From the NCBI GenBank assembly GCA_034435835.1, contig DAOTWF010000017.1, forward strand, positions 145,113 through 209,112: a DNA stretch of 64,000 bases. The letters are read 5' to 3'. Of this stretch, positions 1 to 64,000 are shown one piece after another. Source of the DNA: Dehalococcoidia bacterium (GTDB lineage: Bacteria > Chloroflexota > Dehalococcoidia > GIF9 > UBA5629). Within the stretch, counting starts at the first letter, position 1. Each line of letters starts with the position of its first letter. The notes under the pieces are model-generated. The model was not told the DNA's origin and ran no database searches. It worked only from the letters and a program-made list of their open reading frames with translations. The position numbers were made by a program, and so were the translations under genes.

Positions 1-1
1 C

Positions 2-178
2 CCTGAGCAACTATGGGATACCACCATGAACCCGGCTTCGCGGACACTACTTAGGGTCGAGATCGAAGACGCCATGGAAGCTGACAGGACGTTCCATATG
101 CTTATGGGCAACGAGGTGCCTCCCCGCAAGTCCTTCATCCAGGCGCACGCCAGAAACGTCAGAAACCTTGATATCTAG
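2..178 (+). CDS. gyrB: DNA gyrase subunit B, C-terminal end (gene runs off the 5' edge of the window)
   Basis: Frame-2 translation ends ...[58 protein letters not shown]. This matches the conserved GyrB C-terminal tail (cf. E. coli ...QLWETTMDPESRRMLRV...LMGD.VEPRR.FIE.NA....NIDI). Stop TAG at 176-178. Confidence 0.6.
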
Positions 179-180
179 CC

Positions 181-792
181 CTAAGGCGCCGCATCCCGGT
201 ATAGCTGGTGCTCTTCAATATAGTCTGCAACCTTCGGCGGCACCAGCTCACGGATAGGGAGCCCCTTGGCGATCCTTTGCCTGATTTCCGAGGAACTGAT
301 ATCTACCGGCGGTATGTCCAGCCACAGCACGCTCCCACTTACCCCCGGCACCAGTGCCTCCATCGCCTGCAGGTCGGGCCGGCTAAACCCGGGCCTGGTT
401 ACCGCCACCAGACGGCACATCTGAATCAGCCTTGCCGGCTCCTTCCACCGGGGCAGCTCGGCAAGGCTGTCCCAGCCGAGGAGAAAAAAGAGGCTGCAGG
501 CAATCCCCAGTTGCTCGCGCAAGATAGCGATGGTGTCAACGCTGTAAGACAGTCCCGGGCGCTCCACCTCGATTGTGGAGAGCTCAAAGTAAGGGTTACC
601 TGCGATAGCCAGCCTCACCATCTCCACGCGGTGTTGGGCTGGTGTGATATCCCTGTCTGATTTCAGCCATGGCTCTCCCGCAGGGATAAAGATGACCCTG
701 CTTAGGTTCAGCTTCAGACGTGCCTGTTCAGCTACGATCAGATGCCCTAAATGTATCGGGTCAAACGTGCCGCCGAGTACGCCGATGTTCAC
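181..792 (-). CDS. nadD: nicotinate-nucleotide adenylyltransferase
   Basis: 203 aa. N-terminal GGTFDPIHLGHL nucleotidyltransferase (H/T)xGH motif. Overlaps obg by 4 nt, the typical obg-nadD operon. Confidence 0.88.
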   Translation of the reverse strand: MNIGVLGGTFDPIHLGHLIVAEQARLKLNLSRVIFIPAGEPWLKSDRDITPAQHRVEMVRLAIAGNPYFELSTIEVERPGLSYSVDTIAILREQLGIACSLFFLLGWDSLAELPRWKEPARLIQMCRLVAVTRPGFSRPDLQAMEALVPGVSGSVLWLDIPPVDISSSEIRQRIAKGLPIRELVPPKVADYIEEHQLYRDAAP

Positions 793-1853
793 CTGCGCCG
801 CCTCACTTTTGGCCTTGGTCTGAAAACAGCTACCGGAGCTTCAGCCGGGGCTGCCGCATCAGCAGTCGCCTGACGAAGTAGAGCTGCCACAGTCGCCACC
901 AGCCCAGCCACTCCCTCCCCGCTGACGGCAGAGACGAAACAGACAGCCACACCGCTTGATTGGAACGCGGTCCTCAGCTCTCGCATCCCCTCACGCGCTT
1001 CTGGCAGGTCTATTTTATTGACCACAATGATATGTGGTTTCTGCAACAGGGAAGGCTGGTAAAGGTCCACCTCTTGTCTCAGTACCTCGGCATCATGTAT
1101 TATGTCCGCTGATGTCCCGTCGAGCAGCAGCACCAGAACCTTAGCCCTTCCGGTATGGCGCAGGAAAGCGTTCCCCAAGCCTCTGCCCTGGTGGCTCCCC
1201 TCCGTCAACGCGGGTAGCTCCGCCACGGTGAATGTCTCAACGCCAGTATCGACCGTCCCCAGCACCGGTTGCAGTGTGGTGAAAGGGTACTCAGCCACTT
1301 TTGGCTTGGCGCTGGAGATTGCCGCCAGCAGGCTGGATTTACCGCTGTTGGGCAATCCTAAGATAGCCACATCGACCATGAGCCGCTGGTCAAGCACCAG
1401 ACGTCGCTCCTCACCGTCCTCGCCTCTAGTGGCTATTTCAGGCGCCTGTTTCCGCGGTGTGGCGAAATGGACATTTCCCAAGCCCCCTTTACCGCCTCTA
1501 GCCACCAGCACCCTTTCACCCTGCCGACTGAGGTCAGCTATCAGTGCCTCACTGCCATCAGCTTCCTTTTGATAAACGCAGGTTCCCACCGGCACCGGGA
1601 TGATAATATCTTCACCTCTGGCACCATGCTTTTTCTGCCTGCCGCCGTCACCACCACCCCCAGCCTGAAAACTCCTTTTATAGCGGAAAAATGTCAGGTC
1701 GCTTACATTTTCATCCGCTATCAAGTATACGTTCCCGCCAGCACCACCATCACCCCCATCAGGACCGCCCAAGGGCACATACTTTTCCCTGCGGAAGCTT
1801 ATTCTGCCGTCCCCGCCTTTACCTCCCTTGACCACAATCTCAATCCTGTCCAT
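789..1853 (-). CDS. obg: GTPase Obg/CgtA
   Basis: 354 aa. Glycine-rich Obg fold at the N-terminus (KGGKGGDG...GGPDGGDGGAGGNVYL). G1 motif GLPNSGKSS. Basic C-terminal tail. Confidence 0.92.
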   Translation of the reverse strand: MDRIEIVVKGGKGGDGRISFRREKYVPLGGPDGGDGGAGGNVYLIADENVSDLTFFRYKRSFQAGGGGDGGRQKKHGARGEDIIIPVPVGTCVYQKEADGSEALIADLSRQGERVLVARGGKGGLGNVHFATPRKQAPEIATRGEDGEERRLVLDQRLMVDVAILGLPNSGKSSLLAAISSAKPKVAEYPFTTLQPVLGTVDTGVETFTVAELPALTEGSHQGRGLGNAFLRHTGRAKVLVLLLDGTSADIIHDAEVLRQEVDLYQPSLLQKPHIIVVNKIDLPEAREGMRELRTAFQSSGVAVCFVSAVSGEGVAGLVATVAALLRQATADAAAPAEAPVAVFRPRPKVRRRR

Positions 1854-2111
1854 GTGTTAAGGGGTATGCATTAATCTATTTCTATTTTTAGACTACTCTG
1901 AGTAGTGGATATTTTTTAACTAATTATAATAAAGCCTGTGCCATGACCCTGTGCCTCAATTATGCAACTTGTTTCCTCATATTGCAATGGTAGACGCATG
2001 CCCGACTGGTTATCCAGAAAAAGGATGATTTTTTGCAGAAAAAGTGCAACCGTCACCAGCCGGGCTGTGGATTTTCTGACGATGTGCTGCAGGAAAAGCG
2101 TGGTAGAACGG
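1854..2111. other. candidate chromosomal replication origin (oriC) between obg and dnaA
   Basis: Non-coding 258 bp. It contains a strongly AT-rich stretch (about 1864-1930) in an otherwise 60% GC genome. It also has three DnaA-box-like 9-mers: AGTGGATAT at 1904-1912, TTATCCAGA at 2010-2018 and TGTGGATTT at 2066-2074, versus the consensus TTATCCACA/TGTGGATAA. It lies immediately downstream of dnaA. Confidence 0.45.
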
Positions 2112-3467
2112 CTACTTGCGCCGGAACTGCCTTCTTAATTGTTCGATGGAATGTGAAAGGTCGGAGTCGGTCTTGATGCTCTGTGATATGCGTTGGAGGT
2201 TGCGCAGTATGGTCGAGTCATCTCTGTTGAGCAGGTTACCTATTTCAGTGAGACTGTAATGTTTTTCCTGGCGCAACAGATAGATGACCACCTGTCGCGC
2301 CAAGGTGGCACGTTTGTCCCGCTGTTTTCCCAGTATGACGTCAGGGCTTATGCCGTAATAAGTGGCTACGGCGTCTATCACCAGCTTAGGGGTAAGTGCT
2401 GCTGGGAGCGAGCTCTTTCTCTCGCTCATGTCAGCCAGAGCCTGGAGCGCCATGGTCGTCTCCACCTTACTAGCTCCCGAGAGCTTGGCGTAGGTGAGCA
2501 CACAGTTAAGGGCGCCCTCCAGCTCGCGTACACTGGATTTGAACTGAGTTGCCAGAAGGCGGAGCACTTCGCTGGGTACCACCGTATTGGAGGCGGCTGT
2601 CTTTGCCGTAAGGATGGCGACGCTGGTTTCAAAATCTGGTGGTGACAGGCGGACAACCAGCCCGCCGACAAGGCGGGAGCCCAGCTTGTTGTTGACCGCA
2701 GGTATGGTCTTGGGCAGGCAGTCGGATGTCATCACCATCTGTCCCGAGTTGTAGTACAGGTCATTAAAGATATGCACCAGGAACTCCTGTGTCTGCGTTT
2801 TGCCGCTGAGGAACTGCACGTCATCTATAAGCAGGAAGTCGGTGTTCCTGAAGTGGTCGTGGAACTCATCGATGCTGTTGTTTTTCAGGGCGAGTACGTA
2901 CTGGTTGGTAAACTGCTCAGCGGTGGTGCATATCACCTGGAAACCTCTGGAGCGGGCGGTGTGCGCGATGGCATGTAGCAGGTGCGTCTTCCCTGTGCCT
3001 GTATCCCCGTAAATGAACAGAGGGTTATATTTGGCGCCGGGTGATTCCAGGACCTCAAGGGCAGCGGCGTAGGCTATGCGGTTGCACTCTCCGGGGATAA
3101 AGGTCTCAAAGGTATAACTAATCTTGAGGCGCTCTGGCTTGGTACGGGGCGGCGTCTTGGTCGTTGTGCCCCCGTCGGCATAGGTCTGCGGCTGGGAAGG
3201 CGCTGGCTCGCCGGGAAGCACTGTGAACTGGACATCAACGGTCCTGCCTATCACATTGCTCAGCGTCCGCCTGATCAGGGGGTTGAGTCGCTCCCGCAGC
3301 CATTCGGCAACGAAGGCATTGGGCACACCTACAACGAAGCTGTCTTTTTCAAAGCTTACGCCCTTGGTGTCCTTAAGCCAGGTATCGAAGTTCGGTTTGC
3401 TTACCTGTAGTTGTAGTTGTTCCAGTGCGCTCTGCCAAATTTTTTGCGGCATATCAATGATCTGCAT
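2112..3467 (-). CDS. dnaA: chromosomal replication initiator protein DnaA
   Basis: 451 aa. N-terminal DnaA domain (WQSALEQLQLQVSKPNFDTWLKDT). AAA+ Walker A GDTGTGKTHLLHAIAH. C-terminal DNA-binding helix region (LTEIGNLLNRDDSTILRN). Confidence 0.95.
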   Translation of the reverse strand: MQIIDMPQKIWQSALEQLQLQVSKPNFDTWLKDTKGVSFEKDSFVVGVPNAFVAEWLRERLNPLIRRTLSNVIGRTVDVQFTVLPGEPAPSQPQTYADGGTTTKTPPRTKPERLKISYTFETFIPGECNRIAYAAALEVLESPGAKYNPLFIYGDTGTGKTHLLHAIAHTARSRGFQVICTTAEQFTNQYVLALKNNSIDEFHDHFRNTDFLLIDDVQFLSGKTQTQEFLVHIFNDLYYNSGQMVMTSDCLPKTIPAVNNKLGSRLVGGLVVRLSPPDFETSVAILTAKTAASNTVVPSEVLRLLATQFKSSVRELEGALNCVLTYAKLSGASKVETTMALQALADMSERKSSLPAALTPKLVIDAVATYYGISPDVILGKQRDKRATLARQVVIYLLRQEKHYSLTEIGNLLNRDDSTILRNLQRISQSIKTDSDLSHSIEQLRRQFRRK

Positions 3468-3552
3468 GGGGCGTGCCCAAAATACGGGCGGTCTATTGTG
3501 TTTATCTTGCTTTAGATGCTCGGGTGAAGGTTAGATAAAGCTTGTGCAGCTA

Positions 3553-3574
3553 CCCCAAAAACGCCCCAAAAACG
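3553..3574. repeat. perfect tandem direct repeat 2 x CCCCAAAAACG in the dnaA upstream region
   Basis: Read directly: ccccaaaaacg at 3553-3563 and again at 3564-3574, about 90-105 nt upstream of the dnaA start on the minus strand. Confidence 0.6.
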
Positions 3575-3653
3575 TCCCATAAAAAGTTACCACACCGCCT
3601 TGTTGGGGTGTCAAGGGGGTTTTTGACATAAGGGGACGAAATGTTAAAATTTT

Positions 3654-4601
3654 GTGGTGCGGATACGAACCGTCTTTATGGGGACGCCCCAGTTTGCTGT
3701 TCCCAGTCTCCAGGCGCTGGTGGAGGGAGGGTACGAGGTGGTGGGGGTATATACTCAGCCGGACAAGAAGGCAGGTAGAGGACAGCAGCCCATCTCGCCC
3801 CCGGTAAAGCAACTGGCGCTCTCGCTGGGACTTGAAGTTATCCAGCCTGATAGTCTTAAGGATGACGAAGCTGTGGGGCGCCTGCAGGGCTTCAAGCCCG
3901 ACCTGATTGTGGTAGCTGCGTTCGGGAAGATATTGCCCCGTGAGGTGCTGGTCATACCCAGATTCGGTTGCCTCAATGTGCACCCTTCCCTGTTACCGCG
4001 GCACCGAGGACCTTCGCCGGTGGCAGCGGCTATCCTCAGCGGCGATACCGTTACTGGCGTTACTATCATGCTGCTGGATGAGGGTGTTGATAGCGGTCCT
4101 GTACTCAGTCAGAGGGTAGTGCCGATGCTGGAGGATGATACTACAGAGTCACTCACTTTGAGGCTTGCCGGGGTTGGCGCGCAGTTGCTGGTTGAGACCA
4201 TACCACCGTGGGTCGAGGGCAGGATAGTGCCCAAAGCCCAGGACGAAAGTCAGGTGAGCTATAGCGGCGTGCTCGACAGAGGGGCTGGCGAGATTGACTG
4301 GCGCCTTTCAGCAACGGAGCTGTGGCGCAGGATAAGGGCTTTTCATCCCTGGCCCGGGAGCTATACATGGTGGCAGGGAAAGCGGCTAAAGGTATTAAAG
4401 GCGGTGCCGCTGGACATCGGTCTTTCCGCTCTACCGGGTGAAGTGGTGGCTTTGTCCGCAGGTCTGCCAGCAGCGGTCGGTGTGGGCACGGGCACGGGAA
4501 TTCTGGGTCTTATCTCCGTCCAGCTCGAAGGCAGGCGGCAGATGTCGGCTGCAGAGTTTGTCCGCGGACACCGCGATTTCGTGGGCAGCAGGCTGGTTTG
4601 A
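3654..4601 (+). CDS. fmt: methionyl-tRNA formyltransferase
   Basis: 315 aa. Begins MVRIRTVFMGTPQFAVPSL, the typical Fmt N-terminus. Formyltransferase core motifs present. Starts on GTG; GTG at 3657 or ATG at 3678 are alternative starts. Confidence 0.9.
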   Translation: MVRIRTVFMGTPQFAVPSLQALVEGGYEVVGVYTQPDKKAGRGQQPISPPVKQLALSLGLEVIQPDSLKDDEAVGRLQGFKPDLIVVAAFGKILPREVLVIPRFGCLNVHPSLLPRHRGPSPVAAAILSGDTVTGVTIMLLDEGVDSGPVLSQRVVPMLEDDTTESLTLRLAGVGAQLLVETIPPWVEGRIVPKAQDESQVSYSGVLDRGAGEIDWRLSATELWRRIRAFHPWPGSYTWWQGKRLKVLKAVPLDIGLSALPGEVVALSAGLPAAVGVGTGTGILGLISVQLEGRRQMSAAEFVRGHRDFVGSRLV

Positions 4602-4653
4602 CTTTCCAGAGAGCGCTCTCTTAAAATATCAATTACTAGGAGGACGATGGAAT

Positions 4654-5364
4654 ATGTTCCTGTTTGACCCGTTATGGTTTATCATAATGCTGCCGCCGTT
4701 TATATTCATGCTGTACGCGCAGTTCAAGGTACAGGCGGCTTTCAACAAGTATTCCAAGGTGATGAATTCCCAGCGCCTTACCGGCGCTGAGGCTGCTCAG
4801 GTACTTCTCCGGAACAGCGGGCTTACCAATGTGAGGGTGGAGGGCACCAGGACAAGGCTCGGTGACCATTATGACCCGGCGAAGAAGGTGCTGCGTCTGT
4901 CACCGGCGGTCGCCAGTACTCCTTCGGTGGCTGCCCTGGGCATCGTGGCTCACGAGGTGGGACACGCCGTACAGGACAGGACAGGCTATGCTTTCCTCAG
5001 GCTGCGGAGCACACTGGTGCCGGCGGCGAACGTGGGCAGCAACCTCGGTTTTGTCTTTGTCCTGTTAGGGCTTATCCTCGCCGGACTAGGTGCCAGGCTT
5101 GGCATGACCGTGATGTGGACTGGCGTGCTGCTGTTCTCCTTGGCGGTGATATTCAGCCTGATCACCCTGCCGGTGGAGTTCAATGCCAGCAACCGGGCAA
5201 GGCAGATGCTGTTCAGTAGCGGGCTGGTGACGCCTCAGGAACAGAAGGGCGCCAGTGCCGTCCTTTCAGCCGCCGCCCTCACCTATGTGGCGGCCACCCT
5301 GCAGGCGGTAGCGCAGCTCTTTTATTTCGTCATTCTCGCCTTGGGCATGGGCCGCAATAGATAG
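4654..5364 (+). CDS. putative neutral zinc metallopeptidase, membrane-associated (Zn_peptidase_2-like)
   Basis: ATG at 4654 is preceded by AGGAGG. HEVGH zinc motif. Hydrophobic N- and C-terminal segments. The longer track ORF from 4438 overlaps fmt and is not supported. Confidence 0.75.
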   Translation: MFLFDPLWFIIMLPPFIFMLYAQFKVQAAFNKYSKVMNSQRLTGAEAAQVLLRNSGLTNVRVEGTRTRLGDHYDPAKKVLRLSPAVASTPSVAALGIVAHEVGHAVQDRTGYAFLRLRSTLVPAANVGSNLGFVFVLLGLILAGLGARLGMTVMWTGVLLFSLAVIFSLITLPVEFNASNRARQMLFSSGLVTPQEQKGASAVLSAAALTYVAATLQAVAQLFYFVILALGMGRNR

Positions 5365-5467
5365 TCCCACACTTCTGGGAGACAGCCCGTTTAGCTATCA
5401 ACCTGTTGCCAGCGACGCTTCTGCGGACTATAATGCCTGTGTGATTCTAGCTTTGCAGGGTGTCTGA

Positions 5468-6250
5468 TTGTCACAGGAGCATAGCGCTCGCTACGACTTT
5501 GCTTCGCTGAAGGAAATAGTTGCCCGGCTGCGCAGCCCCGATGGCTGTCCCTGGGACAGGAAGCAGACACATACCTCTTTACAGCCATTCCTTATCGAGG
5601 AGTGTTATGAGGTCCTGCAAGCCATTGAAGGAGGGGATCCGCAAAAGCTCTGCGAGGAACTGGGCGATTTGCTTTTGCAGATTATGCTCCACGCCCAGAT
5701 AGCCTTGGAGGCAAATCAATTCAACATAGATGATGTGGTGGCGGGCATAGCTGGCAAGCTGGTGCACCGTCATCCGCACGTTTTTGGAGGCGCGGAAGCG
5801 AAAGAAGCTCGAGAGGTGGAGCTGAACTGGGAGGTATTGAAACAGGAGGAGAAGGAGACGGAAGAGTCTTTGCTCTCCGGGTTGCCGGAGACGATGCCGG
5901 CTCTGGCTTATAGCCAGTCGGTGCAGCGCCGGGCAGCGGCGGTGGGCTTCGATTGGGAAAACGTTGATGAGATACTTGATAAGCTGGCAGAGGAGGTTGC
6001 CGAGATAAAGCGGGCTTCAAGCCAACAGGAAAGGGTGGAGGAGTTTGGTGATTTGCTGTTCACGCTGGCTAACATAGCCCGTCGCCTGAACATAGACCTG
6101 GAGACGGCGCTCCGTTCCGCCAACCGCCGCTTCTGTCAGCGCTTCAAGTACATGGAACAGCTCTGCCGGGAACGCGGCATCGAAATCAACAGCCTTTCCC
6201 TTGACGAGCAGAACACTCTCTGGGAAGAAGCAAAGGCAAAGGTAGGATGA
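5468..6250 (+). CDS. mazG: nucleoside triphosphate pyrophosphohydrolase MazG
   Basis: 260 aa. Two tandem MazG/EEXX(E/D) domains; GCPWDRKQTH...EECYEVLQAIE matches MazG. TTG start. Confidence 0.85.
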   Translation: MSQEHSARYDFASLKEIVARLRSPDGCPWDRKQTHTSLQPFLIEECYEVLQAIEGGDPQKLCEELGDLLLQIMLHAQIALEANQFNIDDVVAGIAGKLVHRHPHVFGGAEAKEAREVELNWEVLKQEEKETEESLLSGLPETMPALAYSQSVQRRAAAVGFDWENVDEILDKLAEEVAEIKRASSQQERVEEFGDLLFTLANIARRLNIDLETALRSANRRFCQRFKYMEQLCRERGIEINSLSLDEQNTLWEEAKAKVG

Positions 6251-6327
6251 TGGTCGGGGCGAGAGGACTTGAACCTCCGACCTCAGCGTCCCGAACGCTG
6301 CGCGCTACCAGGCTGCGCTACGCCCCG
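6251..6327 (-). tRNA. tRNA-Pro (anticodon CGG)
   Basis: Reverse complement folds as a cloverleaf. Acceptor CGGGGCG/CGCCCCG, D-stem GCGC/GCGC, anticodon stem CAGCG/CGCTG with loop TTCGGGA (anticodon CGG), T-stem GGAGG/CCTCT with loop TTCAAGT, discriminator A and encoded CCA. 77 nt. Confidence 0.85.
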
Positions 6328-6377
6328 CGCCACTTATTATAAGCGGCTTTAATTTTTACGGCAAGGACGGTAGACTG

Positions 6378-7571
6378 GTGGCCATGAAATATGTGGTACT
6401 GATAATCGATGGTGCTGCCGGGTGGGGGCTTGAGGAGCACGGCGGCAGGACCTGCCTGGAGCTTGCCCATCTCCCGAACCTCGATGCTATGGCAAAGGAG
6501 GGGGTTGTGGGGCTGGTAAGGACGGTGCCCGAGGGAATGGAGCCCAGCAGTGCCTGCGCCTGCATGTCGGTGCTGGGCTACGACCCACGCGTCTACTACC
6601 GTGGGAGGAGCGCTATCGAAGCTAGGAGCCTGGGGATACCCATCTTGCGGGACGAGGTCGTCTTCCGCTGTAATCTGGTCACGGTCCAGGAAGGCAGGAT
6701 GCGGAGCTATAGCTCCGGGCATATCAGCACCGAGGAAGCTACGCTTCTTGTTTCCTCCATTGATGAAAGGCTGGGCAGTGACGAGGTCAGGTTCTACCCC
6801 GGCGTCCGCTACCGCCACATATGTAAGATAAAAGGTCACCCGGAGACTCTCGGGGCTCGTTGCACGCCCCCGCATGATATTCCCGAAAAGCCTATAGCCG
6901 AGTATCTGCCGAAGGGGCAGGGAAGTGAGTTTTTGACGGAACTGATGATGCGTTCCCGCGCTGTACTTGAGAACCATGAGGTGAACCGGCAGCGGCAGGC
7001 GAGGGGGGAACTGCCGGCGACCATGATCTGGCTGTTCTGGGGCGCAGGGCAAATACCCGAGATACCACCTTTCAAGCAGGTGTACGGACTGGAGGCAGCA
7101 CTCACTTCTGGTGTGGACCTGCTTCGGGGATTGGCGAAGATGGCGGACATAGCGGTCGTAGATATCCCGGGTGTCACCGATGGGCTGGACAATGACTACG
7201 CTGGCCAGATGGAGGGTGCCCTGGAGGCGCTGGCGGCTTACGACCTGGTGGCCATACATGTTGAGGCACCGGACGAGGCAGCCCATATCGGTTCTGTGGA
7301 GGAGAAGGTGAGAGCCATTGAACTGGTTGACAGCGAGATGGTGGCGCGGATCCGCCGCTGGGACCGCGGGAGGCTGAGGGTGCTGGTACTTCCCGACCAC
7401 TCCACACCAATACAGATCAGGACACATAGCGCGGAGCCAGTGCCCTTTCTGCTCTGGGGTACAGGGTTTACCTCAAATGGTGCTGCGCGCTTTACCGAGG
7501 CTGAAGCTAGGCGGACTGGTGTTTTTCTTGGCGATGGTTATAATATTATGGCAAAATTGCTCCAGGGGTGA
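6378..7571 (+). CDS. archaeal-type cofactor-independent phosphoglycerate mutase family protein (ApgM-like); probable non-canonical homoserine kinase
   Basis: 397 aa. Begins MKYVVLIIDGAAG. Metalloenzyme superfamily motifs (LVAIHVEAPDEAAH, LVLPDHSTP). Placed directly upstream of aspartate kinase. Confidence 0.8.
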   Translation: MAMKYVVLIIDGAAGWGLEEHGGRTCLELAHLPNLDAMAKEGVVGLVRTVPEGMEPSSACACMSVLGYDPRVYYRGRSAIEARSLGIPILRDEVVFRCNLVTVQEGRMRSYSSGHISTEEATLLVSSIDERLGSDEVRFYPGVRYRHICKIKGHPETLGARCTPPHDIPEKPIAEYLPKGQGSEFLTELMMRSRAVLENHEVNRQRQARGELPATMIWLFWGAGQIPEIPPFKQVYGLEAALTSGVDLLRGLAKMADIAVVDIPGVTDGLDNDYAGQMEGALEALAAYDLVAIHVEAPDEAAHIGSVEEKVRAIELVDSEMVARIRRWDRGRLRVLVLPDHSTPIQIRTHSAEPVPFLLWGTGFTSNGAARFTEAEARRTGVFLGDGYNIMAKLLQG

Positions 7572-7574
7572 ACG

Positions 7575-8798
7575 ATGGCGCTTGTGGTACAGAAATACGG
7601 TGGTAGCTCGGTAGCCGATGCCGAAAAGATCAAAAACGTGGCGCGGCGCATAGCCGCCACCCGAGATAAAGGTGACGAGGTCGTGGTGGTGGTTTCTGCG
7701 ATGGGTGATACCACCGATGATTTAATTCAGCTAGCCAGGCAGATAAACCCACGCCCGCCGGAAAGAGAACTCGACCTGTTGCTGTCCACGGGCGAGGTGG
7801 TCTCCTGTACCCTCATGGCTATGGCTTTGAACTATGCGGGCTATAAGGCGGTGAGTCTCACCGGTGCCCAGGCAGGTATCGAGACGGATACCAGCCATAG
7901 CAAAGCCCGCATCCTGCGCCTGGAGCCCAAGCGGGTGGTCAGGGAGCTGGAAAGGGGGAATATAGTGGTTGTCGCCGGCTTCCAGGGTGTTACCCGGGAT
8001 ATGGATGTGACCACCCTGGGACGCGGCGGCTCTGACACCACGGCGGTGGCACTGGCGGCAGCCTTGAAGGCGCAGAGGTGTGAAATCTACACCGATGTCG
8101 AGGGTGTCTACACCGCCGACCCCCGCATCGTCCCGGAGGCACGCAAACTGAAGGAAATCGGTTACGAAGAAATGCTCGAGCTGGCAACCTTGGGTGCCAA
8201 AGTGATGCATTCCCGCGCAGTGGAGCTGGGGCAACTCTATAACGTGCCGATACTGGTCGCCTCCAGCTTTACGGATGCGCCCGGTACAATGATTCGTGGA
8301 GGGACTGCCATGGAAGTAAGAAACAGAGTCCGAGGTATTGCCCATGATGTCAACGTGGCTAAAATAACCTTGGTCGGCGTTCCTGACCGCCCTGGGATAG
8401 CTGCGGCGGTTTTTCAGCCTCTGGCTAAAGCCAATATCAGCGTGGATACCATCGTCCAGAATGCCAGCATCAACAACATCACCGACCTGACCTTTACCGT
8501 CACCCGTAGCGACCTGGACAAGGCGATGTCTATCGTGCAGGAGGTAGCCAGATCCATCGGGGCAAGGGAATGCGTCAGTGACTCTACTCTGGCTAAAGTG
8601 AGCATTGTGGGGACGGGGATGCAGGGAGCACCCGGCTATGCTGCCACCATGTTTCGCGCCCTCTACGAGCAGGGTATCAATATACAGCTCATCACCACCT
8701 CAGAGATAAGGATAACCTGCATTATCTCTGAGGACAGAGTTAAGGATGCGGTGAGGGCGCTGCACAAGGCGTTTGAATTGGAAAAGGCGGAGCTTTAA
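7575..8798 (+). CDS. lysC: aspartate kinase
   Basis: 407 aa. Begins [13 protein letters not shown]. Amino-acid kinase fold followed by two C-terminal ACT domains. Confidence 0.92.
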
Positions 8799-8804
8799 AG
8801 GTTC

Positions 8805-9023
8805 CTAGGCGGAAATAACTTCCTTTACGCCGGCGACTTCCTGTTTCAGAATCCGCTCGATGCTATTCTTCAGGGTCATGGTTGACATCGGGCAGCCAGC
8901 ACAGGCACCTTTAAGCCTCAGACTTACCACGCCTTCCTTTACGTCCACCAGCTCCACATCGCCGCCATCGGCTTGCAGGCTGGGCCTTATCTTTTTGAGC
9001 ACGTTTTCTACCTGGTCTCTCAC
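8805..9023 (-). CDS. NifU-like Fe-S cluster assembly domain protein (Nfu)
   Basis: NifU C-terminal domain with the CxxC motif (GACAGCPMS). The probable start is the GTG that follows AAGGAG with a 6-nt spacer; the longer ATG ORF reaches 9065. Confidence 0.7.
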   Translation of the reverse strand: MRDQVENVLKKIRPSLQADGGDVELVDVKEGVVSLRLKGACAGCPMSTMTLKNSIERILKQEVAGVKEVISA

Positions 9024-9183
9024 TGTACACTCCTTTACGATGTCTCGGTGATTACAGAGTAGCACGATTCAGCAGTGATGTCAAAAAATGCAATTTTTTC
9101 TGCCCAAGCCTCTTGACATATAGTGCTTTTTTTGTCACATTAGCTGCGGTAAAATATAACGATTATGGAGGCGATGGAGGGAT

Positions 9184-10020
9184 ATGCCAGACCGCGAAGA
9201 GGACAAAGCTAAAATAAGGCGACGGGCAAGCCAGGAGGCGATATCTTTGGCGATGCAAAACCGCTGGCAGGAGGCGGTGGCGGTAAACCAGAGCATAATT
9301 GAGCTTTTTCCTACAGATATTGATGCCTATAACCGCCTGGGCAGGGCTTATATGGAACTTGGTGATTTTGCTAAAGCCAAGCAGGCTTATGCCAAGGTGC
9401 TCGAGCTTGACCCCAACAACTCCATCGCCCAGAAGAACCTGCAGCGCCTGTCTCTATTACCTGATAAGAAGGTGGAGGTGAAGGAGGAACGCCATGAGGT
9501 CTCCCCGGGAGCTTTTATCAGCGAGATGGGGAAGACAGGCATCGTGGGGTTACGGGAGCTGGGGCCGCGTGAAGTTCTGGCAAAGATGGCGCCCGGAGAC
9601 CAGGTCATTTTGAAGGTGAAGGGGCAGCGGGTTATTGCGGAGAATGAGCATGGGGAGTACCTCGGTGTGGTGGAACCTCCCCACGGGCTCCGCCTTGCCA
9701 GGCTGATGCTGGGCGGGAACCGTTACGCCAGTGCCATCGTGAGCATAGATGTCCACGGTGTCAAGGTCATTATCAGGGAGACATTCCAGCACCCGAGTCA
9801 GGCGGGAAAGCTATCCTTCCCTGTGAAAGCGATGGAGGGGTTCCAGCCCCATGTGAAGGACACGCTGCTCCGGGGCGGGGCTGAGGAGGAAGAAGAGGTC
9901 GAGGAAGCTGAAATGATGGAGCTCGAGGAAGGCGAGCTTTTGCCCGAGGGCTTTTCCATATTTGAAGGCGTGCCCCCGGAGGAGCCTCTGATCGAAAACT
10001 CCCTTTTTGAAGAACAGTAA
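9184..10020 (+). CDS. TPR-repeat protein with an acidic C-terminal tail
   Basis: 278 aa. Tetratricopeptide-like repeats ([32 protein letters not shown]). Glu-rich tail [18 protein letters not shown]. Confidence 0.65.
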
Positions 10021-10048
10021 ACCATTCCCGCTTTCAGGAGTGTATGCT

Positions 10049-12502
<2,454 letters not shown>

Positions 12503-12514
12503 CCCACCCTGGCG

Positions 12515-13123
12515 GTGATGGAAAAGATATTACACCTTCTCCAAGAATTTGGCCTCACCTTCGTACCACTCTTCGTGGCTATGGATGCGGTGGGCACCCT
12601 GCCCATTCTGTTGCCGCTGATGCAGGACATGAAGCCGGGCGAGAGGCAAAGGGTGGTGCGGCTGGCGATGTTCACCGCCTTGGGCTTGGGGCTGGGCTTT
12701 GTTGCCATAGGCAAAGGTATATTCCTCTTTCTGGGCATTGAGGTGGCTGACTTTCTGGTCGCCGGCGGCCTTATCCTGCTAATTCTGGCGGTCAAAGAGA
12801 TTACCGCCGGCAGGATGATAGAAGCCCAGGCTTCGCTGGGAGCAGAGTTACTTGGTGCGGTGCCCCTGGGGACGCCGCTGGTGGTGGGTCCAGCTGTGCT
12901 CACCACCCTGCTCATCCTCATCGACCAGTATTCCCTGGTCATCGTCATAATCTCCTTCATCCTAAATTTGGCTATCGCCTGGGCGCTCTTCGCCCAGGCT
13001 AACCGGGTGGTGAGTTTCCTGGGAAGGGGTGGTGTCAGCGCCATATCCAAGGTGGTCAGCCTGTTTCTGGCGGCGATAGCCATCAAAATGATCCGCCAGG
13101 GCTTGCTCAGCATATTGGGCTAA
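12515..13123 (+). CDS. MarC family (UPF0056) integral membrane protein
   Basis: 202 aa. Multi-pass hydrophobic profile typical of the MarC family. Confidence 0.75.
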   Translation: MMEKILHLLQEFGLTFVPLFVAMDAVGTLPILLPLMQDMKPGERQRVVRLAMFTALGLGLGFVAIGKGIFLFLGIEVADFLVAGGLILLILAVKEITAGRMIEAQASLGAELLGAVPLGTPLVVGPAVLTTLLILIDQYSLVIVIISFILNLAIAWALFAQANRVVSFLGRGGVSAISKVVSLFLAAIAIKMIRQGLLSILG

Positions 13124-13219
13124 AGCCTCTCCCGATATTCGGGCGGTTCGAAGTGATAAGATGGTTGGTCTATAATATTAGGGGCTATCGTTATGCGCAA
13201 GACTGCCAGGAGGGAGAAA

Positions 13220-13666
13220 ATGGTCGAGCTCAGGAGCGACTGGACAGAGATTGTGGTCACCATGCACCGGGAGATGGGGCGGCTGCTGGACGATTTTTCC
13301 AGCCGCAAGCCACCTGCAGTAAGGTTTTCCCCGAGGACATGGGCGCCGGCAGTAGACGTCTTTGAGACCGCTGATGAGGTGGTGGCTCTATTCGAGCTTG
13401 CCGGCGTAAAAGAGGGGCAGATAGAGGTGGAGGTGTACGGGAAAGAGCTTATCGTCAGGGGAGAGCGGCAGGACGTAAAGCAGGGGATCAGTCGGAGCTA
13501 CACGCAGATGGAGATACTCTGGGGACCCTTTGAGCGCAGGGTGACCCTGCCGGCGGCGGTCGAGGTGGAGAAGACAAAGGCATTTTATGAGAACGGTTTT
13601 CTGGAAGTTGTCCTGCCCAAGGTGAAGGTCGAGGTGCAGCGGCGGGTGCAGATAAAGGGCAAGTAG
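13220..13666 (+). CDS. Hsp20/alpha-crystallin family small heat shock protein
   Basis: ATG at 13220 follows AGGAGGG. Alpha-crystallin domain (WAPAVDVFETADEVVALFELAGV...FERRVTLP). Confidence 0.85.
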   Translation: MVELRSDWTEIVVTMHREMGRLLDDFSSRKPPAVRFSPRTWAPAVDVFETADEVVALFELAGVKEGQIEVEVYGKELIVRGERQDVKQGISRSYTQMEILWGPFERRVTLPAAVEVEKTKAFYENGFLEVVLPKVKVEVQRRVQIKGK

Positions 13667-13686
13667 TATTCTTGTGAGGAAAAGAT

Positions 13687-16047
13687 ATGGAGGTCAGAGA
13701 GGAAGCTAAAGGGACCAAGGAGAAGTTCCGTATACCTGAGGAGATGCCCGTTTTCCCCAGCGGTCAGACGGTGGTGTACCCGGCCATAATCATTCCGCTG
13801 GGCACTGCCGAGGAGAAGCTGGTCAGGCTCATAGACGAGGCAGCCAGCAGGGACAAATTCGTCGGCTTTTTCGCACAGCGTCCCGGCTCTGGTGACTTAC
13901 CACTGCCTGAGAGCCTGTATTCTGTGGGTACGGTAGCCGTAATTGCCCGCATGTTCAAATTGCCCGATGGCTCCATCAGGGCTTTCTTTCAGGGGATATC
14001 TCGCGCCAGGATAAAAGAGATAACCCAAGTGGAGCCATATTTGAAAGCGAAGATTGAGGTGCTTGAGGATAAGGTGGAGCGGACCACAGAGCTGGAGGCG
14101 CTGACGAAGAACTTGCTCAGCCTTTTTCAGAGGGCTGTGGAGCTGGCGCCAAACCTGCCGGCTGAGCTCAGCATAGCTACCCTCAATATCCCAGAGCCGG
14201 GCACACTGGCTGACTTCGTCGCCGCTCACATCAGCCTCAAGCCCGAGGAAGCACAGGAGATACTGGAGACGCTGGACGTCAGCGAGCGCATAAAGAAGCT
14301 GACCGCTTACCTTAACCGCGAGCTCGAGGTGCTGGAGCTGGGCAGCAAGATCCAGTCCCAGGTGAAGCAGGAGATGGATAAGGCGCAGCGGGAATATTTC
14401 CTCCGGGAGCAGTTGAAGGCGATCCAGAAGGAGCTCGGCGAGCTTGATGAGCGGACGATGGAGATAAATGAACTGAAGGCGAAGATAGCCGAGGCGAATA
14501 TGCCCCCGGAAGCGCAGAAGGAGGCGGAGCGCGAGCTTGACCGGCTGGCGAAGATGCCGCCAGCCGCTGCCGAGTACACCGTATCACGCACCTATCTCGA
14601 CTGGCTCATCAGCCTTCCCTGGTCCAAGAGCACCGAGGACAACCTCGATATTGCTAAAGCCGCCCAGGTCCTGGATGAAGATCATTACGACCTGGAGAAG
14701 GTGAAGGAGAGGATCCTGGACTATCTGGCGGTGCGGAAGCTGAAGCCAGATATGAAGGGACCGATACTATGTTTTGTGGGACCGCCGGGCACGGGCAAGA
14801 CCTCTGTGGGGCAGTCCATTGCCCGGGCTTTGGGGAGAAAGTTTGTGCGCATGTCGCTGGGCGGTATCCGCGATGAGGCAGACATACGTGGCCACCGGCG
14901 CACTTATGTCGGTGCCCTGCCAGGGAGGATTATTCAGGGCTTGCGCCGCGCCGAGTCCAATAACCCGGTATTCATGCTAGATGAGATAGACAAGGTGGGT
15001 GCCGATTTTCGGGGCGACCCCTCAGCCGCCCTGCTGGAGGTCCTCGACCCCGAGCAGAATTATGCTTTCGTGGACCATTATCTCGACGTGCCCTTTGACC
15101 TTTCTAAGGTCATGTTTATCACCACGGCGAATATCACCGATACCATCCCTCCGGCGCTGCGCGACCGTATGGAGGTTCTGGAGCTTCCCGGATATACCGA
15201 GCAGGAAAAACTCCAGATTGCCAAGAAATACCTCGTCCCCAGACAGCTAAAGGAGAACGGCCTCAGCCCCGAAAAGCTGGAGATAAGTGATGACGCTATT
15301 CTGGCGATCATCCGCAATTATACCCGGGAAGCCGGGGTGCGGAATCTAGAGCGAGAGATTGGGGCGATCTGCAGGAAGATCGCCCGACGCATGGCTGAGG
15401 GCTTTGATGGGCGGATGGCGGTGACGCCTGAGAGACTGCAGGAATTTCTCGGGGTGAGAAAGTTCCTTCACGAAGTGGCTGAAAGGGAGGACGAGGTAGG
15501 TGTGGCTACCGGGCTGGCATGGACGCCCGTGGGCGGCGATGTCATCTTCGTAGAAGCCGCACTGGTGCCGGGCAGGGGTAACCTTATCCTGACGGGGAAG
15601 CTGGGCGATGTCATGCAGGAGTCGGCAAAGGCGGCGCTTACTTATGCCCGCTCCAGAGCCAGTGCCCTGTGCATACCTGAGGACTTCTATGAAAAGAAGG
15701 ATGTCCATATCCATGTGCCTGCTGGGGCTATCCCCAAGGATGGGCCTTCGGCAGGGATCACCATGGCGGTGGCTCTGGTCTCAGCCCTCACCGGTAAGCC
15801 TGTGAACCGGGAGATCGCCATGACCGGCGAGATTACCCTCAGGGGTAAGGTGTTACCCGTAGGTGGCATAAAGGAAAAGGTGCTGGCAGCACATCGGGCT
15901 GGCATCAGGAAGGTGGTGCTGCCGAAGGAGAATGAGAAGGACCTTGAGGAGGTGCCTGGGCAGATCAAACAGGAGCTGAGCTTTATTTTCGCTGAAGACA
16001 TCGACAACGCATTGGCAGTAGCCTTGAAAGACGGGAGGACAGCCTAA
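13687..16047 (+). CDS. lon: ATP-dependent Lon protease
   Basis: 786 aa. LON N-domain, AAA+ Walker [10 protein letters not shown], proteolytic Ser-Lys dyad region (PKDGPSAG). Confidence 0.95.
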
Positions 16048-16049
16048 CC

Positions 16050-16748
16050 ATGAAAAAACTGGTGTTTGTCCACGGTGCCGGCAATACCGGCAGGGTCTGG
16101 TACTACCAGACTAAATACTTTGCTGACTCAGATGCCGTCACCCTGCCAAACCATTCCGCTGACGGTCCTTTTACCAGCATTGAACAGTATACCGAGTGGC
16201 TCCACGATTATATCCGCCGCAGGGGCTACCAGAAGCCGGTGATAATCGGGCATTCCATGGGCGGCGCCATTGCCCAGCGTTATGCCTTGGACTATTCCTC
16301 CGAGATCAGCGGGCTTGTCCTCATCGCCACCGGTGCCAGGCTGCGTGTTAGGCCCGACTTCCTGCAGGCGATGGAGAATGCCGTGGGTGCCCCGCCGGAG
16401 GAGGCGAGAAAACTGGTAGAATCATTCTACAGCCGCGTCCCCGCTGAGGTGAGAGAGATGATAATAGACGATGTGGTCAGCATCGGCGTGGCAGCACGGC
16501 TGAACGGGTTCAGGTGCTGTGACCGCTTCGATGTCATGGACAAGGTCCACCTTATAAAGGTGCCCACTCTGGTCATCTCCGGCACCGACGATGTGATGAC
16601 GCCACTCAAATATGCCCGCTACCTGGCTGAGAGGATAGAGGGCGCCAGGTTGGTGGTCATCGAAGGTACCACCCACTTTGTCTTTCTGGAAAGACCTGAC
16701 GAGGTGAACAAAGCCATCGATGAGTTCGTGCAGAGCCTCCAGAATTAG
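16050..16748 (+). CDS. alpha/beta hydrolase fold protein
   Basis: 232 aa. Nucleophile elbow GHSMGG. Confidence 0.8.
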   Translation: MKKLVFVHGAGNTGRVWYYQTKYFADSDAVTLPNHSADGPFTSIEQYTEWLHDYIRRRGYQKPVIIGHSMGGAIAQRYALDYSSEISGLVLIATGARLRVRPDFLQAMENAVGAPPEEARKLVESFYSRVPAEVREMIIDDVVSIGVAARLNGFRCCDRFDVMDKVHLIKVPTLVISGTDDVMTPLKYARYLAERIEGARLVVIEGTTHFVFLERPDEVNKAIDEFVQSLQN

Positions 16749-16828
16749 TCCTTGTGCGGCACAGGAAAACCTTTTTTGGGCGCATAAACCGAATGGGGAT
16801 TTTTTATAGCAGGACTCGGGGGTGAGTT

Positions 16829-17287
16829 ATGAGGATCGGTGTGCTATCTGACACTCATGTCCAGAGGTTGGCGGAGCTGCACCCCGAGATTATTAAGAGC
16901 CTGGGCGATGTGGACCTAATCGTCCATTGCGGGGATTTTGTGGGCATCGGTGTCCTGGAAGGGTTGCGGCAGATGGGGGAGGTGAAAGCAGTGCGCGGCA
17001 ATATGGACTCGCCGGCAGTAAAGGAAGCGCTTCCTGAAAAGGAAGTCTTTGTCATCGCCGGCAAAAAGGTGGGGCTTGTCCATGGCTGGGGAGCGCCGAT
17101 AGGTATCGAGGAAAGGGTGCGCGGGCTGTTCGATGACGTCGATATCATCCTCTTCGGACACAGCCACTGGGCGAAATGTGAGCGCATCGGTGGCGTATTT
17201 TTCTTCAACCCCGGTCCTGGCTCGCGCTCCTTTGGCATCATCACCATAGGTGACGATGTCAGCGGGAAGATAATTAAGGTCGGCTGA
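16829..17287 (+). CDS. YfcE/MJ0936-family metallophosphoesterase
   Basis: 152 aa. Motifs LSDTHV, GDFV and GHSH. Confidence 0.8.
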   Translation: MRIGVLSDTHVQRLAELHPEIIKSLGDVDLIVHCGDFVGIGVLEGLRQMGEVKAVRGNMDSPAVKEALPEKEVFVIAGKKVGLVHGWGAPIGIEERVRGLFDDVDIILFGHSHWAKCERIGGVFFFNPGPGSRSFGIITIGDDVSGKIIKVG

Positions 17288-17294
17288 GCTGCCG

Positions 17295-18122
17295 GTGATG
17301 GGTACCAGCGTGCAAGGTGGAGAGACCGTGAAGCCGTGGCCCGAGCTCCCCTCTCTTGATAGGCCGGAGATACTGCAGTTCGTCTTTTATCCCCGCCGTG
17401 ACTATTTGCCCGATCTGCCTGCCCCCAATGTCATGTCGGGTACAATCCCCGTGGGTGGTGGGGTGGCTGTTTCCTTCAGCTTCTACTTTGGTGACCGTAA
17501 GTACCCCAATATACTGTTCTTCCATGGTAATGGTGAGCTAGCCAGCGACTACATTGACATCGGCGCAGTTTTCAACAGCATCGGGATAAATCTGTTTGCG
17601 GCTGATTACCGGGGTTACGGCAGGAGCGACGGCAAGCCCACGCTCAGCGATATGATTACGGATGCCCACCACATCTTCGCCGGTTTCAAGAAGGTGCTGA
17701 AGAAGAATGGCTTTTCGGGGAAGCTGTTTGTCATGGGGCGTTCGCTGGGGAGCGCCTCTGCTATCGAACTGGGTTACCATTATCAGGCTGAACTCAGCGG
17801 CTTGATTATAGAGAGCGGGTTTATCAATATCTTTAATTTGCTTTCCTATCTAGGCTTTCCCCTTAGGTCCCTGGGCATCACTCTTCCCGAAGAGCCTTCA
17901 GGCGTACGGATTGCCGGAGGGATACACCTGCCCTCTCTGGTTATTCACGGGGAGCACGACAGTATCGTGCCCCTGGAGGAGGGGAGGTTGCTCTACGCGA
18001 GCATCGGTTCAGAGGACAAGCAGATGGTGGTCATCCCGGGCGTTGGCCATAACAGCATTTTTTCCGGAGGCATGGGGCGGTACCTCGGTGCACTTAAAGG
18101 GTTTATCGCCGCACATCTCTAG
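17295..18122 (+). CDS. alpha/beta hydrolase (BAAT/acyl-peptidase-like)
   Basis: 275 aa. Nucleophile elbow GRSLG; His near the C-terminus (GVGHNS). Confidence 0.75.
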   Translation: MMGTSVQGGETVKPWPELPSLDRPEILQFVFYPRRDYLPDLPAPNVMSGTIPVGGGVAVSFSFYFGDRKYPNILFFHGNGELASDYIDIGAVFNSIGINLFAADYRGYGRSDGKPTLSDMITDAHHIFAGFKKVLKKNGFSGKLFVMGRSLGSASAIELGYHYQAELSGLIIESGFINIFNLLSYLGFPLRSLGITLPEEPSGVRIAGGIHLPSLVIHGEHDSIVPLEEGRLLYASIGSEDKQMVVIPGVGHNSIFSGGMGRYLGALKGFIAAHL

Positions 18123-18192
18123 CTGCTGAATACAGGTTCGCATCATTCCCTTCAAGCTACTCCGGTGTGGTAAACTGTAAGAAGTAGACGTC

Positions 18193-18828
18193 ATGGCGCA
18201 GGAACTGGGCAGGATAACCAGACCAGAAGTCGAAAGCTTTAAAGCAGGCAGGAGACTGTTTCTTATCCCCCTGATATATTCGTTCGCCAATGCCCCTGCT
18301 GAATATGCGGAGAAAGTAGAGCTTTACTGGAAGCAGGTGGATGAACACATCACCAACCTGGAGGCGAAGCTGGGCAGGGTGACGCGCGTCTATCACGAGT
18401 CGGTGAGCGTCGGCGGCGAGGAAGGCTTGAGGATGCTGGAGAGGCTGAACCCTCGTAGCTGCGATATCACCCGACGGAGATGCCAGGCCGGTGCCCAACT
18501 TGAGGCGCTGGAGGACGGGAAGCTTGTAGCCGAGTGTCTGGACTGGGAAAGGTGTCTATTGGTGGGGCTGGCAAGTGAGGCTGCGATTCAGAAGGTCTCC
18601 CAGTTTTATATGGAGGCAGCGAGGAAAAGGTATGAACATATCAGTAAGAGGATAGACGAGACGCTTGGAGAGGGGGAGGTGGCTGCGCTGTTCATCAGGG
18701 AGGGGCATATGGTGCAGTTTCCCAGAGACCTGGACGTTTTCAACGTGGCGCCATCGGCTCTGGACGAGATCCACCGCTGGCTGCGTGACCGTTCCCGAGG
18801 GGCGACAGAGTCCGAGGGTGAAAAGTGA
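18193..18828 (+). CDS. hypothetical protein
   Basis: 211-aa ORF with good codon usage and no recognised motif. Confidence 0.45.
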   Translation: MAQELGRITRPEVESFKAGRRLFLIPLIYSFANAPAEYAEKVELYWKQVDEHITNLEAKLGRVTRVYHESVSVGGEEGLRMLERLNPRSCDITRRRCQAGAQLEALEDGKLVAECLDWERCLLVGLASEAAIQKVSQFYMEAARKRYEHISKRIDETLGEGEVAALFIREGHMVQFPRDLDVFNVAPSALDEIHRWLRDRSRGATESEGEK

Positions 18829-18885
18829 GACACTCCAGCCCCGGTGGCTGGCGGTCCTGTATAGAGCGCTGAGCGGGGTTAGAGG

Positions 18886-19560
18886 ATGACTAAGGACTAT
18901 TACCAGATTCTGGGTGTTCCCCGGAATGCCAGCGACGAGGAGATAAAGAAGGCTTACCGCAGGCTGGCGATGCAGTATCATCCCGACCGCAACCCCGGGC
19001 AGGAGAAATGGGCTAATGAGAAGTTCAAGGAGATAAATGAAGCCTACGCTGTGCTGGGCAACCCCGAGAAAAGGCGTCAGTACGACCAGTTCGGCACCGT
19101 CGGTGCCCCCGGGGACATCTTCGGCAGTGCCGCGACCAAGACGACCTTCGAGGACCTGCTGCGCGATTTCCAGGGCGCGGGCTTGGGCTTTGATTTTCTG
19201 GACGAGATATTTGGTGAGCTGCTCAAGGGCAGAGGTGCCACATTCCGGGTGTTCACCACCGGTCCCGGCAGGGCGAGATTTGGTACGACAGGGGGCATAG
19301 ACTTGGACCAGATACTGCGCCAGACGGCACAGGCGCAGCGGGCACAGCGCCAAAACGTGCATTATGAGTTGACCATAACTCCGCGGCAGGCGGCGAGCGG
19401 TGTGGAGAAGGTGCTAATGAGGAAGGGCAAAAGGCTCAAGGTAAAGATCCCCGCCGGCGTAAAGGACGGAATGAAGGTCAAGCTGACAAATGCCCGCCAG
19501 AAGACCGATGGCATCCCCGGCGATATAATAATCCACGTCAGAGTCAAAGGTGCCCCATAG
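18886..19560 (+). CDS. J-domain protein (DnaJ-like, lacks the zinc-finger domain)
   Basis: 224 aa. YYQILGV...HPDRN J-domain with HPD motif. G/F-rich linker. Short DnaJ-C-like beta segment. Confidence 0.85.
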
Positions 19561-19609
19561 CCTGTCGTGGTATAATGGGCTGTAGGGTGAGAAATTAAGG
19601 AGGCGATAG

Positions 19610-19975
19610 ATGGCAGATGTAGAGGAACTGATTAAGGCGACTCTGGGGCAAATCGAGAAGGTATTGGACTCAAAGACGGTTATCGGTGAGCCGATAACCG
19701 TGGGGGAGACCACCCTTATCCCCTTGCTCAGCGTCGGGCTGGGCTTTGGTGCTGGTGGTGCTGAGGGGAAGGGGGAGACCAGCGGTACCGCCACCGCCGG
19801 CGGTGCCGGTATGAAGCCGATTGCCATCATTGTGGTTACCAAGGAGGGGGCAAGGATAGAGCCGATAAGAGGAGGCCTGGCATCAGCCATCGAAAAGCTC
19901 ACCGAAACATTGCCTGACGTGGCCGCCAAGATAGCTGAAAAATGGGGGGCAGGTAAAAGCAAGCCAGAGGAGTAG
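19610..19975 (+). CDS. YtfJ/GerW-family sporulation protein homolog
   Basis: 121 aa. VIGEPITVGETTLIPLLSVGLGFGAGGAEG...KPIAIIVV pattern of the YtfJ/GerW family. Confidence 0.65.
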   Translation: MADVEELIKATLGQIEKVLDSKTVIGEPITVGETTLIPLLSVGLGFGAGGAEGKGETSGTATAGGAGMKPIAIIVVTKEGARIEPIRGGLASAIEKLTETLPDVAAKIAEKWGAGKSKPEE

Positions 19976-19980
19976 TCGGC

Positions 19981-20619
19981 TTGCTCATCCTCATCATCCT
20001 GCTCAGTCTTACAACTCTGTTTATATTGTGTCTGTCATTGCCGCTGGAAATAGCCATACGCCTCGATTTCAGCCAGAGGGTGACGCTTAGACTGCGTGTC
20101 TTATGGCTGTTCGGTCTGGTAAAGCGGGAGCTGGGGTGGGGAGATGGCGCCGCTGCACTAGCCGGGCTGTCCCGGAGCGGCCGTCGGTTTGAAAGTATAG
20201 CCGGGGCATTCAGGGGCATGCGGCAGGTAAAGGGGCTCTGGGGGCGCTTTCTCCGACTGTTGAAAAACTGCCTTCGGAGCCTGAAGCTGAAGGAGTTTGT
20301 TGCCAGGCTAAAGATAGGGCTTGACAGCCCCGCCGATACCGGTCTGCTGTTCGCTTACCTCTCACCGCTGGGCTTGCTCAGCCTGTTTCCCGGCTGTGAC
20401 ATAGACATACAGCCATCGTTTGAACACGATGCCATTATTCAGGGCTATCTGTCTGCTGTGGTCAGCGTGATGCCAGTCCGGCTCCTCATGGCTGTGGCGG
20501 GCTTTGTCCTTTCCGTGCCGGTTATCGGGGCGTTTGCAGGTGCGCTCGGGGAAAGATGGAAAAGAAGGTCAGGACGGGAGAGGCCATATCCGTCGGCGAC
20601 ATTACCATTGTGCCTGTAA
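19981..20619 (+). CDS. DUF2953/YtfI-like membrane protein
   Basis: 212 aa. TTG start. N-terminal TM segment. Sits next to ytfJ-like genes as in Bacillus ytfI-ytfJ. Confidence 0.5.
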   Translation: MLILIILLSLTTLFILCLSLPLEIAIRLDFSQRVTLRLRVLWLFGLVKRELGWGDGAAALAGLSRSGRRFESIAGAFRGMRQVKGLWGRFLRLLKNCLRSLKLKEFVARLKIGLDSPADTGLLFAYLSPLGLLSLFPGCDIDIQPSFEHDAIIQGYLSAVVSVMPVRLLMAVAGFVLSVPVIGAFAGALGERWKRRSGRERPYPSATLPLCL

Positions 20620-20816
20620 TAGAGGTGCGTCTTAACTGTCGCCGCGTCAACGGTGGTCTTTTCTTCTCTGCCGTGAAACAGCCATGGGCGATTCTGGTAA
20701 TCGCCGGCGGCGAGAGGAGAGCGTTCAGCCCGGAAGGGAAGGAGCTGCCGCTCATGGAGGTGCTGGCGAAGGTTTCGGACACCGGTTACGGGCTGCTTTC
20801 AGACAAGGACAGTTAG
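20556..20816 (+). CDS. second small YtfJ/GerW-like protein
   Basis: 86 aa. GEAISVGDITIVPVIEV...PWAILVIAGG resembles the YtfJ fold. Overlaps the previous ORF's 3' end by 64 nt. Confidence 0.4.
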   Translation: MEKKVRTGEAISVGDITIVPVIEVRLNCRRVNGGLFFSAVKQPWAILVIAGGERRAFSPEGKELPLMEVLAKVSDTGYGLLSDKDS

Positions 20817-21713
20817 CGCCGCTGGCATTATGGTGAAACGTGCCGGCGCCTCACCGAGTAACTCCCCGTCTGCCTGTACTGCCATTTCCACCGAAGGCTG
20901 CACCTCGACTGCCCTTGCCCTGGTGAGGGTGACCTTGGGGTGGGTGAGGTGGGTGCCGCGGTATATTCTGGGCAGCGAGATGAGCAGGTCGGGTTTGGTC
21001 ATATCGTTTATCACCAGCACATCGAAGAAGCCGTCGCCGGGGTCGGCGCTTGGCGCCGGGAGCATGCCGCCGCCGGCGTACTTACCGTTGTTCAGCAGTA
21101 CGGTGCATACCTTCCTGGAGCCGAACTGCCCGTCTATTACCAGGGTGACATCCCTGTTCTCGTAAGTGAACAGGGTGGTCAGCAACCCCATGAGGTAGGA
21201 GGGCATGTCGCCCAGCGCCTTGAACTTCTCGGTGGTGGCTCTCACGATCTCGGCATCGAAGCCCAAGCCAGCAAAGTTTACAAACAGACGCCTCGCTGGC
21301 TTACCTTTGCTCAGGTACTCAGCGATGCCCAGGTCCGCCACCATCTTACCCTGTGGACTCGCCACACGCTGACATGCCTGGCGGTAGTGGCGGGGGATGC
21401 CCAGCGTACGGATGTAGTCGGCACCCGTGCCGGTGTTGATGATCGCCACCACAACATGCTCCAGTCCCCCTCCGTTGTAAATTCCGTTTACTATCTCATT
21501 GAGGGTGCCGTCGCCCCCAACCGATACCACCACCTCGTAGCCTTTGTCCACCGCTGATTTTGCCAGCTCCATACCGTGCCCCGGGGCTTCGGTGATTTCA
21601 AAGTCAAACTCCACCCCCAGAGCTTCAAGCTCTTCTTTTATCCGGGGCCATTTCTTGATCGTCTTACCGGCGCCGGCTGCGGGGTTAACTATTACCTTCG
21701 TCTTCTTGCCCAT
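20799..21713 (-). CDS. diacylglycerol/lipid kinase, YegS/BmrU family
   Basis: Start taken at MGKKTKVIVNPAAGAGK (residue M85 of the longer track ORF). DAGK catalytic motif VVSVGGDGTLNE. Confidence 0.82.
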   Translation of the reverse strand: MGKKTKVIVNPAAGAGKTIKKWPRIKEELEALGVEFDFEITEAPGHGMELAKSAVDKGYEVVVSVGGDGTLNEIVNGIYNGGGLEHVVVAIINTGTGADYIRTLGIPRHYRQACQRVASPQGKMVADLGIAEYLSKGKPARRLFVNFAGLGFDAEIVRATTEKFKALGDMPSYLMGLLTTLFTYENRDVTLVIDGQFGSRKVCTVLLNNGKYAGGGMLPAPSADPGDGFFDVLVINDMTKPDLLISLPRIYRGTHLTHPKVTLTRARAVEVQPSVEMAVQADGELLGEAPARFTIMPAALTVLV

Positions 21714-21909
21714 TGGCTTGTCCTGCGCATAAAGTGCTGATGGCGGTGGCAATGCTTGCCCCTCTAGTATAGCACAGCCGTCAATATACCTAGCGTTGCG
21801 AGGCTCGTGTCTGGCAGAGGTTGGAAGTGCAGTGCTTTTCACCATTGGTGAGGTTTGTGATAGACTAACGGTGCGGACGGAACAGCCGGTGTTGTGATTC
21901 GGAGATGTT

Positions 21910-22806
21910 ATGGAGTCGAGGTCACTGGTCTTCTTAGAGCGGCCGGAGCTGAGCAAGCCCGACATGGTGGTGGCGCTTGCCGGCTGGGCTGACGCTGCCC
22001 AGGTGGCTACCGGCGTGGTGGCTTATCTGGTGAGAAAGCTGGAAGCGAGCAGATTTGCCGAGGTCAACCCGGACGAGTTCTATAATTTCCCCGAGTTGCG
22101 CCCCACAGTCACTATAGAGAACGGTGTCATAAGTTCAATCAGGCTGCCGCGTGCCAGTTTTTTCTACTGGAAGGGCGGGCTTGGAGGGCACGACCTTATT
22201 TTCGTCCACGGGGTGGAGCCACACCATTACTGGCAAAGGTTCAGCGACCTCGTCCTCGATATCGCCGATACCATGGGCGCGCGCCGCATTTATGCGCTGG
22301 GCGGGTTGTATGACAGGATTCCCCATACTCTGCCGACGCGGATATCCGGCGTGGTGAACAGCCCTCGACTTACTGCCTTGTTGGAGGAATTTGGTATTGC
22401 ACCTATATCCTATCAGGGACCAGCTAGCTTCCACAGCCTGCTCCTCACGGAGTGTGCCCGCTTGGGAAAAGAGGCTATCAGCCTCTGGGGACATACCCCT
22501 TTTTACATCCGGATGGAGGCTAACCCCATGGTCTGCCTGGCGCTGGCGCGGAAGCTGGTGGAAATGCTGGGGATAGAGGTCGACCTAGATGAACTGAGGC
22601 AGGCTGGCGAATACTTGCGCGAGATGCTGGACAGGCTCCTTGCCGAAAACAAGGAGATGGCAATCTACATCCAAAGGCTGGAGAAGGAATACCTCTCACA
22701 GCCCGCCCCCTCTACCGAGCGCACCGAGGAAGCCGAGCGCATTATTAAGGAGGTGGAGGACTTCCTGCGTCAGCAGCGCGACAAGGGTGAGGGGACGGCA
22801 GGGTAG
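21910..22806 (+). CDS. PAC2 (proteasome assembly chaperone 2-like) family protein
   Basis: 298 aa. PAC2-family N-terminal pattern (MVVALAGWADAAQVATG). Charged coiled C-terminus. Confidence 0.65.
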   Translation: MESRSLVFLERPELSKPDMVVALAGWADAAQVATGVVAYLVRKLEASRFAEVNPDEFYNFPELRPTVTIENGVISSIRLPRASFFYWKGGLGGHDLIFVHGVEPHHYWQRFSDLVLDIADTMGARRIYALGGLYDRIPHTLPTRISGVVNSPRLTALLEEFGIAPISYQGPASFHSLLLTECARLGKEAISLWGHTPFYIRMEANPMVCLALARKLVEMLGIEVDLDELRQAGEYLREMLDRLLAENKEMAIYIQRLEKEYLSQPAPSTERTEEAERIIKEVEDFLRQQRDKGEGTAG

Positions 22807-24080
22807 CTTTCATCAGGCTGCTGGACAACATCCGCAAGCACACCGTCCTGGTGCAGGTGGAGCAGCCTTGCTGGGGTGATCAGCCCGCCCAGCGGCAGAG
22901 CACTTCGGGCGAAGACGCGGATATAGTTATGCGTCAGTCCCGAATAGACGCCGCTGCCCGGTGCAACTTCGGTTTCCCACAGTACCATCATTTCCCGTCC
23001 CAGGAACCTCTGGCGGAAGTGCTGCGAGCTTGCTGCGGATAGCGCCAGCATCTTCTGGCGGCGGGCATCCTTTGTTTTTTCCGACACCTGGTCTGGCATC
23101 GTTGCCGCCATAGTACCGGGGCGTGGGGAGTAAGGGAAGACATGGATGGCAGCGAAGCCGGTTTCCTTGCAGAACCGGTAGCTCCCCTCGAACTCAGCTT
23201 CAGTCTCACCGGGGAAGCCCACCATGATGTCGGTGGTGATCGAAGCATCAGGCAGCGCCTGACGGATAAAGGCTGCTGCCCTGTTATAGTCGTCTACCGA
23301 ATAGCTGCGCCCCATCCTCTTGAGCACGCTATCGCTGCCGCTCTGGAGGGCAAGATGGAAGTGGTGGCACAGCCTGGGGTCCTGCCACAGCTCCAGTAAC
23401 TCCGGTGAAATATCCTGCGGCTGTAAAGAAGAGAGGTGCAGGCGCTTGACCGTGGTCTCACGGAGTATGCGCTGCACCAGTTGCCGCAAATCGGTGCCGT
23501 TGTCCCGGTATGAACCGATCTTGGTGCCGGTGAGCACTATCTCTCTGTAGCCATGGCTTATCCTGGTTTTTATTTCGTTGATGATGCGCTCTGCAGGCAG
23601 ACAGCGCTCTCTGCCCCGCACCTGGGGCACGATGCAGTAGCTGCAGCGTGTGTTGCAGCCGTCCTGTATCTTAATGAAGCTGCGCACACGGCAGGGCTGG
23701 TCACCAGTTGATTGTGGCTGCCCGCAGGTGCCTGTATGACGGGCTCCGCCGGTGATGTCCAGAAGCTGCAGCTTCCGGTCGTTTCCGATAATTATATCGG
23801 CGCCAGCGGCAATAAGCTCCTGCGTTGCCCTTTCCGCATAGCAGCCGGTGGCGACGATGGTGGCTCCGGGGTTTTTCTTCCGCCACAGCCGTACCAAGTG
23901 CCTCGCCTTACGGTCGGCGATGTGCGTCACCGTGCAGGTATTGAGCACGCAGACATCAGCGCCCTCAACAGCGCTTATTTGGTAGCCGGCACCAATAGCC
24001 CTCCACAGGAGCTTCTCCGTCTCCGCTTGGTTGAGCTTGCAGCCCAGCGTGTGGAAAGCTATCTTCATTCCCCTGTTCAT
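22770..24080 (-). CDS. MiaB/RimO-family radical SAM tRNA methylthiotransferase (MtaB-like)
   Basis: 436 aa. UPF0004 N-domain Cys residues (GCKLN, NTCTV). Radical SAM CxxxCxxC (CNTRCSYC). C-terminal TRAM domain. The 3' end overlaps the PAC2 gene by 37 nt. Confidence 0.88.
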   Translation of the reverse strand: MNRGMKIAFHTLGCKLNQAETEKLLWRAIGAGYQISAVEGADVCVLNTCTVTHIADRKARHLVRLWRKKNPGATIVATGCYAERATQELIAAGADIIIGNDRKLQLLDITGGARHTGTCGQPQSTGDQPCRVRSFIKIQDGCNTRCSYCIVPQVRGRERCLPAERIINEIKTRISHGYREIVLTGTKIGSYRDNGTDLRQLVQRILRETTVKRLHLSSLQPQDISPELLELWQDPRLCHHFHLALQSGSDSVLKRMGRSYSVDDYNRAAAFIRQALPDASITTDIMVGFPGETEAEFEGSYRFCKETGFAAIHVFPYSPRPGTMAATMPDQVSEKTKDARRQKMLALSAASSQHFRQRFLGREMMVLWETEVAPGSGVYSGLTHNYIRVFARSALPLGGLITPARLLHLHQDGVLADVVQQPDESYPAVPSPLSRC

Positions 24081-24344
24081 CGCCTGTCGTCATTATATTT
24101 GCGCGGGAACCCACGGTCAAACCCCTGCCCTTTCGCCGACGGGAGCATTCGAACCAGCAGAGAACCGGGAGCTGGCAACATCGTTTACCATTTTTCCTTT
24201 TCAAGGAGGAGGATCAAGGTGATGGTGGGTCTTTAAATTTAACATGATTTTCCTCTTCCTTGAGCGAAAGGATTAAGGCGCGGGTGAATTTGCATACTGG
24301 GTGCTGATATGTTATAAAGAGAAAAAGATGTCAGAGGCGCCGGT

Positions 24345-26024
24345 TTGAGCCAGACCCACTGGAGGATATTACCTCGCATTCCGCTAAGGACCGACCTGCC
24401 TGGCATCCACCCGCTGGTACTGCAGCTCCTGTACAACCGTGGCATCACCGAGCCCCTGCAGATAGAAGCCTTCCTCAATATCGACCGGCGTCTTGAAGCT
24501 GACCCCTTCCTGCTCCCCGATATGCACCGCGCGGTGCAGCGCATCTACCACGCCCTGCTCCGCGGGGAGAAGATGGCTGTCTACGGCGATTTCGATGCCG
24601 ATGGCGTCACCGCCACCGCCATACTGGTACAGGGGCTTTCGGCGCTGGGTGGCAGGGTGGTGCCGTTCATCCCGCACCGTTACCGCGATGGCTACGGGCT
24701 GCAGCTAGCCCCGTTGGAGCGATTGAGCAAGGAGGGCGTCAGTCTGGTGATCACCGCGGATACCGGCATAACCGCCTTCGAGGAGGTGGCAAGATGCCAC
24801 AGGCTGGGGATGGACGTCATCGTCACCGACCACCATGTTCCCACGGACTACATCCCGCCAGCCTTGGCTGTGATCGACCCCAAAAGGGCTGACTCAGCTT
24901 TCAAAGCTACCGACCTTGCCGGCGTGGGAGTCACCTTCAAGCTGCTCGAGGCGCTCCTTCAGGGCAGCGGCAGGGATAGGCTGCTGGACAGCCTGCTGGA
25001 TCTGGTTGCCCTGGGTACGGTGGCGGACATGGTGCCGCTGCTCGGCGATAACCGCTACTGGGTGAGGCGGGGGCTGGACCTGCTTAAAAATACGGAGCGC
25101 ATCGGGTTGCAGGAGATGATGCGCTGCGCCGGACTTCAGCCGGGTAACCTCACCTCGGAGAGCATCTCGTGGATACTGGCACCGCGCATCAACGCCGCCG
25201 GCAGGCTGGACGATGCCTCTGCCAGCTACCGCCTGCTGGTAACTCGGAGCCAGGAGGAGGCAGCAAGGCTTGCCCGCGACCTAGAGGAGAAGAACGCCCG
25301 GAGACAGAAGATGACCAGCGAGCTGCTCTCCCGCGTCAGAGAGCAGCTACTTGCCCAGGGGACGGACATGCCCCTGCTGATAGCCGGGGGTATGGACTAC
25401 CCTGCCGGCGTGATGGGGCTGGTGGCAGGCAGGCTGGCTGAGGAGTTTTACCGTCCGGTTATCCTGCTGAAAATCGGCTCTGACATCTGCCGCGGCAGCG
25501 GCAGGAGCATCCCCGAGTTCAACCTGATAGCGGCGCTGGACAGGTGCCGTGACCTTTTGCTGAATGTCGGCGGACATGCCGGCGCCGCCGGCTTTACAGT
25601 GCAGCGCAGCAAATTCGAGGCGCTGCAGGCAAGATTGCTCACAATCGCCGAGGAGGAGCTCGCCGGCGTGGACCTGCGCCCCCATATAGACATAGATGCC
25701 GAAGTACCGCTTAACGTCTTCAGCGGCGATGTCTATCAGCAGATACAAAGGCTTGCCCCCTTCGGTAGCGGCAACCCCGAGCCCACCTTCGTCAGCCGCG
25801 AGGTAGAGGTGCTGGAGTGGTTGCTGGCGGGTGAGCAGGGAGACCACCTCAGGTTGAAGCTGAGGCAGGGTGGCATCGTCTGGGACGCCATCGGCTTCGG
25901 GCTGGGGAGTCTGGCGCCACAGATCGGCTCGTGCCTGGATATCGCCTATAACCTGATCGAGGACAACTGGAACGGGGTGCAAAGGCTGAGGCTCAAGCTC
26001 CTTGACTTTGACCCGGTGGACTGA
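24345..26024 (+). CDS. recJ: single-stranded-DNA-specific exonuclease RecJ
   Basis: 559 aa. DHH motifs (DFDADGVT, TDHH). DHHA1 domain. C-terminal OB-fold. Confidence 0.92.
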   Translation: MSQTHWRILPRIPLRTDLPGIHPLVLQLLYNRGITEPLQIEAFLNIDRRLEADPFLLPDMHRAVQRIYHALLRGEKMAVYGDFDADGVTATAILVQGLSALGGRVVPFIPHRYRDGYGLQLAPLERLSKEGVSLVITADTGITAFEEVARCHRLGMDVIVTDHHVPTDYIPPALAVIDPKRADSAFKATDLAGVGVTFKLLEALLQGSGRDRLLDSLLDLVALGTVADMVPLLGDNRYWVRRGLDLLKNTERIGLQEMMRCAGLQPGNLTSESISWILAPRINAAGRLDDASASYRLLVTRSQEEAARLARDLEEKNARRQKMTSELLSRVREQLLAQGTDMPLLIAGGMDYPAGVMGLVAGRLAEEFYRPVILLKIGSDICRGSGRSIPEFNLIAALDRCRDLLLNVGGHAGAAGFTVQRSKFEALQARLLTIAEEELAGVDLRPHIDIDAEVPLNVFSGDVYQQIQRLAPFGSGNPEPTFVSREVEVLEWLLAGEQGDHLRLKLRQGGIVWDAIGFGLGSLAPQIGSCLDIAYNLIEDNWNGVQRLRLKLLDFDPVD

Positions 26025-26835
26025 CGTCGTCCTGCTCCTGCAGGGCTGCTTTTCGCCCCCCCAGACACATTCTTATAGCCAGCCAGGGTACGGTCACCAG
26101 AAGTATGACGATGCCGATAAGCTGTGCCTGCTGCAAGCCGAAGAGGAAGGGGGCGCCCTCCCGTACCGACCTGATGGTGAGGTCGCCCGCGGCATAGATG
26201 GCTAGATACAGCAAAAACAGGCTCCCCCGGGGCGACAGCCGCTTCCTCAGCGACCACAGCACGGCGAAGCCTATCAGGTTCCACACCAGGTGGTAGAGAT
26301 GCGTGGGGTAAAGCGGTACGCCTACCGGCGTGCCCAGGAGGGCGTGCTCCGGGTTAGTGTAGACGATCGCCCCTGCCCACCGCGGTGGGTTCGCCAGCCC
26401 ATAGCAGCAGCCGTTGATGATACAGCCTATCCTGCCTACCGCCTGTCCCATTATCGCCCCCGGTGCCAGGATGTCAGCCAGTTGCCAGATGGAGAGCCTT
26501 TTCACCCGGGCGTAGACCACCGCCGCTATCAGCGCGCCCAGCACCGCCCCGTATATAGTTAGCCCGGCGAAGCTGATAATCTGTTCCGGATGCGATATGT
26601 AATAGTGCCACTCGTCGATGACATGGAGCAGACGGGACATGATGACGCCGCCGAGCACCGCCCATATTGCCAGGTTGTAGATGTGGTCCCGGGCTACGCC
26701 CAGCCGTTTCGCTTCGCTGAGCGAGATGGCGATGACCGCCAGCACCGCCAGCGCCACCATAACCCCGTACCAGCGGATTTCGAAGATTCCGAGCTTCAGG
26801 ACCACCGGACTGATGCTTATGGTCAGGGTGAACAA
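25993..26835 (-). CDS. lgt: prolipoprotein diacylglyceryl transferase
   Basis: 280 aa. Lgt signature GRIGCIINGCCYG. Multi-TM profile. Confidence 0.9.
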   Translation of the reverse strand: MFTLTISISPVVLKLGIFEIRWYGVMVALAVLAVIAISLSEAKRLGVARDHIYNLAIWAVLGGVIMSRLLHVIDEWHYYISHPEQIISFAGLTIYGAVLGALIAAVVYARVKRLSIWQLADILAPGAIMGQAVGRIGCIINGCCYGLANPPRWAGAIVYTNPEHALLGTPVGVPLYPTHLYHLVWNLIGFAVLWSLRKRLSPRGSLFLLYLAIYAAGDLTIRSVREGAPFLFGLQQAQLIGIVILLVTVPWLAIRMCLGGRKAALQEQDDVSPPGQSQGA

Positions 26836-26838
26836 ATT

Positions 26839-27756
26839 TCAGCCTCCTCTGTCGGAGAAAATCGCCTCCACAAATGTCAGGGCGTCGAATGGCGTCATAT
26901 CGTCCAGTTGCTCCCCGGTGCCGATGTAAAGGATGGGAATTTCGAGCTCGTCGCAGATCGCCAGCACTATGCCGCCCTTACTGGTACCGTCCAGCTTGGC
27001 AAGAAAAATGCCGTCCACCTGCACCGCTTCGGTGAAGTGCCTTGCCTGTGCCAGACCGTTCTGGCCAGTGGTGGCATCGAGCACCAGCAACACGGTGTGG
27101 TGCGCTCCACTCCTGGTGATAACGCGTTTTATCTTCTTCAACTCTTCCATCAAATTGAACTTGGTGTGCAGCCTGCCTGCAGTGTCCACGATCACCACCT
27201 GGACATTACGGCTGCGCGCAGCCTCGATGGCATCGAACACCACTGCACCGGGGTCACCACCGGGCTGGTGGGCGATCACATCAACGCCCACGCGCTTTCC
27301 CCATACTTTAAGCTGGTCGATGGCGGCGGCACGGAAGGTATCGGCGGCGGCGAGGATGACCTTTTTGCCCTCGTTCTTTAACTGGTAAGCCAGCTTGGCG
27401 ATGCTGGTGGTCTTCCCGGAACCATTTACACCTGCCACCAGAAGCACCTCAAGGGCGTTGGAGGGAGGTGATAAGGGTTGTGGCGGTACCACGGTCAACA
27501 TCGCCACCATCTCCTGTTTTAAGGCTTCCCGAACGGCGCTGCCGTCGAGACCTTCCTTCTTTGCCCGCTCCTTCACCTTTCCCAGCAACTTCTGGGTGGT
27601 GGCTACGCCCACATCAGCCAGGATCAAAAGCTCCTCCAGCTCCTCCCAGGTCTCGGCACCAATGCCCGCCCTGTCAAACAGCCGGGCTATTCTGGAGAAC
27701 CAGCTCTGGCGGCTGAGCTTCACGCTCTGTTCGGTTTTAAGTAGCTGACTTACCAT
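26839..27756 (-). CDS. ftsY: signal recognition particle receptor FtsY (NG domain only)
   Basis: 305 aa. SRP-GTPase motifs [14 protein letters not shown] and TKLDG. Confidence 0.93.
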
Positions 27757-27820
27757 GCTGACAGACGGTATTCAGCATATCATACGGGGCAGCGGGTGGC
27801 AAAGCGGCATGGTGGTCCGG

Positions 27821-28480
27821 TCAGTGACATTCGTGTTCTTCAACTTTGAAAAAAAGCAGCGGGTAGATGATGTCGCTGAAACAGCAGGGAAGCCAGACCG
27901 TCAGGAAGAGGAAGATGAACACGAAGTGCAGCAGGGGTAGCCACTCGGCTACTCCGAAGGCAGTGAAGTATACCAGCGAGGCGTAGGTGCTGAGCAGCAC
28001 GTGCAGAGCGTGCGGCCCCCTGGTCATCGGTCTCAAGTACCCGATGGCGATGCCCAGAAAAGCCACCGGGTTGATGAGCCACCACTTTTCGATGAAGCCA
28101 ATATGCAGCGATATCTGCACGCGGAAAGACTCAGCCCCCAGGTAAGGGATGACGGAATCGCTGATGGTGGCGATGCCCACAGAACCGGTATAGCCGATGA
28201 GCACCGCTGCCCAGAGCTTGCCCGGCTTATACCTGCGGTATATGGCGGTGGTGACGATGGCGCTGAACAGGATGTGGGCTGGATGAAGGACATAGAAGGC
28301 GATTTCAGAAACAGCGGCGGGGATCCTTGTTAGCACAATTATTACCATCAGCACGATGCCGGTGACGGCGCCGAGAGCGGTGAAAGGGGCATGCCTGGCT
28401 AGCTCTAGGGCTATCCTCTTCGCCATGCCTGCCGGTTTCGCTTTTGCTTCAGCCTGGCTCATTTCTGACATCCGGCGCAC
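27821..28480 (-). CDS. hypothetical polytopic membrane protein, His/Cys-containing, co-oriented downstream of the Fur-family regulator
   Basis: 219 aa, about 6 TM segments. His in TM regions (HPAHILF, HALHVLL). C-terminal CCFSD...EEHECH. Overlaps the regulator gene's 3' end by 22 nt, so probably co-transcribed. Confidence 0.5.
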   Translation of the reverse strand: MRRMSEMSQAEAKAKPAGMAKRIALELARHAPFTALGAVTGIVLMVIIVLTRIPAAVSEIAFYVLHPAHILFSAIVTTAIYRRYKPGKLWAAVLIGYTGSVGIATISDSVIPYLGAESFRVQISLHIGFIEKWWLINPVAFLGIAIGYLRPMTRGPHALHVLLSTYASLVYFTAFGVAEWLPLLHFVFIFLFLTVWLPCCFSDIIYPLLFFKVEEHECH

Positions 28481-28884
28481 ACTCCGGAAAACTCTGAGAA
28501 GTGCTGTTCAGTGCGGAACCCCAGCCTTTCAGCCATCTCGGTCTCCTCAGCGCACAGGGCTTCGCTGGCATACTCCTTTAGCATGCCACATTCTCTACAG
28601 ACCACAAACCGGTGGCAGCCGTCAGCTTCGTTCAGACTGCAGATAATAAAGCCCCCAGCAAGCAGCACCTTATGCGCTAGATTCAAGGAGCACAGGAGCT
28701 CCAACACACGGTAAATGGTCACATGGTTTAGGTGCTCACCCTTCTCTTTCAGTATATCCTGTATCTCATACGGCGATAGCGGTTGCTGCGCCTCAGTTAG
28801 CACTCTCAGCACCTGTCTCCGCGGCGCAGTTATCCGGTACCCCCGCTCTCTCAATAGCTTCAGCGCCCTACCGACTTCTATCAT
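28459..28884 (-). CDS. Fur-family metalloregulator (probable Zur)
   Basis: 141 aa. Winged-helix N-terminus plus Fur metal-binding Cys pairs (CHRFVVCRECG, CAGCQ). Confidence 0.85.
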   Translation of the reverse strand: MIEVGRALKLLRERGYRITAPRRQVLRVLTEAQQPLSPYEIQDILKEKGEHLNHVTIYRVLELLCSLNLAHKVLLAGGFIICSLNEADGCHRFVVCRECGMLKEYASEALCAEETEMAERLGFRTEQHFSEFSGVCAGCQK

Positions 28885-28914
28885 GGTAATATTCTATACC
28901 ATCTGAGTGTTAGA

Positions 28915-28929
28915 TGCAATATTATTGCA
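28915..28929. promoter_or_regulatory. 15-bp perfect palindrome TGCAATATTATTGCA upstream of the Fur-family gene: candidate autoregulatory operator
   Basis: Read directly in the divergent fur/marR intergenic region. It shares TGCAAT/ATTGCA half-sites with the palindrome at 38329-38342. Confidence 0.5.
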
Positions 28930-29069
28930 ATAACCATCGCGTTAAGGTTTTGTGCTATGGTGTGGTTCGTCTGGTTTGCCCCGCGGGGCGAATGCTGGTA
29001 AAATGGTTTGCACTATTAACTGTTATCTAAGTCAACTAAAGTTGCCATTGAAAGCAGTGAAGGCGAGGC

Positions 29070-29516
29070 TTGATCATGTCTGGTGAGGACGCTGAATACA
29101 TAGTTGAGGAGCTTTTTCATCTATTTCCGGTCATCGGCAAGAAGCTGCTGAGGGTGCAACTTAATGGTGCCACAGGCAGGCTTTCCCGCCTTCACCTGGC
29201 GGTTATGCGCACGTTACAGGAGGAGAGCCTGACGGTTTCCGAGCTGGCGCGGCAGCTGGCGGTGCCGAAACCGCAGATGACCCGTCTTATAGACCATCTG
29301 GTGCGGCTGAACATAGTTGCCCGGCAGCCTGATGCCAGGGACAGGCGGGTGATCAACATCTCGCTCACGGCTAATGGTAGGGCTGCCCTTGAGGAATACC
29401 GGCAGGTGATGAAACAGTCGATTAAGGAGAAACTTTCCTATCTTGCCCCGTCAGACCTGGCGGAGCTATCGGTTTTGCTGGCGAAGCTGAAAGAGATCGG
29501 AGCGAAGTTGCCATAG
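29070..29516 (+). CDS. MarR-family transcriptional regulator
   Basis: 148 aa. Winged HTH (LTVSELARQLAVPKPQMTRLIDHLVRLNIV). Confidence 0.85.
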   Translation: MIMSGEDAEYIVEELFHLFPVIGKKLLRVQLNGATGRLSRLHLAVMRTLQEESLTVSELARQLAVPKPQMTRLIDHLVRLNIVARQPDARDRRVINISLTANGRAALEEYRQVMKQSIKEKLSYLAPSDLAELSVLLAKLKEIGAKLP

Positions 29517-29525
29517 GAGACTGAT

Positions 29526-31169
29526 TTGGAGACACAGGCTGAATACCGTCCACTGGGCTTCAGTGCCCTGCCCCGCCGGCAGGTGATGTTTACTTTTGGC
29601 GGCGTGCTCATGGCAATGTTCCTCGGGGCGGTGAGTCAGACGGTGATCGGTCCGGCGATGCCGCGGATTATCGCCGACTTGGGTGGTTTTCAACAGTACA
29701 CCTGGGTGGCTATTGCGCATACTGTGGCTTCAGCAGTCGCCATCCCCATAGTAGGCAAGCTTACCGACATGTATGGCCGCAAATATTTCTACCTCGGCGG
29801 CATAGCCATTTACACTTTGGCATCTCTGCTCTCCGGGTTGAGTACCACCATGAACCAACTCATCATCTTCAGGGCACTTGCTGGCATCGGTGGCGGGGCG
29901 ATGATGTCCAATGCCATTACCGTCATCGGCGACCTGTTTCCGCCAGCGGAGCGTGGCAAGTATCAGGGATTCACCAGCGGGGTCTTCGGGGTGTCATCGG
30001 TACTCGGTCCCACGCTGGGCGGATTTCTTACCGACACCCTTTCTTGGCGTTGGGTATTCTTCTTCAGCGTACCCCTTGGGCTGCTGGTCATCATTGTGTT
30101 TATCTTCGTCTTTCCCCATGTCCGCCCGGACAATCTGAAGCACAAGATAGACTATGCCGGGCTGACGACCCTGGTGCTTGCCATAGTTTCGCTGATGCTG
30201 GCGCTGTCACTTGCCCGTGTGGAGTATGCCTGGGACTCGCCGCAGATACTGGGTATGTTCGGCTTTGCCGCTACAATGCTCATTATATTTGTATTGATAG
30301 AGCGCCGTGCCCAAGAGCCCATCCTGCCTCTGTGGATGTTCAGAAACTCCATTATATCCGTTTCGGCGGTGGTGGTTTTCGTTACCGGTCTGGGAATGTT
30401 CGGCAGCCTCATTTTCCTGCCGCTTTTCTTTCAGGGTGTGCTCGGGGTGACGGCAACGGTGAGCGGCAGTTTTATGATACCAATGAACCTGGCATTGATC
30501 GCCGGCAGCTTTGTCTCAGGGCAACTTCTTTCTCGCGCCGGGGGACATTACCGCATTCAGGGTACTGCGGGCATTGTAATCATGGGCGTCGGCATGTGGC
30601 TTCTGGCAAGAATGAACACCGCCACGGAATACTGGGCGGCTGTGGCATATACGGTGCTCACTGGCTTTGGGCTGGGCATTACCATGCCCCTTTATACCAT
30701 CGCTGTCCAGAACGCAGTCCCTTACAGTGTGCTGGGTGTGGCTACCTCTTCCACCATGTTTTTCCGTTTTATCGGCGGTTCGGTGGGCCTGGCTCTGCTG
30801 GGCTCGGTAATGAGCAGCCGTTTCGCCAGTGAACTAACTGCCCGACTGCCGTCCGGTATTGCGGGGATGATACCGCCGCAGGCTATAAGCTCTCTGGCAA
30901 ACAACCCTCAGGCACTGGTCAGTCCTGAGGCGCAGGTGAGGTTGCAGGACATGTTCTCCCGGATGGGATCGGCGGGTTCGGCGCTCTACGAGCAGACATT
31001 TCAGGCGTTGAGAGAGTCACTCAGTTCCGCTATCTCAGAGGCTTTCCTTGTTGCCGTTGTCGTCATGGTGATCGCCTTTGTGGTGAACTTCTTCCTCAAG
31101 GAGATCCCGCTCCGCAAACAGCACACCAATGAGATGTCTTTTCCCCAAAGGAAGCGAGGGGAAAACTAG
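29526..31169 (+). CDS. MFS transporter, DHA2 (EmrB/QacA) 14-TMS drug-efflux family
   Basis: 547 aa. TTG start 7 nt after AGGAG. MFS motif GKLTDMYGRK. 14 predicted TM segments. Paired with the MarR gene. Confidence 0.85.
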   Translation: METQAEYRPLGFSALPRRQVMFTFGGVLMAMFLGAVSQTVIGPAMPRIIADLGGFQQYTWVAIAHTVASAVAIPIVGKLTDMYGRKYFYLGGIAIYTLASLLSGLSTTMNQLIIFRALAGIGGGAMMSNAITVIGDLFPPAERGKYQGFTSGVFGVSSVLGPTLGGFLTDTLSWRWVFFFSVPLGLLVIIVFIFVFPHVRPDNLKHKIDYAGLTTLVLAIVSLMLALSLARVEYAWDSPQILGMFGFAATMLIIFVLIERRAQEPILPLWMFRNSIISVSAVVVFVTGLGMFGSLIFLPLFFQGVLGVTATVSGSFMIPMNLALIAGSFVSGQLLSRAGGHYRIQGTAGIVIMGVGMWLLARMNTATEYWAAVAYTVLTGFGLGITMPLYTIAVQNAVPYSVLGVATSSTMFFRFIGGSVGLALLGSVMSSRFASELTARLPSGIAGMIPPQAISSLANNPQALVSPEAQVRLQDMFSRMGSAGSALYEQTFQALRESLSSAISEAFLVAVVVMVIAFVVNFFLKEIPLRKQHTNEMSFPQRKRGEN

Positions 31170-31211
31170 TCCCCACCAATGTATCTGTCGGGCTGACTGT
31201 GAGGGAGAGGG

Positions 31212-34200
31212 TTAGCGCCTGCCAGCCAGAGCTAGCCCGACCTTGTTCACCAGGTCGGCGGCGCTGAACGGTTTGACAAGGGAAGGAAGCTTGTTTTCGG
31301 AGAGGAACCTTTCGGTCTCAGGGCTGACGACATCACCGGTGACGAACACCACCCTGGGCGCCAGCGACCGGGCTATCCGCCGGAGGCGCTGGTAGAGATG
31401 GATGCCACTCATCCCGGGCATTTTGATGTCGATAAGGATGAGGTGGTACCTCTGTTTCTGAATCTTCTCCAGGGCTTCCTCGGCTTTGGCTGCTGCGTCC
31501 ACCTCGCAGCCCTGCTCGCCGAGCGCCGTGGTCACAAACTGTCTGATGACCGGCTCATCGTCCACCACCAGTATCTTGACACCGGCCAGCTCCGCCTTCA
31601 GCTCAATGGGCAACTGTACGGGCTGTGGCGCCTCAGTGACCACAGGCAGTTCCACTATAAAGGTGGCGCCCCTGCCCGGCTTGCTTTGGGCATATATCCT
31701 GCCGTTGTGTTCGGTGACGATGCCGTAGCACAGGCTCAAGCCCAAACCCGTGCCCTCGCCCGCAGGTCTGGTGGTGAAGAAGGGGTCGAATATCCTGTCC
31801 ATTACCTCCGGCTTTATCCCGGGACCGTTGTCCCTGACCTTTATCTCGATGATGCCGCCCCTCTTTCTGGTGGTGATGGTCAGCTTCCCCTTGCGGCGCA
31901 CCTCCTTCAGTGCCTGCTCGGCGTTGATGATCAGGTTGAGCAGGACCTGCTGTATCTGTCCGGGGTCAGCTACGGTATCGGGAAGGCGAGGGTCAAGCCT
32001 GGCGGTGACCTCTATATTGTTTGTCCTCAGGCTGTAAGCCCGCAGGGCGAGGGTGCTCTCGATAAGCTGGTTGATGTTCACCGCCCGGCGTTCCAGCTTG
32101 GTCTGGCGGGAGAAGGCAAGCAGCCGCTGTACGATGCCAGCCACCCGCTGGGCGCCGTCGTTAATCACCTTCAGGTCGCGTCTGACATCTTCCGGCAGGT
32201 CCTGGCGGCTTAGCAAAAGCTGGGCGTAGCCCACCACGCCGGTGAGCGGGTTGTTTATCTCGTGGGCAACGCCGGCAGCCATCTCGCCCACCGAAGCCAG
32301 CCTGCTAGCCATCTGGGCTCTGAGCTCTAGCAGTCTTCTCTGCTCCTCAACCTTTTTGCGCTCGGTGACGTCCCGGGCAACGCCGCGGAAGCCAACTATC
32401 TCGCTCTTCTCGTTGCGCAGCGGCAGGATGGTCCGCTCGATAAAGATTCTCCTCCCGTTCTTGGTGATGGCGGTTCCTGGGAACCACCTCACCGGCTCAC
32501 CGGTGCGGTACACCCTGTTAAATGTCTGGAAATTGGCGTCCCATTCCTCCTTGGGCAGAAACTGACGGTAGTTCATGCCGCACAGTTCCTCTCTGGAATA
32601 GCCGAGGGCGCGCACTATGGCGTCGCCGCAGAAGGTCATATTGCCACGGAGGTCAGTCTCAAAGTACCCTTCATCCGCCTCCTCGAGCACGGTGCGGTAT
32701 CTCTCCTCAGACCTCCTCAGCGCCTCCTCCATTTGCTTGCGTTCTGTAATATCTGTGTCCAGCACCAGAGCCGCGGGCTTGTCCTCCCAGGTGACGGTGG
32801 TAGCATGCCTGTCCAGCCACCTTGTGTTTCCCTGTTTGTCTATGATCCTGAATTCGTATCTGGTAGGGGCGGGCTCGCCGCGCAGCCTTCGCTCGTGGTA
32901 GCCTATCACCCTGTCGCGGTCATCGGGGTGGATAAGGTTTTGCGCTGGCATGGCGTTCAGTTCCTCTACGGTATAGCCAGATATCTCGCGCACCTTGGTA
33001 TTGGCGAACTTGATTATGCCGTCCTGCACGACTGAGATGGCTTCGTTGGCGTTCTCCACCAGGGTGCGGTACCTCTCCTCCGAAAGCTTCAGCGCCTCCT
33101 CAGCCTTCTTGCGCTCGGTGATGTCCAAAGTCACCTCGATCAGTTCCACCACCTTACCGCTGGCGTCCTTAACCGGGTAGCCCCTGATGAGCCAGCGCCT
33201 GCCGTCAGGCGTAGCTATTTCGCCCTCCTGAGGTTCGCCCGTATCCCTTGCCTTTGCCACCGGGCAGCCTGTGCAGGGCTGGCTTGACTGGTGCCATATC
33301 TGGTGGCAGTAGTGCCCTACAAGTTCTTCGGGGGTGAGGTTCACCGACTGGGCAGCAGCCCGGTTTACCCATAGGATGCGGTGCCGCAGGTCCTGACGGA
33401 CGACGAGCTCTGACATGGTGCTGAGGATGATGGACTTCTCCCGCTCGCTCGCCTTCAGCGCCTCCTCCATCTTCTTCCGTTCGGTGATATCGCGGATGTT
33501 GCACTGGAAGAGCTTGCGGTTGCCCACCTCGTATTCGCTGGAGACGAATTCTGCATCCACCCTGCGCCCGTCCTTGGCTCGCAGCAGCAGGTGTTCATAG
33601 CGGACATACCCCTTTTTCTTTAACTCCTCGAAGGCAGCCTTGCTTTTATCGACGTCCTCGAAAAAGCCCAGTTCCCAGAGGCGTTTTCCCTGTAGCTCCT
33701 CGCGGCTGTAGCCCAGCCGGTACATGATGGACGGGTTGGCATCGATTATCTCGCCGCTGTCGCCCTCGAGGATGAGTATGCCGTCCAGGGATGACTCAAA
33801 GAGGCGGCGGTAACGGGCTTCAGAGTCCTGAAGCGCCCTTTCCAGCTTTTTGCGCTCGGTGATATCGATGATGGTTGACCTGACCGCAGGCCTGCCATCG
33901 TACTCCATGATGCTTACATGAGCTTCCACCCATCTCACCCTACCATCTTTACGAATGCCGCAGTATTCATAGCTTGTGGGCACATTCTCGCCAGCGAGCC
34001 GTTGCCGGAAATATCCCCAGACCTTCTCCCGGTCATCGGGGTGCACACTTGCCTTCACTTGTTCGGGCGTCAGCGAATAGAGTTCTTCTTGACTGTATCC
34101 TGTCATTTCGCAATACTTGGGGTTGGCGTAGACGATTCGGGGACCTTCGACTACCACCACAACACCGACCTGTCCCTGCTCAGTAAGGGCCCGGTACCTT

Positions 34201-34922
34201 TCCTCGCTCTGCCGCAGCTCGGTCTGCATCTGGCGTTCCCGCTCCAGGTTGTTGAGCCAGTGCTGCACTTCTACCTCAGCCAGCTTGCCGCCGAGGTAGT
34301 CCTCGGGCGGCACATAATAGAAGTTGTGGTATACGCGGCTGCCCTTGATGAGCAGGGGGTGGGTCATCACCACACCTTTAAGTATCTCGGGATCGAATTT
34401 CCAGCGGTCGTACTGGCAGATGGCGAGGGCAGGATACCCGGGGCAGAAGTCCTTATTTAGCTTTGCTTCGTATTCCAGGAGCCTCTCCGAGCCCGGAAGG
34501 TTACGCAGCACCCAGGTCATCTCGCCGGTGATGCGGACTGCGGGGTAGCCCTGAGAAAGGGCTTTTTCAGTTTCCTCGATGAGAAAGGCTATCATCCTGT
34601 CGGGGTCGAAATAGCCTTCCCTGGTGTAAGCTCTGCTCTCGTGGAGGATGGAGAGCTGTCCCGACCTTTCCACCGCCGCCACGTCTACACCCCCTTCCTT
34701 AAGGTGGCTGCGGACATCATTGGCGGTGCTGGTATCGACGATGTAGATGCACTTCTCGCCGCGCTTGAGTCCGATGGCGATGAAGGGCACCACAACAGCT
34801 ATCCGTTCCTGCGGCGACTCGTAGATGAGGCAGAGATGGTCGTGAGGTTTCAGCCCCTCGAGCATCTGCCTGAGGGTCATCTCCCCCGGCTGGATGCCAT
34901 AACCTGCACCACCCATACCCAT
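31212..34922 (-). CDS. hybrid sensor histidine kinase: N-terminal MEDS domain, about 7 PAS domains, HisKA, HATPase_c and a C-terminal receiver
   Basis: 1236 aa. MEDS-like N-terminus (HLCLIYESPQERIAVVVPFI). Repeated PAS cores (ITERKK linkers). H-box HEINNPLTGVVGYAQLL. G-box GTGLGLSL. C-terminal ILVVDDEPVIR...D receiver. Confidence 0.88.
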   Translation of the reverse strand: MGMGGAGYGIQPGEMTLRQMLEGLKPHDHLCLIYESPQERIAVVVPFIAIGLKRGEKCIYIVDTSTANDVRSHLKEGGVDVAAVERSGQLSILHESRAYTREGYFDPDRMIAFLIEETEKALSQGYPAVRITGEMTWVLRNLPGSERLLEYEAKLNKDFCPGYPALAICQYDRWKFDPEILKGVVMTHPLLIKGSRVYHNFYYVPPEDYLGGKLAEVEVQHWLNNLERERQMQTELRQSEERYRALTEQGQVGVVVVVEGPRIVYANPKYCEMTGYSQEELYSLTPEQVKASVHPDDREKVWGYFRQRLAGENVPTSYEYCGIRKDGRVRWVEAHVSIMEYDGRPAVRSTIIDITERKKLERALQDSEARYRRLFESSLDGILILEGDSGEIIDANPSIMYRLGYSREELQGKRLWELGFFEDVDKSKAAFEELKKKGYVRYEHLLLRAKDGRRVDAEFVSSEYEVGNRKLFQCNIRDITERKKMEEALKASEREKSIILSTMSELVVRQDLRHRILWVNRAAAQSVNLTPEELVGHYCHQIWHQSSQPCTGCPVAKARDTGEPQEGEIATPDGRRWLIRGYPVKDASGKVVELIEVTLDITERKKAEEALKLSEERYRTLVENANEAISVVQDGIIKFANTKVREISGYTVEELNAMPAQNLIHPDDRDRVIGYHERRLRGEPAPTRYEFRIIDKQGNTRWLDRHATTVTWEDKPAALVLDTDITERKQMEEALRRSEERYRTVLEEADEGYFETDLRGNMTFCGDAIVRALGYSREELCGMNYRQFLPKEEWDANFQTFNRVYRTGEPVRWFPGTAITKNGRRIFIERTILPLRNEKSEIVGFRGVARDVTERKKVEEQRRLLELRAQMASRLASVGEMAAGVAHEINNPLTGVVGYAQLLLSRQDLPEDVRRDLKVINDGAQRVAGIVQRLLAFSRQTKLERRAVNINQLIESTLALRAYSLRTNNIEVTARLDPRLPDTVADPGQIQQVLLNLIINAEQALKEVRRKGKLTITTRKRGGIIEIKVRDNGPGIKPEVMDRIFDPFFTTRPAGEGTGLGLSLCYGIVTEHNGRIYAQSKPGRGATFIVELPVVTEAPQPVQLPIELKAELAGVKILVVDDEPVIRQFVTTALGEQGCEVDAAAKAEEALEKIQKQRYHLILIDIKMPGMSGIHLYQRLRRIARSLAPRVVFVTGDVVSPETERFLSENKLPSLVKPFSAADLVNKVGLALAGRR

Positions 34923-35035
34923 AACACCCCTCCTTCGAGAGCAGGGCTAGTCCCCTGGAATGGCTCTCACTTACGATATTTGCACAACATGTTCGGAATG
35001 TCAAGCTTTGCTGCGAAGGGAAAGGCGAGGGTGGG

Positions 35036-37315
35036 TTATTGGGGTGAAGATAGAACCTTGAGCAGGATGATGGCGGCTTTTTTGTCCAGGGGCTCGTTGT
35101 TGTTGCCGCACTTGGGCGACTGTACACAACTGGGGCAGCCATCCTCACAGGGACAGCCCTGCACGGCATCGAGCGTAGCCCTCCACAGCTTTTCGATGAC
35201 CTCAAAGCCTTTCCGGGCGATACCGATGCCCCCCGGGTAAGCATCGTAGATGAATATCTGGGACTTGCCGGTATCGGCATGGAGCGGAGTGGAGACGCCA
35301 CCGATATCGTTGCGGTCGCACAGGGCAAACAGGGGCAGTATGGCTATGGCGGCGTGCTCGGCGGCGTGCAAGCCACCGGCGAGGTCGAGCCCCTCCTCAG
35401 CTATCTGCTCCATGGCTTTCCCGGGCAGGTCGAACCACAGTGCCTGGGTGAAAAAGCGGATGGGCGGCAGGTCCAGCGGCTCCTCGCCGATGACCTCCTC
35501 GGTGAACTGCATCTTCTTCTTGTAGCCGACCACGTTGTTGGTAACCTCTACCTCGCCGAAACATACCTTCACCCCGGCGCAGGTCTTTTCCAGGGTCTTG
35601 TTCCTTATGCTGATGTCTATTATCTCCTTGGTCTGGGTGTAGTAATTGACGTCTGCGGGCACGGCGATGGCGAGCTTCCGCTGTAGATCGAGCTCCTGAA
35701 TCAGGTAGGACTCGCCCTGGTGGAGATAGACGGCGCCGGGATGGATCTGGAAGAAGGCGACGCTGGCTTCCACGGTCTCCAGCAGTGTGCCGCCCTGCGA
35801 GGCGTCCAGGATGGCATAGGCCTCGCCTGAGCTCGACCTGATGTTGATTCCGGCGGCGGGCTGGGCAAGCCTCGGTGACAGGTACCACCTGGAATCCACC
35901 CTCCTCAACTTGCCTTCCGCCTCCAGTTCGGCGATGCTACCTTTGAGCACCTCGCCGAAGAACTGGCTGTCAGCCTCGGTCAGCGGCGTTTCCCAGGCGG
36001 CGCAGAGCAGGTGTGACTTGAGGATGTTGGGGTTCTCCCAGTTTATCAGGGCATGTTCGAAGTTGCTCCCAAAGAAGTGGTCGGGGTGGTTCATCAGGTA
36101 CTGGTCGAGGGGGTCATCGTGAGCGATGAGGAAGCTCAGGGAGCTGCCGCCCCTGCGTCCACTCCTTCCCGCCTGCTGCCAGGTGCTGGAGATGCTGCCG
36201 GGATAGCCGACCAGGACGGTGGCTTCGAGGTCGCCGATGTCTATGCCCAGCTCCAGGGCGTTGGTGGCTACTGCCCCCAGGAGTTCACCCTCGAACAGCG
36301 CCTTCTCAATCCGGCGGCGGAGTTCGGGCAAATAGCCGGCGCGGTAGGGGCTGATGCGTTCGGCGAGCTCCGGCTCGAGCTGATTTCTGGCGTAAAGGTA
36401 GACGAGCTCGGTCAGCTTCCGCGTGCGGGTGAACGCCAGGCTGCGGATGTTGTTGCGGACAAGTTCGGTGAACAGGAAGGTGGCTTCGCTGTTGGCGCTG
36501 TGCCGCCCCGCCTTCTTTTCAGTAAGCGGTGGGTTCCAGAAGGCGAACAGCTTACCACCGTAGGGGGAGCCGTCATCGTCCACCACCTCGAAGGGGAGCC
36601 CCACCAGCCTCTGGGCGTGCTCGCCGGGGTTGGCGATGGTGGCGGAGCAGCAGATGAACCGGGGGTTTGAGCCGCAGAGGGCGCAGATGCGGCGCAGCCG
36701 CCTGAGGATATTTGCCACATGTGAGCCGAAGATGCCCCGGTATACATGCGCCTCGTCCACCACGACGTACTTCAGGTTGCGAAATAGCCGTGACCAGGAG
36801 CCGTGGTTGGGCAGGATGCCGATGTGCAGCATATCGGGGTTGGTGAGCACGATCTTAGCCCGTTTCTTTATCTCCCTCCGCTCTGGAGCGGGAGTATCGC
36901 CGTCAAAGGTGGCGCAGTCGGAATAGCCGATTAATTCCGGGCTGGCAAGTTCGCGGAGGCTGCGGAGCTGGTCCTGCGCCAGGGCTTTGGTGGGGAACAG
37001 GTAGAGGGCGCGGGCGAAGGGGTCTTCGGCGATTGCCTGGAGCACCGCCAGATTGTAGCACAGCGTCTTGCCGCTGGCGCTGGCGGTGGCTACCATTACA
37101 TTTTTGCTGCTGCGGGCGGCGTTAACTGCCTGGGCTTGATGGCTGTAGAGTGAGGTTATGCCCAAAGCCCTCAGTCTGGCTTCGAGCTTGGGGTGGAGCG
37201 GTCTCTCCAGTTCGCCGCTTCTGGGCTCACGGGGTGGGATATGCTGGATGTGGACGAGCTGCTGCTTATAGTCGGGGTGTGTCGTCAGATGGTGGATGAA
37301 GGCGTCGGCGTACAT
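35036..37315 (-). CDS. DEAD/DEAH-box helicase of the MrfA/YprA (COG1205) family with a C-terminal DUF1998 zinc-binding domain
   Basis: 759 aa. Walker A ASGKT, DEAH-like box DEAH, helicase C domain. C-terminal CPCEDGCPSCV...C four-Cys cluster. Confidence 0.85.
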   Translation of the reverse strand: MYADAFIHHLTTHPDYKQQLVHIQHIPPREPRSGELERPLHPKLEARLRALGITSLYSHQAQAVNAARSSKNVMVATASASGKTLCYNLAVLQAIAEDPFARALYLFPTKALAQDQLRSLRELASPELIGYSDCATFDGDTPAPERREIKKRAKIVLTNPDMLHIGILPNHGSWSRLFRNLKYVVVDEAHVYRGIFGSHVANILRRLRRICALCGSNPRFICCSATIANPGEHAQRLVGLPFEVVDDDGSPYGGKLFAFWNPPLTEKKAGRHSANSEATFLFTELVRNNIRSLAFTRTRKLTELVYLYARNQLEPELAERISPYRAGYLPELRRRIEKALFEGELLGAVATNALELGIDIGDLEATVLVGYPGSISSTWQQAGRSGRRGGSSLSFLIAHDDPLDQYLMNHPDHFFGSNFEHALINWENPNILKSHLLCAAWETPLTEADSQFFGEVLKGSIAELEAEGKLRRVDSRWYLSPRLAQPAAGINIRSSSGEAYAILDASQGGTLLETVEASVAFFQIHPGAVYLHQGESYLIQELDLQRKLAIAVPADVNYYTQTKEIIDISIRNKTLEKTCAGVKVCFGEVEVTNNVVGYKKKMQFTEEVIGEEPLDLPPIRFFTQALWFDLPGKAMEQIAEEGLDLAGGLHAAEHAAIAILPLFALCDRNDIGGVSTPLHADTGKSQIFIYDAYPGGIGIARKGFEVIEKLWRATLDAVQGCPCEDGCPSCVQSPKCGNNNEPLDKKAAIILLKVLSSPQ

Positions 37316-37327
37316 AGCAGCCCGCTG

Positions 37328-37621
37328 CTAGTGAGCGGGCAAAATCTCGATCGCCCGCTCCACTATTTCCACCTCGGGATAGTTCTGGGTGATGAAGTTC
37401 ACCGCGCGGCTGAGTATTTCGTCAACGTGCTGGTCGTGGTTGCTCACACACGCTATACCCAGAGTTGCCATCTGCCAAAGGTCGAGGTCGTCTACCTCGG
37501 CTATGGAGATGTTATACTGGCTGCGCAGGCGGGAGATTATGGACTTGACTGTGCGCCTTTTGTCCTTAAGTGACTGGCTTCCGTGGAGGTGGAGCCTTAT
37601 CTGACAGATGCCCGCGTTCAT
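37328..37621 (-). CDS. DUF503 (YlxP-like) family protein
   Basis: 97 aa. Begins with a hydrophobic core ICQIRLHLHGSQSLKDKR, characteristic of DUF503. Confidence 0.65.
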   Translation of the reverse strand: MNAGICQIRLHLHGSQSLKDKRRTVKSIISRLRSQYNISIAEVDDLDLWQMATLGIACVSNHDQHVDEILSRAVNFITQNYPEVEIVERAIEILPAH

Positions 37622-37680
37622 TTCTTCAAGCCAGCGCCCTCGGCGGGGGAGTGACTGAGGGCGCCTTTTTTATCTAACTG

Positions 37681-37971
37681 CTACTTGCGTTTCTTTTCGG
37701 CATAGCAGGTGCTGCAGTAAACCGGGCGGTCATCCTTAGGTTCGAATGGTACCTCACACTCGGCGCCACAGTTGGCGCAGACTGCCTGGTACATCGTCTT
37801 TGATTGACCGTAGCCACGGTAGCGACTCTGTCGCCTGGCTGCCCGACATTCGGGGCAGCGACCGGGTTGGTTCTGTAGCCCTCGCGACCGATAGAACTCT
37901 TGCTCACCGACGGTGAAGACGAAGCTTCTCCCGCATTCGGAGCAAGTAAGGGTCTTGTCCGCTAGAGCCAA
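37681..37971 (-). CDS. zinc-ribbon domain protein (two CxxC...CxxC pairs)
   Basis: 96 aa. TTG start 7 nt after AAGGAGG. CSECG...CPEC and CANCG...CSTC. Confidence 0.7.
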   Translation of the reverse strand: MALADKTLTCSECGRSFVFTVGEQEFYRSRGLQNQPGRCPECRAARRQSRYRGYGQSKTMYQAVCANCGAECEVPFEPKDDRPVYCSTCYAEKKRK

Positions 37972-38291
37972 TTCCGTGCCTCCTTGTTGTGTTACTGTGA
38001 CCTGTTCTGCTGCAGTCTCTGCGGCACAAGACCTCTCTTACCGCGCCGCAAGGAAAAACCCTTTGGCTCCCGGTCTCCCCCCAAGAGGGTGCCGAACCAG
38101 GGAACGGCACCAGCCAGGTTCTGTACACGCCTTCTAGTGTAGTCCAATATCACCACCGCGTCAAGTTGACCCTCCACCTTCCTTCCCCTCAAGGGAGAGG
38201 AGGTTCACGGTAAGCCCCCCACTGACGCTGAATCCCCCAACTATTTTCAGCATTGCCCCCTGTCTCCCCAGCAGCGAGCCAGCACCAGCCC

Positions 38292-38342
38292 TTGACACAA
38301 CCATCCCTTGATGTTATACTATTGCTACTGCAATTGATTGCA
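38292..38342 (+). promoter_or_regulatory. sigma70-like promoter (TTGACA-17-TATACT) followed immediately by the palindrome TGCAATTGATTGCA: candidate Zur-type operator for the downstream ICMT-ABC transporter operon
   Basis: TTGACA at 38292-38297, TATACT at 38315-38320 with a 17-nt spacer. ATTGC half-site at 38321-38325. Palindrome TGCAAT-TG-ATTGCA at 38329-38342. Confidence 0.5.
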
Positions 38343-38631
38343 ATCACGAGTATTAGCATCCAGGCAAATTGGTTGAGGCAAAGAGGTGACTATTTTTCGG
38401 ACAGGTCTGAATCGGGGTACGGGTGCGGTGACGATATGGATTGAGGCGGCTTGTGGTTTGAGGCCGATCCTGGCGTGTGCCGCCTTGAAGGTGTGAGGGA
38501 GTTTGCCCAGATGTTGCTCGATTTCTATCAGTCCAGTATGGAAGAGAAGAAAACAGTGGCAGAGGTTTCCGAGAATTTGCTGCGGCAGGCGCTGGAGGGG
38601 TGGGAAGGTGACCGAAGTGGAGGGGAATAAC

Positions 38632-39117
38632 GTGCTGGACTGGTATGCTAGGAACAAGTTTCTGGTGGGGATGACAATTGAGTTTCCCGTGCTTATCCTT
38701 GGCGGGCTAGCAGGGATGGCATTTTCCTTGCTGAAGCTGCACCTTTTCCCTTGGGTAAACGCTATAGGTTTAGTGTTCTTGGCGGCTGGCTATGTGATCC
38801 ATCTGGGCTACGCCCATGGGGAGTTTAAAAAGCTGGGCGTCGCGCCTCATGGCAAAAGCGGTATACCTGAGGTGCTGGTGACCTCTGGCATATATTCCAG
38901 AATCAGGCATCCGGGGTATCTGGGCTTGATCCTGATTTATTTCGGTCTAGCCGTTATCTTTGGGACCGTCTGGATGCTCATCCCTGCGGCGCTTTTTGCT
39001 ACTCTGACCGGCATGACGGCTTTGAAAGAGGAAAGACTGTTGAAGCAGCACTTCGGGGAAAAGTACGAAGAATATGCGGCTAAGGTGCCTTGGCGGTTTA
39101 TCCCAGGGGTATTCTAG
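38632..39117 (+). CDS. isoprenylcysteine carboxyl methyltransferase (ICMT/PEMT) family membrane methyltransferase
   Basis: GTG start after GGAGGGG. The ICMT family C-terminal motif RHPGYLG...EE. The track ORF extends upstream to 38503. Confidence 0.7.
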   Translation: MLDWYARNKFLVGMTIEFPVLILGGLAGMAFSLLKLHLFPWVNAIGLVFLAAGYVIHLGYAHGEFKKLGVAPHGKSGIPEVLVTSGIYSRIRHPGYLGLILIYFGLAVIFGTVWMLIPAALFATLTGMTALKEERLLKQHFGEKYEEYAAKVPWRFIPGVF

Positions 39118-39149
39118 TCAACGGCGGAACAAATAAGAAGGAGGTAAAA

Positions 39150-39995
39150 ATGAAGTCAAAACTCTGGCTGATTACCATAGCGGTGGCTGTAGCCCTGTTA
39201 GCAGGGCTGCCTGCGTGCACCCCTGCTTCCGCTGACGTTGTGGCAGGCTCTTCGCACATCGCCAACATCATCGCCGACGTCTCCGCCGGCAAGCTCAAGG
39301 TACGGGTGCTGATACCGCCGGAGGCATGTCCGGGGCATTACGACATTAAGCCGGGGGACATCGCGGCGCTGACGAAATCAAAAGCGCTCATAATCCACGA
39401 TTACCAGCAAAACATGAAAAATGTCACCTCTGCTATCGAGGCGGCTAAAAACCCCAACCTTATCGTCAAGGTTGTCGAGGTTAAAGGCAACTGGATGGTG
39501 CCCTCGGTGCAGGCTGAGGGGGTGACCAAGGTCGCCGAGATACTGGCTGGGTTAGACAGAGAAAATGCCGACTTTTACCGTCAACGTGCTGAGCAGAGGA
39601 AGAGGGAAATCTTAGCTAAAGGCGATGAGGTGAAGAAGCGGCTGGAGGCGGCAAACTTAAGCCAGGTGAAGGTGATATGTGCAGACAAGCAGCTCGGTTT
39701 TGTAAAATGGGCGGGGTTTAACGTGGTTGCCAGCTATGGCCGCCCCGAGGAGCTTAGCGTCGGCGACGTGGAGAAGCTGGTGAAGCAGGCGAGGGAGGCT
39801 GGAGCGGTGTTGGTCATCGATAACCTGCAGAGCGGCGCCACCGCCACCAGTGAAGCCATGGCGAGGGATATCGGTGCGGTGCAGGTGACCATCTCCAACT
39901 TTCCCGGTGGGCTTAAGGGGACTGAGAGCTGGGAGAAGGCGATGGACAGGAATGTGGAGCTGCTGTTTGGGGCTTTAGACAAGGTAAGGAAATGA
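39150..39995 (+). CDS. metal (Zn/Mn) ABC transporter substrate-binding lipoprotein, TroA/ZnuA family
   Basis: ATG at 39150 after AAGGAGG. Signal peptide with an LPAC lipobox. Cluster-9 SBP-like fold residues (HIANII, CPGHYD). Confidence 0.82.
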   Translation: MKSKLWLITIAVAVALLAGLPACTPASADVVAGSSHIANIIADVSAGKLKVRVLIPPEACPGHYDIKPGDIAALTKSKALIIHDYQQNMKNVTSAIEAAKNPNLIVKVVEVKGNWMVPSVQAEGVTKVAEILAGLDRENADFYRQRAEQRKREILAKGDEVKKRLEAANLSQVKVICADKQLGFVKWAGFNVVASYGRPEELSVGDVEKLVKQAREAGAVLVIDNLQSGATATSEAMARDIGAVQVTISNFPGGLKGTESWEKAMDRNVELLFGALDKVRK

Positions 39996-40774
39996 TGGAT
40001 GGGGCTGTTATCAGGCTGAAAGACGCCGTGGTCTCCTACCGGGAGGACGTGGCGCTTGAGGGGGTGTCGCTGGAGGTGATGCGGGGGGAGTTTGTGGGCA
40101 TCATCGGGCCCAACGGTGCCGGTAAGACCACGCTGCTCACCGTCATCAACGGGTTGGCACGGCTGGTGCATGGTGAGGCATGGGTGCTGGGGATGAGGGT
40201 GGACAGGAGGAACGGGATTGAGCTACGGAAGCGCATCGGTTATGTAGCCCAGGTGGAGAACATCGACCCCCGCCTTCCCATCAGCGTCCGCGAGACGGTG
40301 CTGGTGGGGTGTTATGGCAAGCTGGGCTTTTTCCGCCGCCCCACAAGAGCCGAGCGGGAGGCAGTGGACCATGTGCTGGAGCTTGTGGGCATCAGCCACC
40401 TGGCGGAGCGCCCCGTCGGACACCTCTCAGGAGGGGAGTACCAGAGGGCAGCCATCGCCCGGGCTCTGGTGCAGCAGCCGGAGATACTGCTATTGGACGA
40501 GCCCACAGCCTCTCTTGATCCGCCGGCGCAGAGGGACATTTTGAGCCTTGTCCAGCTCATCCATGCGCAGCAGCACATCACCACCCTCTATGTCACCCAC
40601 GACCTCAGGACCTTGCCCTCCGTGTGCCAGCGGGTGGTGATGATGAGGGACGGCAGGATATGGCGGCAGGGCAGCCCCGATGCTGTGCTGAGGGCGGAGG
40701 TGCTCGCTAAGCTCTACGGGGCTCCGTCGTCGGTGGAACCGGATGGCAGCTGGTCAACGAGGTCAGTCAGGTGA
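39992..40774 (+). CDS. metal ABC transporter ATP-binding protein (ZnuC-like)
   Basis: 260 aa. Walker A GPNGAGKTT, ABC signature LSGGEYQR, Walker B LLLDEP. Confidence 0.9.
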   Translation: MMDGAVIRLKDAVVSYREDVALEGVSLEVMRGEFVGIIGPNGAGKTTLLTVINGLARLVHGEAWVLGMRVDRRNGIELRKRIGYVAQVENIDPRLPISVRETVLVGCYGKLGFFRRPTRAEREAVDHVLELVGISHLAERPVGHLSGGEYQRAAIARALVQQPEILLLDEPTASLDPPAQRDILSLVQLIHAQQHITTLYVTHDLRTLPSVCQRVVMMRDGRIWRQGSPDAVLRAEVLAKLYGAPSSVEPDGSWSTRSVR

Positions 40775-41610
40775 ACATCCTTGAATACCAGTTCATGCAG
40801 AATGCCGTCATCGCCGGGCTGTGCGGGGGGATTACTTGTGCTGTGGTCGGTGTCTTTGTGGTCACCATGCACCTCTCCTTCATCGGTGTGTGCATCGCCC
40901 ATGCTGCCTTCGCCGGCGCCCTTCTGGGCGTCTGGGCGGGCTTTGACCCGCTTCTGGGGGCGCTGGTTTTCAGCCTTATCGCCACCGCCGTCATCGGGCC
41001 GCTGGCGGACAGAGGGGAACTCAGCCCGGACACTTCCATAGGCATAGTCTTCTCGCTGATGCTGGGGCTGGCTTTCCTGTTTATGGGGCTAATGCCCGGG
41101 GCGAGGACGGAGGCGCTGAACCTTTTCTGGGGCAGCATCCTGACGGTTAGCCGCCGCGACCTCATCTTCTTAGGCGCGGTTGCCCTAATGATGATCGGGC
41201 TGGTGGCTGCTTTCTACAAAGAGATTATGGCGGTGGTCTGCCATAGACAGGTGGCGGTGGCGGTGGGCATACCGGCGGCGCTGGTGTTCTATGGTATACT
41301 GTTCGCCACTGGTGTCACCGTCACCGCCTCGCTGCAGAGCATTGGCGGGCTCCTGGTCTATAGCCTGATACTGAACCCGGCGGCAGCGGCTTACCAGCTT
41401 ACTTATAACCTCAAGCGCATGCTGCTCATCGCCTCCTCCTTCGGCATACTCTCCTGCTGGGCGGGATTGGCGGCATCTTATCTGTTTGACCTACCCTCGG
41501 GTGCCTCCATCGTAATAGTCTCCTCAATAATTTTTGGGCTGGCGGTTGCCTTTTCGCCCAAGAGGAAGGTGCGGCGCTGGCAGGAGAAGCCGCTCACGGC
41601 AGGGGAGTGA
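40771..41610 (+). CDS. metal ABC transporter permease (ZnuB-like, ABC-3 family)
   Basis: 279 aa. 8 TM profile typical of ABC-3 permeases. Translationally coupled to the ATPase gene. Confidence 0.88.
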   Translation: MNILEYQFMQNAVIAGLCGGITCAVVGVFVVTMHLSFIGVCIAHAAFAGALLGVWAGFDPLLGALVFSLIATAVIGPLADRGELSPDTSIGIVFSLMLGLAFLFMGLMPGARTEALNLFWGSILTVSRRDLIFLGAVALMMIGLVAAFYKEIMAVVCHRQVAVAVGIPAALVFYGILFATGVTVTASLQSIGGLLVYSLILNPAAAAYQLTYNLKRMLLIASSFGILSCWAGLAASYLFDLPSGASIVIVSSIIFGLAVAFSPKRKVRRWQEKPLTAGE

Positions 41611-42206
41611 TGTCAATGTCCATACGGGAATATTTCAACAGCAAGGCGCCTGTTTGGGACGAACTCATCGCCGAGAAGAGCACCGCCAAACTAAGTGCTC
41701 TGGCTGCCCGGCTGGGCGTTGCATCTGGCTCGTGGGTGCTCGATGTCGGCACCGGCACCGGCGTCTTTGTGCCCTACCTCCTGGAAAAGATAAACGGCGG
41801 TAAGCTGGTCTGCGTGGACATTGCTGAGGAGATGCTGAAACGGGCGCGGGCTAAGAACTTTCCCGGAAATGTAGAGTACCTGCACGGCGATATTACCCAG
41901 TTGCCCCTGTCCGACGGTATCTTTGATGCTGTGGTCTGTTATTCCAGCTTCCCGCATTTTAGGGACAAGCCCCGGGCACTTGCCGAGATGATGCGGGTAT
42001 TGAAGGAAGGCGGCAGGCTGTTCATCTGCCACAGCGCCAGTCGTGAGGAGATAAACAATATCCATCGGAGTATCCATGCTGTGCAGCATGATATCCTCCC
42101 AGATGGTGCCGAGATGTACCAGATGTTGCGGGTAGCCGGCTTTGGTGGCATCGAGGTGGAGGACGCCCCCACGGGCTATTTCGCCGCTGCGGTTAAATGC
42201 CGGTGA
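41607..42206 (+). CDS. class I SAM-dependent methyltransferase
   Basis: 199 aa. Motif I VLDVGTGTG. Methyltransf_11-like. Confidence 0.85.
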   Translation: MMSMSIREYFNSKAPVWDELIAEKSTAKLSALAARLGVASGSWVLDVGTGTGVFVPYLLEKINGGKLVCVDIAEEMLKRARAKNFPGNVEYLHGDITQLPLSDGIFDAVVCYSSFPHFRDKPRALAEMMRVLKEGGRLFICHSASREEINNIHRSIHAVQHDILPDGAEMYQMLRVAGFGGIEVEDAPTGYFAAAVKCR

Positions 42207-42315
42207 GACTTCGGAGAGGGGGATGATAGAACTGCAAACGTTAGACTTCTGCAGAGGGTTAGATTATAATCTTTACTATAGCCTCCTCCGTTTTACAAGT
42301 GTAGGGACGTAACGC

Positions 42316-43023
42316 ATGAAAAAACTGTATCGCGAAAGAAAGATTGGGGCGGTGCCTTGCAAGGTTACGGGACTGCTTGGTGGCATACTCTTGCTGCTGG
42401 GCGGCGCCATGCTGGCTTCCTGTGCTTCCCCACCTCCGCCTCCGCCATCGCCAAACCATGCACCACGGATACTCTCGCTGGCTGCTGATGAGCTTGAGGT
42501 GCCGGTGATGCAGGGCACCAGGATAGTGTGTACCGCAGTGGATGTAGAAGGCCATACCCTGAGCTACAGCTGGTCAGCCAGCGGTGGCACCATCCAGGGA
42601 GATGGCAACGAGGTAGTGTGGGTAGCTCCGGAGGCACCCGCTAAGTACACTGTGCAGGTGACCGTAAGCGATGGCAACGGCGGTCAGGCGAGCGAGTCAC
42701 TGACCCTGACCGCTTTCGCCAGAGCCAATAATCCGCCGAAGATAGTGGCTTTGACAGTAGACGGGATGCAACCGAAGGACGTTAATAGCGCCCGTAACTA
42801 TGCCACCCATATTATCAAGTGCGTTGCCGAAGACCCCGATGGGGACACGCTGCAGTATAGCTGGGTGGCGACCGGTGGTAAGCTGACCGGGCAGGGGGCT
42901 GAGGTGGGCTGGACGGCACCGGGGATGACCGACGAGTACACTGTCACGGTGGTCGTCAGCGACCGCAGAGGCGGTATAGCCAGCGGCAGCGTGCGGTTCA
43001 GCGTGCACTGCTGTGGCAAGTGA
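42316..43023 (+). CDS. lipoprotein with a polyproline linker and two PKD/Ig-like repeats
   Basis: 235 aa. Signal peptide with an LASC lipobox. PPPPPPSP linker. Internal duplication (LSYSWSASGGTIQGDGNEVVWVAP...YTVQVTVSDGNGG and LQYSWVATGGKLTGQGAEVGWTAP...YTVTVVVSDRRGG). Confidence 0.7.
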   Translation: MKKLYRERKIGAVPCKVTGLLGGILLLLGGAMLASCASPPPPPPSPNHAPRILSLAADELEVPVMQGTRIVCTAVDVEGHTLSYSWSASGGTIQGDGNEVVWVAPEAPAKYTVQVTVSDGNGGQASESLTLTAFARANNPPKIVALTVDGMQPKDVNSARNYATHIIKCVAEDPDGDTLQYSWVATGGKLTGQGAEVGWTAPGMTDEYTVTVVVSDRRGGIASGSVRFSVHCCGK

Positions 43024-43024
43024 C

Positions 43025-43774
43025 CTAGAACGACTTAGCCTTTCCCTGAGAATTCACCGGCACCAGCCTCACCTTACCCCAGACGCCCAGCCTGTCGTCT
43101 AAGATCACCACCGCCCCGATAAGTCCGGGGACTGTCTTCGCCCATTCCAGCGCTGGCTCTATGTCATCGGCGGATCTCACCCTGTTGCCCAGGGCGGTGG
43201 CGGCGGCATCGGCAAGGGCTGCTGAAGGCGCCAGGGAGATGGCGGCATCAGCCAGACCGAAGCTCAACGAATGCCCCACGGTGCCGGAGGAGGTGCAGAC
43301 CCCCAGAGGCGTTTCGCTTGGAGATATTTTTAGGGCGACCCTGCCGGTGAGCGGAGAGCTGCCGGCATAGATGCCCACCAGTCTAGGCTTTGATATCTTA
43401 AGGAATATGTCACCGCCATTCTCCACGATTACTTCTGAGGTGAAGGCAAGCAAGTCTCTACCCACCGCCTCGGCGATGGCACCAGCCACTGCCGCCATGG
43501 GACCCACCACTGCTTTTTCGGCGGCTATCGCCATTTCTTTCACTATGGGTGGTGCTGTCTCGTCCACGGCGATGGGCTCCAGAGTGTGGAGAAAATCTGG
43601 GTGGCTGGATATGTATTCCTCGAGGGATGTGCGGTGTCTTAGCACTGACGCCAGCGCCTCAGCCTCGAGATGGCGGCGGGTGCGAATGTAAAGGTCGGTC
43701 TCCTTAACGGTCACGGTGAAGGCGATGAGGCTGGTGTCTTTAACCCAGTGGCGGTAGGTCCTCGGCTGGTACAT
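43025..43774 (-). CDS. UPF0280/ApbE-like family protein
   Basis: 249 aa. Begins MYQPRTYRHWVK. Gly/Ala-rich core. Family assignment is from memory and tentative. Confidence 0.5.
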   Translation of the reverse strand: MYQPRTYRHWVKDTSLIAFTVTVKETDLYIRTRRHLEAEALASVLRHRTSLEEYISSHPDFLHTLEPIAVDETAPPIVKEMAIAAEKAVVGPMAAVAGAIAEAVGRDLLAFTSEVIVENGGDIFLKISKPRLVGIYAGSSPLTGRVALKISPSETPLGVCTSSGTVGHSLSFGLADAAISLAPSAALADAAATALGNRVRSADDIEPALEWAKTVPGLIGAVVILDDRLGVWGKVRLVPVNSQGKAKSF

Positions 43775-44185
43775 TCAGAAGTAGAGCTCCATGGCACGCG
43801 GCGGGCAGGCTTTGATGCACAGTTCGCAGACGACGCATTTGGAGTTGTCGAAGATTACCTTTCTCGTCCCCGGCTCCAGTGAGAAGGCACCGCTGGGGCA
43901 GAGGGTGATGCAAGCGCCGCAGTGGGTGCACCTAACTTCGTTGCGCACTACGTCTTGGCTTAACGATTGTATTTTCACTCCGACGTCGGTAAGGTATTTC
44001 ACCCCCTTGTCGTAGTTCCGCTGCTCGCCTGTGAGCTCCATTACCAGCAGCCCCTCCTCGCCTGGGGTTACCGATGCCTTGAGTATGTTGAACTCCAGGT
44101 CGAAGTCCTTCACCAGCCTGTAGACTATTGGCTGACTGGTGAGGCGTTTGGGGAAGTGGAGTACTATCCTTTTAGAGACGACCAT
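43775..44185 (-). CDS. NIL-domain ferredoxin (2x[4Fe-4S]), homocysteine-biosynthesis-associated
   Basis: 136 aa. N-terminal NIL domain. CTHCGACITLCP and CVVCELCIKACP cluster motifs. Adjacent to the COG1900 gene. Confidence 0.85.
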   Translation of the reverse strand: MVVSKRIVLHFPKRLTSQPIVYRLVKDFDLEFNILKASVTPGEEGLLVMELTGEQRNYDKGVKYLTDVGVKIQSLSQDVVRNEVRCTHCGACITLCPSGAFSLEPGTRKVIFDNSKCVVCELCIKACPPRAMELYF

Positions 44186-44194
44186 ATTTTTTCC

Positions 44195-45403
44195 TTATTC
44201 CAGTATGGGGCGTTCCTCCAGCGGCTTGATGGTGATGCCCGATTCGGCGCCGGGAAGCGGCGCCACCGGTTCGGTGAGCAGGAATTCACCCCTCTTGATC
44301 CACTCCTTGAGTATATTGGCTATCTCCACCGCCTTCGGGTAGCTGGAGAGCGAGGCGGTGGGCACCTCTTCGCCCTGTACTTTGATGACGCCGCTCTTGA
44401 GCTCGGCGTAGCTGACCTCCCCCAGGACATCGGGTTTTCTCTGGGGATAAGCCTCGCTATAGTCCACCACCGGGGCGATTATATCGGCATCGGTCACCAG
44501 GGTATACTTCAGTATTTCCTCGGAGAGTATCGGTATGGGGACACCGATGCCCACAGTGATGGTGCAGCCGTAGCCGAGGAAGCTGGTGCCCACGAGCCAC
44601 TGCGGGCTCATCTGCTTCAAATCACCGATCACCGCCATCGTGCCTGCGGGCCTTCTGGGCACACCATTTTCAGTGCGTGGCACGCCCGGGTTGTGCTGCG
44701 TGCCGTGCCAGGCGACATAGCCGATGCCGCCGCCGAGGAAGATGCGCGTGCCGATGCCTATGGTCCTGTAGTACGGGTCGTTGAGCAAGGGCGAGAGCTG
44801 CCCAGAGGAGGAATAGTTGGCGTTGCCCAGGTTTGGCTTGAGCACACCCATGTAGGTGTAAAGGACGCGGTTGCCGAGGTTTACCGCCACATTGTAGTTC
44901 TGGTAGGCGTTCCTGACGTTGAACAGCACCGCCTCGTTGATGTCCTTTATGTTTATCAGCGTCTCCAGTTTTCTCTTGGGATAGCAGTCCGTGCCGTAGG
45001 CGGTGGCTATCAGTCTGATGTCCTTACCTGCTACCAGCTCCTCGATGACGTGCCCGCCGCCGTAGCGGAACTCGCCGGGATAGATGCGGTTCTTGGGGTC
45101 ATCTTCGGGCAGGGCAGTGGCGCCGAGGAATATGTCCATCGCCGCCAGCCCGGTATAAGCGGGGACATCGTTAAGGTACACCTTCCCGCCGCCCAGCTTT
45201 ATCCTGGGCTTGGTGTGGCCCAGGTTGAGGAAAACGCCGGATGAGCACATGGGACCGAAGGTGCCGGTGGTGACCACGTCCACCTCCCTGGCGGTCTGGC
45301 TGATGCCTTTTTTCCTGGCGATCTCGATGATCTCCTCCGCGGTGACCACCACCGCCTGCCCCTTCCTGATCTTCTCGTTTATCTCGGCTATCGTCTTTGC
45401 CAT
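44195..45403 (-). CDS. COG1900/DUF39 homocysteine biosynthesis protein (methanogen MA1821-type sulfur-incorporation enzyme)
   Basis: 402 aa. Conserved COG1900 blocks (VVTTGTFGPMCSSG, LGGGIGYVAWHG). Stop overlaps the thi4 start codon. Confidence 0.85.
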   Translation of the reverse strand: MAKTIAEINEKIRKGQAVVVTAEEIIEIARKKGISQTAREVDVVTTGTFGPMCSSGVFLNLGHTKPRIKLGGGKVYLNDVPAYTGLAAMDIFLGATALPEDDPKNRIYPGEFRYGGGHVIEELVAGKDIRLIATAYGTDCYPKRKLETLINIKDINEAVLFNVRNAYQNYNVAVNLGNRVLYTYMGVLKPNLGNANYSSSGQLSPLLNDPYYRTIGIGTRIFLGGGIGYVAWHGTQHNPGVPRTENGVPRRPAGTMAVIGDLKQMSPQWLVGTSFLGYGCTITVGIGVPIPILSEEILKYTLVTDADIIAPVVDYSEAYPQRKPDVLGEVSYAELKSGVIKVQGEEVPTASLSSYPKAVEIANILKEWIKRGEFLLTEPVAPLPGAESGITIKPLEERPILE

Positions 45404-46170
45404 TAATTCCTTCCCTTTAGCCCCTCGAGGGCTAGCTCGGCGGCTTTTCTGCCCGAGAGCAGCATACCGCCGAATATGGCTCCCATGCGCGGCGCCCCGA
45501 AAACGGCGTTGGCTGCCATGCCGGCGACTATCAGCCCGGGGCAGACCTCCCTGGTGTTCTCCACGATCGTCCTTTCGCCGACCTCAGCCCACATCGATTT
45601 TTCTCCCTTAACCTCCAAGCCGACGCCGGTCTTTCTGGCGACTATACGGCAGAGCTCGGCATCGTGCCCAGTGGCGTCGATGACCACCTTTGCCCTGACA
45701 CCCAGCGGGTCAACGTGCAGGTTCGCCAGCGAGACTGCACTCCAGTTTAGCACCAGTCCCACTATCCTGTCATCCTCCCGTACCATTACATCCTCGATGC
45801 TGATAAGGTTGAATACCTTTACACCGGATTTTATCGTCTGCGAACACATGGTTGCCACCGCCTCAACGGCGTCGGCGACGTAGTAGCCTGGCTGGTACTC
45901 ATTGCTCCTGATGCCGAACTCATCCAGTATACCCTTAGCCTCGCTCTGCACCACGATGTGGTTGAACATCATACCCCCGCCCCACATGCCCCCGCCGACG
46001 CTCAACCTTCGTTCAAAGATGACCGCCTTTGCCCCAGCCTTCGCCAGATAATAACCGGCGGTCATCCCCGAGGGACCGGCGCCGGCTATAGCCACATCCA
46101 CCTCAGTGGCGGCGAGGAGTTCCTTGAAATAGCTCTCCACTATAGCCTTTGATATCGTCACCTCGTCCAT
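45403..46170 (-). CDS. thi4: thiamine thiazole synthase, Thi4 family (archaeal/sulfide-dependent type)
   Basis: 255 aa. FAD motif [12 protein letters not shown]. Active-site region [11 protein letters not shown] with no Cys at the position of the yeast suicide cysteine. Confidence 0.9.
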
Positions 46171-46218
46171 GTGATTCCTCCTGTACTCCGCGCTATGCCC
46201 GATGCGCTGCTGTGGTGT

Positions 46219-47475
46219 CTAGGTTCCCTTCCCCAGCACCGCCCTCAGCTCGACGGGAGTGAGGCTTTGCTGTTCGCCGCTGACCATGTTGCGCAGTGTC
46301 AGTTTGCGGTTTTCCATCTCCTCCTCTCCGATGATGATGGCGTAGCCTGTGCCCAGGCTGTCTGCTTGGCGCAACTGTGCCTTCAGGCTGCGGTCGCCGG
46401 TTGCCATCACCGCACTGATACCCTGTGTCCGCAGGCTGGCGGCGAGCTTCACTGCCTCCGCCTTTGCCTTGTTGCCCAGGTGGGCGATGAACACGCAAGG
46501 CGAGGGTAATGGCGGCACCGGGATGCCCTGCTTTTTCAGGTTGAGCACTACCCTGTCCATACCCGCCGCAAAGCCCACCGCCGGAGTCGGCTTGCCGCCG
46601 AGCTGCTCGATAAGGTCATCGTACCTGCCGCCGCCTCCCAGCGCGCTCAGGGCACCCCCATTAAGTGGCTGGACCTCGAACACCGTCCTGGTGTAGTAGT
46701 CCAGTCCCCGCACCAGCCGGTGGTTGAGGCTGAAGGACAGGGTCAGGCTTCTCAGGTATTCAGTCACCGCTGTGAAGTGTGCCCGGCAGTCGGCACAGAG
46801 AAAGTCCGTGCTCCAAGGGGAGCTATCGGCTATGTGCTGGCACTCCGGACGTTTGCAGTCCAGCAAACGCAGCGGGTTTTTCTCCAGCCTTGTCTCGCAG
46901 TCGGGACAGAGGTCGGCTGCCCTCCTCTGGTAATAGCCCTTAAGCGCCCTGACATAGTCGGGGCGGCAGACCTTACAGCCGATGCTGTTTAGCTGCACGG
47001 TTATCTCCTTGAGCCCCAAGGAGGTAAAGAACTGGCATGCTAGGTGGATGACCTCGCTATCGAGGGCGGGGTCGGCATCGCCGATGGCTTCGCAGCCGAA
47101 CTGGTGGTGCTGACGGTAGCGCCCTGCCTGGGGGCGTTCGTAGCGGAATGCGGAGGCTAGGTAGTATAGCTTTACCGGCTGGGGCAGGTTGTCCATGCCG
47201 TGTTCGATGTAGGCACGGCACACCGGGGCTGTCCCCTCGGGTCTGAGCGCCAGCGCCTTGCCGCTGCGGTCTTTGAAAATGTACATCTCCTTGGTGACGA
47301 TGTCGGTGCCCTCGCCGATGCTGCGGGTGAAAAGAGCAGCCTCCTCGAACACCGGCGTGTCCAGGCGCTGGTAACCGTAGAGCTGGCATACCTCGGCGGC
47401 TTTAGCCTCGACATACCTCCAGTATGCCTGCTCTTCAGGGAGGATGTCCACTGTGCCCCTTGGCGCCTTATACAA
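46219..47475 (-). CDS. hisS: histidine--tRNA ligase
   Basis: 418 aa. Class II motifs (FRYERPQAGRYRQHHQ, GGGRYD). C-terminal anticodon-binding domain. Confidence 0.93.
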   Translation of the reverse strand: MYKAPRGTVDILPEEQAYWRYVEAKAAEVCQLYGYQRLDTPVFEEAALFTRSIGEGTDIVTKEMYIFKDRSGKALALRPEGTAPVCRAYIEHGMDNLPQPVKLYYLASAFRYERPQAGRYRQHHQFGCEAIGDADPALDSEVIHLACQFFTSLGLKEITVQLNSIGCKVCRPDYVRALKGYYQRRAADLCPDCETRLEKNPLRLLDCKRPECQHIADSSPWSTDFLCADCRAHFTAVTEYLRSLTLSFSLNHRLVRGLDYYTRTVFEVQPLNGGALSALGGGGRYDDLIEQLGGKPTPAVGFAAGMDRVVLNLKKQGIPVPPLPSPCVFIAHLGNKAKAEAVKLAASLRTQGISAVMATGDRSLKAQLRQADSLGTGYAIIIGEEEMENRKLTLRNMVSGEQQSLTPVELRAVLGKGT

Positions 47476-47545
47476 AATGCACCTCCGATTGAGGTTACAT
47501 TATATCAGATAGGGCGAGGTGGCACACGGTCACATGCATCCGCTG

Positions 47546-48304
47546 CTACCAGAGCCCGGGGATGAGCGCCTTGCGCTTTCTGGGATAGTCGGGAAAATGC
47601 TGCAAGTACCAGAGGTGGTGTGCCCGTGCTCTGGGTGCCAGGTTGGCAATTGTCCACACGGCGAATGCCAGACCGGGCAACGACCAGGTGGCTATTGCCC
47701 AGCCCACCCAGGTGAGGATCTCGCCGAAATAGTTGGGGCAGGATATCCAGTGGTACATCCCGCCGAAGGGTATCTGATATTCGGACTCGTTCCCCTGTCT
47801 CAGGTGACGCAGTACCTCATCGGCGTTGCGGTTGATGATAAAACCGGCGATGAACGCCAAGACGCCGAGGAAGAAGCGGTAATCGCTGAGCCACCCGGCG
47901 GCATAGGAGGCGAAGGTGAACAGATAGCGTCCGTTCAGGTAGGCATTGCCCAGGTTGAACACGAAGCCGAAGAGGACTACGGTGAGTGGCATCTTTCTTT
48001 CCCTGTTTTGCAGGCTGAGGGGATAGATAAACGCCCGGTGGATATAATGTGCCTCCCAGAGGAGCAGGAAGACGAGGGCGGTGAGGCTGCTCCTGTTTCC
48101 CCCTGCGAGATAGAGGGCGGCGAAAGCCAGCGGCGCCGGCGCCTCCATGAGCAGCCAGCCGGTGCGGTTGGTGAACGCCGGTCCCCAGCCACGGCGGATG
48201 TGCCTGCCGTAAGGTGCGGGGATAAAGAACAGGGTGATGAACACCACTGCTGCCATCACGAACCAGGCTATCAGCAGATAGTTAAAGAATGCGGCTTCGG
48301 TCAT
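47546..48304 (-). CDS. 3-oxo-5-alpha-steroid 4-dehydrogenase / steroid 5-alpha-reductase family (DUF1295) membrane protein
   Basis: 252 aa. Polytopic. C-terminal family signature (GGMYHWISCPNYFGEIL). Confidence 0.78.
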   Translation of the reverse strand: MTEAAFFNYLLIAWFVMAAVVFITLFFIPAPYGRHIRRGWGPAFTNRTGWLLMEAPAPLAFAALYLAGGNRSSLTALVFLLLWEAHYIHRAFIYPLSLQNRERKMPLTVVLFGFVFNLGNAYLNGRYLFTFASYAAGWLSDYRFFLGVLAFIAGFIINRNADEVLRHLRQGNESEYQIPFGGMYHWISCPNYFGEILTWVGWAIATWSLPGLAFAVWTIANLAPRARAHHLWYLQHFPDYPRKRKALIPGLW

Positions 48305-49305
48305 TGTTTCTCATTTCGCTGCGGCTGGAGGCTGAGCATGCCTGCTTGGTCAAACCACTTGAGTGTGTCCTCCAGCGTCTGTCTGAACGGTCGCGGCTGG
48401 TAGCCGAGCTCCCGACTGGCTTTCGCATGGCTGACATTCCGATGGTACTGGAGCGACCTAACGGACATGGCGGTATAGAGCGGCTGCCTGCCGCTGAGGC
48501 GGTCAAAGGCGGAAATAAATGGGGCGCCGCAGAGGGCAAGCCATGGAGGACAGGTGAAGCCTGGAGCGGGAACGCCGGTTATCTCCGCCACCAGGGCGGC
48601 AACCCCGGGCACGGATACCCAGTGCCCGGAGAGCAAATATTTGCTGCCTTCTGGTGCTTTTTCTTCGGCTGTTATTGTTCCCTCGACCACGTCTCTGGCA
48701 TCCACCCAGTTAAAACCGCCTGTAATCAGTGCGGGGAGTCTTCCCTGTGCCATATAGATGAGTGCCCGACCGAAGTGGGAGGGGCGGTAGTCATAGGGAC
48801 CGATGACCCCGGTGGGGCTGATGATTATGGCGTTCAAGCCCTTCTCCATGCCTTTGAGCACCTCCCGTTCTCCGGCGGCTTTGGTGCGGTCGTAGGGTGG
48901 GGCGTAGGGAGAGTCCGCCAGGCTACAGGTCTCGTCAACTGCGCCGTCTGGTATGTCTTTAATGGCGTGGATGGAGCTGAAGTGGACGAGGCGGCGCACG
49001 CCTGTGCGCAGGCAAGCCTCGACCACATTTCTCACCCCCTCGATATTCACCGCTTCCATCAGCGGTCGATCACCGGGAAGAAGGGAGATGTGGCCGGCGA
49101 GGTGGTACACCACCTCGCTACCGTCGAACGCTCTCAGCAAAGAATCGGGATCGAGCACATCCCCGTGAACTGCCTCCACGTCCAGCCCCTCTATCCCCAG
49201 GCGGGTGTTATGGATTAAAACGCGCACCCTGCGGCCTTTAGCCAGGAGGGCACGCACCAAGTTGCAGCCGAGGTGCCCGGTGGCGCCGGTGACCAGGACG
49301 CTCAT
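48301..49305 (-). CDS. NAD-dependent epimerase/dehydratase, extended SDR (3-beta-HSD/dihydroflavonol-reductase-like)
   Basis: 334 aa. Rossmann motif VLVTGATGHLG. Catalytic YxxxK (YDRTK). Overlaps the reductase-family gene by 4 nt. Confidence 0.85.
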   Translation of the reverse strand: MSVLVTGATGHLGCNLVRALLAKGRRVRVLIHNTRLGIEGLDVEAVHGDVLDPDSLLRAFDGSEVVYHLAGHISLLPGDRPLMEAVNIEGVRNVVEACLRTGVRRLVHFSSIHAIKDIPDGAVDETCSLADSPYAPPYDRTKAAGEREVLKGMEKGLNAIIISPTGVIGPYDYRPSHFGRALIYMAQGRLPALITGGFNWVDARDVVEGTITAEEKAPEGSKYLLSGHWVSVPGVAALVAEITGVPAPGFTCPPWLALCGAPFISAFDRLSGRQPLYTAMSVRSLQYHRNVSHAKASRELGYQPRPFRQTLEDTLKWFDQAGMLSLQPQRNEKQ

Positions 49306-49604
49306 ATGGCGAAAATTATACCACAGTCCTGAAAGCTTTCGGCTTGGTGGGGATGGGTCTAACCCTTATAGCTCTTCCACTGCACACGCAGTCAAGATTA
49401 TCAACAAGCCAAGTAATACGACCGAGTTAGTACGCCCCGTCATTATTCTCCTACTGTTGTACCAAGCTTCATTCACGCATATTAAACGTGGAAATCGGGG
49501 CAAAGTTAGTTGCCGAGTGCGGGACAAAAAACCGGCTGGACAGACCATCGAAATAGCATGGATATCGGTGTTATAATGGGGTGCCGGCTAAGGAGGTGAG
49601 ACCG

Positions 49605-50033
49605 ATGAGCAGTACGCACCCATTCAAGGTGAAATCGATCGACCATATCAGCTATGCGGTTAAGGACATCGATAAGACCGTAGAGGCGTGGTCCAGGCTG
49701 TATGGCTTGGGACCATGGACATATGCCGAGAACGGCGGCGTTGATGTCAAGGGAAGGCCGTGGAAGGTCAGGATGGCGTTCACCTATGTGGGACCGATGC
49801 AGGTCGAGCTTGTCCAGTGTACAGAGGGGCGGATATTCCAGTCGCGCTTTCTGGACACCTGGGGGGAGGGTGTGCACCACATTGGCTTTTACGTCGACGA
49901 CGTGGATGCCGAAGTACAAAACTTAGTGGCTCAGGGAGCTAGACTGCTCATCCATGACCCAGGGAGGTTCGCCTATCTGGATGCCGGTGGCGTCGGCGGC
50001 GCCATATTCGAGCTGATGCGTAAGCCGGGTTAG
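49605..50033 (+). CDS. VOC-family protein, methylmalonyl-CoA epimerase-like
   Basis: ATG after AAGGAGG. IDHISYAV and HHIGFYV metal-binding motifs of the glyoxalase/MCE fold. Confidence 0.78.
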   Translation: MSSTHPFKVKSIDHISYAVKDIDKTVEAWSRLYGLGPWTYAENGGVDVKGRPWKVRMAFTYVGPMQVELVQCTEGRIFQSRFLDTWGEGVHHIGFYVDDVDAEVQNLVAQGARLLIHDPGRFAYLDAGGVGGAIFELMRKPG

Positions 50034-50126
50034 TGTGCTGCGCTGAAGACAGGTAGCCCTCAACCCCCTCTGTAGAAGAAAAGATGAGGGCTACCTCGGT
50101 TGTCGGTTCTTGGCGTTATGCCCCGT

Positions 50127-51401
50127 CTACCAGAGCTTTCCCTTGTTCTTGATCTGGTTTGCCCAGACGTCCCAGCAAGGTACCTGCAGGTCTTCTGGTA
50201 CATTGAAGATACCCAGCGGCTTACCCCTGGGCTTTTCCGGTGCGGGCCACTTTTCTATCTGCTTGGCGACCTTTTCCATCCAGTGGTCAGTTTCGCCGAG
50301 GTAGAGCTGCCACACTTTACCCCTCTTGGTGTGTAGCGGCAGGACGCTGTCCTGGGTGGTGAAGCCGACGCCAGCCAGGACCTGGTGAGCCTGCCAGTGG
50401 GCATCGGTGCAAGCCTCGTTAGCCCTGGCTTTGGTCATAGCGACTTCGAGGTCGCAGGGAATGCCCTCGCTGAGCATCCAGGCAGATTCGTAGACCAGGT
50501 TCCTGGTGCCCTGCACATCGGCGAAAGCCATGATGCAGTACTCCTGCACCCAGTTATGGATACCGATGGGCATATCGAACTGGATCCTGGTCTTGGCATG
50601 TTCTACCGCCATTTCCATAGCTTTTTCTGCAGAGCCGACCATCTGGGCGCTGAGCAGCACGGCGCCGGTGTTGATCACCCTCTCCAGCGTGGGCCAGCCG
50701 CCATGCAGTTTGCCCACAATGTTCTTTGCCGGAACTTTCACCCGGTCGAAGACCACCTCGCACTGCTTCTTGTCCCCGGCGGTGGTGCGGAGCACGGTGT
50801 AGCTTATTCCGGGGCTTTTGGCATCGACAAGGAACAACGTGATACCGTCGGCAGCCCTGCGGTTCTTCCTGGTCCTGGTAGCCACCAGCAGGTAATCGGC
50901 AGCGATGGCATCGTGGACGAAAAGTTTGATGCCGTTAATGATGTAATGGTTACCTTCCGGGGTAGCCGGTACAGTTACCCCTTCAGGCAACCAGCCCTTA
51001 CCGTCCCAGGTGGCTTCAGGTTCGGTCAGTGCCAGAGCCATGACGAGCTCGCCTCTGGCTATCCTGGGCAGCAGGCTGGCTTTCTGCTCTTCGCTGCCTG
51101 CCTCCAGGATGGCGAGCCCGCAGAGGACTACGGTGGAGAGGTGGGGGCTGGGGAACAGCGCCCTCCCCATCTCCTCGTAGAGGATAGCCATGTCCAGTAT
51201 GTTCATCCCGATGCCACCGTATTTCTCCGGGTATATCAGTCCCAGCCAGCCCAGGTCGGCAGCCCTTTTCCACAGTTCCGGGGGATAGCCGAGGTCGCTG
51301 TCTTCTGCCCTCCTCACCACGCTCTCAGGGCACTCGTTCTCGAGGAAATCGCGGGCGGCCTTCTTAAGCATCTTTTGCTCTTCGCTAAGTTCGAAGTTCA
51401 T
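50127..51401 (-). CDS. acyl-CoA dehydrogenase family protein
   Basis: 424 aa. Begins MNFELSEEQKMLKKAARDF. ACAD N, middle and C domains. Confidence 0.9.
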   Translation of the reverse strand: MNFELSEEQKMLKKAARDFLENECPESVVRRAEDSDLGYPPELWKRAADLGWLGLIYPEKYGGIGMNILDMAILYEEMGRALFPSPHLSTVVLCGLAILEAGSEEQKASLLPRIARGELVMALALTEPEATWDGKGWLPEGVTVPATPEGNHYIINGIKLFVHDAIAADYLLVATRTRKNRRAADGITLFLVDAKSPGISYTVLRTTAGDKKQCEVVFDRVKVPAKNIVGKLHGGWPTLERVINTGAVLLSAQMVGSAEKAMEMAVEHAKTRIQFDMPIGIHNWVQEYCIMAFADVQGTRNLVYESAWMLSEGIPCDLEVAMTKARANEACTDAHWQAHQVLAGVGFTTQDSVLPLHTKRGKVWQLYLGETDHWMEKVAKQIEKWPAPEKPRGKPLGIFNVPEDLQVPCWDVWANQIKNKGKLW

Positions 51402-51429
51402 GTTCTTACTCCTTTAACGCCTCGTGACT

Positions 51430-52656
51430 TCAGGCCTGTTTTTCCTTTTCCTGCAGGGCTTTCATTATGGTTGTATTGAGCTTGGCAGGTATTCTGGGCA
51501 AGCCAAGCACCCTCCCCGCCAGTACAATCTTGATCGCCTCCATGGTGCCGGCGTAATGATAGCTCCGGGTCACCTGCCATCCACGCTCAATCGACCCGTC
51601 CAGTTTGGCATATTTTGAGCCCATGCGGAGCTGGCCATATATGCCCAGGATGTCCATCTTCAAATTCGGATGGGACATGCTGTTCAGCCGGCTGAATAGC
51701 CCGGTGAGGTCGAAATCCAGCGGACCCAGCCGCTTACGCTCGCCGAACCTCCAGGCGGTGCGCCATGCTGCCAGCCTGAGCACCTCGATATCGATAGCCA
51801 TTTTAGCCAGTGCCCTTCTAACCTGCGGGTCCTTAATCAGTGGCTTCCCGTTCCGCTTGGTCTCACGGCAGAACTGTATCAGCTCCTGCAGTTCCCGCTT
51901 GGCTCTGGCGGCGCCAGCGGTGTTAGACCTTTCGAACTCAAACGTTGCCATAACATGGTAGAAGCCCTGGTTTATCTGACCCACGATGGCATCGTCGCCC
52001 ACTTCAACATTGTCGAAATAAAAGATATTTGCCCGGTAGCCGCCCATACATGGCAGTGCGGTGACGGTTACCCCGGGGGTATCCGCCTTGACACAGAAAA
52101 GGGTGAGACCGCGGTGCTTGGGGATGGTGTCTGCCGTCCTAGCTTCGACGTAGAGCCAGTCCGGCTTATAGCCGCCGGTGATATATATCTTCTGGCCATT
52201 GATGACCCATTTGTCTCCCCTTTTTACGGCACGCGTCTGTTGGTTGGCTTCATCGGTGCCTGCTTCCGGTTCGGTGAAGCACTCGTACCAGATCTTCTCA
52301 CCGCTGGATATCTCTGGCAAGAACCGCTTCTTTTGCTCCTCGGTACCGAAGAGGTGTAGCCCGGGACCGACGATATGCAGGCCGATGCCATCGGGCCAGG
52401 CTATTCCCCAGTAGCCCTCCACCTCGTTGGCGATCCCGACCTCGATGTGTCCCAATCCCAGTCCGCCCCACTCCTTGGGCCAGCCTGGCGCCAGGTAGCC
52501 CTTCTTCCCGGCTTTCCTCTGCAGGTTCATCCAGAAATCCTGCAGCTCCTTGCGCAGCGCCGGTACCCCTGAGACGTCCTCAGGGAGCTCGTTGGCATAG
52601 AAGTCGTGTAGTTCCTTTCTCAGCTTCTCCTGCTCTTCAGTAAAGCCAAACTCCAT
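51430..52656 (-). CDS. acyl-CoA dehydrogenase family protein (second, tandem)
   Basis: Start taken at MEFGFTEEQEKLRKEL after GGAAGGAGG. The track ORF extends to 52749. ACAD domains present. Confidence 0.85.
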   Translation of the reverse strand: MEFGFTEEQEKLRKELHDFYANELPEDVSGVPALRKELQDFWMNLQRKAGKKGYLAPGWPKEWGGLGLGHIEVGIANEVEGYWGIAWPDGIGLHIVGPGLHLFGTEEQKKRFLPEISSGEKIWYECFTEPEAGTDEANQQTRAVKRGDKWVINGQKIYITGGYKPDWLYVEARTADTIPKHRGLTLFCVKADTPGVTVTALPCMGGYRANIFYFDNVEVGDDAIVGQINQGFYHVMATFEFERSNTAGAARAKRELQELIQFCRETKRNGKPLIKDPQVRRALAKMAIDIEVLRLAAWRTAWRFGERKRLGPLDFDLTGLFSRLNSMSHPNLKMDILGIYGQLRMGSKYAKLDGSIERGWQVTRSYHYAGTMEAIKIVLAGRVLGLPRIPAKLNTTIMKALQEKEKQA

Positions 52657-52888
52657 GTTACGAATCAAGACCTCCTTCCTGACATTAGAACTCGATACTA
52701 CCATGGATTGAGTGCGGTATCCCTTCTCACCCCCTTTCTTGGAGCACAACCGGCTGAGGGAAACGTGTTTGCCCCGCTAGATCTGGCTATCTAAAATTCC
52801 GCCTTATTGTAGATGCCTCCCCCCACACTGTCAAAAGCATCGTGGCGTGCGTAGCAAAGAATTACCTTGCCGTGTGGGGACCGAGGGG

Positions 52889-54433
52889 CTAGGCTTTGGC
52901 AGCAATCCTGTAGCTTGTATCCACGGGCGGCATCTTGGACTGGGCAATGCCCCTTAGGTCCACCAGCTTCGCCTGAGAGGGGTCTTTCTCCCAGCCGGGT
53001 ATGTTAGCCAGTCTCATGGCGGCAGCTTTGTACATATTCCAGTCGGCATTGGCATAGAACATCATCTTCTGCGCCGCCAGCGAGCCCTCAGCATGTATCT
53101 GGTGGGTGAGGTGCCTGCCGCCAGTGATGTCGTGTACCAGCCTTATCGCCTTTAGCCTGTGCTCTGTGGGTATGCCGGCTTTGCCAGCAAGGTATTTTTC
53201 GATGTACTTGCGCTCTTCTGGATTTACCCAGTCGCAGTAGGCGATGGGGTCGGCGGCGATACCGCCACAGACGTCTTGGGCGATCTTACACATCTCATGG
53301 AAGTTGTCGGCATACATGAACTTGGCGATGTTGGTGTAGAGCTGGTTGGGGATTACCAGGTCTGCATCTGGCTCCTTCTCCGGGAACATGCAGGCTGCCC
53401 AGCTTAAGGCTTTGAAAGCCTCGGTGACCTGTACCATCCAGGAAAGCTTATCACGGATGTGGGTGTACTTTTCTAGACCGTTGTACTCAGCCATCAGCGC
53501 GGCGGCGCCGGTGAGCTGCTCCATCATGGGCACCATGCGGCAGCAGGCGAACAGCCTGTGGAAGGTGGCGAACAGGTAGGCGATGTCCCTGGAGAACTGC
53601 CATTCGCCACATAGGAATACCCTCTCCCAGGGGACGAAAACGTCATCGAACACGATCATACACTCGCCATCGCCGACGCCGTGTCTGGAAGCGAGCGGTG
53701 CATCCCAAAAGGTCTCCTCGGTGCTGGGTCCCCTTATCTCGGGGTCGGCGCAGATGAGGGTGATGCCCTTGGCATTGAGCGGCGTGGCAAAGGCAACGGC
53801 ATAGTCCTTGTCCTCCTCCCCGTGGGTGCGGCAAGGGATGACGAAGGCTTCGTTGGCGGAAGGTGTGGAGCTGATATGGTACTTGCAGCCGCGGACGATG
53901 ATGCCCTCCTTGTTCTTGTCCACTACACGGACATAGAAGTCCTTGTGCTGAACCTGTTTTGAAGGGTGCAGCCCCCTATCGCCCTTGACATCGGTCTGGG
54001 CGGTGGTTAGCCCGATATCGGTCTTCTGAATGTATTTGCGGTAGGCTGCCACGCGCTCGCTATAATTGGTGCCCATGGCTTTGTCCACCCTTGCTGCCAG
54101 CACGGTCAAGGCTGCCAGACCGTCAACGCCCATACAGTGGAGACTGACGCCGCCGAAGCGGCTTCCCCAGATGTAAATCTCCCGGCGTTTCAGCAGGTCT
54201 TCCTTCGTCTTGGGCGGTATCCAGAGGAAGTGGACGTCCTCATTCTCCTCGTTCTTGGCGACGAATAGAGAGCGCGTCTCCGGGTGGTTGGTTACCACCC
54301 AGTCCATGGCGCCGCCCTGTACTATCCTCCGCAGCACCGGGTGGGTGGTGACGTCCTTCACCCTCTCCCCGAGGCAGTAGATCACCCTGCCATCCCTCAG
54401 ACTCTCCAGATATTGTTCTACTGTGCGTATCAT
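52889..54433 (-). CDS. HpaB-family protein (4-hydroxyphenylacetate 3-hydroxylase / 4-hydroxybutyryl-CoA dehydratase superfamily)
   Basis: 514 aa. Begins MIRTVEQYLESLRDGRVIY, typical of the HpaB/AbfD family. ACAD-like fold. Confidence 0.78.
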   Translation of the reverse strand: MIRTVEQYLESLRDGRVIYCLGERVKDVTTHPVLRRIVQGGAMDWVVTNHPETRSLFVAKNEENEDVHFLWIPPKTKEDLLKRREIYIWGSRFGGVSLHCMGVDGLAALTVLAARVDKAMGTNYSERVAAYRKYIQKTDIGLTTAQTDVKGDRGLHPSKQVQHKDFYVRVVDKNKEGIIVRGCKYHISSTPSANEAFVIPCRTHGEEDKDYAVAFATPLNAKGITLICADPEIRGPSTEETFWDAPLASRHGVGDGECMIVFDDVFVPWERVFLCGEWQFSRDIAYLFATFHRLFACCRMVPMMEQLTGAAALMAEYNGLEKYTHIRDKLSWMVQVTEAFKALSWAACMFPEKEPDADLVIPNQLYTNIAKFMYADNFHEMCKIAQDVCGGIAADPIAYCDWVNPEERKYIEKYLAGKAGIPTEHRLKAIRLVHDITGGRHLTHQIHAEGSLAAQKMMFYANADWNMYKAAAMRLANIPGWEKDPSQAKLVDLRGIAQSKMPPVDTSYRIAAKA

Positions 54434-54730
54434 GTGTCCCTCCCTTTTTTGGTTATTCTACCCACTGGCCGCCCTGTGAATGGGATCGCAGAGCGGCAAA
54501 GCAGTGGTGAGTTGCCCTCGGCTGAAATTATACATGGTAGACTTGCGATGGTTCACCCCGCCGCAGATAGGGCTGTGGCGGCATTTTGTCCCGAAAATGT
54601 GCCAGAGGTATCCCCTCCTCCAGCGCCGGCTGATGATTGCCTTGCTGCGGCGTGGCATCACAGTCAGCGAAGGTAGATGTTCGTCAGAAGAAGGGGTGCT
54701 GGACCGGGGGGTTGGTTACTGCCTGTGGTG

Positions 54731-55096
54731 ATGCTGCTGGCTGCTTTTCTGGTGCTGGCGTTATGTGCTAACGTTTGCCAGACAGCCGCCAGGGCTTACC
54801 ATTACCAACCGGTAGATGTCGACATCAGAGCCCTGGAGAACTTGGACTTACTGGTAACCGGGAAACTGGCGTTTGCCTTCACTTCCGGCGATTTCCATTA
54901 CTACTACCGCTGGACACCGACGGACAGGCTGGAATCGATCGAGGATGCAGGGGTGTGGCAAGGTGACTGGAAGTATGAACTCAATCCGGAGGTGAGGCAC
55001 TGGATAGGCATCAGGCGGGAGAAGGGTGGCTCACCGGGAGGGGACGACTATGCCTATGCTATTTGGAGGCAAGGAGGCCAGTTCTGGGTCGCCTGA
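54731..55096 (+). CDS. hypothetical small membrane-anchored protein
   Basis: N-terminal TM (MLLAAFLVLALCANV) followed by an aromatic-rich domain. The track ORF starts at 54677. Confidence 0.35.
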   Translation: MLLAAFLVLALCANVCQTAARAYHYQPVDVDIRALENLDLLVTGKLAFAFTSGDFHYYYRWTPTDRLESIEDAGVWQGDWKYELNPEVRHWIGIRREKGGSPGGDDYAYAIWRQGGQFWVA

Positions 55097-55590
55097 TGGT
55101 TCCCGAGGGCGGAGGGCGCTACCCGCACCATCGAGCTCAGGTACCGGGCGCATGGTACCCTGCGCATCGGTACTATCGCCGACCAGCTGGTCATATCTAC
55201 TTACAGCGTGCCCGCTGTCAGGCGGATGGTGGACGATTCCACCAGAATTTACCACCGGCAGGGTAGAGCCCGAGGAGGAACTGGAAATCAGAATCTCCTT
55301 TCCCCAAGGCATAGTCAGCGGTCGCCACCATCGTGGCAGGCGAGGCTGGAGAGGCAAGAGGCATACAACACAAAAGTCAAACCGGCAGTAAACCTAGCTC
55401 TAACGCTGTTTGGCTTAATTTTCGTGCCGCTGATGGGTGCCATGTTTATCAGGCTGCTGCCACGAAGTAATATTGTCCGCGTTTTATGATACTTGGGCAC
55501 AGCTGGTTCCGAATCAAACCGCCGTTTTATGGCTATTGAGCATAGGGCAAGGCTTTGTTAAAATGGGCTCTGACTGGGGGCAGTTACGCC

Positions 55591-56568
55591 ATGAAGCGAC
55601 CGACCAAGGGACACAAAACAGCAGCACGCAGCCTGTTAGCCGGTCTGGGAAAGACGCTGATATTCTTCTTCATCATTGCGATTGCAGTGCTGATGGTTAC
55701 TTCGGTTTGCATGTTTATCTCCATCGCTATAGAAGGTTGGGCATTGGCCGCTATATTGGCTTTCGGGGCTGTTTTTCTTGTGTTCTGTCTTCAAGCTTTT
55801 GCTCGCCGCAGACTGACCTTTACAAGGTTCTTTCTGGTGTCCTTTTTCTCAGTAATTTTCATAATGCTGGCGTCTGCTTATCTGGATATTAGGACGCTCA
55901 GCGATGTAAAGAACCATGTATCTGCCGCTTTTTCACAGCCTAAAGGACAGTTTCGTGAGAACATAGACCTCCTTGTGCAGAGAGCAGACCTTAAAGTAGA
56001 AGCAAATAACACTGCTGACAAGTCGACATCGGCTTCGACAACAGATGGCAAGACGACCGCCAAGAAGCAGGCAGACGAAAAGCATGTGTATTTGGACGGA
56101 GGCGTACTGGTGGGGGCGGATGGACATCGTATCACCTTAAAGAATAACCCGCAAGCCTCAGACCCATCATGGGAGCAACTGAAGACCTTTCTTCGTCAGG
56201 ATGACACAGATCGGATACCCTATGATTTCAATAAGTTCGTATGTGCTGACTTCGCTGAGAGGCTGCACAACAATGCCGAAATTGCTGGCATCAGGGCTGC
56301 GTATGTCTGCGTTAAGCTGGGACCAAGCAGCTACTATCCTAGATCTGGTGGTCACGCTTTGAACGCCTTCCAGACGACCGACCGAGGATTGGTGTATATT
56401 GATTGCACTGGCTTCGAGCCCGGCATCAGTGCAGATAGTGCAGATAAAATAGTGGATGTAGTGGTGGGGCAGGAATATGTGCCGAGAAGTATTTTCCCAC
56501 AGCCGGGGTGGTCTTTGGTTTGGTTAAGTATGGGAAAGGTCATTGAGATCGAGCTGATTGAATGGTGA
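55591..56568 (+). CDS. hypothetical membrane protein with 4 N-terminal TM helices and a C-terminal extracytoplasmic domain; lies in a low-GC island
   Basis: ATG at 55591 (MKRPTKGHK...); a TTG at 55555 is an alternative start. Local GC about 45% versus about 60% in the flanks. The C-domain has spaced Cys...His...Asp residues (FVCADF, GGHALNAF, YIDCTGFEP). Confidence 0.5.
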   Translation: MKRPTKGHKTAARSLLAGLGKTLIFFFIIAIAVLMVTSVCMFISIAIEGWALAAILAFGAVFLVFCLQAFARRRLTFTRFFLVSFFSVIFIMLASAYLDIRTLSDVKNHVSAAFSQPKGQFRENIDLLVQRADLKVEANNTADKSTSASTTDGKTTAKKQADEKHVYLDGGVLVGADGHRITLKNNPQASDPSWEQLKTFLRQDDTDRIPYDFNKFVCADFAERLHNNAEIAGIRAAYVCVKLGPSSYYPRSGGHALNAFQTTDRGLVYIDCTGFEPGISADSADKIVDVVVGQEYVPRSIFPQPGWSLVWLSMGKVIEIELIEW

Positions 56569-56722
56569 GGTCGCCACAGTGTGCGTAGACAGAGACGCTG
56601 TGCAGTTTGACTGCTTTGCAGCATGCGCTGTACTCGGTGGAGATGGCAGACGTTGCTAAGGATGAGCGGTGGAAGGGGAGCCGGCACGGGCTGGTGAGAC
56701 CACGTGCCGGCTCCTGATGGAG

Positions 56723-58009
56723 TTATGGCTGGCAGGATCGAGCTCTAAAGGTCAGGGTAAGGACGTTGGCGATCCTGATTTCGTCGCCGTCTTTGAGCGG
56801 CTGTTTGCCCTCGCCCCTGAGATCGGAGCCGTTAAGTTCAGTGCCGTTGGTGCTGCCGGAGTCCTCGATGTAGTAGCTGCCACCTTCACAGTAAAGTCGG
56901 ATGTGTTCTCTGGAGATCATGGCTGCCTTTTCCGCATCCACCAGGGAGCGGAAGTCCTTCCTCCCCAGAACGCCGCCGTTTGCTGGCAGGGACACCTCTT
57001 TGCCGTCCGGGGCAACGAGTCCGGGACCAGAGCCCAGGGTGGCGGTTCTGGTGCCGCTGGACTCGCCCGCCGACCGTGTGCTGGCGGTGCAGGAGAGGGT
57101 GCCCAGACGCGTGCCGGCGGTGTCTGCGGCATAAGCCAGGGCGGGCTTTCTGGTGACGAAGACGATCGCCGCCACGGTGGCGGCAGCCATCAGCGCAGCC
57201 AGGAGGACATAGAGTAGCCTGGGGCTGAAGCCATCGCCGAAGCTGAGGGGGAAGGTACTGTCCCCTCCCGTGCCGCTTGCGGCGCCGCTGCTGGTTTCCG
57301 GGGTAACGGTGGTGGTGGCAGCGGGGGTGGCGACGGTGATCGTGGTGCTGGCGGTCACTGTGCCGTCCTCATTGGTGGCGGTGAGCGTGTAGGTGGTGGT
57401 GGAGGTGGGGCTCACCACGTATGAGCCGGAGGCGGGGACGGAGCCGATTTCGGGCGATATGGTGACGGTGACACTCCTTTCAAGGACATCGCTCACTGTC
57501 CAGATCAGGGTGGCTGTCTCGCCGGGCTTTATGTAGCTGGGGCTGGCGCTGAAGGCGTTGACCACCGGCGGAGGGTCGATTTGCTGCCGGGGTTGGGGCT
57601 GGGGTTGGGGCTGCGTTACCACGACCACGCTGGGGCGCACGCACACCGCCCAGGTGCATTCACAGGGCCAGGAGCACCTAGGGTAGCAGGGGCAGCAGGG
57701 CTCGCACCACCGACAGCAGTCATGTGGGGCGGGTGGTGGGGGTAAAGGCGGTGCAGGCGGTGCCGGTGGTGATGGCGGTGCAGGCGGGGAACCCGAAGTA
57801 CCGGCTGATGCCGAAGCTGATGCGGTGGCGGTCACCGTGACTGTGACCGTGGGGTCAGCCCCGGTGGCGTTGACGGTGACGGTAGCCGTGGCAGAGGAGT
57901 CAGCCTGCGCCGAATTGTCTTCGGCGTATACTGACGTGACCCCCAGTAACAGGGCAGAGCACATCAGGAGTGCTGCTGCCAGGGCAAGGAATGGTTTTTT
58001 GAAGCTCAT
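56723..58009 (-). CDS. single-pass membrane protein: signal peptide, Thr/Val-rich and Pro-rich linkers, a 10-Cys motif, one Ig/PKD-like repeat, TM, and a cytoplasmic C-terminal FHA domain
   Basis: 428 aa. N-terminal signal peptide. CCRWCEPCCPCYPRCSWPCECTWAVC. Ig-like repeat ...GETATLIWTV...TTTYTLTATNEDG. TM LLYVLLAALMAAATVAAIVFV. FHA core (ISREHIRLYCEGGSYYIEDSGSTNGTELNG). Confidence 0.8.
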   Translation of the reverse strand: MSFKKPFLALAAALLMCSALLLGVTSVYAEDNSAQADSSATATVTVNATGADPTVTVTVTATASASASAGTSGSPPAPPSPPAPPAPPLPPPPAPHDCCRWCEPCCPCYPRCSWPCECTWAVCVRPSVVVVTQPQPQPQPRQQIDPPPVVNAFSASPSYIKPGETATLIWTVSDVLERSVTVTISPEIGSVPASGSYVVSPTSTTTYTLTATNEDGTVTASTTITVATPAATTTVTPETSSGAASGTGGDSTFPLSFGDGFSPRLLYVLLAALMAAATVAAIVFVTRKPALAYAADTAGTRLGTLSCTASTRSAGESSGTRTATLGSGPGLVAPDGKEVSLPANGGVLGRKDFRSLVDAEKAAMISREHIRLYCEGGSYYIEDSGSTNGTELNGSDLRGEGKQPLKDGDEIRIANVLTLTFRARSCQP

Positions 58010-58111
58010 CTTTTACCTCCTTTCTTTTTTCTATTCGTTGACCTTGACTAACAGGGCGGAGAATAGCAACAGTACCGCCGTTATTGTGAAGATCATGGTC
58101 CTGAAGCTCAT

Positions 58112-59701
58112 TTATTTCACCTCCGTGTTATTTTTATTTTCTTTCCTGAAAGCGATGCTCAGTTTGCCTGCCAGTTCGATTACATCGCCATCTGAAAGCG
58201 CATGCCTGCCGGTGCCTTTAATCTCTTTGTCGTTGAGCTTGGTGCCGTTGGTGCTGCTGCGGTCCTCGATGTAGTACTGACCGTTTTCATACCAGATGTT
58301 GAAGTGCTGCCTTGATATGTAGATGGCGTTCTCCGGAAGCATGGAACTTTCGAAGTCATGCCGGCCAAAGGATCTGGCGTTGCCAGCCAGCAGTATTTCA
58401 CTGCCGTCGGGCAATACCAGCTTCGCCGGCGGGGCCTCCACCACGGGCGTGGTCGTTGGCAGTGTATTTGCGTACGGGGTCACGCCAGGCTGGGTGGTGC
58501 CTTCCCGTACGGCTGGCTCTGGCATATGACGGGTCTTCGCCGGTCTCCTCGCCATCACGGCGACGAGGACGATTATCGCCATCACCGCCAGTGCCAGCAG
58601 GGCAATAAGTCCCCAGAGCAGGTAGGGTGGCTGTTCCACGGTGATAGTTACCGACACGGACTGCGCGGTACCGTCAGCATAGGTGGCGGTGAGGGTATAG
58701 GTGGTGGTCTGCTGTGGTGCTACCTGCACTGTGCCGCTTGTCACTACGGTGCCCAAGCTGCTGATGGACACGTGTGTAGCCCCGGGGGCACTCCAGGAGA
58801 GAGTTGCTGTCTTCCCCTTCTTTATCACGGTCTGGTCGGTGCTGAAGATGGGTGGTGTTCTGGGTTTGACCGTTATGGTCAAGGACGATGACGCTGTCTT
58901 GTCCGATTTACCTTTCGCCATCAGCGTGTAGGTAGTGGTGGTGGTGGGGGTGACCGAGGTGGAGCCGGAGGCGGCGACCGTCCCGATGTCCGGAGATATG
59001 GTGACGCTGCTGGCATTGGTGGTGGTCCAGGTGAGCGTCACTGTTTCCCCTGCCTCGATGGAGGTCTTGCTGGCAGTGAAGGAGTTTATCACCGGCGGTT
59101 TGACCTGCTCCGATGGTGGGGCGGGTATGTCAGGCGGGTAGTAGCCAGCGGTGTAGTTGAAGCTCAGCGAGCGAGTTGACCAGACTCCGCCGGAGAGGAA
59201 CCACATCCTCCACACATACCTGCCAGGCGGGTCGAAGGGCTCGGCAACGAAGGGCCCGAGCTGCCAGACGCCGGCACGTGGGATATACCAGCGGTAGCAG
59301 AGCCAGTGTCCGTAAGGCACGGTGCCTACGGGGTAGTACTCCCAGAGGTAGAAATAGCCCGCTCCGCTGACTGATACGATAAGGTAACAAGCCCAGTTGC
59401 GGTAGAGGTTGGTCAAAATCTGTCCGTAGCTGTTTACCAGGCAGGCGCCCACTATCGAGCCCGGGGCAGTTCCCGGTGCCACCTCGGGCGGCGAAATCTG
59501 CAGCGAGGGCCATGTCTGACCGTACACCTCTACCCTTACCGGGGGCTCCATTGACTCCTGCCCCCCATAAGGCGGCTGCCATGGCTCGGTGGGGTTCGGT
59601 GGCGGGAAGGGATAGTCCTGCGCTGCGGCGGGAAATACTATGCCCGGGGCAGTCAGAGAAGCCAGGACGACTATCAGAAAGACCGAGAGTAACCCTTTCA
59701 T
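58112..59701 (-). CDS. single-pass membrane protein: signal peptide, Trp/Tyr-rich module, two Ig/PKD-like repeats, TM, and a cytoplasmic C-terminal FHA domain
   Basis: 529 aa. Signal peptide. W/Y-rich block (YLWEYYPVGT...GVWQLGPF...RMWFLSGGVW). Two repeats ending TTTYTL(M/T)A. TM LLWGLIALLALAVMAIIVLVAV. FHA core (ISRQHFNIWYENGQYYIEDRSSTNGTKLN). Confidence 0.8.
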   Translation of the reverse strand: MKGLLSVFLIVVLASLTAPGIVFPAAAQDYPFPPPNPTEPWQPPYGGQESMEPPVRVEVYGQTWPSLQISPPEVAPGTAPGSIVGACLVNSYGQILTNLYRNWACYLIVSVSGAGYFYLWEYYPVGTVPYGHWLCYRWYIPRAGVWQLGPFVAEPFDPPGRYVWRMWFLSGGVWSTRSLSFNYTAGYYPPDIPAPPSEQVKPPVINSFTASKTSIEAGETVTLTWTTTNASSVTISPDIGTVAASGSTSVTPTTTTTYTLMAKGKSDKTASSSLTITVKPRTPPIFSTDQTVIKKGKTATLSWSAPGATHVSISSLGTVVTSGTVQVAPQQTTTYTLTATYADGTAQSVSVTITVEQPPYLLWGLIALLALAVMAIIVLVAVMARRPAKTRHMPEPAVREGTTQPGVTPYANTLPTTTPVVEAPPAKLVLPDGSEILLAGNARSFGRHDFESSMLPENAIYISRQHFNIWYENGQYYIEDRSSTNGTKLNDKEIKGTGRHALSDGDVIELAGKLSIAFRKENKNNTEVK

Positions 59702-59865
59702 GTTTTTGACTTAACTCCCGAACATGACATTTTCTTGATTTAAATATACGCGCCTCGGGGGTGGGTTGCTTGACTGCGGGATGACAGACCGCTGACAGTT
59801 TTTTGACAAGACGGGGAATGGTGGAGGATGTTTCCGGGGGTCCTAAGGGGATGGGCAACAGGAGC

Positions 59866-60963
59866 TTAGAGTGTATAGAGCTTAAGCTGTATTCTACCGG
59901 CGAGCTCTATGAGGTCACCGTGGTTGAGGGCGACGGGACCTCTGCCGCGGATCTCCATGCCGTTCAGACTGGTGCCATTGGTGCTATCCAGATCTTCAAT
60001 ATAGAACTGCCCCTGCTGCGATTTGACCTCAAAATGTTGTCTCGACACCAGCGCCAGGTCGTTTATATCCAGCGCCCTGGCGAGGTCTTCCCTGCCGACC
60101 CTCCTGCCACCGCTGTCGAGTGGAATTTCCATACCGTTGGGCAGGGTTATCTTTGCCCTGACGGTGGTTGCCGGAAAAGAGGTCGGTACCTCTCGCAGCG
60201 CCGACGCAACAGATGGCTTTTTCCGCCTGGGGTGTGGGGCGTATATCCGGTACAGGTAAAAGCCAAGCAGGGCGAAAGCAATGGTGAGCAGGGCTGAGAA
60301 GCAGATTACCGCTGCCAGCGGCGATGCCACCAGTGTGCGCAACCGGTCGGTAAATTTACTTTCCGGCGGCGTAGCCGGCAGCGTCTGTCCGGTGGGCTTT
60401 TCGGTGCTCGCGGCTTTAACATAGGTCCAGTATACGAGTTTGTCATGAGGTGGGTCGGTGTCTCCGCCAGCCCAGTTGCCGTTGCTGTAGAACCATATTC
60501 TGTAGGCATGCTGTCCTTCCGGCTCGGCTGCGCCCGGGGTGAAAGGACCGAGCCTCCAGACTCCGCTTTCGGGCAGATGCCATTTGTATGCCAGCCATCT
60601 TCCCGGCTGCTCTGCGCCCTCGGGGAAGTGCTCGTAGATATAGAGCCAGCCCGGTGCATTGATGTCCACATCTAAATACCAGTTCTGGTCTCCGCTGACC
60701 CCGGCCCCGTTTTCCGCCGAAGGACCGATGAAGGCGGGGATGAAGTTGGGAGAGGCGTTATCCGACTGTGCTGAAGGTCCCAGCTGCACATACCGGACTG
60801 GCGGCTTGAGCTCATCGCCGGGCTGGTCTTCGGCGGGTGTCTCGGGCACGGTGGCGTTGTCCGTTGCTGGACCCACCGCCCACACATCTGCTGTCCCGGC
60901 GAACAGCACCCACAGGGCGGCGAAAAACAGAGCGCCGACAAAAAACAGTAATCTATACCTCAT
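59866..60963 (-). CDS. single-pass membrane protein: signal peptide, Trp/Tyr-rich module, TM, and a cytoplasmic C-terminal FHA domain
   Basis: 365 aa. W/Y-rich block (YIYEHFPEGA...GVWRLGPF...RIWFYSNGNW) homologous to the one in the 58112 protein. TM. FHA core (VSRQHFEVKSQQGQFYIEDLDSTNGTSLNG). Confidence 0.8.
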   Translation of the reverse strand: MRYRLLFFVGALFFAALWVLFAGTADVWAVGPATDNATVPETPAEDQPGDELKPPVRYVQLGPSAQSDNASPNFIPAFIGPSAENGAGVSGDQNWYLDVDINAPGWLYIYEHFPEGAEQPGRWLAYKWHLPESGVWRLGPFTPGAAEPEGQHAYRIWFYSNGNWAGGDTDPPHDKLVYWTYVKAASTEKPTGQTLPATPPESKFTDRLRTLVASPLAAVICFSALLTIAFALLGFYLYRIYAPHPRRKKPSVASALREVPTSFPATTVRAKITLPNGMEIPLDSGGRRVGREDLARALDINDLALVSRQHFEVKSQQGQFYIEDLDSTNGTSLNGMEIRGRGPVALNHGDLIELAGRIQLKLYTL

Positions 60964-61982
60964 TGTGCTTGCTGCACCTTAAGCTGTTTTATCAAATAGC
61001 CGCTTTCCGAGGCGAGCGCTGCCTGCATGGCGCGGGCATCGGCGAACCTATCGTCCGGGGAGAACATCACCGCCTGTGCCAGGCACCTTGCCACACGCTT
61101 TGATACGCCCAGGGAGATAAGGTGGTCGGCAAGGACGGCGGCTTCACTGAAGGAACGGGGCCAGTTGTATCTGAACAGTTTCAGGCAGATATCGTTGGGT
61201 TCATCAAGCGTAAGAAGATAGATGCAGGTCTGTGCCAGTCCGCAGAGGTCGCACCTGTGGTCGCTTTTCCTGCCGATGAACAGCTCCGGGATATCGAAGC
61301 CCTTGTTGGTTATCTGGGTGAACGAGTCATAGTATGTCTTGTCCTTATCAGGGTCAAGGTTCTTTGCCGTGCCGAAGTCGATGAGCTTCACCGTGCCATC
61401 GCTACAGAGCATGATGTTCTTGGGGTTAACGTCCCTGTGGACGATGCCGGCGGCGTGTATATAGGCGAGTGCGTCCAGTAGCTGGCACGCCCAGAGGACC
61501 ACCTGCTGCTCCTCGAGGGGCGACCGCGGTGACAGGGTGAGCAGTGGCTCCCCGTTCAGGTACTCGAGGACGAGGTGAAATTCGCCCTTGTGATAGAAGT
61601 CTTCTATATACCTGACGATGTTAGGGTGGTGCAGCCTCTTCAAATAGCTGGCTTCCAGCAGTAGCTTTTCCAGGTATACATTGTCCATGGTGGTGCCGCG
61701 GCGCGGTGTTTTGATGATGCAGGGCATGCCCTTCTTGCGTTCCAGGGCTCGCCAGATGGTCGCCATGCCGCCCTGTTTGAAAAGTGGCGTGATCAGTGCA
61801 TAGCGCCCGTTAACTATGTGAGCCTTGTCCGCTGAGGGGATGGGGGCGTGTGCCTGTTTCTGCTCGGGGCGAGGGCTTCCCTTATTGCGTTTTCGGAAGT
61901 AGACCAGCAGGGCGACGCATATCGCCAGGGCGCCGTATATCGAGACCATTGCAATGTCAGAAAAGTCCAGTGCCCACATCAT
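60960..61982 (-). CDS. Hanks-type Ser/Thr protein kinase with an N-terminal membrane anchor and no extracellular sensor domain
   Basis: 340 aa. N-terminal TM MVSIYGALAICVALLVYF followed by basic residues. Kinase motifs (VAIK-like IIKTP, HRDVNPKNIM, DFG). Stop/start overlap with the flanking genes. Confidence 0.88.
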   Translation of the reverse strand: MMWALDFSDIAMVSIYGALAICVALLVYFRKRNKGSPRPEQKQAHAPIPSADKAHIVNGRYALITPLFKQGGMATIWRALERKKGMPCIIKTPRRGTTMDNVYLEKLLLEASYLKRLHHPNIVRYIEDFYHKGEFHLVLEYLNGEPLLTLSPRSPLEEQQVVLWACQLLDALAYIHAAGIVHRDVNPKNIMLCSDGTVKLIDFGTAKNLDPDKDKTYYDSFTQITNKGFDIPELFIGRKSDHRCDLCGLAQTCIYLLTLDEPNDICLKLFRYNWPRSFSEAAVLADHLISLGVSKRVARCLAQAVMFSPDDRFADARAMQAALASESGYLIKQLKVQQAQ

Positions 61983-62782
61983 TTCCTCCCGATGGTGGTC
62001 TCAGCCGAGACTACAGCCTCCCATGAGGGCAGGTTGGCGGGCCTGGCTATTACCACCGATATATTGTCCGGTCCTCCCGCCAGGTTAGCCTGAGCAATGA
62101 GATCGGCACATGCCCGCCTGGGGTCGAGTGAACTCAGCACGGTCTCGGCTATCATTTCCGGGGGCAATATTCCGCAGAGACCATCAGAGCAGAGCAGGAT
62201 ATGGTCACCGGCGTAGAGTTTCAAGTGGTACAGGTCAGGGGCGGCATTTGAAGAATAGCCCAGGGCTCTGGTTATCTCATTGCGGCGGGGGTGATACCTC
62301 GCCTGTTCCTCGGTCAGCAGCCCGGCGTCCACCAGCTCCTGGACCATGGAATGGTCCTTGGTCACCTGGATGGTCTCGCGGCTATTGATGATATAGCAAC
62401 GGCAATCGCCGATGTGTGCCACGTACAGGTTATTTCCCAGCACCAGGGCTGCGGTGAGGGTGGTTCCCATACCGGCGAGCTCGCTGCGGCCGGCGGCGTT
62501 GAGCACGGCAGCACCCGCCCTGGAGCAGGCAGCGCTCAGGATGGAGAGCGGCGGTGCCGTGGGCTCGGTGAGCAGGCGCGAGATACACTCGGCGTGGAAT
62601 GTCCTCACGGCAAGGTCGCTGGCAACCTCTCCGGCATTATACCCGCCGATGCCGTCCGCCACAGCGAAGAGGCCGGCGGTGACAACTCCTGAATTTGTCT
62701 GGAGGTCAAACCTCATAGAGAGGACGCTGTCCTCGTTGAGGCTTCTCACCAGCCCTTTATCAGAACCATAGCCTATTTCCAA
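61979..62782 (-). CDS. PP2C-family Ser/Thr protein phosphatase
   Basis: 267 aa. Motifs FAVADGIGG and CSDGL, and a terminal GGPDNISVV. Confidence 0.9.
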   Translation of the reverse strand: MEIGYGSDKGLVRSLNEDSVLSMRFDLQTNSGVVTAGLFAVADGIGGYNAGEVASDLAVRTFHAECISRLLTEPTAPPLSILSAACSRAGAAVLNAAGRSELAGMGTTLTAALVLGNNLYVAHIGDCRCYIINSRETIQVTKDHSMVQELVDAGLLTEEQARYHPRRNEITRALGYSSNAAPDLYHLKLYAGDHILLCSDGLCGILPPEMIAETVLSSLDPRRACADLIAQANLAGGPDNISVVIARPANLPSWEAVVSAETTIGRK

Positions 62783-62784
62783 AA

Positions 62785-63405
62785 CTAACCACCCCCGTTT
62801 TCTGTCCCTTCCGTTTCCTTCTGCAGCCGGAAGGTCAGGGTGAGTTCCGGCTGCCCGGCGAGCTCGAGCTTATCGCCGTCCTTCAGCGGCTTTTTCTGCC
62901 CGTGTATATCAACGCCGTTCAACTTCGTATGGTTGGTGCTTCCCTTGCCTTCAGGACCGTAGTCCTGGACGTAGTGTCTGCCCCGGCTGCAGGTGATTAA
63001 CAGGTGCTGGCGTGAGACTGCCATCAGTGTCTCGTAGGGCAGTGCGTCGGCGAAATCAGCGCGCTCTATGAAGACAGGGTCGCCGCCGAGAACGAGCTCG
63101 GTGCCATTGGGCATTATCACCTTAGCCTTCGGCGGAGAATGGACTGTGCCCCGCCTGCCCCTGCCTTTGATTGCTATATCTGCGGTGGCGAAATACTTCC
63201 CGCAGGTATAGCAGAAGAACCTGGCGGCTTTATTCGGACTCTGACATCTGGGGCAGATGGTCTTATCTTCGGGGCTGATATCACCGGCTGTGGGGACAGA
63301 GCGCCGGTACCTGGTGGAGACCGTTTCGTCGCGGTCGCCCTTCACGCTGTGGGCTTGAGGTGGTAGTTTGGGACTTTTTTCCTTCACCATCATGATTACC
63401 AGCAC
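62785..63405 (-). CDS. FHA-domain protein with an N-terminal zinc-ribbon
   Basis: 206 aa. CPRCQ...CYTCG zinc ribbon. C-terminal FHA (VSRQHLLITCSRGRHYVQDYG...STNHTKLNG). Confidence 0.8.
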   Translation of the reverse strand: MLVIMMVKEKSPKLPPQAHSVKGDRDETVSTRYRRSVPTAGDISPEDKTICPRCQSPNKAARFFCYTCGKYFATADIAIKGRGRRGTVHSPPKAKVIMPNGTELVLGGDPVFIERADFADALPYETLMAVSRQHLLITCSRGRHYVQDYGPEGKGSTNHTKLNGVDIHGQKKPLKDGDKLELAGQPELTLTFRLQKETEGTENGGG

Positions 63406-63553
63406 TCTTTTACCAAAAGTCTAGCCTGCGGGCAGCGCCATTGCTTGACAGTTATCTGACAAACACCTAATATGGCTATGACAACTCCGCTGACGTAAAC
63501 ATTATACTACTATTAAGAAACGAAAATAGACCCGTCAAAGTTGGAGGCTGTCT

Positions 63554-64000
63554 TTGGCGTACGTAATCGTCAGGAAGGGCAATGCCGAGGATGTCGGCAA
63601 AATCTTCATCTTAAGCAGGCCGCTCACTCTGGTGGGACGCCGTACTCCGCAGAGCCAGCCCGATGTTGAACTCACCGATGAAGTCATCTCCCGGCGGCAC
63701 CTAGAGATTATACTCAAGGACGGCAAATACTGGGTGCGTGACCTGGGCAGCACCAATGGCACGATGCTGGGCGACGACAGGATAGTCCCCGGCAACCTGT
63801 ATGAACTCAAACACAACAGCAAGATAGGGCTGGGGGTTGAGGGCGCTTCAGCGCGCACTGTGCTCGTCTTCAAAGAGACCGAGGACACCGGCATAATCGC
63901 GGGCAAAAGGTCGCTGGCAGCTGAGCCCGCCGTGGCGCCGCAGGTGGCGTGGCTTAAGATAGACGAGGCAAAGAAAGAGGTGCTGGTGGACGGCAAGCCG
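63554..64000 (+). CDS. FHA-domain protein, N-terminal part (runs off the 3' edge of the window)
   Basis: TTG start 5 nt after GGAGG. Begins MAYVIVRKGNAEDVGKIFILSRPLTLVGR. FHA core ISRRHLEIILKDGKYWVRDLGSTNGTMLG. Divergent from the upstream FHA/PP2C/kinase operon. Confidence 0.7.
   Translation, partial: MAYVIVRKGNAEDVGKIFILSRPLTLVGRRTPQSQPDVELTDEVISRRHLEIILKDGKYWVRDLGSTNGTMLGDDRIVPGNLYELKHNSKIGLGVEGASARTVLVFKETEDTGIIAGKRSLAAEPAVAPQVAWLKIDEAKKEVLVDGKP

Follow-up and report, generated by a model that had tools for sequence, protein, structure and literature searches.

In Streptomyces coelicolor the Fur-family regulator Nur represses nikABCDE, nikMNOQ and sodF from a footprinted box of the form tTGCaa-N5-ttGCAA (PMC2691836); its nickel site may be a crystallisation artefact according to one review (PMC7055735). 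Escherichia coli Zur (4MTD), with the regulatory ligands H77/C88/H96/E111, has its operator over the promoter of znuABC, a cluster A-I ABC importer composed of a binding lipoprotein, an ATPase and an ABC-3 permease (PMC4219657). The classical Fur box is built of contiguous GATAAT hexamers. Genes of the ICMT family are also known from metal clusters, namely CzcN and NccN, from the metal-resistance clusters czc and ncc of Cupriavidus metallidurans (PMC7563307). The locus described here is part of a 64-kb stretch of DNA of a Dehalococcoidia bacterium (the window, W in the locus alignments), which was compared with about 170 related loci. It contains an operon for a predicted metal transporter, preceded by an operator, box 2. 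We consider it probable, at roughly 60 %, that box 2 is read by a Nur-like, probably nickel-responsive Fur paralogue encoded outside the window, which would block the operon promoter.

The promoter consists of a -35 hexamer TTGACA (38292..38297, + strand) and an extended -10 element TGtTATACT (38312..38320, + strand), with TG at 38312-38313 and TATACT at 38315-38320. Read from the sequence and by promoter scan, the two hexamers are 17 nt apart and match 11 of 12 consensus positions, in addition to the TG. Directly behind the -10 hexamer starts the operator array ATTGCt-ac-TGCAAT-tg-ATTGCAAT of box 2 (38321..38344, no strand assigned), identified by repeat count, conservation and matrix score: ATTGC (38321-38325) is followed by TAC, TGCAAT (38329-38334), TG and ATTGCA (38337-38342), which continues as ATTGCAAT to 38344. 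The core palindrome TGCAAT-TG-ATTGCA (38329-38342), with TGCAA/TTGCA cores 4 bp apart, covers about +2 to +16 relative to the inferred transcription start. The initial annotation had described a TTGACA-17-TATACT promoter with a palindrome abutting the -10 element; this was confirmed on the sequence, and the TG of the extended -10 was added. Like the classical Fur box, box 2 comprises alternating hexamers, three in number (direct, inverted, direct), so that more than one dimer could bind; its hexamer is ATTGCA instead of GATAAT, and the hexamers are not contiguous but separated by 2-bp spacers in an 8-bp register.

The motif TGCAAT-N(1-4)-ATTGCA occurs twice in the 64-kb window (28915 and 38329) against 0.00 instances expected from 100 shuffles. 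The hexamer itself is rarer in the window than expected (15 copies vs 32), and 6 of the 15 copies lie within box 2 and the second operator, box 1. TGnTATA(C/G)T and the operator are kept in all four close relatives of the alignment (W, L004, L171, L173). The -35 hexamer is TTGACA in W, L171 and L173 and TTGACG in L004. Between the -10 element and the core palindrome lie 8 nt in two loci (W, L173) and 15 nt in the other two (L004, L171). Upstream of the orthologous operon the core palindrome was present in 10 of 10 Dehalococcoidia loci. A chance palindrome without function, for which the small size of the motif speaks and nothing more, is virtually out of the question: two copies were found where none was expected, the position is kept in every orthologous locus, and the comparative data effectively refute it. 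A Fur-family operator on a sigma-70 promoter is expected to be an inverted repeat that falls where RNA polymerase covers a recognisable promoter and that recurs at orthologous loci. Box 2 is such an element, real and conserved, and positioned for a block of RNA polymerase by a predicted bound repressor. The occluding position assumed earlier was thus borne out by the promoter and operator of the four close relatives and by the core in all ten loci.

The arrangement resembles the Zur-znuABC system in that a Fur-family operator overlies the promoter of a transporter operon of the cluster A-I type (binding lipoprotein, ATPase, ABC-3 permease) and that a Zur-like gene with an n-1-n palindrome is found 10 kb off. 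This gene (28459..28884, - strand) encodes a Fur-family regulator of 141 aa (PF01475, FUR). The protein has a large family of orthologues, and its best PDB match is E. coli Zur 4MTD. The ligands H/C/H/E of site B in E. coli Zur are retained, and so are all four cysteines of the Cys4 structural site. The score of 68.1 bits against the curated equivalog NF008646 is under the cutoff of 167, thus the protein represents a divergent lineage and not a close orthologue. Over the -35 region of its promoter lies box 1 (28912..28932, no strand assigned), an operator of the Zur class with the sequence AGATGCAATA-T-TATTGCAATA, in which TGCAATA-T-TATTGCA has cores 5 bp apart. In L124, L140, L144, L145 and L161, genes for an ABC ATPase and an ABC-3 permease come after the Zur-like orthologue; in L140, the sole locus inspected, the binding protein encoded in between is a canonical ZnuA, complete with the three histidine motifs DPHTYE, DPHVWLSP and FHPAWSYF. 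Site B and the canonical ZnuABC of some orthologues uphold the earlier view of this Fur-family gene as Zur-like. A membrane protein of 219 aa (27821..28480, - strand), co-transcribed with the Zur-like gene as judged by adjacency in relatives, follows it in most of 80 loci. It has conserved HPxH, PHAxH, CC and D/E residues, no family match was found for it, and it is a candidate zinc permease of the Zur regulon.

All 64 distinct upstream regions of Zur-like orthologues have a core gap of 5 bp. The gap is 4 bp at every one of the 10 operon sites and of the 5 sites upstream of cis-encoded Nur-like genes. A count of perfect sites in 1.38 Mb gave 13 with 4-bp spacing, all of them in front of the transporter operon, and 60 with 5-bp spacing, of which 58 are located 35-55 nt upstream of a Zur-like start; with gaps of 3, 6 and 7 bp as controls, the numbers were 2, 1 and 2. 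Scoring matrices were built from genomes other than the window's. With the 4-bp matrix, box 2 was the only match in the window (24.1 bits); a matrix from cis-Nur genomes only gave 21.3 bits for box 2 (next best 11.1, shuffle maximum 16.2) and 2.9 bits for box 1. The 5-bp matrix scored box 1 with 30.9 bits, the next best match with 3.6 bits and the best match overlapping the box 2 region (38309-38329) with 1.2 bits. The autoregulatory Zur box architecture (TAATGCAAyA-w-TrTTGCATTA, 5-bp core gap) was not present in box 2. As judged from about 80 loci, box 1 and box 2 have common half-sites and belong to separate spacing classes that never mix. The initial annotation had regarded box 2 as a second copy of box 1 and had proposed one matrix scan for both; the copy differs by its 4-bp spacing, and the two matrices do not cross-score. 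It had also placed the operon in a Zur zinc-uptake regulon. The window's Zur-like protein would then bind both boxes, and the operon would encode a zinc importer, freed from repression when zinc is scarce. This agrees with the Zur-like gene as the sole Fur-family gene within the 64-kb window, with its E. coli Zur zinc-sensing ligands and with the identical half-sites; the unmixed spacing classes and the matrices without cross-score argue against it, as do the regulators of the relatives.

Orthologous operons are headed by another regulator. The Fur-family gene encoded in cis, directly preceding the operon in L006-L011 and L163-L170, specifies a paralogue distinct from the window's Zur-like protein. 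S. coelicolor Nur (3EYY) is its nearest relative of solved structure, with 128 bits (next 98); the recognition helix NISTVYRTLELL is identical to that of Nur, and H33/H81/H88/H90/H126 are retained. In the M-site His33/86/88/90, H33, H88 and H90 are kept, while H86 is replaced by G/S with a histidine at position 87. The nickel-site residues His70/His72/His126 correspond to E, D/N and H, thus only His126 is kept. Usually DUF8180 and the nickel chaperone CooT (PF10133, E 8e-20) come after the Nur-like gene, with CooT between regulator and transporter; in some genomes the DUF8180 domain is fused to the regulator. The half-site of the box 2 class equals that of the Nur box, tTGCaa, but the 6-5-6 architecture was not found: 15 of 15 sites have a 4-bp spacing versus the published 5 bp, which is the spacing of box 1 (PMC2691836). 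The system resembles Nur in that a repressor of the Fur family would act on a transporter for metal uptake, and in the TTGCAA half-site, the same recognition helix and the nickel context via CooT. Differences are the three-hexamer arrays with 4 bp between cores, Glu and Asp/Asn in place of two nickel-site histidines, the occasional DUF8180 fusion and the target, an ABC-3/ZnuA-type transporter with its regulator outside the window instead of NikABCDE/NikMNQO. The cis arrangement was lost in the window's lineage (W, L004, L171, L173). No Nur-like gene, CooT or DUF8180 occurs within the 64-kb window, so that this genome has not yet shown the regulator that we propose. This speaks against a Nur-like repressor at box 2, as do the lost cis arrangement, the altered nickel-site residues and the 5-bp spacing of the published Nur box.

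The operon comprises five genes on the + strand. An ICMT/PEMT-superfamily membrane methyltransferase of 161 aa (38632..39117; Pfam PEMT 41.8 bits and ICMT 25.1 bits, cutoffs 25 and 24 bits) is followed by a ZnuA/TroA-family substrate-binding lipoprotein of a distinct subfamily (39150..39995; Pfam ZnuA 84.8 bits, cutoff 29), an ABC ATPase (39992..40774; ABC_tran, E 1.3e-34) with 59-82 % identity to its orthologues in relatives, an ABC-3 family permease (40771..41610; ABC-3, E 7.8e-56) and, as last gene, a class I SAM-dependent methyltransferase (41607..42206; Methyltransf_11, E 5e-26). The Pfam assignments of the first four genes agree with the identities named in the initial annotation, which had ended the operon at 41610; the start of the methyltransferase gene overlaps the permease stop, thus the true end is 42206. 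Translational coupling had been proposed for all genes. Start/stop overlaps do join binding protein and ATPase (ATGA), ATPase and permease (GTGA), and permease and methyltransferase, but the ICMT-like gene is separated from the binding-protein gene by 32 nt with an AGGAGG.

The binding protein has a near-invariant Cys60-Pro-Gly-His63 motif, together with His83, Asn225/Gln227 and Asn250; among 773 representatives of the subfamily, C60 is conserved in 98 %, H63 in 89 % and C177 in 63 %. A three-histidine (or His/His/Glu/Asp) metal site was not found at the canonical positions. Of the ZnuA histidines the first only is retained (His63, in CPGH); Asn or various other residues occupy the second position, and the third adjoins Cys177. 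Scores against the ZnuA, AztC and MntC equivalogs were far under the cutoffs. The protein belongs to a distinct ZnuA/TroA subfamily, with a predicted Cys/His-type instead of a zinc three-histidine site. For a common Zur regulon, the placement of the binding protein in Pfam ZnuA can be added to the favourable points, as well as the lack of a Nur-like gene adjoining the operon in the window's lineage. The missing zinc ligands, the Nur-like paralogue heading the orthologous operons and the canonical ZnuABC or 219-aa permease already present with Zur-like orthologues weigh against it. The operon differs from the Zur-znuABC system further by its two embedded methyltransferase genes. We consider a Zur zinc-uptake regulon unlikely and prefer a Nur-like repressor at box 2.

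Box 2 is separated from the first gene by a leader of about 290 nt (38345..38631, + strand), defined in the four-locus alignment. The ICMT-like gene starts most likely at GTG 38632 (GGAGG 8 nt upstream) or at GTG 38608, so that a leader of this size remains; TTG 38503, the start of the longest ORF, was rejected in favour of these codons. A block at about 38400-38530 is conserved at the nucleotide level (W, L004, L171, L173). Comparison of the relatives shows frame-breaking indels in the ORF fragments (38451/38511-38630) that the leader overlaps. No Rfam family matched the leader and no Pfam family the ORF fragments, with DUF8180 also ruled out. A transcription factor outside the Fur family might read box 2, or the leader might hold the real control element, a riboswitch or attenuator; the conserved nucleotide block and the absence of a Nur-like regulator from the window point in this direction. 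However, sites of the same class are located in front of the Nur-like gene as well as the operon that this gene heads, the half-site of box 2 is that of the Nur box, and the leader, without Rfam match, has a weak consensus fold (-14.5 kcal/mol) and is confined to the four close relatives. Control of this kind appears very improbable beside a Nur-like repressor.

In the mechanism that we propose for this repressor, the metal-loaded form, most likely with nickel, would bind the hexamer array ATTGCt-nn-TGCAAT-nn-ATTGCA. As the array spans the -10 edge to about +16, RNA polymerase would be unable to form or leave the open complex. Metal shortage would vacate box 2, and the strong extended -10 promoter would give rise to a single transcript of the 290-nt leader and the five genes. 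ICMT-like enzyme, Cys/His-type binding lipoprotein, ATPase, ABC-3 permease and class I methyltransferase would together constitute a high-affinity metal importer. Observed are the conservation, position and class of both operators, the gene content, the linkage to the Nur-like gene, DUF8180 and CooT in relatives, and the missing zinc ligands; the protein bound at box 2, its metal, repression by occlusion and any role of the two methyltransferases are our inferences. The metal specificity, probably for nickel, is judged from gene context and ligand chemistry only. Through box 1, as a separate operator, the Zur-like protein would regulate its own gene together with that of the 219-aa membrane protein. 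The paralogues would read nearly the same half-site (TGCAA/TTGCA), and the fixed 1-bp spacing difference would keep them apart. Given its Tyr-Arg recognition motif and the near-identical half-site, the Zur-like protein might bind box 2 more weakly. A further step would be a cross or dual regulation coupling zinc and nickel homeostasis: each paralogue would bind sites of either class, though not equally tightly, or would repress the operon of the other. The TGCAA/TTGCA half-site of both classes and the T(V/I)YR recognition motif of both proteins are consistent with it, and S. coelicolor Nur prefers the 5-bp spacing present upstream of the Zur-like gene (PMC2691836). Such sharing is less parsimonious than two autoregulated regulator-led operons, and the strict 1-bp separation in every locus favours insulation; we regard it as quite improbable and retain separate control of box 2 by the Nur-like paralogue.

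The methyltransferases differ in their linkage to the transporter. In the ICMT-like protein, RHPGY, EE and H57/H62/H73 are invariant throughout the family of about 165 aa; the structure model (pLDDT 82) has its best fold match in ICMT 5V7P (probability 0.99, TM 0.62). Pfam domain, catalytic RHPxY...EE...Y motifs and fold all place the protein in the ICMT superfamily. Against the equivalog NF040696 it reached 44.6 bits (cutoff 160); superfamily membership only is claimed, not prenylcysteine methyltransfer. The gene is absent from L163-L170, hence the ICMT-znuA linkage, named earlier as a point to be checked, is not constant, and by gene content the gene is an optional accessory of the transporter cluster. 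An ICMT gene in a metal-uptake operon had been called unusual, and it is less so as an optional insert with precedents in CzcN/NccN (PMC7563307). Both cases present an ICMT-superfamily membrane methyltransferase-like gene inside a transition-metal transport cluster, but CzcN/NccN belong to export clusters (RND efflux) and have about 216 aa, whereas the operon here is predicted to import and encodes a 161-aa minimal form with an invariant HLGYAH...AH motif. The class I SAM methyltransferase, with the conserved motifs C.S.FPHF and CH..S, follows the permease in every Dehalococcoidia locus extending that far; a structure search retrieved generic relatives only. This second methyltransferase, absent from the initial annotation, is the constantly linked oddity of the operon.

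Dehalococcoidia need [NiFe] hydrogenases, and many lineages also CODH/ACS, which are nickel enzymes. The searchable literature yielded no account of an importer dedicated to nickel, or of a nickel sensor, in Dehalococcoidia. Tentatively, the operon may represent a novel kind of nickel importer of anaerobic Dehalococcoidia, a cluster A-I/ABC-3 system with a CPGH-type binding site, a constant SAM methyltransferase and an optional ICMT-like enzyme, under control of a Nur-like repressor often accompanied by DUF8180 and CooT, and insulated from Zur by 1 bp. If so, nickel biology would gain a new Cys/His binding-protein chemistry and a new transporter class, and the question would arise why a SAM methyltransferase is always attached. 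The annotation is corrected as well: a ZnuA or Zur name given by family membership does not always denote a zinc system. Whatever the metal, the locus offers a testable case of two Fur paralogues that have a common half-site and keep separate regulons through 1 bp, a spacing rule without exception in about 80 loci.

The metal-import operon is preceded by a promoter with 11 of 12 consensus matches in a promoter scan, composed of a -35 element TTGACA (38292-38297), a 17-nt spacer and an extended -10 element TATACT (38315-38320) preceded by TG. Directly 3' of the -10 element lies the array ATTGC-tac-TGCAAT-tg-ATTGCA(AT) (38321-38344), which includes the palindrome TGCAAT-TG-ATTGCA (38329-38342), here named box 2. 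Read directly from the sequence (38292-38344), promoter and palindrome agreed with the initial annotation. Perfect sites of the form TGCAAT-N(1-4)-ATTGCA were present twice in 64 kb (0.00 expected), at 38329 and at 28915, the latter in box 1, the operator upstream of the Zur-like Fur-family gene (28459-28884, minus strand). The hexamer was under-represented in the window (15 copies, 32 expected), and six of the 15 copies resided in these two boxes. The -35 element, the TGn-extended -10 element and an array rTTGCt-nn-TGCAAT-nn-nTTGCAAT are common to the lineage of the window, represented by the related loci L004, L171 and L173. The core palindrome is located at about +2 to +16 in the window and L173; in L004 and L171 it is found at about +9 to +23. 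In either case it falls within the polymerase footprint, thus repression by occlusion is the natural reading: a repressor bound at box 2 would occlude RNA polymerase.

Pfam confirmed the four genes listed in the initial annotation, coding for a PEMT/ICMT-superfamily protein (ICMT-like), a ZnuA-family binding protein, an ABC ATPase and an ABC-3 permease; missing from that list was a fifth gene for a class I SAM methyltransferase (41607-42206). Its start overlaps the permease stop, hence the last nucleotide of the operon is 42206; the intergenic region that follows has a promoter-like site of its own. None of the operon proteins reached an NCBIfam equivalog cutoff. The ICMT-like gene starts most plausibly, judged from the sequence, at GTG 38632, with GGAGG 8 nt upstream and an aligning family N-terminus, or at GTG 38608, which leaves a leader of about 290 nt.

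A scan of the genome collection with the ICMT-like family returned 80 loci. The relatives of the window were Dehalococcoidia, and contigs of this class extending 3' of the ICMT-like gene were compared (L010 ends within the permease gene). The same binding protein, ATPase, permease and methyltransferase followed the ICMT-like gene in L004, L005, L006, L008, L009, L011 and L013. The exception was L003 with an ICMT-like gene, but no transporter genes downstream; operator-like hexamers ATTGCA...GTTGCTAATGCATACAATTGCA were present there (2400-2640), so the ICMT-like gene can by itself be under this control. L006, L007, L008, L010 and L011 have a Fur-family gene immediately upstream, in the same orientation, and after it two small genes for the nickel chaperone CooT (PF10133, E 8e-20) and for DUF8180 (PF26551). 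The latter carries the motif LLxYWxxHNxEHxxEFxxWA and is fused to the C-terminus of the regulator in L007 (5089-5754) and L010 (5062-5733), while it is a separate gene after the regulator in L006, L011 and L163-L168, which points to a histidine-rich domain with an accessory or sensing role for this Nur-like regulator. The order in L163-L168 is Nur-like regulator, DUF8180, CooT, binding protein, ATPase, permease and methyltransferase, without an ICMT-like gene; in L169 and L170 the four transporter genes directly follow the Nur-like gene. The ICMT-like gene, absent from L163-L170, is therefore an optional insert, the class I methyltransferase the constant companion. No publication dealing with the cluster in Dehalococcoides or Dehalococcoidia was found in an open-access library.

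A metagenome scan with the Fur-family protein of the window yielded 80 orthologous loci (54-82 % identical), nearly all preceded by TAATGCAAyA-w-TrTTGCATTA over the -35 region of a TATAAT promoter. The TGCAA and TTGCA cores were 5 bp apart in 64 of 64 distinct upstream regions of Zur-like genes and 4 bp apart in all ten operon sites as well as in the five upstream regions of Nur-like genes. Every relative had TGCAAT-nn-ATTGCA or a one-mismatch variant 5' of the ICMT-like gene or, in loci lacking this gene, 5' of the binding-protein gene. Within 1.38 Mb of fetched DNA, all 13 perfect 4-bp sites preceded the transporter operon and 58 of 60 perfect 5-bp sites were located upstream of a Zur-like gene, 35-55 nt from its start codon; two, one and two sites had spacings of 3, 6 and 7 bp, respectively. 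Scoring matrices that excluded the sites of the window each detected a single site within it. Box 1 scored 30.9 bits with the 5-bp matrix (next best 3.6; best match overlapping the box 2 region, 38309-38329, 1.2), and box 2 scored 24.1 bits with the 4-bp matrix. A 4-bp matrix limited to genomes with a cis-encoded regulator gave 21.3 for box 2 and 2.9 for box 1, at a shuffle maximum of 16.2. Spacing and matrix results define boxes 1 and 2 as two operator classes with common half-sites; box 2 is not a second copy of the box 1 operator, as had been proposed. Further members of either regulon were not detected in the window, the next-best matrix matches being at background level.

The Fur-family protein of the window had E. 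coli Zur as best PDB match. It aligns H/C/H/E to the zinc-sensing site B, which comprises His77, Cys88, His96 and Glu111 in E. coli (PMC4219657), keeps the Cys4 site and lacks, in the alignment, the M-site and nickel-site histidines of Nur. By these sequence features the protein is Zur-like. Its gene overlaps, and is co-transcribed with, the ORF of a 219-aa membrane protein (27821-28480, minus strand) that belongs to no Pfam or NCBIfam family. Most of the 80 metagenome loci have an orthologue 3' of the Zur-like gene, with HPxH, PHAxH, CC and D/E motifs conserved to at least 95 %. Five loci carry genes for an ABC ATPase and an ABC-3 permease paralogue in its place; in L140, the one inspected of the five, the intervening gene codes for a canonical ZnuA in which the three histidine motifs are all present. 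The 219-aa protein is a candidate for a new zinc uptake permease. The cis-encoded regulator of the relatives shares only about 31 % identity with the window's protein. Among solved structures it comes closest to S. coelicolor Nur (3EYY, 128 bits; next match 98), of which it keeps the recognition helix and H33/H81/H88/H90/H126, but position 70 is Glu and position 72 is Asp or Asn. The published Nur box tTGCaa-N5-ttGCAA (PMC2691836) has the half-site of box 2, but the spacing of box 1. The proposed pairing of the 4-bp class with the Nur-like and the 5-bp class with the Zur-like regulator rests on parsimony, because each class fronts the operon led by the corresponding regulator gene. We consider box 2 a Nur-like, probably nickel-responsive operator, different from the Zur box, that controls an ABC importer for a metal other than zinc (probability roughly 0.6). 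Genes for the Nur-like regulator, CooT and DUF8180 were absent from the 64-kb window, which encodes the Zur-like protein about 10 kb from box 2. The initial model of a single Zur acting on both boxes would suit this gene content and the common half-sites; given the strict separation of the spacings it seems unlikely. Cross- or dual regulation by the two Fur paralogues would draw on the same half-sites, is confronted with the same strict separation and appears less likely still; the small remainder falls to other readings.

Four lines point to nickel as the metal. In relatives, the cluster includes CooT, which binds nickel (as cited in PMC6344411), and a Nur-like regulator; the half-site is of the Nur type, and the chemistry of the binding protein fits. 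Compared to Synechocystis ZnuA, only the first zinc histidine is kept in the binding protein; the second position is Asn or variable, beside a conserved Met, and the third adjoins Cys177. The subfamily is small (773 representatives at E <= 1e-3 among 1.84 billion). Among 132 diverse full-length members the conservation was 98 % for Cys60, 100 % for Pro61, 89 % for His63, 95 % for Asp65, 84 % for His83, 63 % for Cys177, 98 % for Asn225, 97 % for Gln227 and 91 % for Asn250. An extracellular thiolate/imidazole site is plausible in a strict anaerobe and would fit nickel better than do the hard His/Asp/Glu sites found in proteins for zinc and manganese. A metal-chelate substrate is also possible, given that many Asn and Gln residues are conserved. 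A single-sequence structure model of the binding protein was unusable (pLDDT 45).

The METHYLTRANSFERASES of the operon considered were the ICMT-like protein and the class I enzyme. The ICMT-like protein kept the catalytic motifs and three invariant histidines in HLGYAH...AH; the best fold match of its model (pLDDT 82) was a eukaryotic ICMT (5V7P, probability 0.99). CzcN and NccN, ICMT-family proteins in metal-resistance clusters of Cupriavidus (PMC7563307), are a precedent for such a protein in a metal cluster. Distant ICMT-like homologues, from archaea and other anaerobes, had no consistent gene neighbourhood: among 39 neighbours no family was seen more than three times. The search for a specific function of the class I enzyme retrieved generic class I relatives only, and a few Cys/His positions were conserved.

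The leader (window 38345-38631; L004 5699-6010; L171 9955-10180; L173 95-370) contains a block of about 130 nt kept at the nucleotide level in these four relatives. Its reading frame is broken by indels of 1 nt in the window and 2 nt in L173; in L171 it is joined to the ICMT-like gene through a large deletion, and L004 has an intact 80-aa ORF. This version had no Pfam family and, with the frame broken or deleted elsewhere, a small protein was rejected. So was a DUF8180 remnant (LLDFY versus LLDYW; profile score about 0, E = 0.2, six-sequence database), as well as a known riboswitch, with no Rfam match at gathering score or E <= 5 save a spurious 29-nt match. The four sequences had a weak consensus fold (-14.5 kcal/mol, covariation term -1.1). 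Two readings are left for the leader, a small gene in decay or an RNA element not yet described.

Several features of the window were observed beside the operators. Box 1 is situated in a divergent intergenic region common to a MarR-family gene (29070-29516; region 28940-29516), which forms with an MFS transporter gene (29526-31169) a unit divergent from the Zur-like gene. A zf_Tbcl and DUF503 pair with an adjacent helicase adjoins the ICMT operon (37328-37971); in many relatives (L088-L149 compared) the same genes are found about 2.5 kb upstream of the Zur-like gene, and in L140 helicase, Zur-like gene, ZnuABC and ftsY are contiguous. From this placement the window's lineage looks rearranged around zf_Tbcl/DUF503, helicase and Zur-like gene, with the nickel-type operon and other genes now between them. 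The stretches 1854-2111 and 2112-3467 cover dnaA (minus strand), then an AT-rich intergenic region before obg. The dnaA-obg intergenic region contains a DnaA-box-like TTATCCAGA (2009-2017) and may be origin-proximal. Other copies of ATTGCAAT lie between dnaA and obg and within a kinase gene; ATTGCAAT at 1981 is unrelated to the operators.

In these Dehalococcoidia, two Fur paralogues would thus be kept separate by operator spacing, and the operon is a candidate for a new nickel-import system with an obligatory methyltransferase.

Follow-up and report, generated by a model that had tools for sequence, protein, structure and literature searches.

How an anaerobic bacterium could make homocysteine and the thiazole of thiamin from sulfide, and whether genes for doing so are exceptional outside archaea, is the question raised by four adjacent genes from an uncultured member of the Dehalococcoidia (Chloroflexota). 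We analyzed them within a 64,000-nucleotide stretch of one contig, here called the window. The hisS-thi4-COG1900-NIL/ferredoxin-COG2122 operon of this anaerobe very likely combines the DUF39 homocysteine pathway with a catalytic, metal-dependent Thi4, a reading that draws on what was observed here of the identity of the genes, their key residues, the layout of the operon, and its conservation in relatives. All four open reading frames are present on the minus strand at exactly the limits given in a preliminary description of this DNA (Table 1), and each of the family assignments made there was upheld by profile search, with curated cut-offs passed.

Table 1. Genes and spacer of the thi4-COG1900 locus, and the aspartate kinase gene of the same window (window coordinates)
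Feature	Position	Strand	Evidence
hisS, histidine--tRNA ligase	46219..47475	-	TIGR00442, 479.3 bits vs cut-off 286.75; PF13393 and PF03129
hisS-thi4 spacer, 48 nt	46171..46218	-	AGGAGG ribosome-binding site 7 nt before thi4 ATG (sequence read directly)
thi4, predicted thiazole synthase, 255 aa	45403..46170	-	PF01946, TIGR00292
COG1900/DUF39 (HcyBio), predicted L-aspartate-semialdehyde sulfurtransferase, 402 aa	44195..45403	-	PF01837
NIL + 2x[4Fe-4S] ferredoxin, 136 aa	43775..44185	-	PF09383, PF12838 (Fer4_7)
COG2122/UPF0280 (ApbE-like), 249 aa	43025..43774	-	NF003323, PF27030
Aspartate kinase	7575-8798	+	NF005155, 596 bits

The preliminary description placed four tightly packed genes downstream of hisS, consistent with intergenic distances of 48, -1, 9, and 0 nt along hisS, thi4, COG1900, the NIL-ferredoxin gene, and COG2122. 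One junction had been reversed: the COG1900 stop was said to overlap the thi4 start, whereas the 1-nt overlap (TAATG) lies between the thi4 stop and the COG1900 start. At the junction of the last two genes (TGAATG, 0 nt), the COG2122 ATG follows directly on the NIL-ferredoxin stop codon. Given this translational coupling, the four genes are probably co-expressed as one small sulfide-assimilation unit. The hisS gene opens the co-oriented run and, judging only by the spacing, probably shares a transcript with the cluster. We looked for a TPP or SAM riboswitch with Rfam at gathering thresholds over the 64 kb, where the only match was one tRNA, and the spacer between hisS and thi4 is too short for a riboswitch. 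Scanning for promoters and terminators around the operon gave counts not above those of shuffled sequence. A 425-aa antisense open reading frame over COG1900 (43967-45244, plus strand) has no family match and was discarded as spurious. The aspartate kinase gene some 36 kb away, cited earlier in connection with the pathway, is real, but it lies on the opposite strand, unlinked to the operon, and its presence is no evidence of linkage.

The COG1900 protein matches PF01837 (HcyBio) over the entire profile (positions 1-349 of 349; E=4e-155; 516 bits against a cut-off of 26.2), with no CBS domains, no Fer4 match, and no inserted ferredoxin domain in its 402 residues. A homology search returned relatives at 84 to 100% identity throughout, and a 50%-cluster search yielded diverse COG1900 representatives under labels that say little beyond “DUF39 family” or “L-ASST”; a solved COG1900 structure was also sought by sequence search, and none was found. 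The conserved cysteines to which the preliminary description pointed are both kept: Cys53 (45245-45247, GPMCSSG) and Cys140 (44984-44986, GTDCYP) occupy the only two Cys columns common to the closer representatives. By motif, column conservation, and spacing we matched them to the essential Cys54 and to Cys131 of MA1821, the two nearly universal cysteines of the family (PMC12068725). The CBS-bearing representative P0122 has C58 and C135, with the same spacing of 77 as the MA1821 pair. The window protein is thus classed, by these sequence features, as COG1900a type, the predicted catalytic subunit of an L-aspartate-semialdehyde sulfurtransferase.

The COG1900 family has functionally distinct subgroups, among them MMP16, the main CoM synthase (PMC12068725), and some Dehalococcoidia MAGs have a second COG1900 gene in another setting (L013 and L017; L039 and L042). 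Both facts would fit a window protein that is another family member, for example, a CoM synthase-like (MMP16-type) sulfurtransferase acting on a different aldehyde. We consider this very improbable. The methanogenesis-marker-16 model TIGR03287 gives 129 bits against a cut-off of 364, in a match that ends at profile position 278 of 391, on which we reject an MMP16-type (COG1900d, CoM synthase) assignment. Also against it are the missing inserted ferredoxin domain, the presence of both COG1900a cysteines, and the separate NIL-ferredoxin and COG2122 genes that directly follow, as in genetically proven systems (PMC5764234). Finally, public records label close homologues “homocysteine biosynthesis protein” or “L-aspartate semialdehyde sulfurtransferase.”

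The COG1900a assignment is accompanied by two further components. The NIL-ferredoxin matches PF09383 (NIL, E=1.8e-16) and PF12838 (Fer4_7, E=6.6e-14) and contains two CxxCxxCxxxCP cluster motifs, CTHCGACITLCP (43895-43930) and CVVCELCIKACP (43802-43837); its proposed role is that of the subunit donating electrons to the sulfurtransferase. The last gene had been listed as UPF0280. It is no unexplained extra: UPF0280 is COG2122, the known and genetically required third component of the pathway. Its product scores 307.7 bits against NF003323 (PRK04334; cut-off 271), has PF27030 (AbpE_bact) as its precomputed Pfam family, and aligns with PDB 2o34 over residues 16-237 (E=1.7e-40) with the Cys/GHS motif conserved; the single cysteine, Cys160, lies within the GVCTSSGTVGHSLSFG motif. 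In Desulfovibrio, the fitness of DvMF_0044 correlates with that of DUF39 at r=0.98 (PMC5764234), and the COG2122 protein MA1715 is described as a sulfur-trafficking protein (PMC12068725). By analogy, a role as a sulfide/persulfide trafficking factor is proposed for the window protein.

We infer the enzymatic steps and the sulfur donor from work on homologues. COG1900 would add sulfur to L-aspartate semialdehyde, with Cys53, the equivalent of the essential cysteine, probably serving as the persulfide carrier. Electrons from the NIL/2x[4Fe-4S] ferredoxin would then reduce the thio-intermediate to a thiol, COG2122 may help to deliver sulfide or persulfide sulfur, and homoserine would not be an intermediate of this route. 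The earlier view that COG1900 and the NIL-ferredoxin form the pair linked to homocysteine synthesis from aspartate semialdehyde and sulfide agrees with the family assignments; evidence for this conversion, and for the resulting methionine prototrophy, comes from homologues (PMC4045070, PMC5764234).

The Thi4 protein matches PF01946 (E=1.9e-87) and the equivalog model TIGR00292, “sulfide-dependent adenosine diphosphate thiazole synthase” (343.8 bits; cut-off 148.3), and carries the GAGPSG dinucleotide-binding motif at residue 30. Among solved structures, its matches are Thermovibrio THI4 (7rk0, E=1e-83) and the archaeal enzymes 6hk1, 4y4n, and 4y4m (E=1e-74 to 1e-79), and similarity to the non-Cys THI4s of M. 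jannaschii, M. igneus (4y4n/4y4m), and Thermovibrio ammonificans (7rk0) is full length (E=1e-74 to 1e-84). The absence of a suicide cysteine, claimed earlier, was confirmed by alignment: His152 (45715-45717, LHVDP) falls opposite residue 205 of the yeast enzyme (3fpz), the second C in QCCMDPN. The same column holds His in the catalytic methanogen enzymes, which share with the window protein the Asp/His ligands and the GxGxxG motif, whereas Thermovibrio THI4, the best-studied bacterial non-Cys enzyme, has Met158. The predicted metal ligands Asp154 (45709-45711) and His169 (45664-45666) align with those of the solved non-Cys enzymes, their roles being taken from TaTHI4 Asp160/His175 (PMC8454699). 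The ATGHD motif, previously given as the active-site region, is not at the yeast Cys205 position. It holds the metal-ligand His and occurs in both yeast (TTGHD) and Cys-type prokaryotic Thi4s (DATGHDA), and therefore cannot tell the two types apart. We classify the window Thi4, from its residues, as the non-Cys, sulfide-dependent type, and its product would be a catalytic, metal-dependent thiazole synthase. Enzymes of this type are documented in many bacteria, and bacterial non-Cys THI4s complement an E. coli thiG mutant (PMC8454699).

No metA/metX, metY/metB/metC, thiG/thiS, or thiC/thiD/thiE/thiN gene was found within the approximately 75 kb annotated of the 252-kb contig, and canonical homoserine-based homocysteine routes are stated to be absent in Dehalococcoides (PMC4045070). 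By analogy with the homologous systems, this uncultured organism probably relies on free sulfide, and not on the textbook pathways, to make both methionine and the thiazole of thiamin. Sulfide-based synthesis of this kind matters when auxotrophy and cross-feeding are predicted for anoxic sediments and aquifers.

Conservation was surveyed in 80 species-level related Dehalococcoidia loci, the upstream flank being scorable in 74. The NIL-ferredoxin gene lies directly downstream of COG1900 in 63 of the 80 and COG2122 downstream of it in 60, and the whole COG1900-NIL-ferredoxin-COG2122 triad is found in 60 of the relatives; the triad recurs in a distant CBS-bearing lineage, where the first two arrangements occur in 56/80 and 35/80 loci, respectively. 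Seventeen of the 80 Dehalococcoidia loci have hisS upstream of the cluster, most of the closest ones among them (L003, L004, L006-L008, L010). Many Dehalococcoidia species retain the operon together with its flanking genes, hisS and a PKD-domain gene, at 75 to 94% identity.

This synteny bears on the possibility of a recent acquisition from methanogenic archaea, which would make the cluster an anomaly in its bacterial host. Methanosarcina is where the pathway was first worked out, and representatives with the methanogen-like CBS architecture are 50 to 56% identical to the window COG1900, which itself lacks the CBS domains. The GC content of the cluster is indistinguishable from that of its surroundings (0.587 versus 0.577 for the window) and, together with the class-wide synteny, speaks for an operon that has long resided in its host and against a recent import. 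On these two grounds we reject recent transfer, which has very little probability. Moreover, the DUF39 pathway is found widely among anaerobic bacteria (PMC4045070, PMC5764234, PMC5424206): it has been demonstrated genetically in Desulfovibrio (PMC4045070, PMC5764234), its cluster has been pointed out in Dehalococcoides (DET0921:DET0919) (PMC5764234), and it has been recorded for two Dehalococcoidia MAGs, CG2_30_46_9 and RBG_13_51_36 (PMC5424206), which are loci L025 and L048 of our survey. With the pathway published from Desulfovibrio and Dehalococcoidia and non-Cys Thi4s from bacteria, it is incorrect to call such a cluster, here itself from a Dehalococcoidia MAG, unusual outside archaea. 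The literature already covers the pathway, each of its three components, and their occurrence in Dehalococcoidia, and names for these proteins already stand in public annotation; the cluster is correctly recognized but ordinary, and the chief value of the analysis lies in accurate annotation.

Among the closest known systems, the same three families are found in Desulfovibrio (Dde_3007; DvMF_1464, DvMF_0262, DvMF_0044) and in the predicted cluster of Dehalococcoides mccartyi (DET0921:DET0919), in both cases with a COG1900 protein free of CBS domains, as in the window. The order of the three genes is that cited for Dehalococcoides, of the same bacterial class, whereas in Desulfovibrio the genes are scattered rather than contiguous and translationally coupled. 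Unlike these systems, the window has thi4 joined to the operon upstream. Methanosarcina acetivorans MA1821-MA1822 and MA1715 share with it the COG1900a cysteines, the separate NIL/ferredoxin subunit, and the COG2122 helper, but methanogen L-ASSTs bear a C-terminal CBS regulatory domain (PMC12068725; compare P0122). Since the 402-aa protein has none, feedback by SAM or methionine through CBS is not expected. The Thi4 also differs in setting: TRASH and cobalt/nickel genes are the context described for non-Cys THI4s (PMC8454699), whereas the window gene adjoins a homocysteine operon. Suicide-type prokaryotic Thi4s cluster with sulfur-relay genes including HcyBio (PMC13325395), so that a thi4-COG1900 linkage is shared, but the window Thi4 is of the non-suicide type (His152), co-oriented with COG1900, and translationally coupled to it.

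Of the 74 scorable loci of the relatives, 31 have thi4 immediately upstream of COG1900, always encoding His, Asp, and His at the three key positions, and more than half of the related genomes have the triad without an adjacent Thi4. In some relatives with the thi4-COG1900 pair, the cluster also includes cysK, cysE, nifS, and a gene for an Rrf2 regulator. These neighbors lend some support to the earlier idea of a sulfide-assimilation module, and the linkage in relatives supports a loose sulfur-assimilation neighborhood. A tighter arrangement can be imagined, in which COG2122, possibly with the NIL-ferredoxin, serves both the sulfurtransferase and Thi4, and the four genes form one mechanistic module instead of two pathways sharing an operon. 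The TAATG coupling and the adjacency in the 31 loci point that way, as does its persistence in a different layout in L052 and L075, with thi4 placed after a solo COG1900 and beside nifS-nifU and tusA; in the distant CBS-bearing lineage, the two genes stand divergently in 6/80 loci. The description of MA1715 as a sulfur-trafficking protein (PMC12068725) agrees with it, and HcyBio is listed among the genes recurring near suicide-type Thi4s, for which a sulfur relay to Thi4 has been proposed (PMC13325395). We nevertheless regard such a module as unlikely, because non-Cys Thi4s need no COG2122 partner to use free sulfide, either in vitro or in E. coli (PMC8454699), the triad so often occurs without an adjacent Thi4, and the loci of L052 and L075 contain neither COG2122 nor NIL-ferredoxin, although Thi4 stands beside COG1900. 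Simple co-regulation of sulfur genes would account equally well for the clustering with cysK, cysE, and Rrf2 in relatives.

We accordingly keep to the reading of a DUF39 homocysteine pathway with a catalytic Thi4. The repeated physical association of thi4 with this operon and with cysK, cysE, Rrf2, and nifS genes offers a modest lead, in that COG2122-type proteins may also serve Thi4. It is quite unlikely that, across the Dehalococcoidia, the non-suicide Thi4 and the homocysteine sulfurtransferase constitute one sulfur-delivery unit in which COG2122, perhaps with the NIL-ferredoxin, feeds both. If true, the recurrence of the Thi4-COG1900 linkage in two orientations, in two lineages far apart, and with suicide and non-suicide Thi4s alike would mark a previously unrecognized Thi4 sulfur donor system; four of the six distant-lineage Thi4s have Cys at the active-site position.

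Five co-oriented ORFs were read on the minus strand of the window, namely hisS and four cluster genes, and the limits of the preliminary description, 43025-46170, correspond exactly to the last four. The four family assignments it had made were borne out in family scans, each scoring above the curated threshold (148.3 bits for TIGR00292; 271 bits for NF003323). TIGR00292 is the NCBIfam equivalog “sulfide-dependent adenosine diphosphate thiazole synthase,” and the NIL-ferredoxin (NIL-Fd) harbors two CxxCxxCxxxCP motifs. A directly read 48-nt spacer containing AGGAGG separates hisS from thi4, while COG1900 and NIL-Fd are 9 nt apart and NIL-Fd and COG2122 meet at a TGAATG junction. The COG1900 stop had been said to overlap the thi4 start; the reverse is true, with the thi4 stop and the COG1900 start having one base in common (TAATG). 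The GC content of the cluster (0.587) matches that of the window (0.577), and no riboswitch was present at the cluster in an Rfam search of the 64-kb window. A 425-aa ORF antisense to COG1900 was rejected, having no family match. Convergent with the COG2122 gene and 2 nt from it is a gene for a protein with a signal-peptide/lipoprotein-like N terminus and PKD/Big_9 domains, which shares synteny with the operon across many relatives; its product is probably unrelated to the cluster.

Genes and gene groups in and beside the window
Feature	Coordinates	Strand	Remarks
dnaA	2112-3467	-	
Phosphoglycerate-mutase-like gene	6378-7571	+	TIGR02535 “proposed homoserine kinase,” 514 bits vs cut-off 446
Aspartate kinase	7575-8798	+	
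gyrA	10007-12502	+	
gyrB	just left of window		676-2604 in locus L083
PKD/Big_9 gene	42316-43023	+	235 aa
COG2122/UPF0280	43025-43774	-	249 aa; NF003323 (PRK04334) 307.7 bits; PF27030 AbpE_bact (precomputed Pfam)
NIL + ferredoxin	43775-44185	-	PF09383 NIL + 4Fe-4S dicluster domain
COG1900/DUF39	44195-45403	-	PF01837 HcyBio E=4e-155, end-to-end match
Thi4 family	45403-46170	-	PF01946 E=1.9e-87; TIGR00292 343.8 bits
hisS	46219-47475	-	first of the co-oriented ORFs
FHA/phosphatase/kinase run	56723-63405	-	

Such a system is already known in Dehalococcoidia. In Desulfovibrio alaskensis the DUF39 protein Dde_3007, whose Dehalococcoides orthologue is DET0921, is needed for homocysteine synthesis, and DUF39 genes often adjoin those for a ferredoxin and COG2122 (Kuehl et al. 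2014, PMC4045070). D. vulgaris Miyazaki requires each of DUF39, NIL/ferredoxin, and COG2122, the fitness profiles of COG2122 and DUF39 being correlated at r=0.98; homoserine is not an intermediate, and the pathway “encoded by DET0921:DET0919” is apparently the one that Dehalococcoides relies on (Price et al. 2018, PMC5764234). Deltaproteobacteria and Chloroflexi possess “methanogen-type” genes for sulfur assimilation (Mukai et al. 2017, PMC5424206), and the MAGs named in that study correspond to our loci L025 and L048, both with the order thi4-COG1900-NIL-Fd-COG2122. Non-Cys THI4s have been surveyed in many bacteria and complement an E. coli thiG mutant (Joshi et al. 2021, PMC8454699). Given these bacterial cases and the public annotation of close homologues as “homocysteine biosynthesis protein” or “L-aspartate semialdehyde sulfurtransferase,” the claim that the arrangement is unusual outside archaea is not supported. 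UPF0280 is indeed present, not as an unexplained neighbor but as the known third component, COG2122. The preliminary description is partly supported: its observation is confirmed, with genes and key residues correctly identified, but its claim of novelty and a number of details are in error.

L-ASST (L-aspartate semialdehyde sulfurtransferase) homologues (COG1900a) possess two nearly universal cysteines, of which Cys54 of Methanosarcina acetivorans MA1821 is essential and Cys131 is not (PMC12068725). Cys53 and Cys140 of the window COG1900 protein occupied the only two Cys columns common to the closer representatives in an alignment with 13 full-length sequences representing a 50%-identity library, so both conserved cysteines are kept. 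Their equivalents in the CBS-bearing representative P0122 are C58 and C135, with the same 77-residue spacing as positions 54 and 131 of MA1821. The methanogenesis-marker-16 (CoM synthase) model scored 129 against a cut-off of 364. A sequence search found no COG1900 structure; the COG2122 protein has a solved homologue, 2o34 (E=1.7e-40).

For Thi4, the PDB was queried with a yeast THI4 fragment. In 3fpz, residue 205 corresponds to the second C of Q-C-[C]-M-D-P-N; the deposited chain has S there, the sole mismatch to the query Cys, and this is the dehydroalanine left after sulfur loss. In a MAFFT alignment the equivalent residue is His152 in the window Thi4 (LHVDP), His in the methanogen enzymes 4y4n and 4y4m, and Met in Thermovibrio THI4. 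With His152 at the Cys205 position, the window protein is by sequence a non-Cys Thi4, as had been claimed. Its Asp154 and His169 align with Thermovibrio Asp160 and His175, which are metal ligands (PMC8454699). ATGHD, earlier taken as a sign of the non-Cys type, is actually the metal-ligand motif; its counterpart is TTGHD in yeast and DATGHDA in Cys-type prokaryotic Thi4s, so it does not separate the types. The suicide cysteine being absent from Thi4 and the cysteines of COG1900 being retained, neither active site therefore speaks against the preliminary description.

Most likely, one operon encodes two known sulfide-consuming reactions. By analogy with characterized L-ASST systems (PMC5764234, PMC12068725), the COG1900 subunit would transfer sulfur onto aspartate semialdehyde, probably via a persulfide carried by the Cys53 equivalent, with reducing equivalents from the NIL/ferredoxin subunit and sulfur supply aided by COG2122. 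Thi4 would be a metal-dependent, multiple-turnover ADP-thiazole synthase using sulfide, as inferred from PMC8454699. Unlike methanogen L-ASSTs, the window COG1900 lacks a CBS domain, and SAM-responsive feedback via that domain is accordingly not expected. Canonical met or thi genes were not found in the annotated ~75 kb.

An identical COG1900 protein is encoded on a 252-kb contig of assembly GCA_964594975.1, and scanning a single genome for each species yielded 80 COG1900 loci (75-94% identity), nearly all in MAGs that bear a Dehalococcoidia, Dehalococcoidales, or Chloroflexota label. In 60 of the 80, NIL-Fd and COG2122 come after COG1900. Of the 74 loci with a scorable upstream flank, 31 have Thi4 immediately upstream in the same orientation, and all 31 carry His/Asp/His at the three key positions. 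Loci L032 (3022-9527), L051, and L056 have the order Rrf2-cysK-thi4-cysE-COG1900-NIL-Fd-COG2122-nifS, which places Thi4 between two cysteine-synthesis genes (cysK, 477 vs cut-off 351; cysE, 222 vs 211). A solo COG1900 with divergent tusA, nifS, and nifU upstream and thi4 ~335 nt downstream was found in L052 and L075 (3035-8317, CP070842.1), with no NIL-Fd or COG2122 within the locus.

A second COG1900 context, Rrf2-cysK-COG1900-nifS-AIR-synthase-family protein-second nifS without NIL-Fd/COG2122, occurs in L058, L064, and L039 and, as Rrf2-(cysK)-COG1900-nifS-AIRS-nifS, in L044 and L061 (nifS homologue of L061, 599 vs cut-off 531). Both kinds of locus coexist in the MAGs PCSL01 (L013 and L017) and CAYQZZ01 (L039 and L042), suggesting paralogous COG1900 copies, possibly with different partners. 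In seven loci hisS and the cluster are separated by a nitroreductase-family gene (~183 aa, PF00881, E=9e-33). This gene stands in the place of thi4, directly upstream of COG1900, in L020, L023, L035, and L077; in L028, L034, and L072 cysK comes next, and after it thi4 in L028 and L072.

In a distant CBS-bearing COG1900 lineage from metagenomes the triad is likewise conserved, with NIL-Fd in 56 and COG2122 in 35 of 80 loci, and Thi4 is divergently adjacent to COG1900-CBS in six (L090, L093, L104, L106, L122, L123). In four of these Thi4s the residue equivalent to yeast Cys205 is Cys (TCVDP), and in the other two apparently Glu; DATGHDA is kept in all six. The Cys-type cases agree with the listing of HcyBio among the neighbors of suicide Thi4s (PMC13325395). 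The thi4-COG1900 linkage, which appears both in Dehalococcoidia and in this lineage, is recurrent and probably not accidental. General clustering and co-regulation of sulfur-assimilation genes fit the linkage at least as well as direct mechanistic coupling; a possible shared sulfur supply to Thi4 is a small lead.

The aspartate kinase tied to the cluster in the preliminary description is real, but it lies 36 kb off on the opposite strand and is no evidence of linkage. The phosphoglycerate-mutase-like gene ends 3 nt before its start. The TIGR02535 score, together with the complementation of E. coli thrB by the Dehalococcoides homologue DET_RS08350 (GapMind 2026 preprint, 10.1101/2024.10.14.618325), points to a probable non-canonical homoserine kinase/phosphotransferase (HomK) for threonine synthesis. 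With dnaA, gyrB, and gyrA nearby, the window probably lies beside the chromosomal replication origin; cumulative GC skew climbs across it. Toward the other end, FHA-domain proteins are encoded in a run together with a PP2C phosphatase and a Ser/Thr kinase, forming a signalling cluster.

Follow-up and report, generated by a model that had tools for sequence, protein, structure and literature searches.

The aromatic-rich block common to two FHA membrane proteins of this locus represents a genuine domain family of ~140 residues that had not been annotated before. Its reality as a domain, predicted fold class, membrane topology, distribution, synteny, and the strong constraint on its sequence are regarded as established. 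The module is always N-terminal, forming the head of type I membrane proteins with a single TM pass, and is in sequence farthest from the membrane anchor. Its likeliest role is that of an extracytoplasmic sensing, interaction or docking head feeding phosphothreonine signalling. An uncatalogued extracellular domain family thereby gains a signature, a confident predicted fold, and a bacterial and archaeal distribution, and is tied to a strongly conserved, uncharacterised Ser/Thr-phosphorylation cluster of Dehalococcoidia. Dehalococcoidia are abundant and have few cultured members, and their signalling and envelope biology is poorly known.

Proteins A and B and Their Shared Block

The two proteins, here called A (58112-59701, minus strand) and B (59866-60963, minus strand), are encoded in the window, which is the whole 64-kb stretch of DNA analysed. 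Both ORFs are as the initial annotation gave them. It had proposed that A and B share an aromatic-rich block, and BLASTP bears this out, aligning residues 49-175 of A with residues 50-165 of B at 33% identity (E = 1e-21). The C-terminal FHA match between the two proteins is separate (E = 3e-25). The local BLOSUM62 score between A and B is 206, against 34.6 +/- 6.9 (maximum 67) for 2000 shuffles of B. This corresponds to z of ~25, and therefore the similarity does not come from composition. W, Y and F account for 21 of 80 core residues in A and 16 of 80 in B. In a tblastn search of the window, copies of the block were found only in A and B, and not in protein C, the third FHA membrane protein. 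The motif string proposed at first is essentially right, but its beginning, Y.WE, should read Y..E (B has YIYE), and three gaps were one residue too long. The A/B alignment gives P.G....G.WL, LGPF......P.G, and G....R.WF.

The order of signal peptide, block and single transmembrane (TM) helix is true of both A and B. Reading of the sequences indicated type I single-pass topology in A, B and most family members, with a hydrophobic N-terminus, a site resembling AxA, and one TM helix further along. Positively charged residues lie C-terminal of the TM helix in A and B (RR and RRKK). The RR...K after the TM helix of A places its C-terminus in the cytoplasm. A, B and C all match the FHA family (Table 1), and the FHA loops FGRHD/VGRED, SRQH, and STNGT are seen in the A/B alignment.

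Table 1. Features of the A/B locus, with positions in the window.
Feature	Position	Strand	Basis
Protein C, third FHA-tailed single-pass membrane protein	56723..58009	-	Sequence; Pfam FHA E = 3.4e-13; synteny
Cytoplasmic FHA domain of A, residues 431-529	58115..58411	-	Pfam PF00498 E = 2.3e-14; GR, SRQH, and NG phosphothreonine-binding motifs from sequence
Single TM helix of A, residues 360-386	58544..58624	-	Sequence; alignment to TM helix of B
Two Ig-like stalk repeats of A, residues 200-358	58628..59104	-	Repeat read from sequence; weak sub-threshold Ig-type Pfam matches
Module copy of A, residues 51-192	59126..59551	-	BLASTP to B; HMM envelope 51-192; AlphaFold; column frequencies
Mature N-terminal segment of A, residues 28-50, with acidic-W-x-P-P motif (EPWQPPY)	59552..59620	-	Alignments
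Signal peptide of A, residues 1-27, ending PAAA/QDY	59621..59701	-	Sequence reading; hydrophobic N-terminus in all family members
Cytoplasmic FHA domain of B, residues 271-365	59869..60153	-	Pfam PF00498 E = 4.2e-15
Single TM helix of B, about residues 213-240	60244..60327	-	Sequence; alignment to A
Module copy of B, residues 52-190	60394..60810	-	BLASTP; HMM; column frequencies; AlphaFold
Signal peptide of B, residues 1-29, ending VWA/VG	60877..60963	-	Sequence
Hanks-type Ser/Thr kinase	60960..61982	-	Pfam PF00069 E = 2.9e-33; conserved position in ~40 loci
PP2C phosphatase	61979..62782	-	Pfam PF00481 E = 5.6e-17; synteny
Soluble zinc-ribbon-FHA protein, first gene of the operon	62785..63405	-	Pfam FHA E = 1.2e-8; sub-threshold double zinc ribbon (DZR) match; synteny
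FHA-winged-helix (Trans_reg_C) regulator, 5' part, divergent, cut by the window end	63530..64000	+	Translation matches the L006 ortholog; orthologs are FHA + Trans_reg_C

The acidic-W-x-P-P motif of A also precedes the module in archaeal and other single-copy members, and residues 28-50 of A show a mean identity of 55% among 41 orthologs; the structure models start after this segment. In B, the signal peptide is followed by TDNAT, a conserved sequon-like motif, and the pattern [ST][DE]N.[ST] is present in 40 of 42 B orthologs. The module of B contains an acidic strand, YLDVDIN. The ectodomain of protein C consists of a Pro-rich spacer, a Cys-rich knot, and an Ig-like repeat, and lacks the module. 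The stalk-repeat region of A is also common to protein C.

Relation to Known Domains and Predicted Fold

No Pfam-A match to the modules of A and B was obtained even at E <= 1. Among ~18 family members, no Pfam-A or NCBIfam match covered the module region. Every significant or cutoff-reaching hit in these proteins starts after residue ~180, and hits inside the module region are at chance level (E >= 0.029, far below cutoff). PDB sequence profiles returned nothing for the module, and CBM families gave no HMM hit on it. The view that the block is no recognised named domain agrees with the Pfam-A, NCBIfam and PDB profile searches.

AlphaFold models of the module are all-beta, with nine strands and no helices (pLDDT 90.6 and pTM 0.82 for A; pLDDT 81 and pTM 0.76 for B). 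They form a two-sheet sandwich and fall within the 7-9 strands of the Ig-like/E-set class. The top Foldseek matches are all Ig-like sandwiches with probability ~1.0, at TM scores of 0.5 or less and E-values of 1.5e-3 or worse. These matches are generic, and include CARDB, MG, RbmA, TapA, RhoGDI, Wzt-C, and transglutaminase C-terminal domains. No structural relative with both Foldseek E < 1e-3 and TM > 0.5 was found in PDB. The beta module expected from the block thus has a confident predicted fold in AlphaFold and Foldseek. The models identify the module as an Ig-like (E-set type) beta-sandwich, a known fold in a new family. Judged from the model and column frequencies, most of the conserved aromatics occupy alternating in-strand positions, typical of core residues.

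It is highly improbable that the module is a divergent copy of a known Ig-like repeat, such as CARDB, DUF11 or DUF7507, with no distinct identity. The module HMM matches DUF7507 repeat proteins with a summed E-value of 4.5e-32, and CARDB (3idu) is among the top Foldseek matches of the B model, but the Pfam searches at E <= 1 argue against such an origin. Homology to DUF7507 was rejected, as 10 near-identical repeats at ~12 bits each inflate the total and the hhalign probability is 2% (32 columns). The CARDB stalk domains of family members were also rejected as homologs (hhalign probability 0.05%). CARDB/DUF11/DUF7507 and E-set sandwiches (3idu, the RhoGDI Ig domain, macroglobulin MG, RbmA, and TapA) likewise belong to the two-sheet beta-sandwich class and are extracellular on prokaryotic surface proteins, and archaeal members carry the module directly on CARDB stalk domains. 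In contrast to these sandwiches, the module is longer, single-copy and N-terminal, and has its own signature, with no HMM match and hhalign probabilities of 2% or less.

Distribution of the Family

Searched with the profile, 1.84 billion protein representatives yielded 89 hits at E <= 1e-3. About 75 of them have a single copy of the module at residues ~50-190, directly after the signal peptide. Multi-stretch profile hits (Ig_3, WWE, PKD, and FG-GAP proteins; E of 1e-6 to 1e-3) were left out, as they are short W/G-motif matches in stretches of 19-50 residues. The genomes of 185,579 species were scanned with an alignment of 11 sequences. Its search pattern is biased towards A-like and archaeal-type copies, so that B-like ones came to light only by synteny. 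The scan revealed 48 loci, in 46 Dehalococcoidia/Chloroflexota MAGs and two archaea. One further member was found in Thermofilum. A word-indexed protein search gave only ~12 short fragments, and the distribution therefore rests on the exhaustive HMM scan and the genome scan.

The module signature is YEYYPxGxxPxGHW ... GxWxxGPFxPExxEPEGxHxW, and the module is always single-copy and N-terminal. FHA is carried by 33 of 62 members. In one clade within Dehalococcoidia, a single TM helix joins the module to an FHA domain in the cytoplasm. In the members without FHA, it is placed on a CARDB, Big_3_5, filamin or MG2 stalk followed by a C-terminal TM helix. Since the module is found on varied stalks as well as on FHA proteins, it is considered a portable head. 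The initial annotation had named two outcomes that would speak against it: a match to a domain of known function, or confinement of the block to the two paralogs with no predicted fold. Neither was observed, as no named domain matched and the block, with its confident predicted fold, extends to the ~75 single-copy members and the 48 genome loci. Literature on FHA with Dehalococcoidia or Chloroflexi, and on single-pass FHA receptors, yielded nothing on the module or the cluster.

Conservation and the Two Histidines

The best-conserved segment of both proteins among orthologs is the module core. Identity in protein A is 71% in the module core, compared with 65% in FHA and 39% in the linker. In protein B, it is 60% in the module core, compared with 50% in FHA and ~20% in the linkers. 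Two histidine positions distinguish the copies. All A-like forms (100%) and 87% of the single-copy ones have the GHW histidine, and B-like forms never do (0%). The G-x-H position is a histidine in every B-like form (100%) and in 84% of the single-copy ones, and is Y in 98% of A-like forms. The module of A is thus of an H-Y type, with the second histidine replaced by Tyr, and that of B is of an R-H type, with the GHW histidine replaced by Arg. A and B thus reciprocally lost one of two ancestral histidines each. A distant cluster (L054) repeats the split into A-type and B-type, and has an additional paralog that retains both histidines. The reciprocal loss offers a concrete, mutable hypothesis for a putative binding site.

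Conserved Gene Cluster

About 40 species-level genomes of Dehalococcoidia share one gene order: FHA-wHTH, DZR-FHA, PP2C, STK, B, A, C. A and B are ancient duplicates in this seven-gene cluster, in the order B then A, and almost every locus with sufficient flanking sequence has them as neighbours. By Pfam matches and motifs, adjacent active-looking STK, PP2C and FHA genes are conserved across the ~40 loci. The kinase carries the HRD and DFG motifs; it has one N-terminal TM helix and no ectodomain. In a more distant lineage, the cluster takes a variant form, in which three paralogs combine the module with FHA. No conserved neighbours were found at the archaeal loci and at locus L055.

Possible Roles of the Module

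The genomic context, a conserved Hanks kinase/PP2C/FHA cluster, makes the suggested envelope or extracellular sensing role plausible. We consider it probable that the module is an Ig-like head on FHA-tailed receptors which sense extracellular input for this cluster. We infer ligand sensing and its coupling to the kinase, which would proceed as follows. The cluster kinase would have no sensor of its own, and the A and B heads would bind one another, or a ligand outside the cell or in the envelope. Head binding would alter the clustering or orientation of the FHA tails, which may dock on phosphothreonines of the kinase or of one another. Such docking would tune how far the FHA-wHTH regulator and the soluble FHA proteins are phosphorylated, and PP2C would reset the system. 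The cluster is a tractable case in which to ask how extracellular input reaches kinases without sensor domains.

A possible, less favoured role is that of a protein-protein interaction head, in which the A and B modules either form an obligate heterodimer or pair with a protein of the S-layer or surface. Their function would be the assembly or positioning of the receptors with FHA tails, not the binding of a small ligand. The adjacency of A and B, the reciprocal loss of the ancestral histidines, and the recurrence of the A-type/B-type split in the L054 cluster beside the paralog with both histidines are in line with it, and dimerising Ig domains (p52/RelB and RbmA) are among the top fold matches. 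However, the histidine loss fits subfunctionalisation to two different ligands as well, and single-copy archaeal forms work without a partner paralog. A bolder version, still less probable than the two roles treated in the next paragraph, would make A and B two halves of an obligate heteromeric receptor. Each would contribute one histidine to a composite metal or ligand site formed only across the A-B interface, and together with C they would be sensor ectodomains acting in trans, through FHA-phosphothreonine docking, on a kinase without an ectodomain. If true, the heteromeric A/B receptor would parallel, in prokaryotes, the receptor-plus-associated-kinase design, using a surface domain common to Dehalococcoidia and Thermoproteota archaea.

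Binding of glycans or cell-wall polymers, to which the aromatic richness had been taken to point, is unlikely. Exposed Trp/Tyr platforms would bind envelope or environmental polysaccharide in a CBM-like manner, and their occupancy would be relayed to the FHA tail. W, Y and F make up 20-26% of the core. Several predicted strands bear conserved aromatics on each face, accompanied by conserved Arg/Lys (W132, R/K136, K/R164, and W166 in A numbering), and some of the weak fold matches are to sandwiches associated with carbohydrates (Wzt-C, a GbpA domain, and the N-terminal domain of beta-GRP). Nevertheless, no CBM family matches in sequence, non-lectin Ig domains match the fold at least as well (TM 0.5 or less), and the alternating aromatics also fit core packing or a structural Trp-Arg ladder. 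With generic Ig-like matches and most of the conserved aromatics at core-type positions, the step from aromatic richness to glycan binding is unsupported. To our knowledge, Thermoproteota archaea have no peptidoglycan. No peptidoglycan genes were seen among the 10 large ORFs scanned, in a 64-kb window too small to inform on this. Against a cell-wall ligand in particular, murein is absent in archaea and in some orders of Dehalococcoidia, where part of the class lost peptidoglycan synthesis (PMC10284905), which may not be the state of the window organism. It is similarly doubtful that the module is the tip of a surface scaffold or adhesin with no signalling input, capping Ig-like stalks as in the archaeal proteins, with FHA only as a tether to a cytoplasmic partner that is phosphorylated. 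This description fits about half of the family: these proteins have no FHA, a CARDB, Big_3_5 or MG2 stalk with a C-terminal TM helix, and unrelated neighbours. But in A and B the module is conserved above the FHA domain, and its bacterial genes are closely linked to those for the kinase, PP2C and the regulator. Should the head turn out to be no more than a structural Ig-like cap, a new DUF-type annotation would be all that the finding offers in practice.

Comparison with Known Signalling Systems

Several characterized systems resemble the receptors in part. YscD/PrgH of T3SS likewise combine a cytoplasmic FHA, one TM helix and an extracytoplasmic beta-rich domain, and the PpkA-PppA-Fha1/TagH threonine-phosphorylation pathway of T6SS is likewise a kinase-phosphatase-FHA triad. 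However, the FHA of YscD is at the N-terminus, in the orientation opposite to A and B. The matches to Pfam Yop-YscD_cpl and TIGR03354 VI_FHA are sub-threshold, below curated cutoffs, and confined to the FHA domain, and no secretion-system genes were found near the cluster. The divergent gene of the cluster, FHA + Trans_reg_C, recalls EmbR-type regulators, which likewise combine FHA and a winged helix. EmbR of M. tuberculosis is controlled by PknH, and the FHA-wHTH regulator of the cluster follows the same logic. Unlike EmbR, this regulator, whose gene is partly within the window, has a different domain order and no BTAD.

Mycobacterial FhaB/FipA (Rv0019c) and FhaA, in the PknA/PknB-PstP cluster, are likewise membrane-associated FHA proteins beside a Hanks kinase and PP2C. 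Their FHA domains read phosphothreonines made by the kinase. FhaB_Rv0019c of NCBIfam (NF049868) is the best named match to the TM-FHA part of A, B and C, with scores of about 35-37 bits (34.6-36.4) against a 125-bit cutoff, and thus none of the three falls into this equivalog. We know of no folded ectodomain in FipA. Unlike in the FhaB/FipA system, FHA here is C-terminal to a type I ectodomain and the receptors are three paralogs, and unlike in the PknA/PknB-PstP cluster, the kinase carries neither PASTA nor another ectodomain.

Shared Module in Two FHA Membrane Proteins

The ORF check confirmed proteins A and B, two FHA-tailed single-pass membrane proteins, as described in the initial annotation, together with the aromatic-rich block common to both. 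BLASTP showed a match over the C-terminal TM-FHA part (E=3e-25) and a separate match over the block (A 49-175 against B 50-165, 33% identity, E=1e-21). The Trp/Tyr/Phe content per 80-residue core is 21 in A and 16 in B. The composition does not explain the match, since the local score is 206 against 34.6 +/- 6.9 in 2000 shuffles (maximum 67; z ~25). The motif string first proposed was mostly right, but one residue was wrong and three gaps were each one residue too long. The signature from 152 sequences is [YF]L-x4-N-x-PG-x-LYIYEYYP-x-G-x2-P-x-GHW[LI]-x-Y-x-W-x5-G-x-W-x2-GPF-x-PE-x2-EPEG-x-H-x-W[RK]-x-W.

By tblastn, the only block copies in the 64-kb window are those in A and B, and protein C, the third FHA membrane protein, lacks it. 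Residues ~75-125 of C comprise a Pro-rich spacer and, after it, a dense knot of Cys residues (DCCRWCEPCCPCYPRCSWPCECTWAVC). This knot is kept only in the closest relatives (loci L002, L006, L007, L008, L010, and L012), and Tyr-rich or other sequence takes its place in more distant orthologs. The head of C is thus variable, unlike the module of A and B.

Features of the window and archaeal members of the module family
Feature	Coordinates	Strand	Remarks
dnaA	2112-3467	-	
gyrA	10007-12502		
lon	13687-16047		
Hybrid histidine kinase	31212-34922	-	1236 aa
Downstream gene	54677-55096	+	no Pfam match
Downstream gene	55555-56568	+	no Pfam match
Protein C	56723-58009	-	
Protein A	58112-59701	-	529 aa ORF
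Protein B	59866-60963	-	365 aa ORF
Mature N-terminus of B	60780-60876	-	B residues ~30-60
Hanks kinase	60960-61982	-	HRD and DFG motifs intact
PP2C	61979-62782		
Zn-ribbon-FHA	62785-63405		
FHA plus winged-helix (Trans_reg_C) regulator	63530-64000+	+	divergently transcribed; start only, cut by window end
Archaeal member, L052	7770-9521		archaeal MAG
Archaeal member, L053	6833-8593		archaeal MAG
Archaeal member, P0062			Thermofilum sp.

A New Domain Family

The named-domain matches in A, B, and C (Pfam-A and NCBIfam) are to FHA only. The module submitted alone had no Pfam-A or NCBIfam match even at E<=1, and the PDB sequence-profile search with 2-sequence and 57-sequence alignments returned nothing at E<=10. 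These empty searches bear out the earlier reading that the block contains no recognised named domain. The search beyond the two paralogs, which the initial annotation had suggested, was run with a 13-sequence HMM profile against all 1.84 billion cluster representatives. At E<=1e-3 it matched 89 proteins, and 52 of these also passed E<=1e-10. Some 75 of the 89 have a single module copy at residues ~50-190, directly behind a hydrophobic signal sequence; the rest are giant repeat proteins.

A DUF7507 match with E=4.5e-32 is the sum over ten near-identical repeats of ~12 bits apiece, and its profile-profile probability is 2%. The corresponding probability against the CARDB domains of family members is 0.05%. 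The module is thus not a detectable member of DUF7507 or CARDB. Judged from sequence, it is a real, uncatalogued domain family, new in sequence and of a known fold class. Neither the module nor the gene cluster is described in the literature searched.

Distribution and Architecture

Among 185,579 species, each represented by one genome, the scan identified 48 loci. Forty-six belong to Dehalococcoidia/Chloroflexota MAGs and are 59-92% identical to the A module; the other two are archaeal (one Thermoproteota archaeon and one unclassified archaeon). The annotation of one cluster of divergent members is Thermofilum sp. The C-terminal FHA domain is present in 33 of 62 full-length members. The others carry the module on CARDB, Big_3_5, filamin, or MG2 stalks that lead to a TM helix at the C-terminus; zinc-ribbon tails occur in a few of these non-FHA members. 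These architectures indicate a portable N-terminal head of single-pass surface proteins.

Archaeal members are built from a signal peptide, the module, a CARDB-like stalk, and a TM helix at the C-terminus; they lack an FHA domain, and their neighbours include no signalling genes. The neighbours of the archaeal loci and of locus L055 are unrelated. An acidic-W-x-P-P motif precedes the module in the archaeal members and likewise in bacterial A-like proteins.

The A and B genes are broken into two or three ORFs in long-read MAG contigs L003, L004, L005, L050, and L051. These look like frameshift errors, not real truncations, and such splitting accounts for the short "hypothetical protein" fragments from the word-indexed protein search.

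Conserved Gene Cluster

The gene order in ~40 species-level genomes of Dehalococcoidia matches the window: divergent FHA-winged-helix regulator, Zn-ribbon-FHA, PP2C, Hanks kinase, B, A, and C. Orthologs of the regulator (~226 aa) hold the same position in related loci, which marks it as the probable transcriptional output of the cluster. One N-terminal TM helix anchors the Hanks kinase and leaves only ~9 residues outside. The kinase has no ectodomain and no sensor domain of its own, and its orthologs of ~320-345 aa follow the same pattern. L054, from a more distant lineage (Logan SRR23086390 contig, 1-10858), has a variant cluster of FHA-wHTH regulator, VWA protein, DZR-FHA, PP2C, and three consecutive module-TM-FHA paralogs, with the kinase downstream on the opposite strand. 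L021 and L047 have A and C, and the upstream genes are absent within 8 kb.

The cluster works like known Hanks kinase/PP2C/FHA modules such as mycobacterial PknA/B-PstP-FhaA/FipA, the T6SS PpkA-PppA-Fha1 pathway, and EmbR-type regulators. However, the NCBIfam FhaB score is 35 bits against the 125-bit cutoff and the VI_FHA score is 34-38 bits against 120, which places the system outside these known families by profile score.

Just downstream of the cluster are two genes convergent with it. One encodes a small (139-aa) secreted protein rich in aromatic residues, the other a 337-aa membrane protein.

Constraint and Reciprocal Histidine Loss

Among 41 A orthologs, mean identity is highest in the module core (71%), followed by FHA (65%), the Ig stalk (62%), and the cytoplasmic linker (39%). 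Among 40 B orthologs it is 60% in the core, 50% in FHA, 25% in TM, and ~20% in the linkers.

In the 152 sequences, single-copy and archaeal forms keep the GHW His in 87% and the EPEG-x-H His in 84%. A-like proteins (59126-59551 in the window) keep the GHW His in 100% and have Tyr at the second position in 98%. B-like proteins (60394-60810) have Arg/Lys/Gln at the GHW position (0% His) and keep the second His in 100%. The two ancestral histidines were lost reciprocally between A-like and B-like proteins. In L054, the first paralog has both His, the second is B-type, and the third is A-type. The reciprocal loss and the presence of the domain in both bacteria and archaea are the most intriguing aspects of the system. 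In the strand order of the secondary-structure string, both histidines are at strand starts and adjoin two conserved loops, YEYYPxG and PExxEPEG. This placement suggests that histidines and loops may form a single conserved pole.

At the mature N-terminus, [ST][DE]N-x-[ST] is conserved in 40 of 42 B-like orthologs (TDNAT here). The motif may represent an N-glycosylation-type sequon, or it may just belong to the fold.

Possible Function

A and B are type I membrane proteins whose extracytoplasmic Ig-like head is conserved and whose cytoplasmic FHA domains retain intact motifs for pThr binding. Their genes show conserved linkage to those for a sensor-less kinase, a PP2C phosphatase, and output proteins that contain FHA. 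In a rather probable mechanism, the A and B heads would bind a ligand or each other. Such binding would alter the engagement of the FHA tails with phosphothreonines of the kinase or of its substrates and tune phosphorylation of the FHA-wHTH regulator, with PP2C resetting the system.

A protein-protein or heterodimerising head, which overlaps this mechanism, is a tentative alternative. A glycan-binding module would fit the aromatic richness and the conserved Trp with Arg/Lys but shows no CBM similarity, and it is unlikely. Archaea lack peptidoglycan, as do those Dehalococcoidia orders that descend from a loss event (PMC10284905); the window organism may or may not have it. A purely structural adhesin tip is similarly doubtful, and a divergent CARDB or DUF11 repeat is very improbable.

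Other Features of the Window

The window start appears to be near the chromosomal replication origin. The region 789-16047 contains dnaA, gyrA, and lon, and the cumulative GC skew climbs from ~2 kb. The hybrid histidine kinase has a MEDS domain at its N-terminus along with multiple PAS domains, HisKA/HATPase, and a receiver domain.
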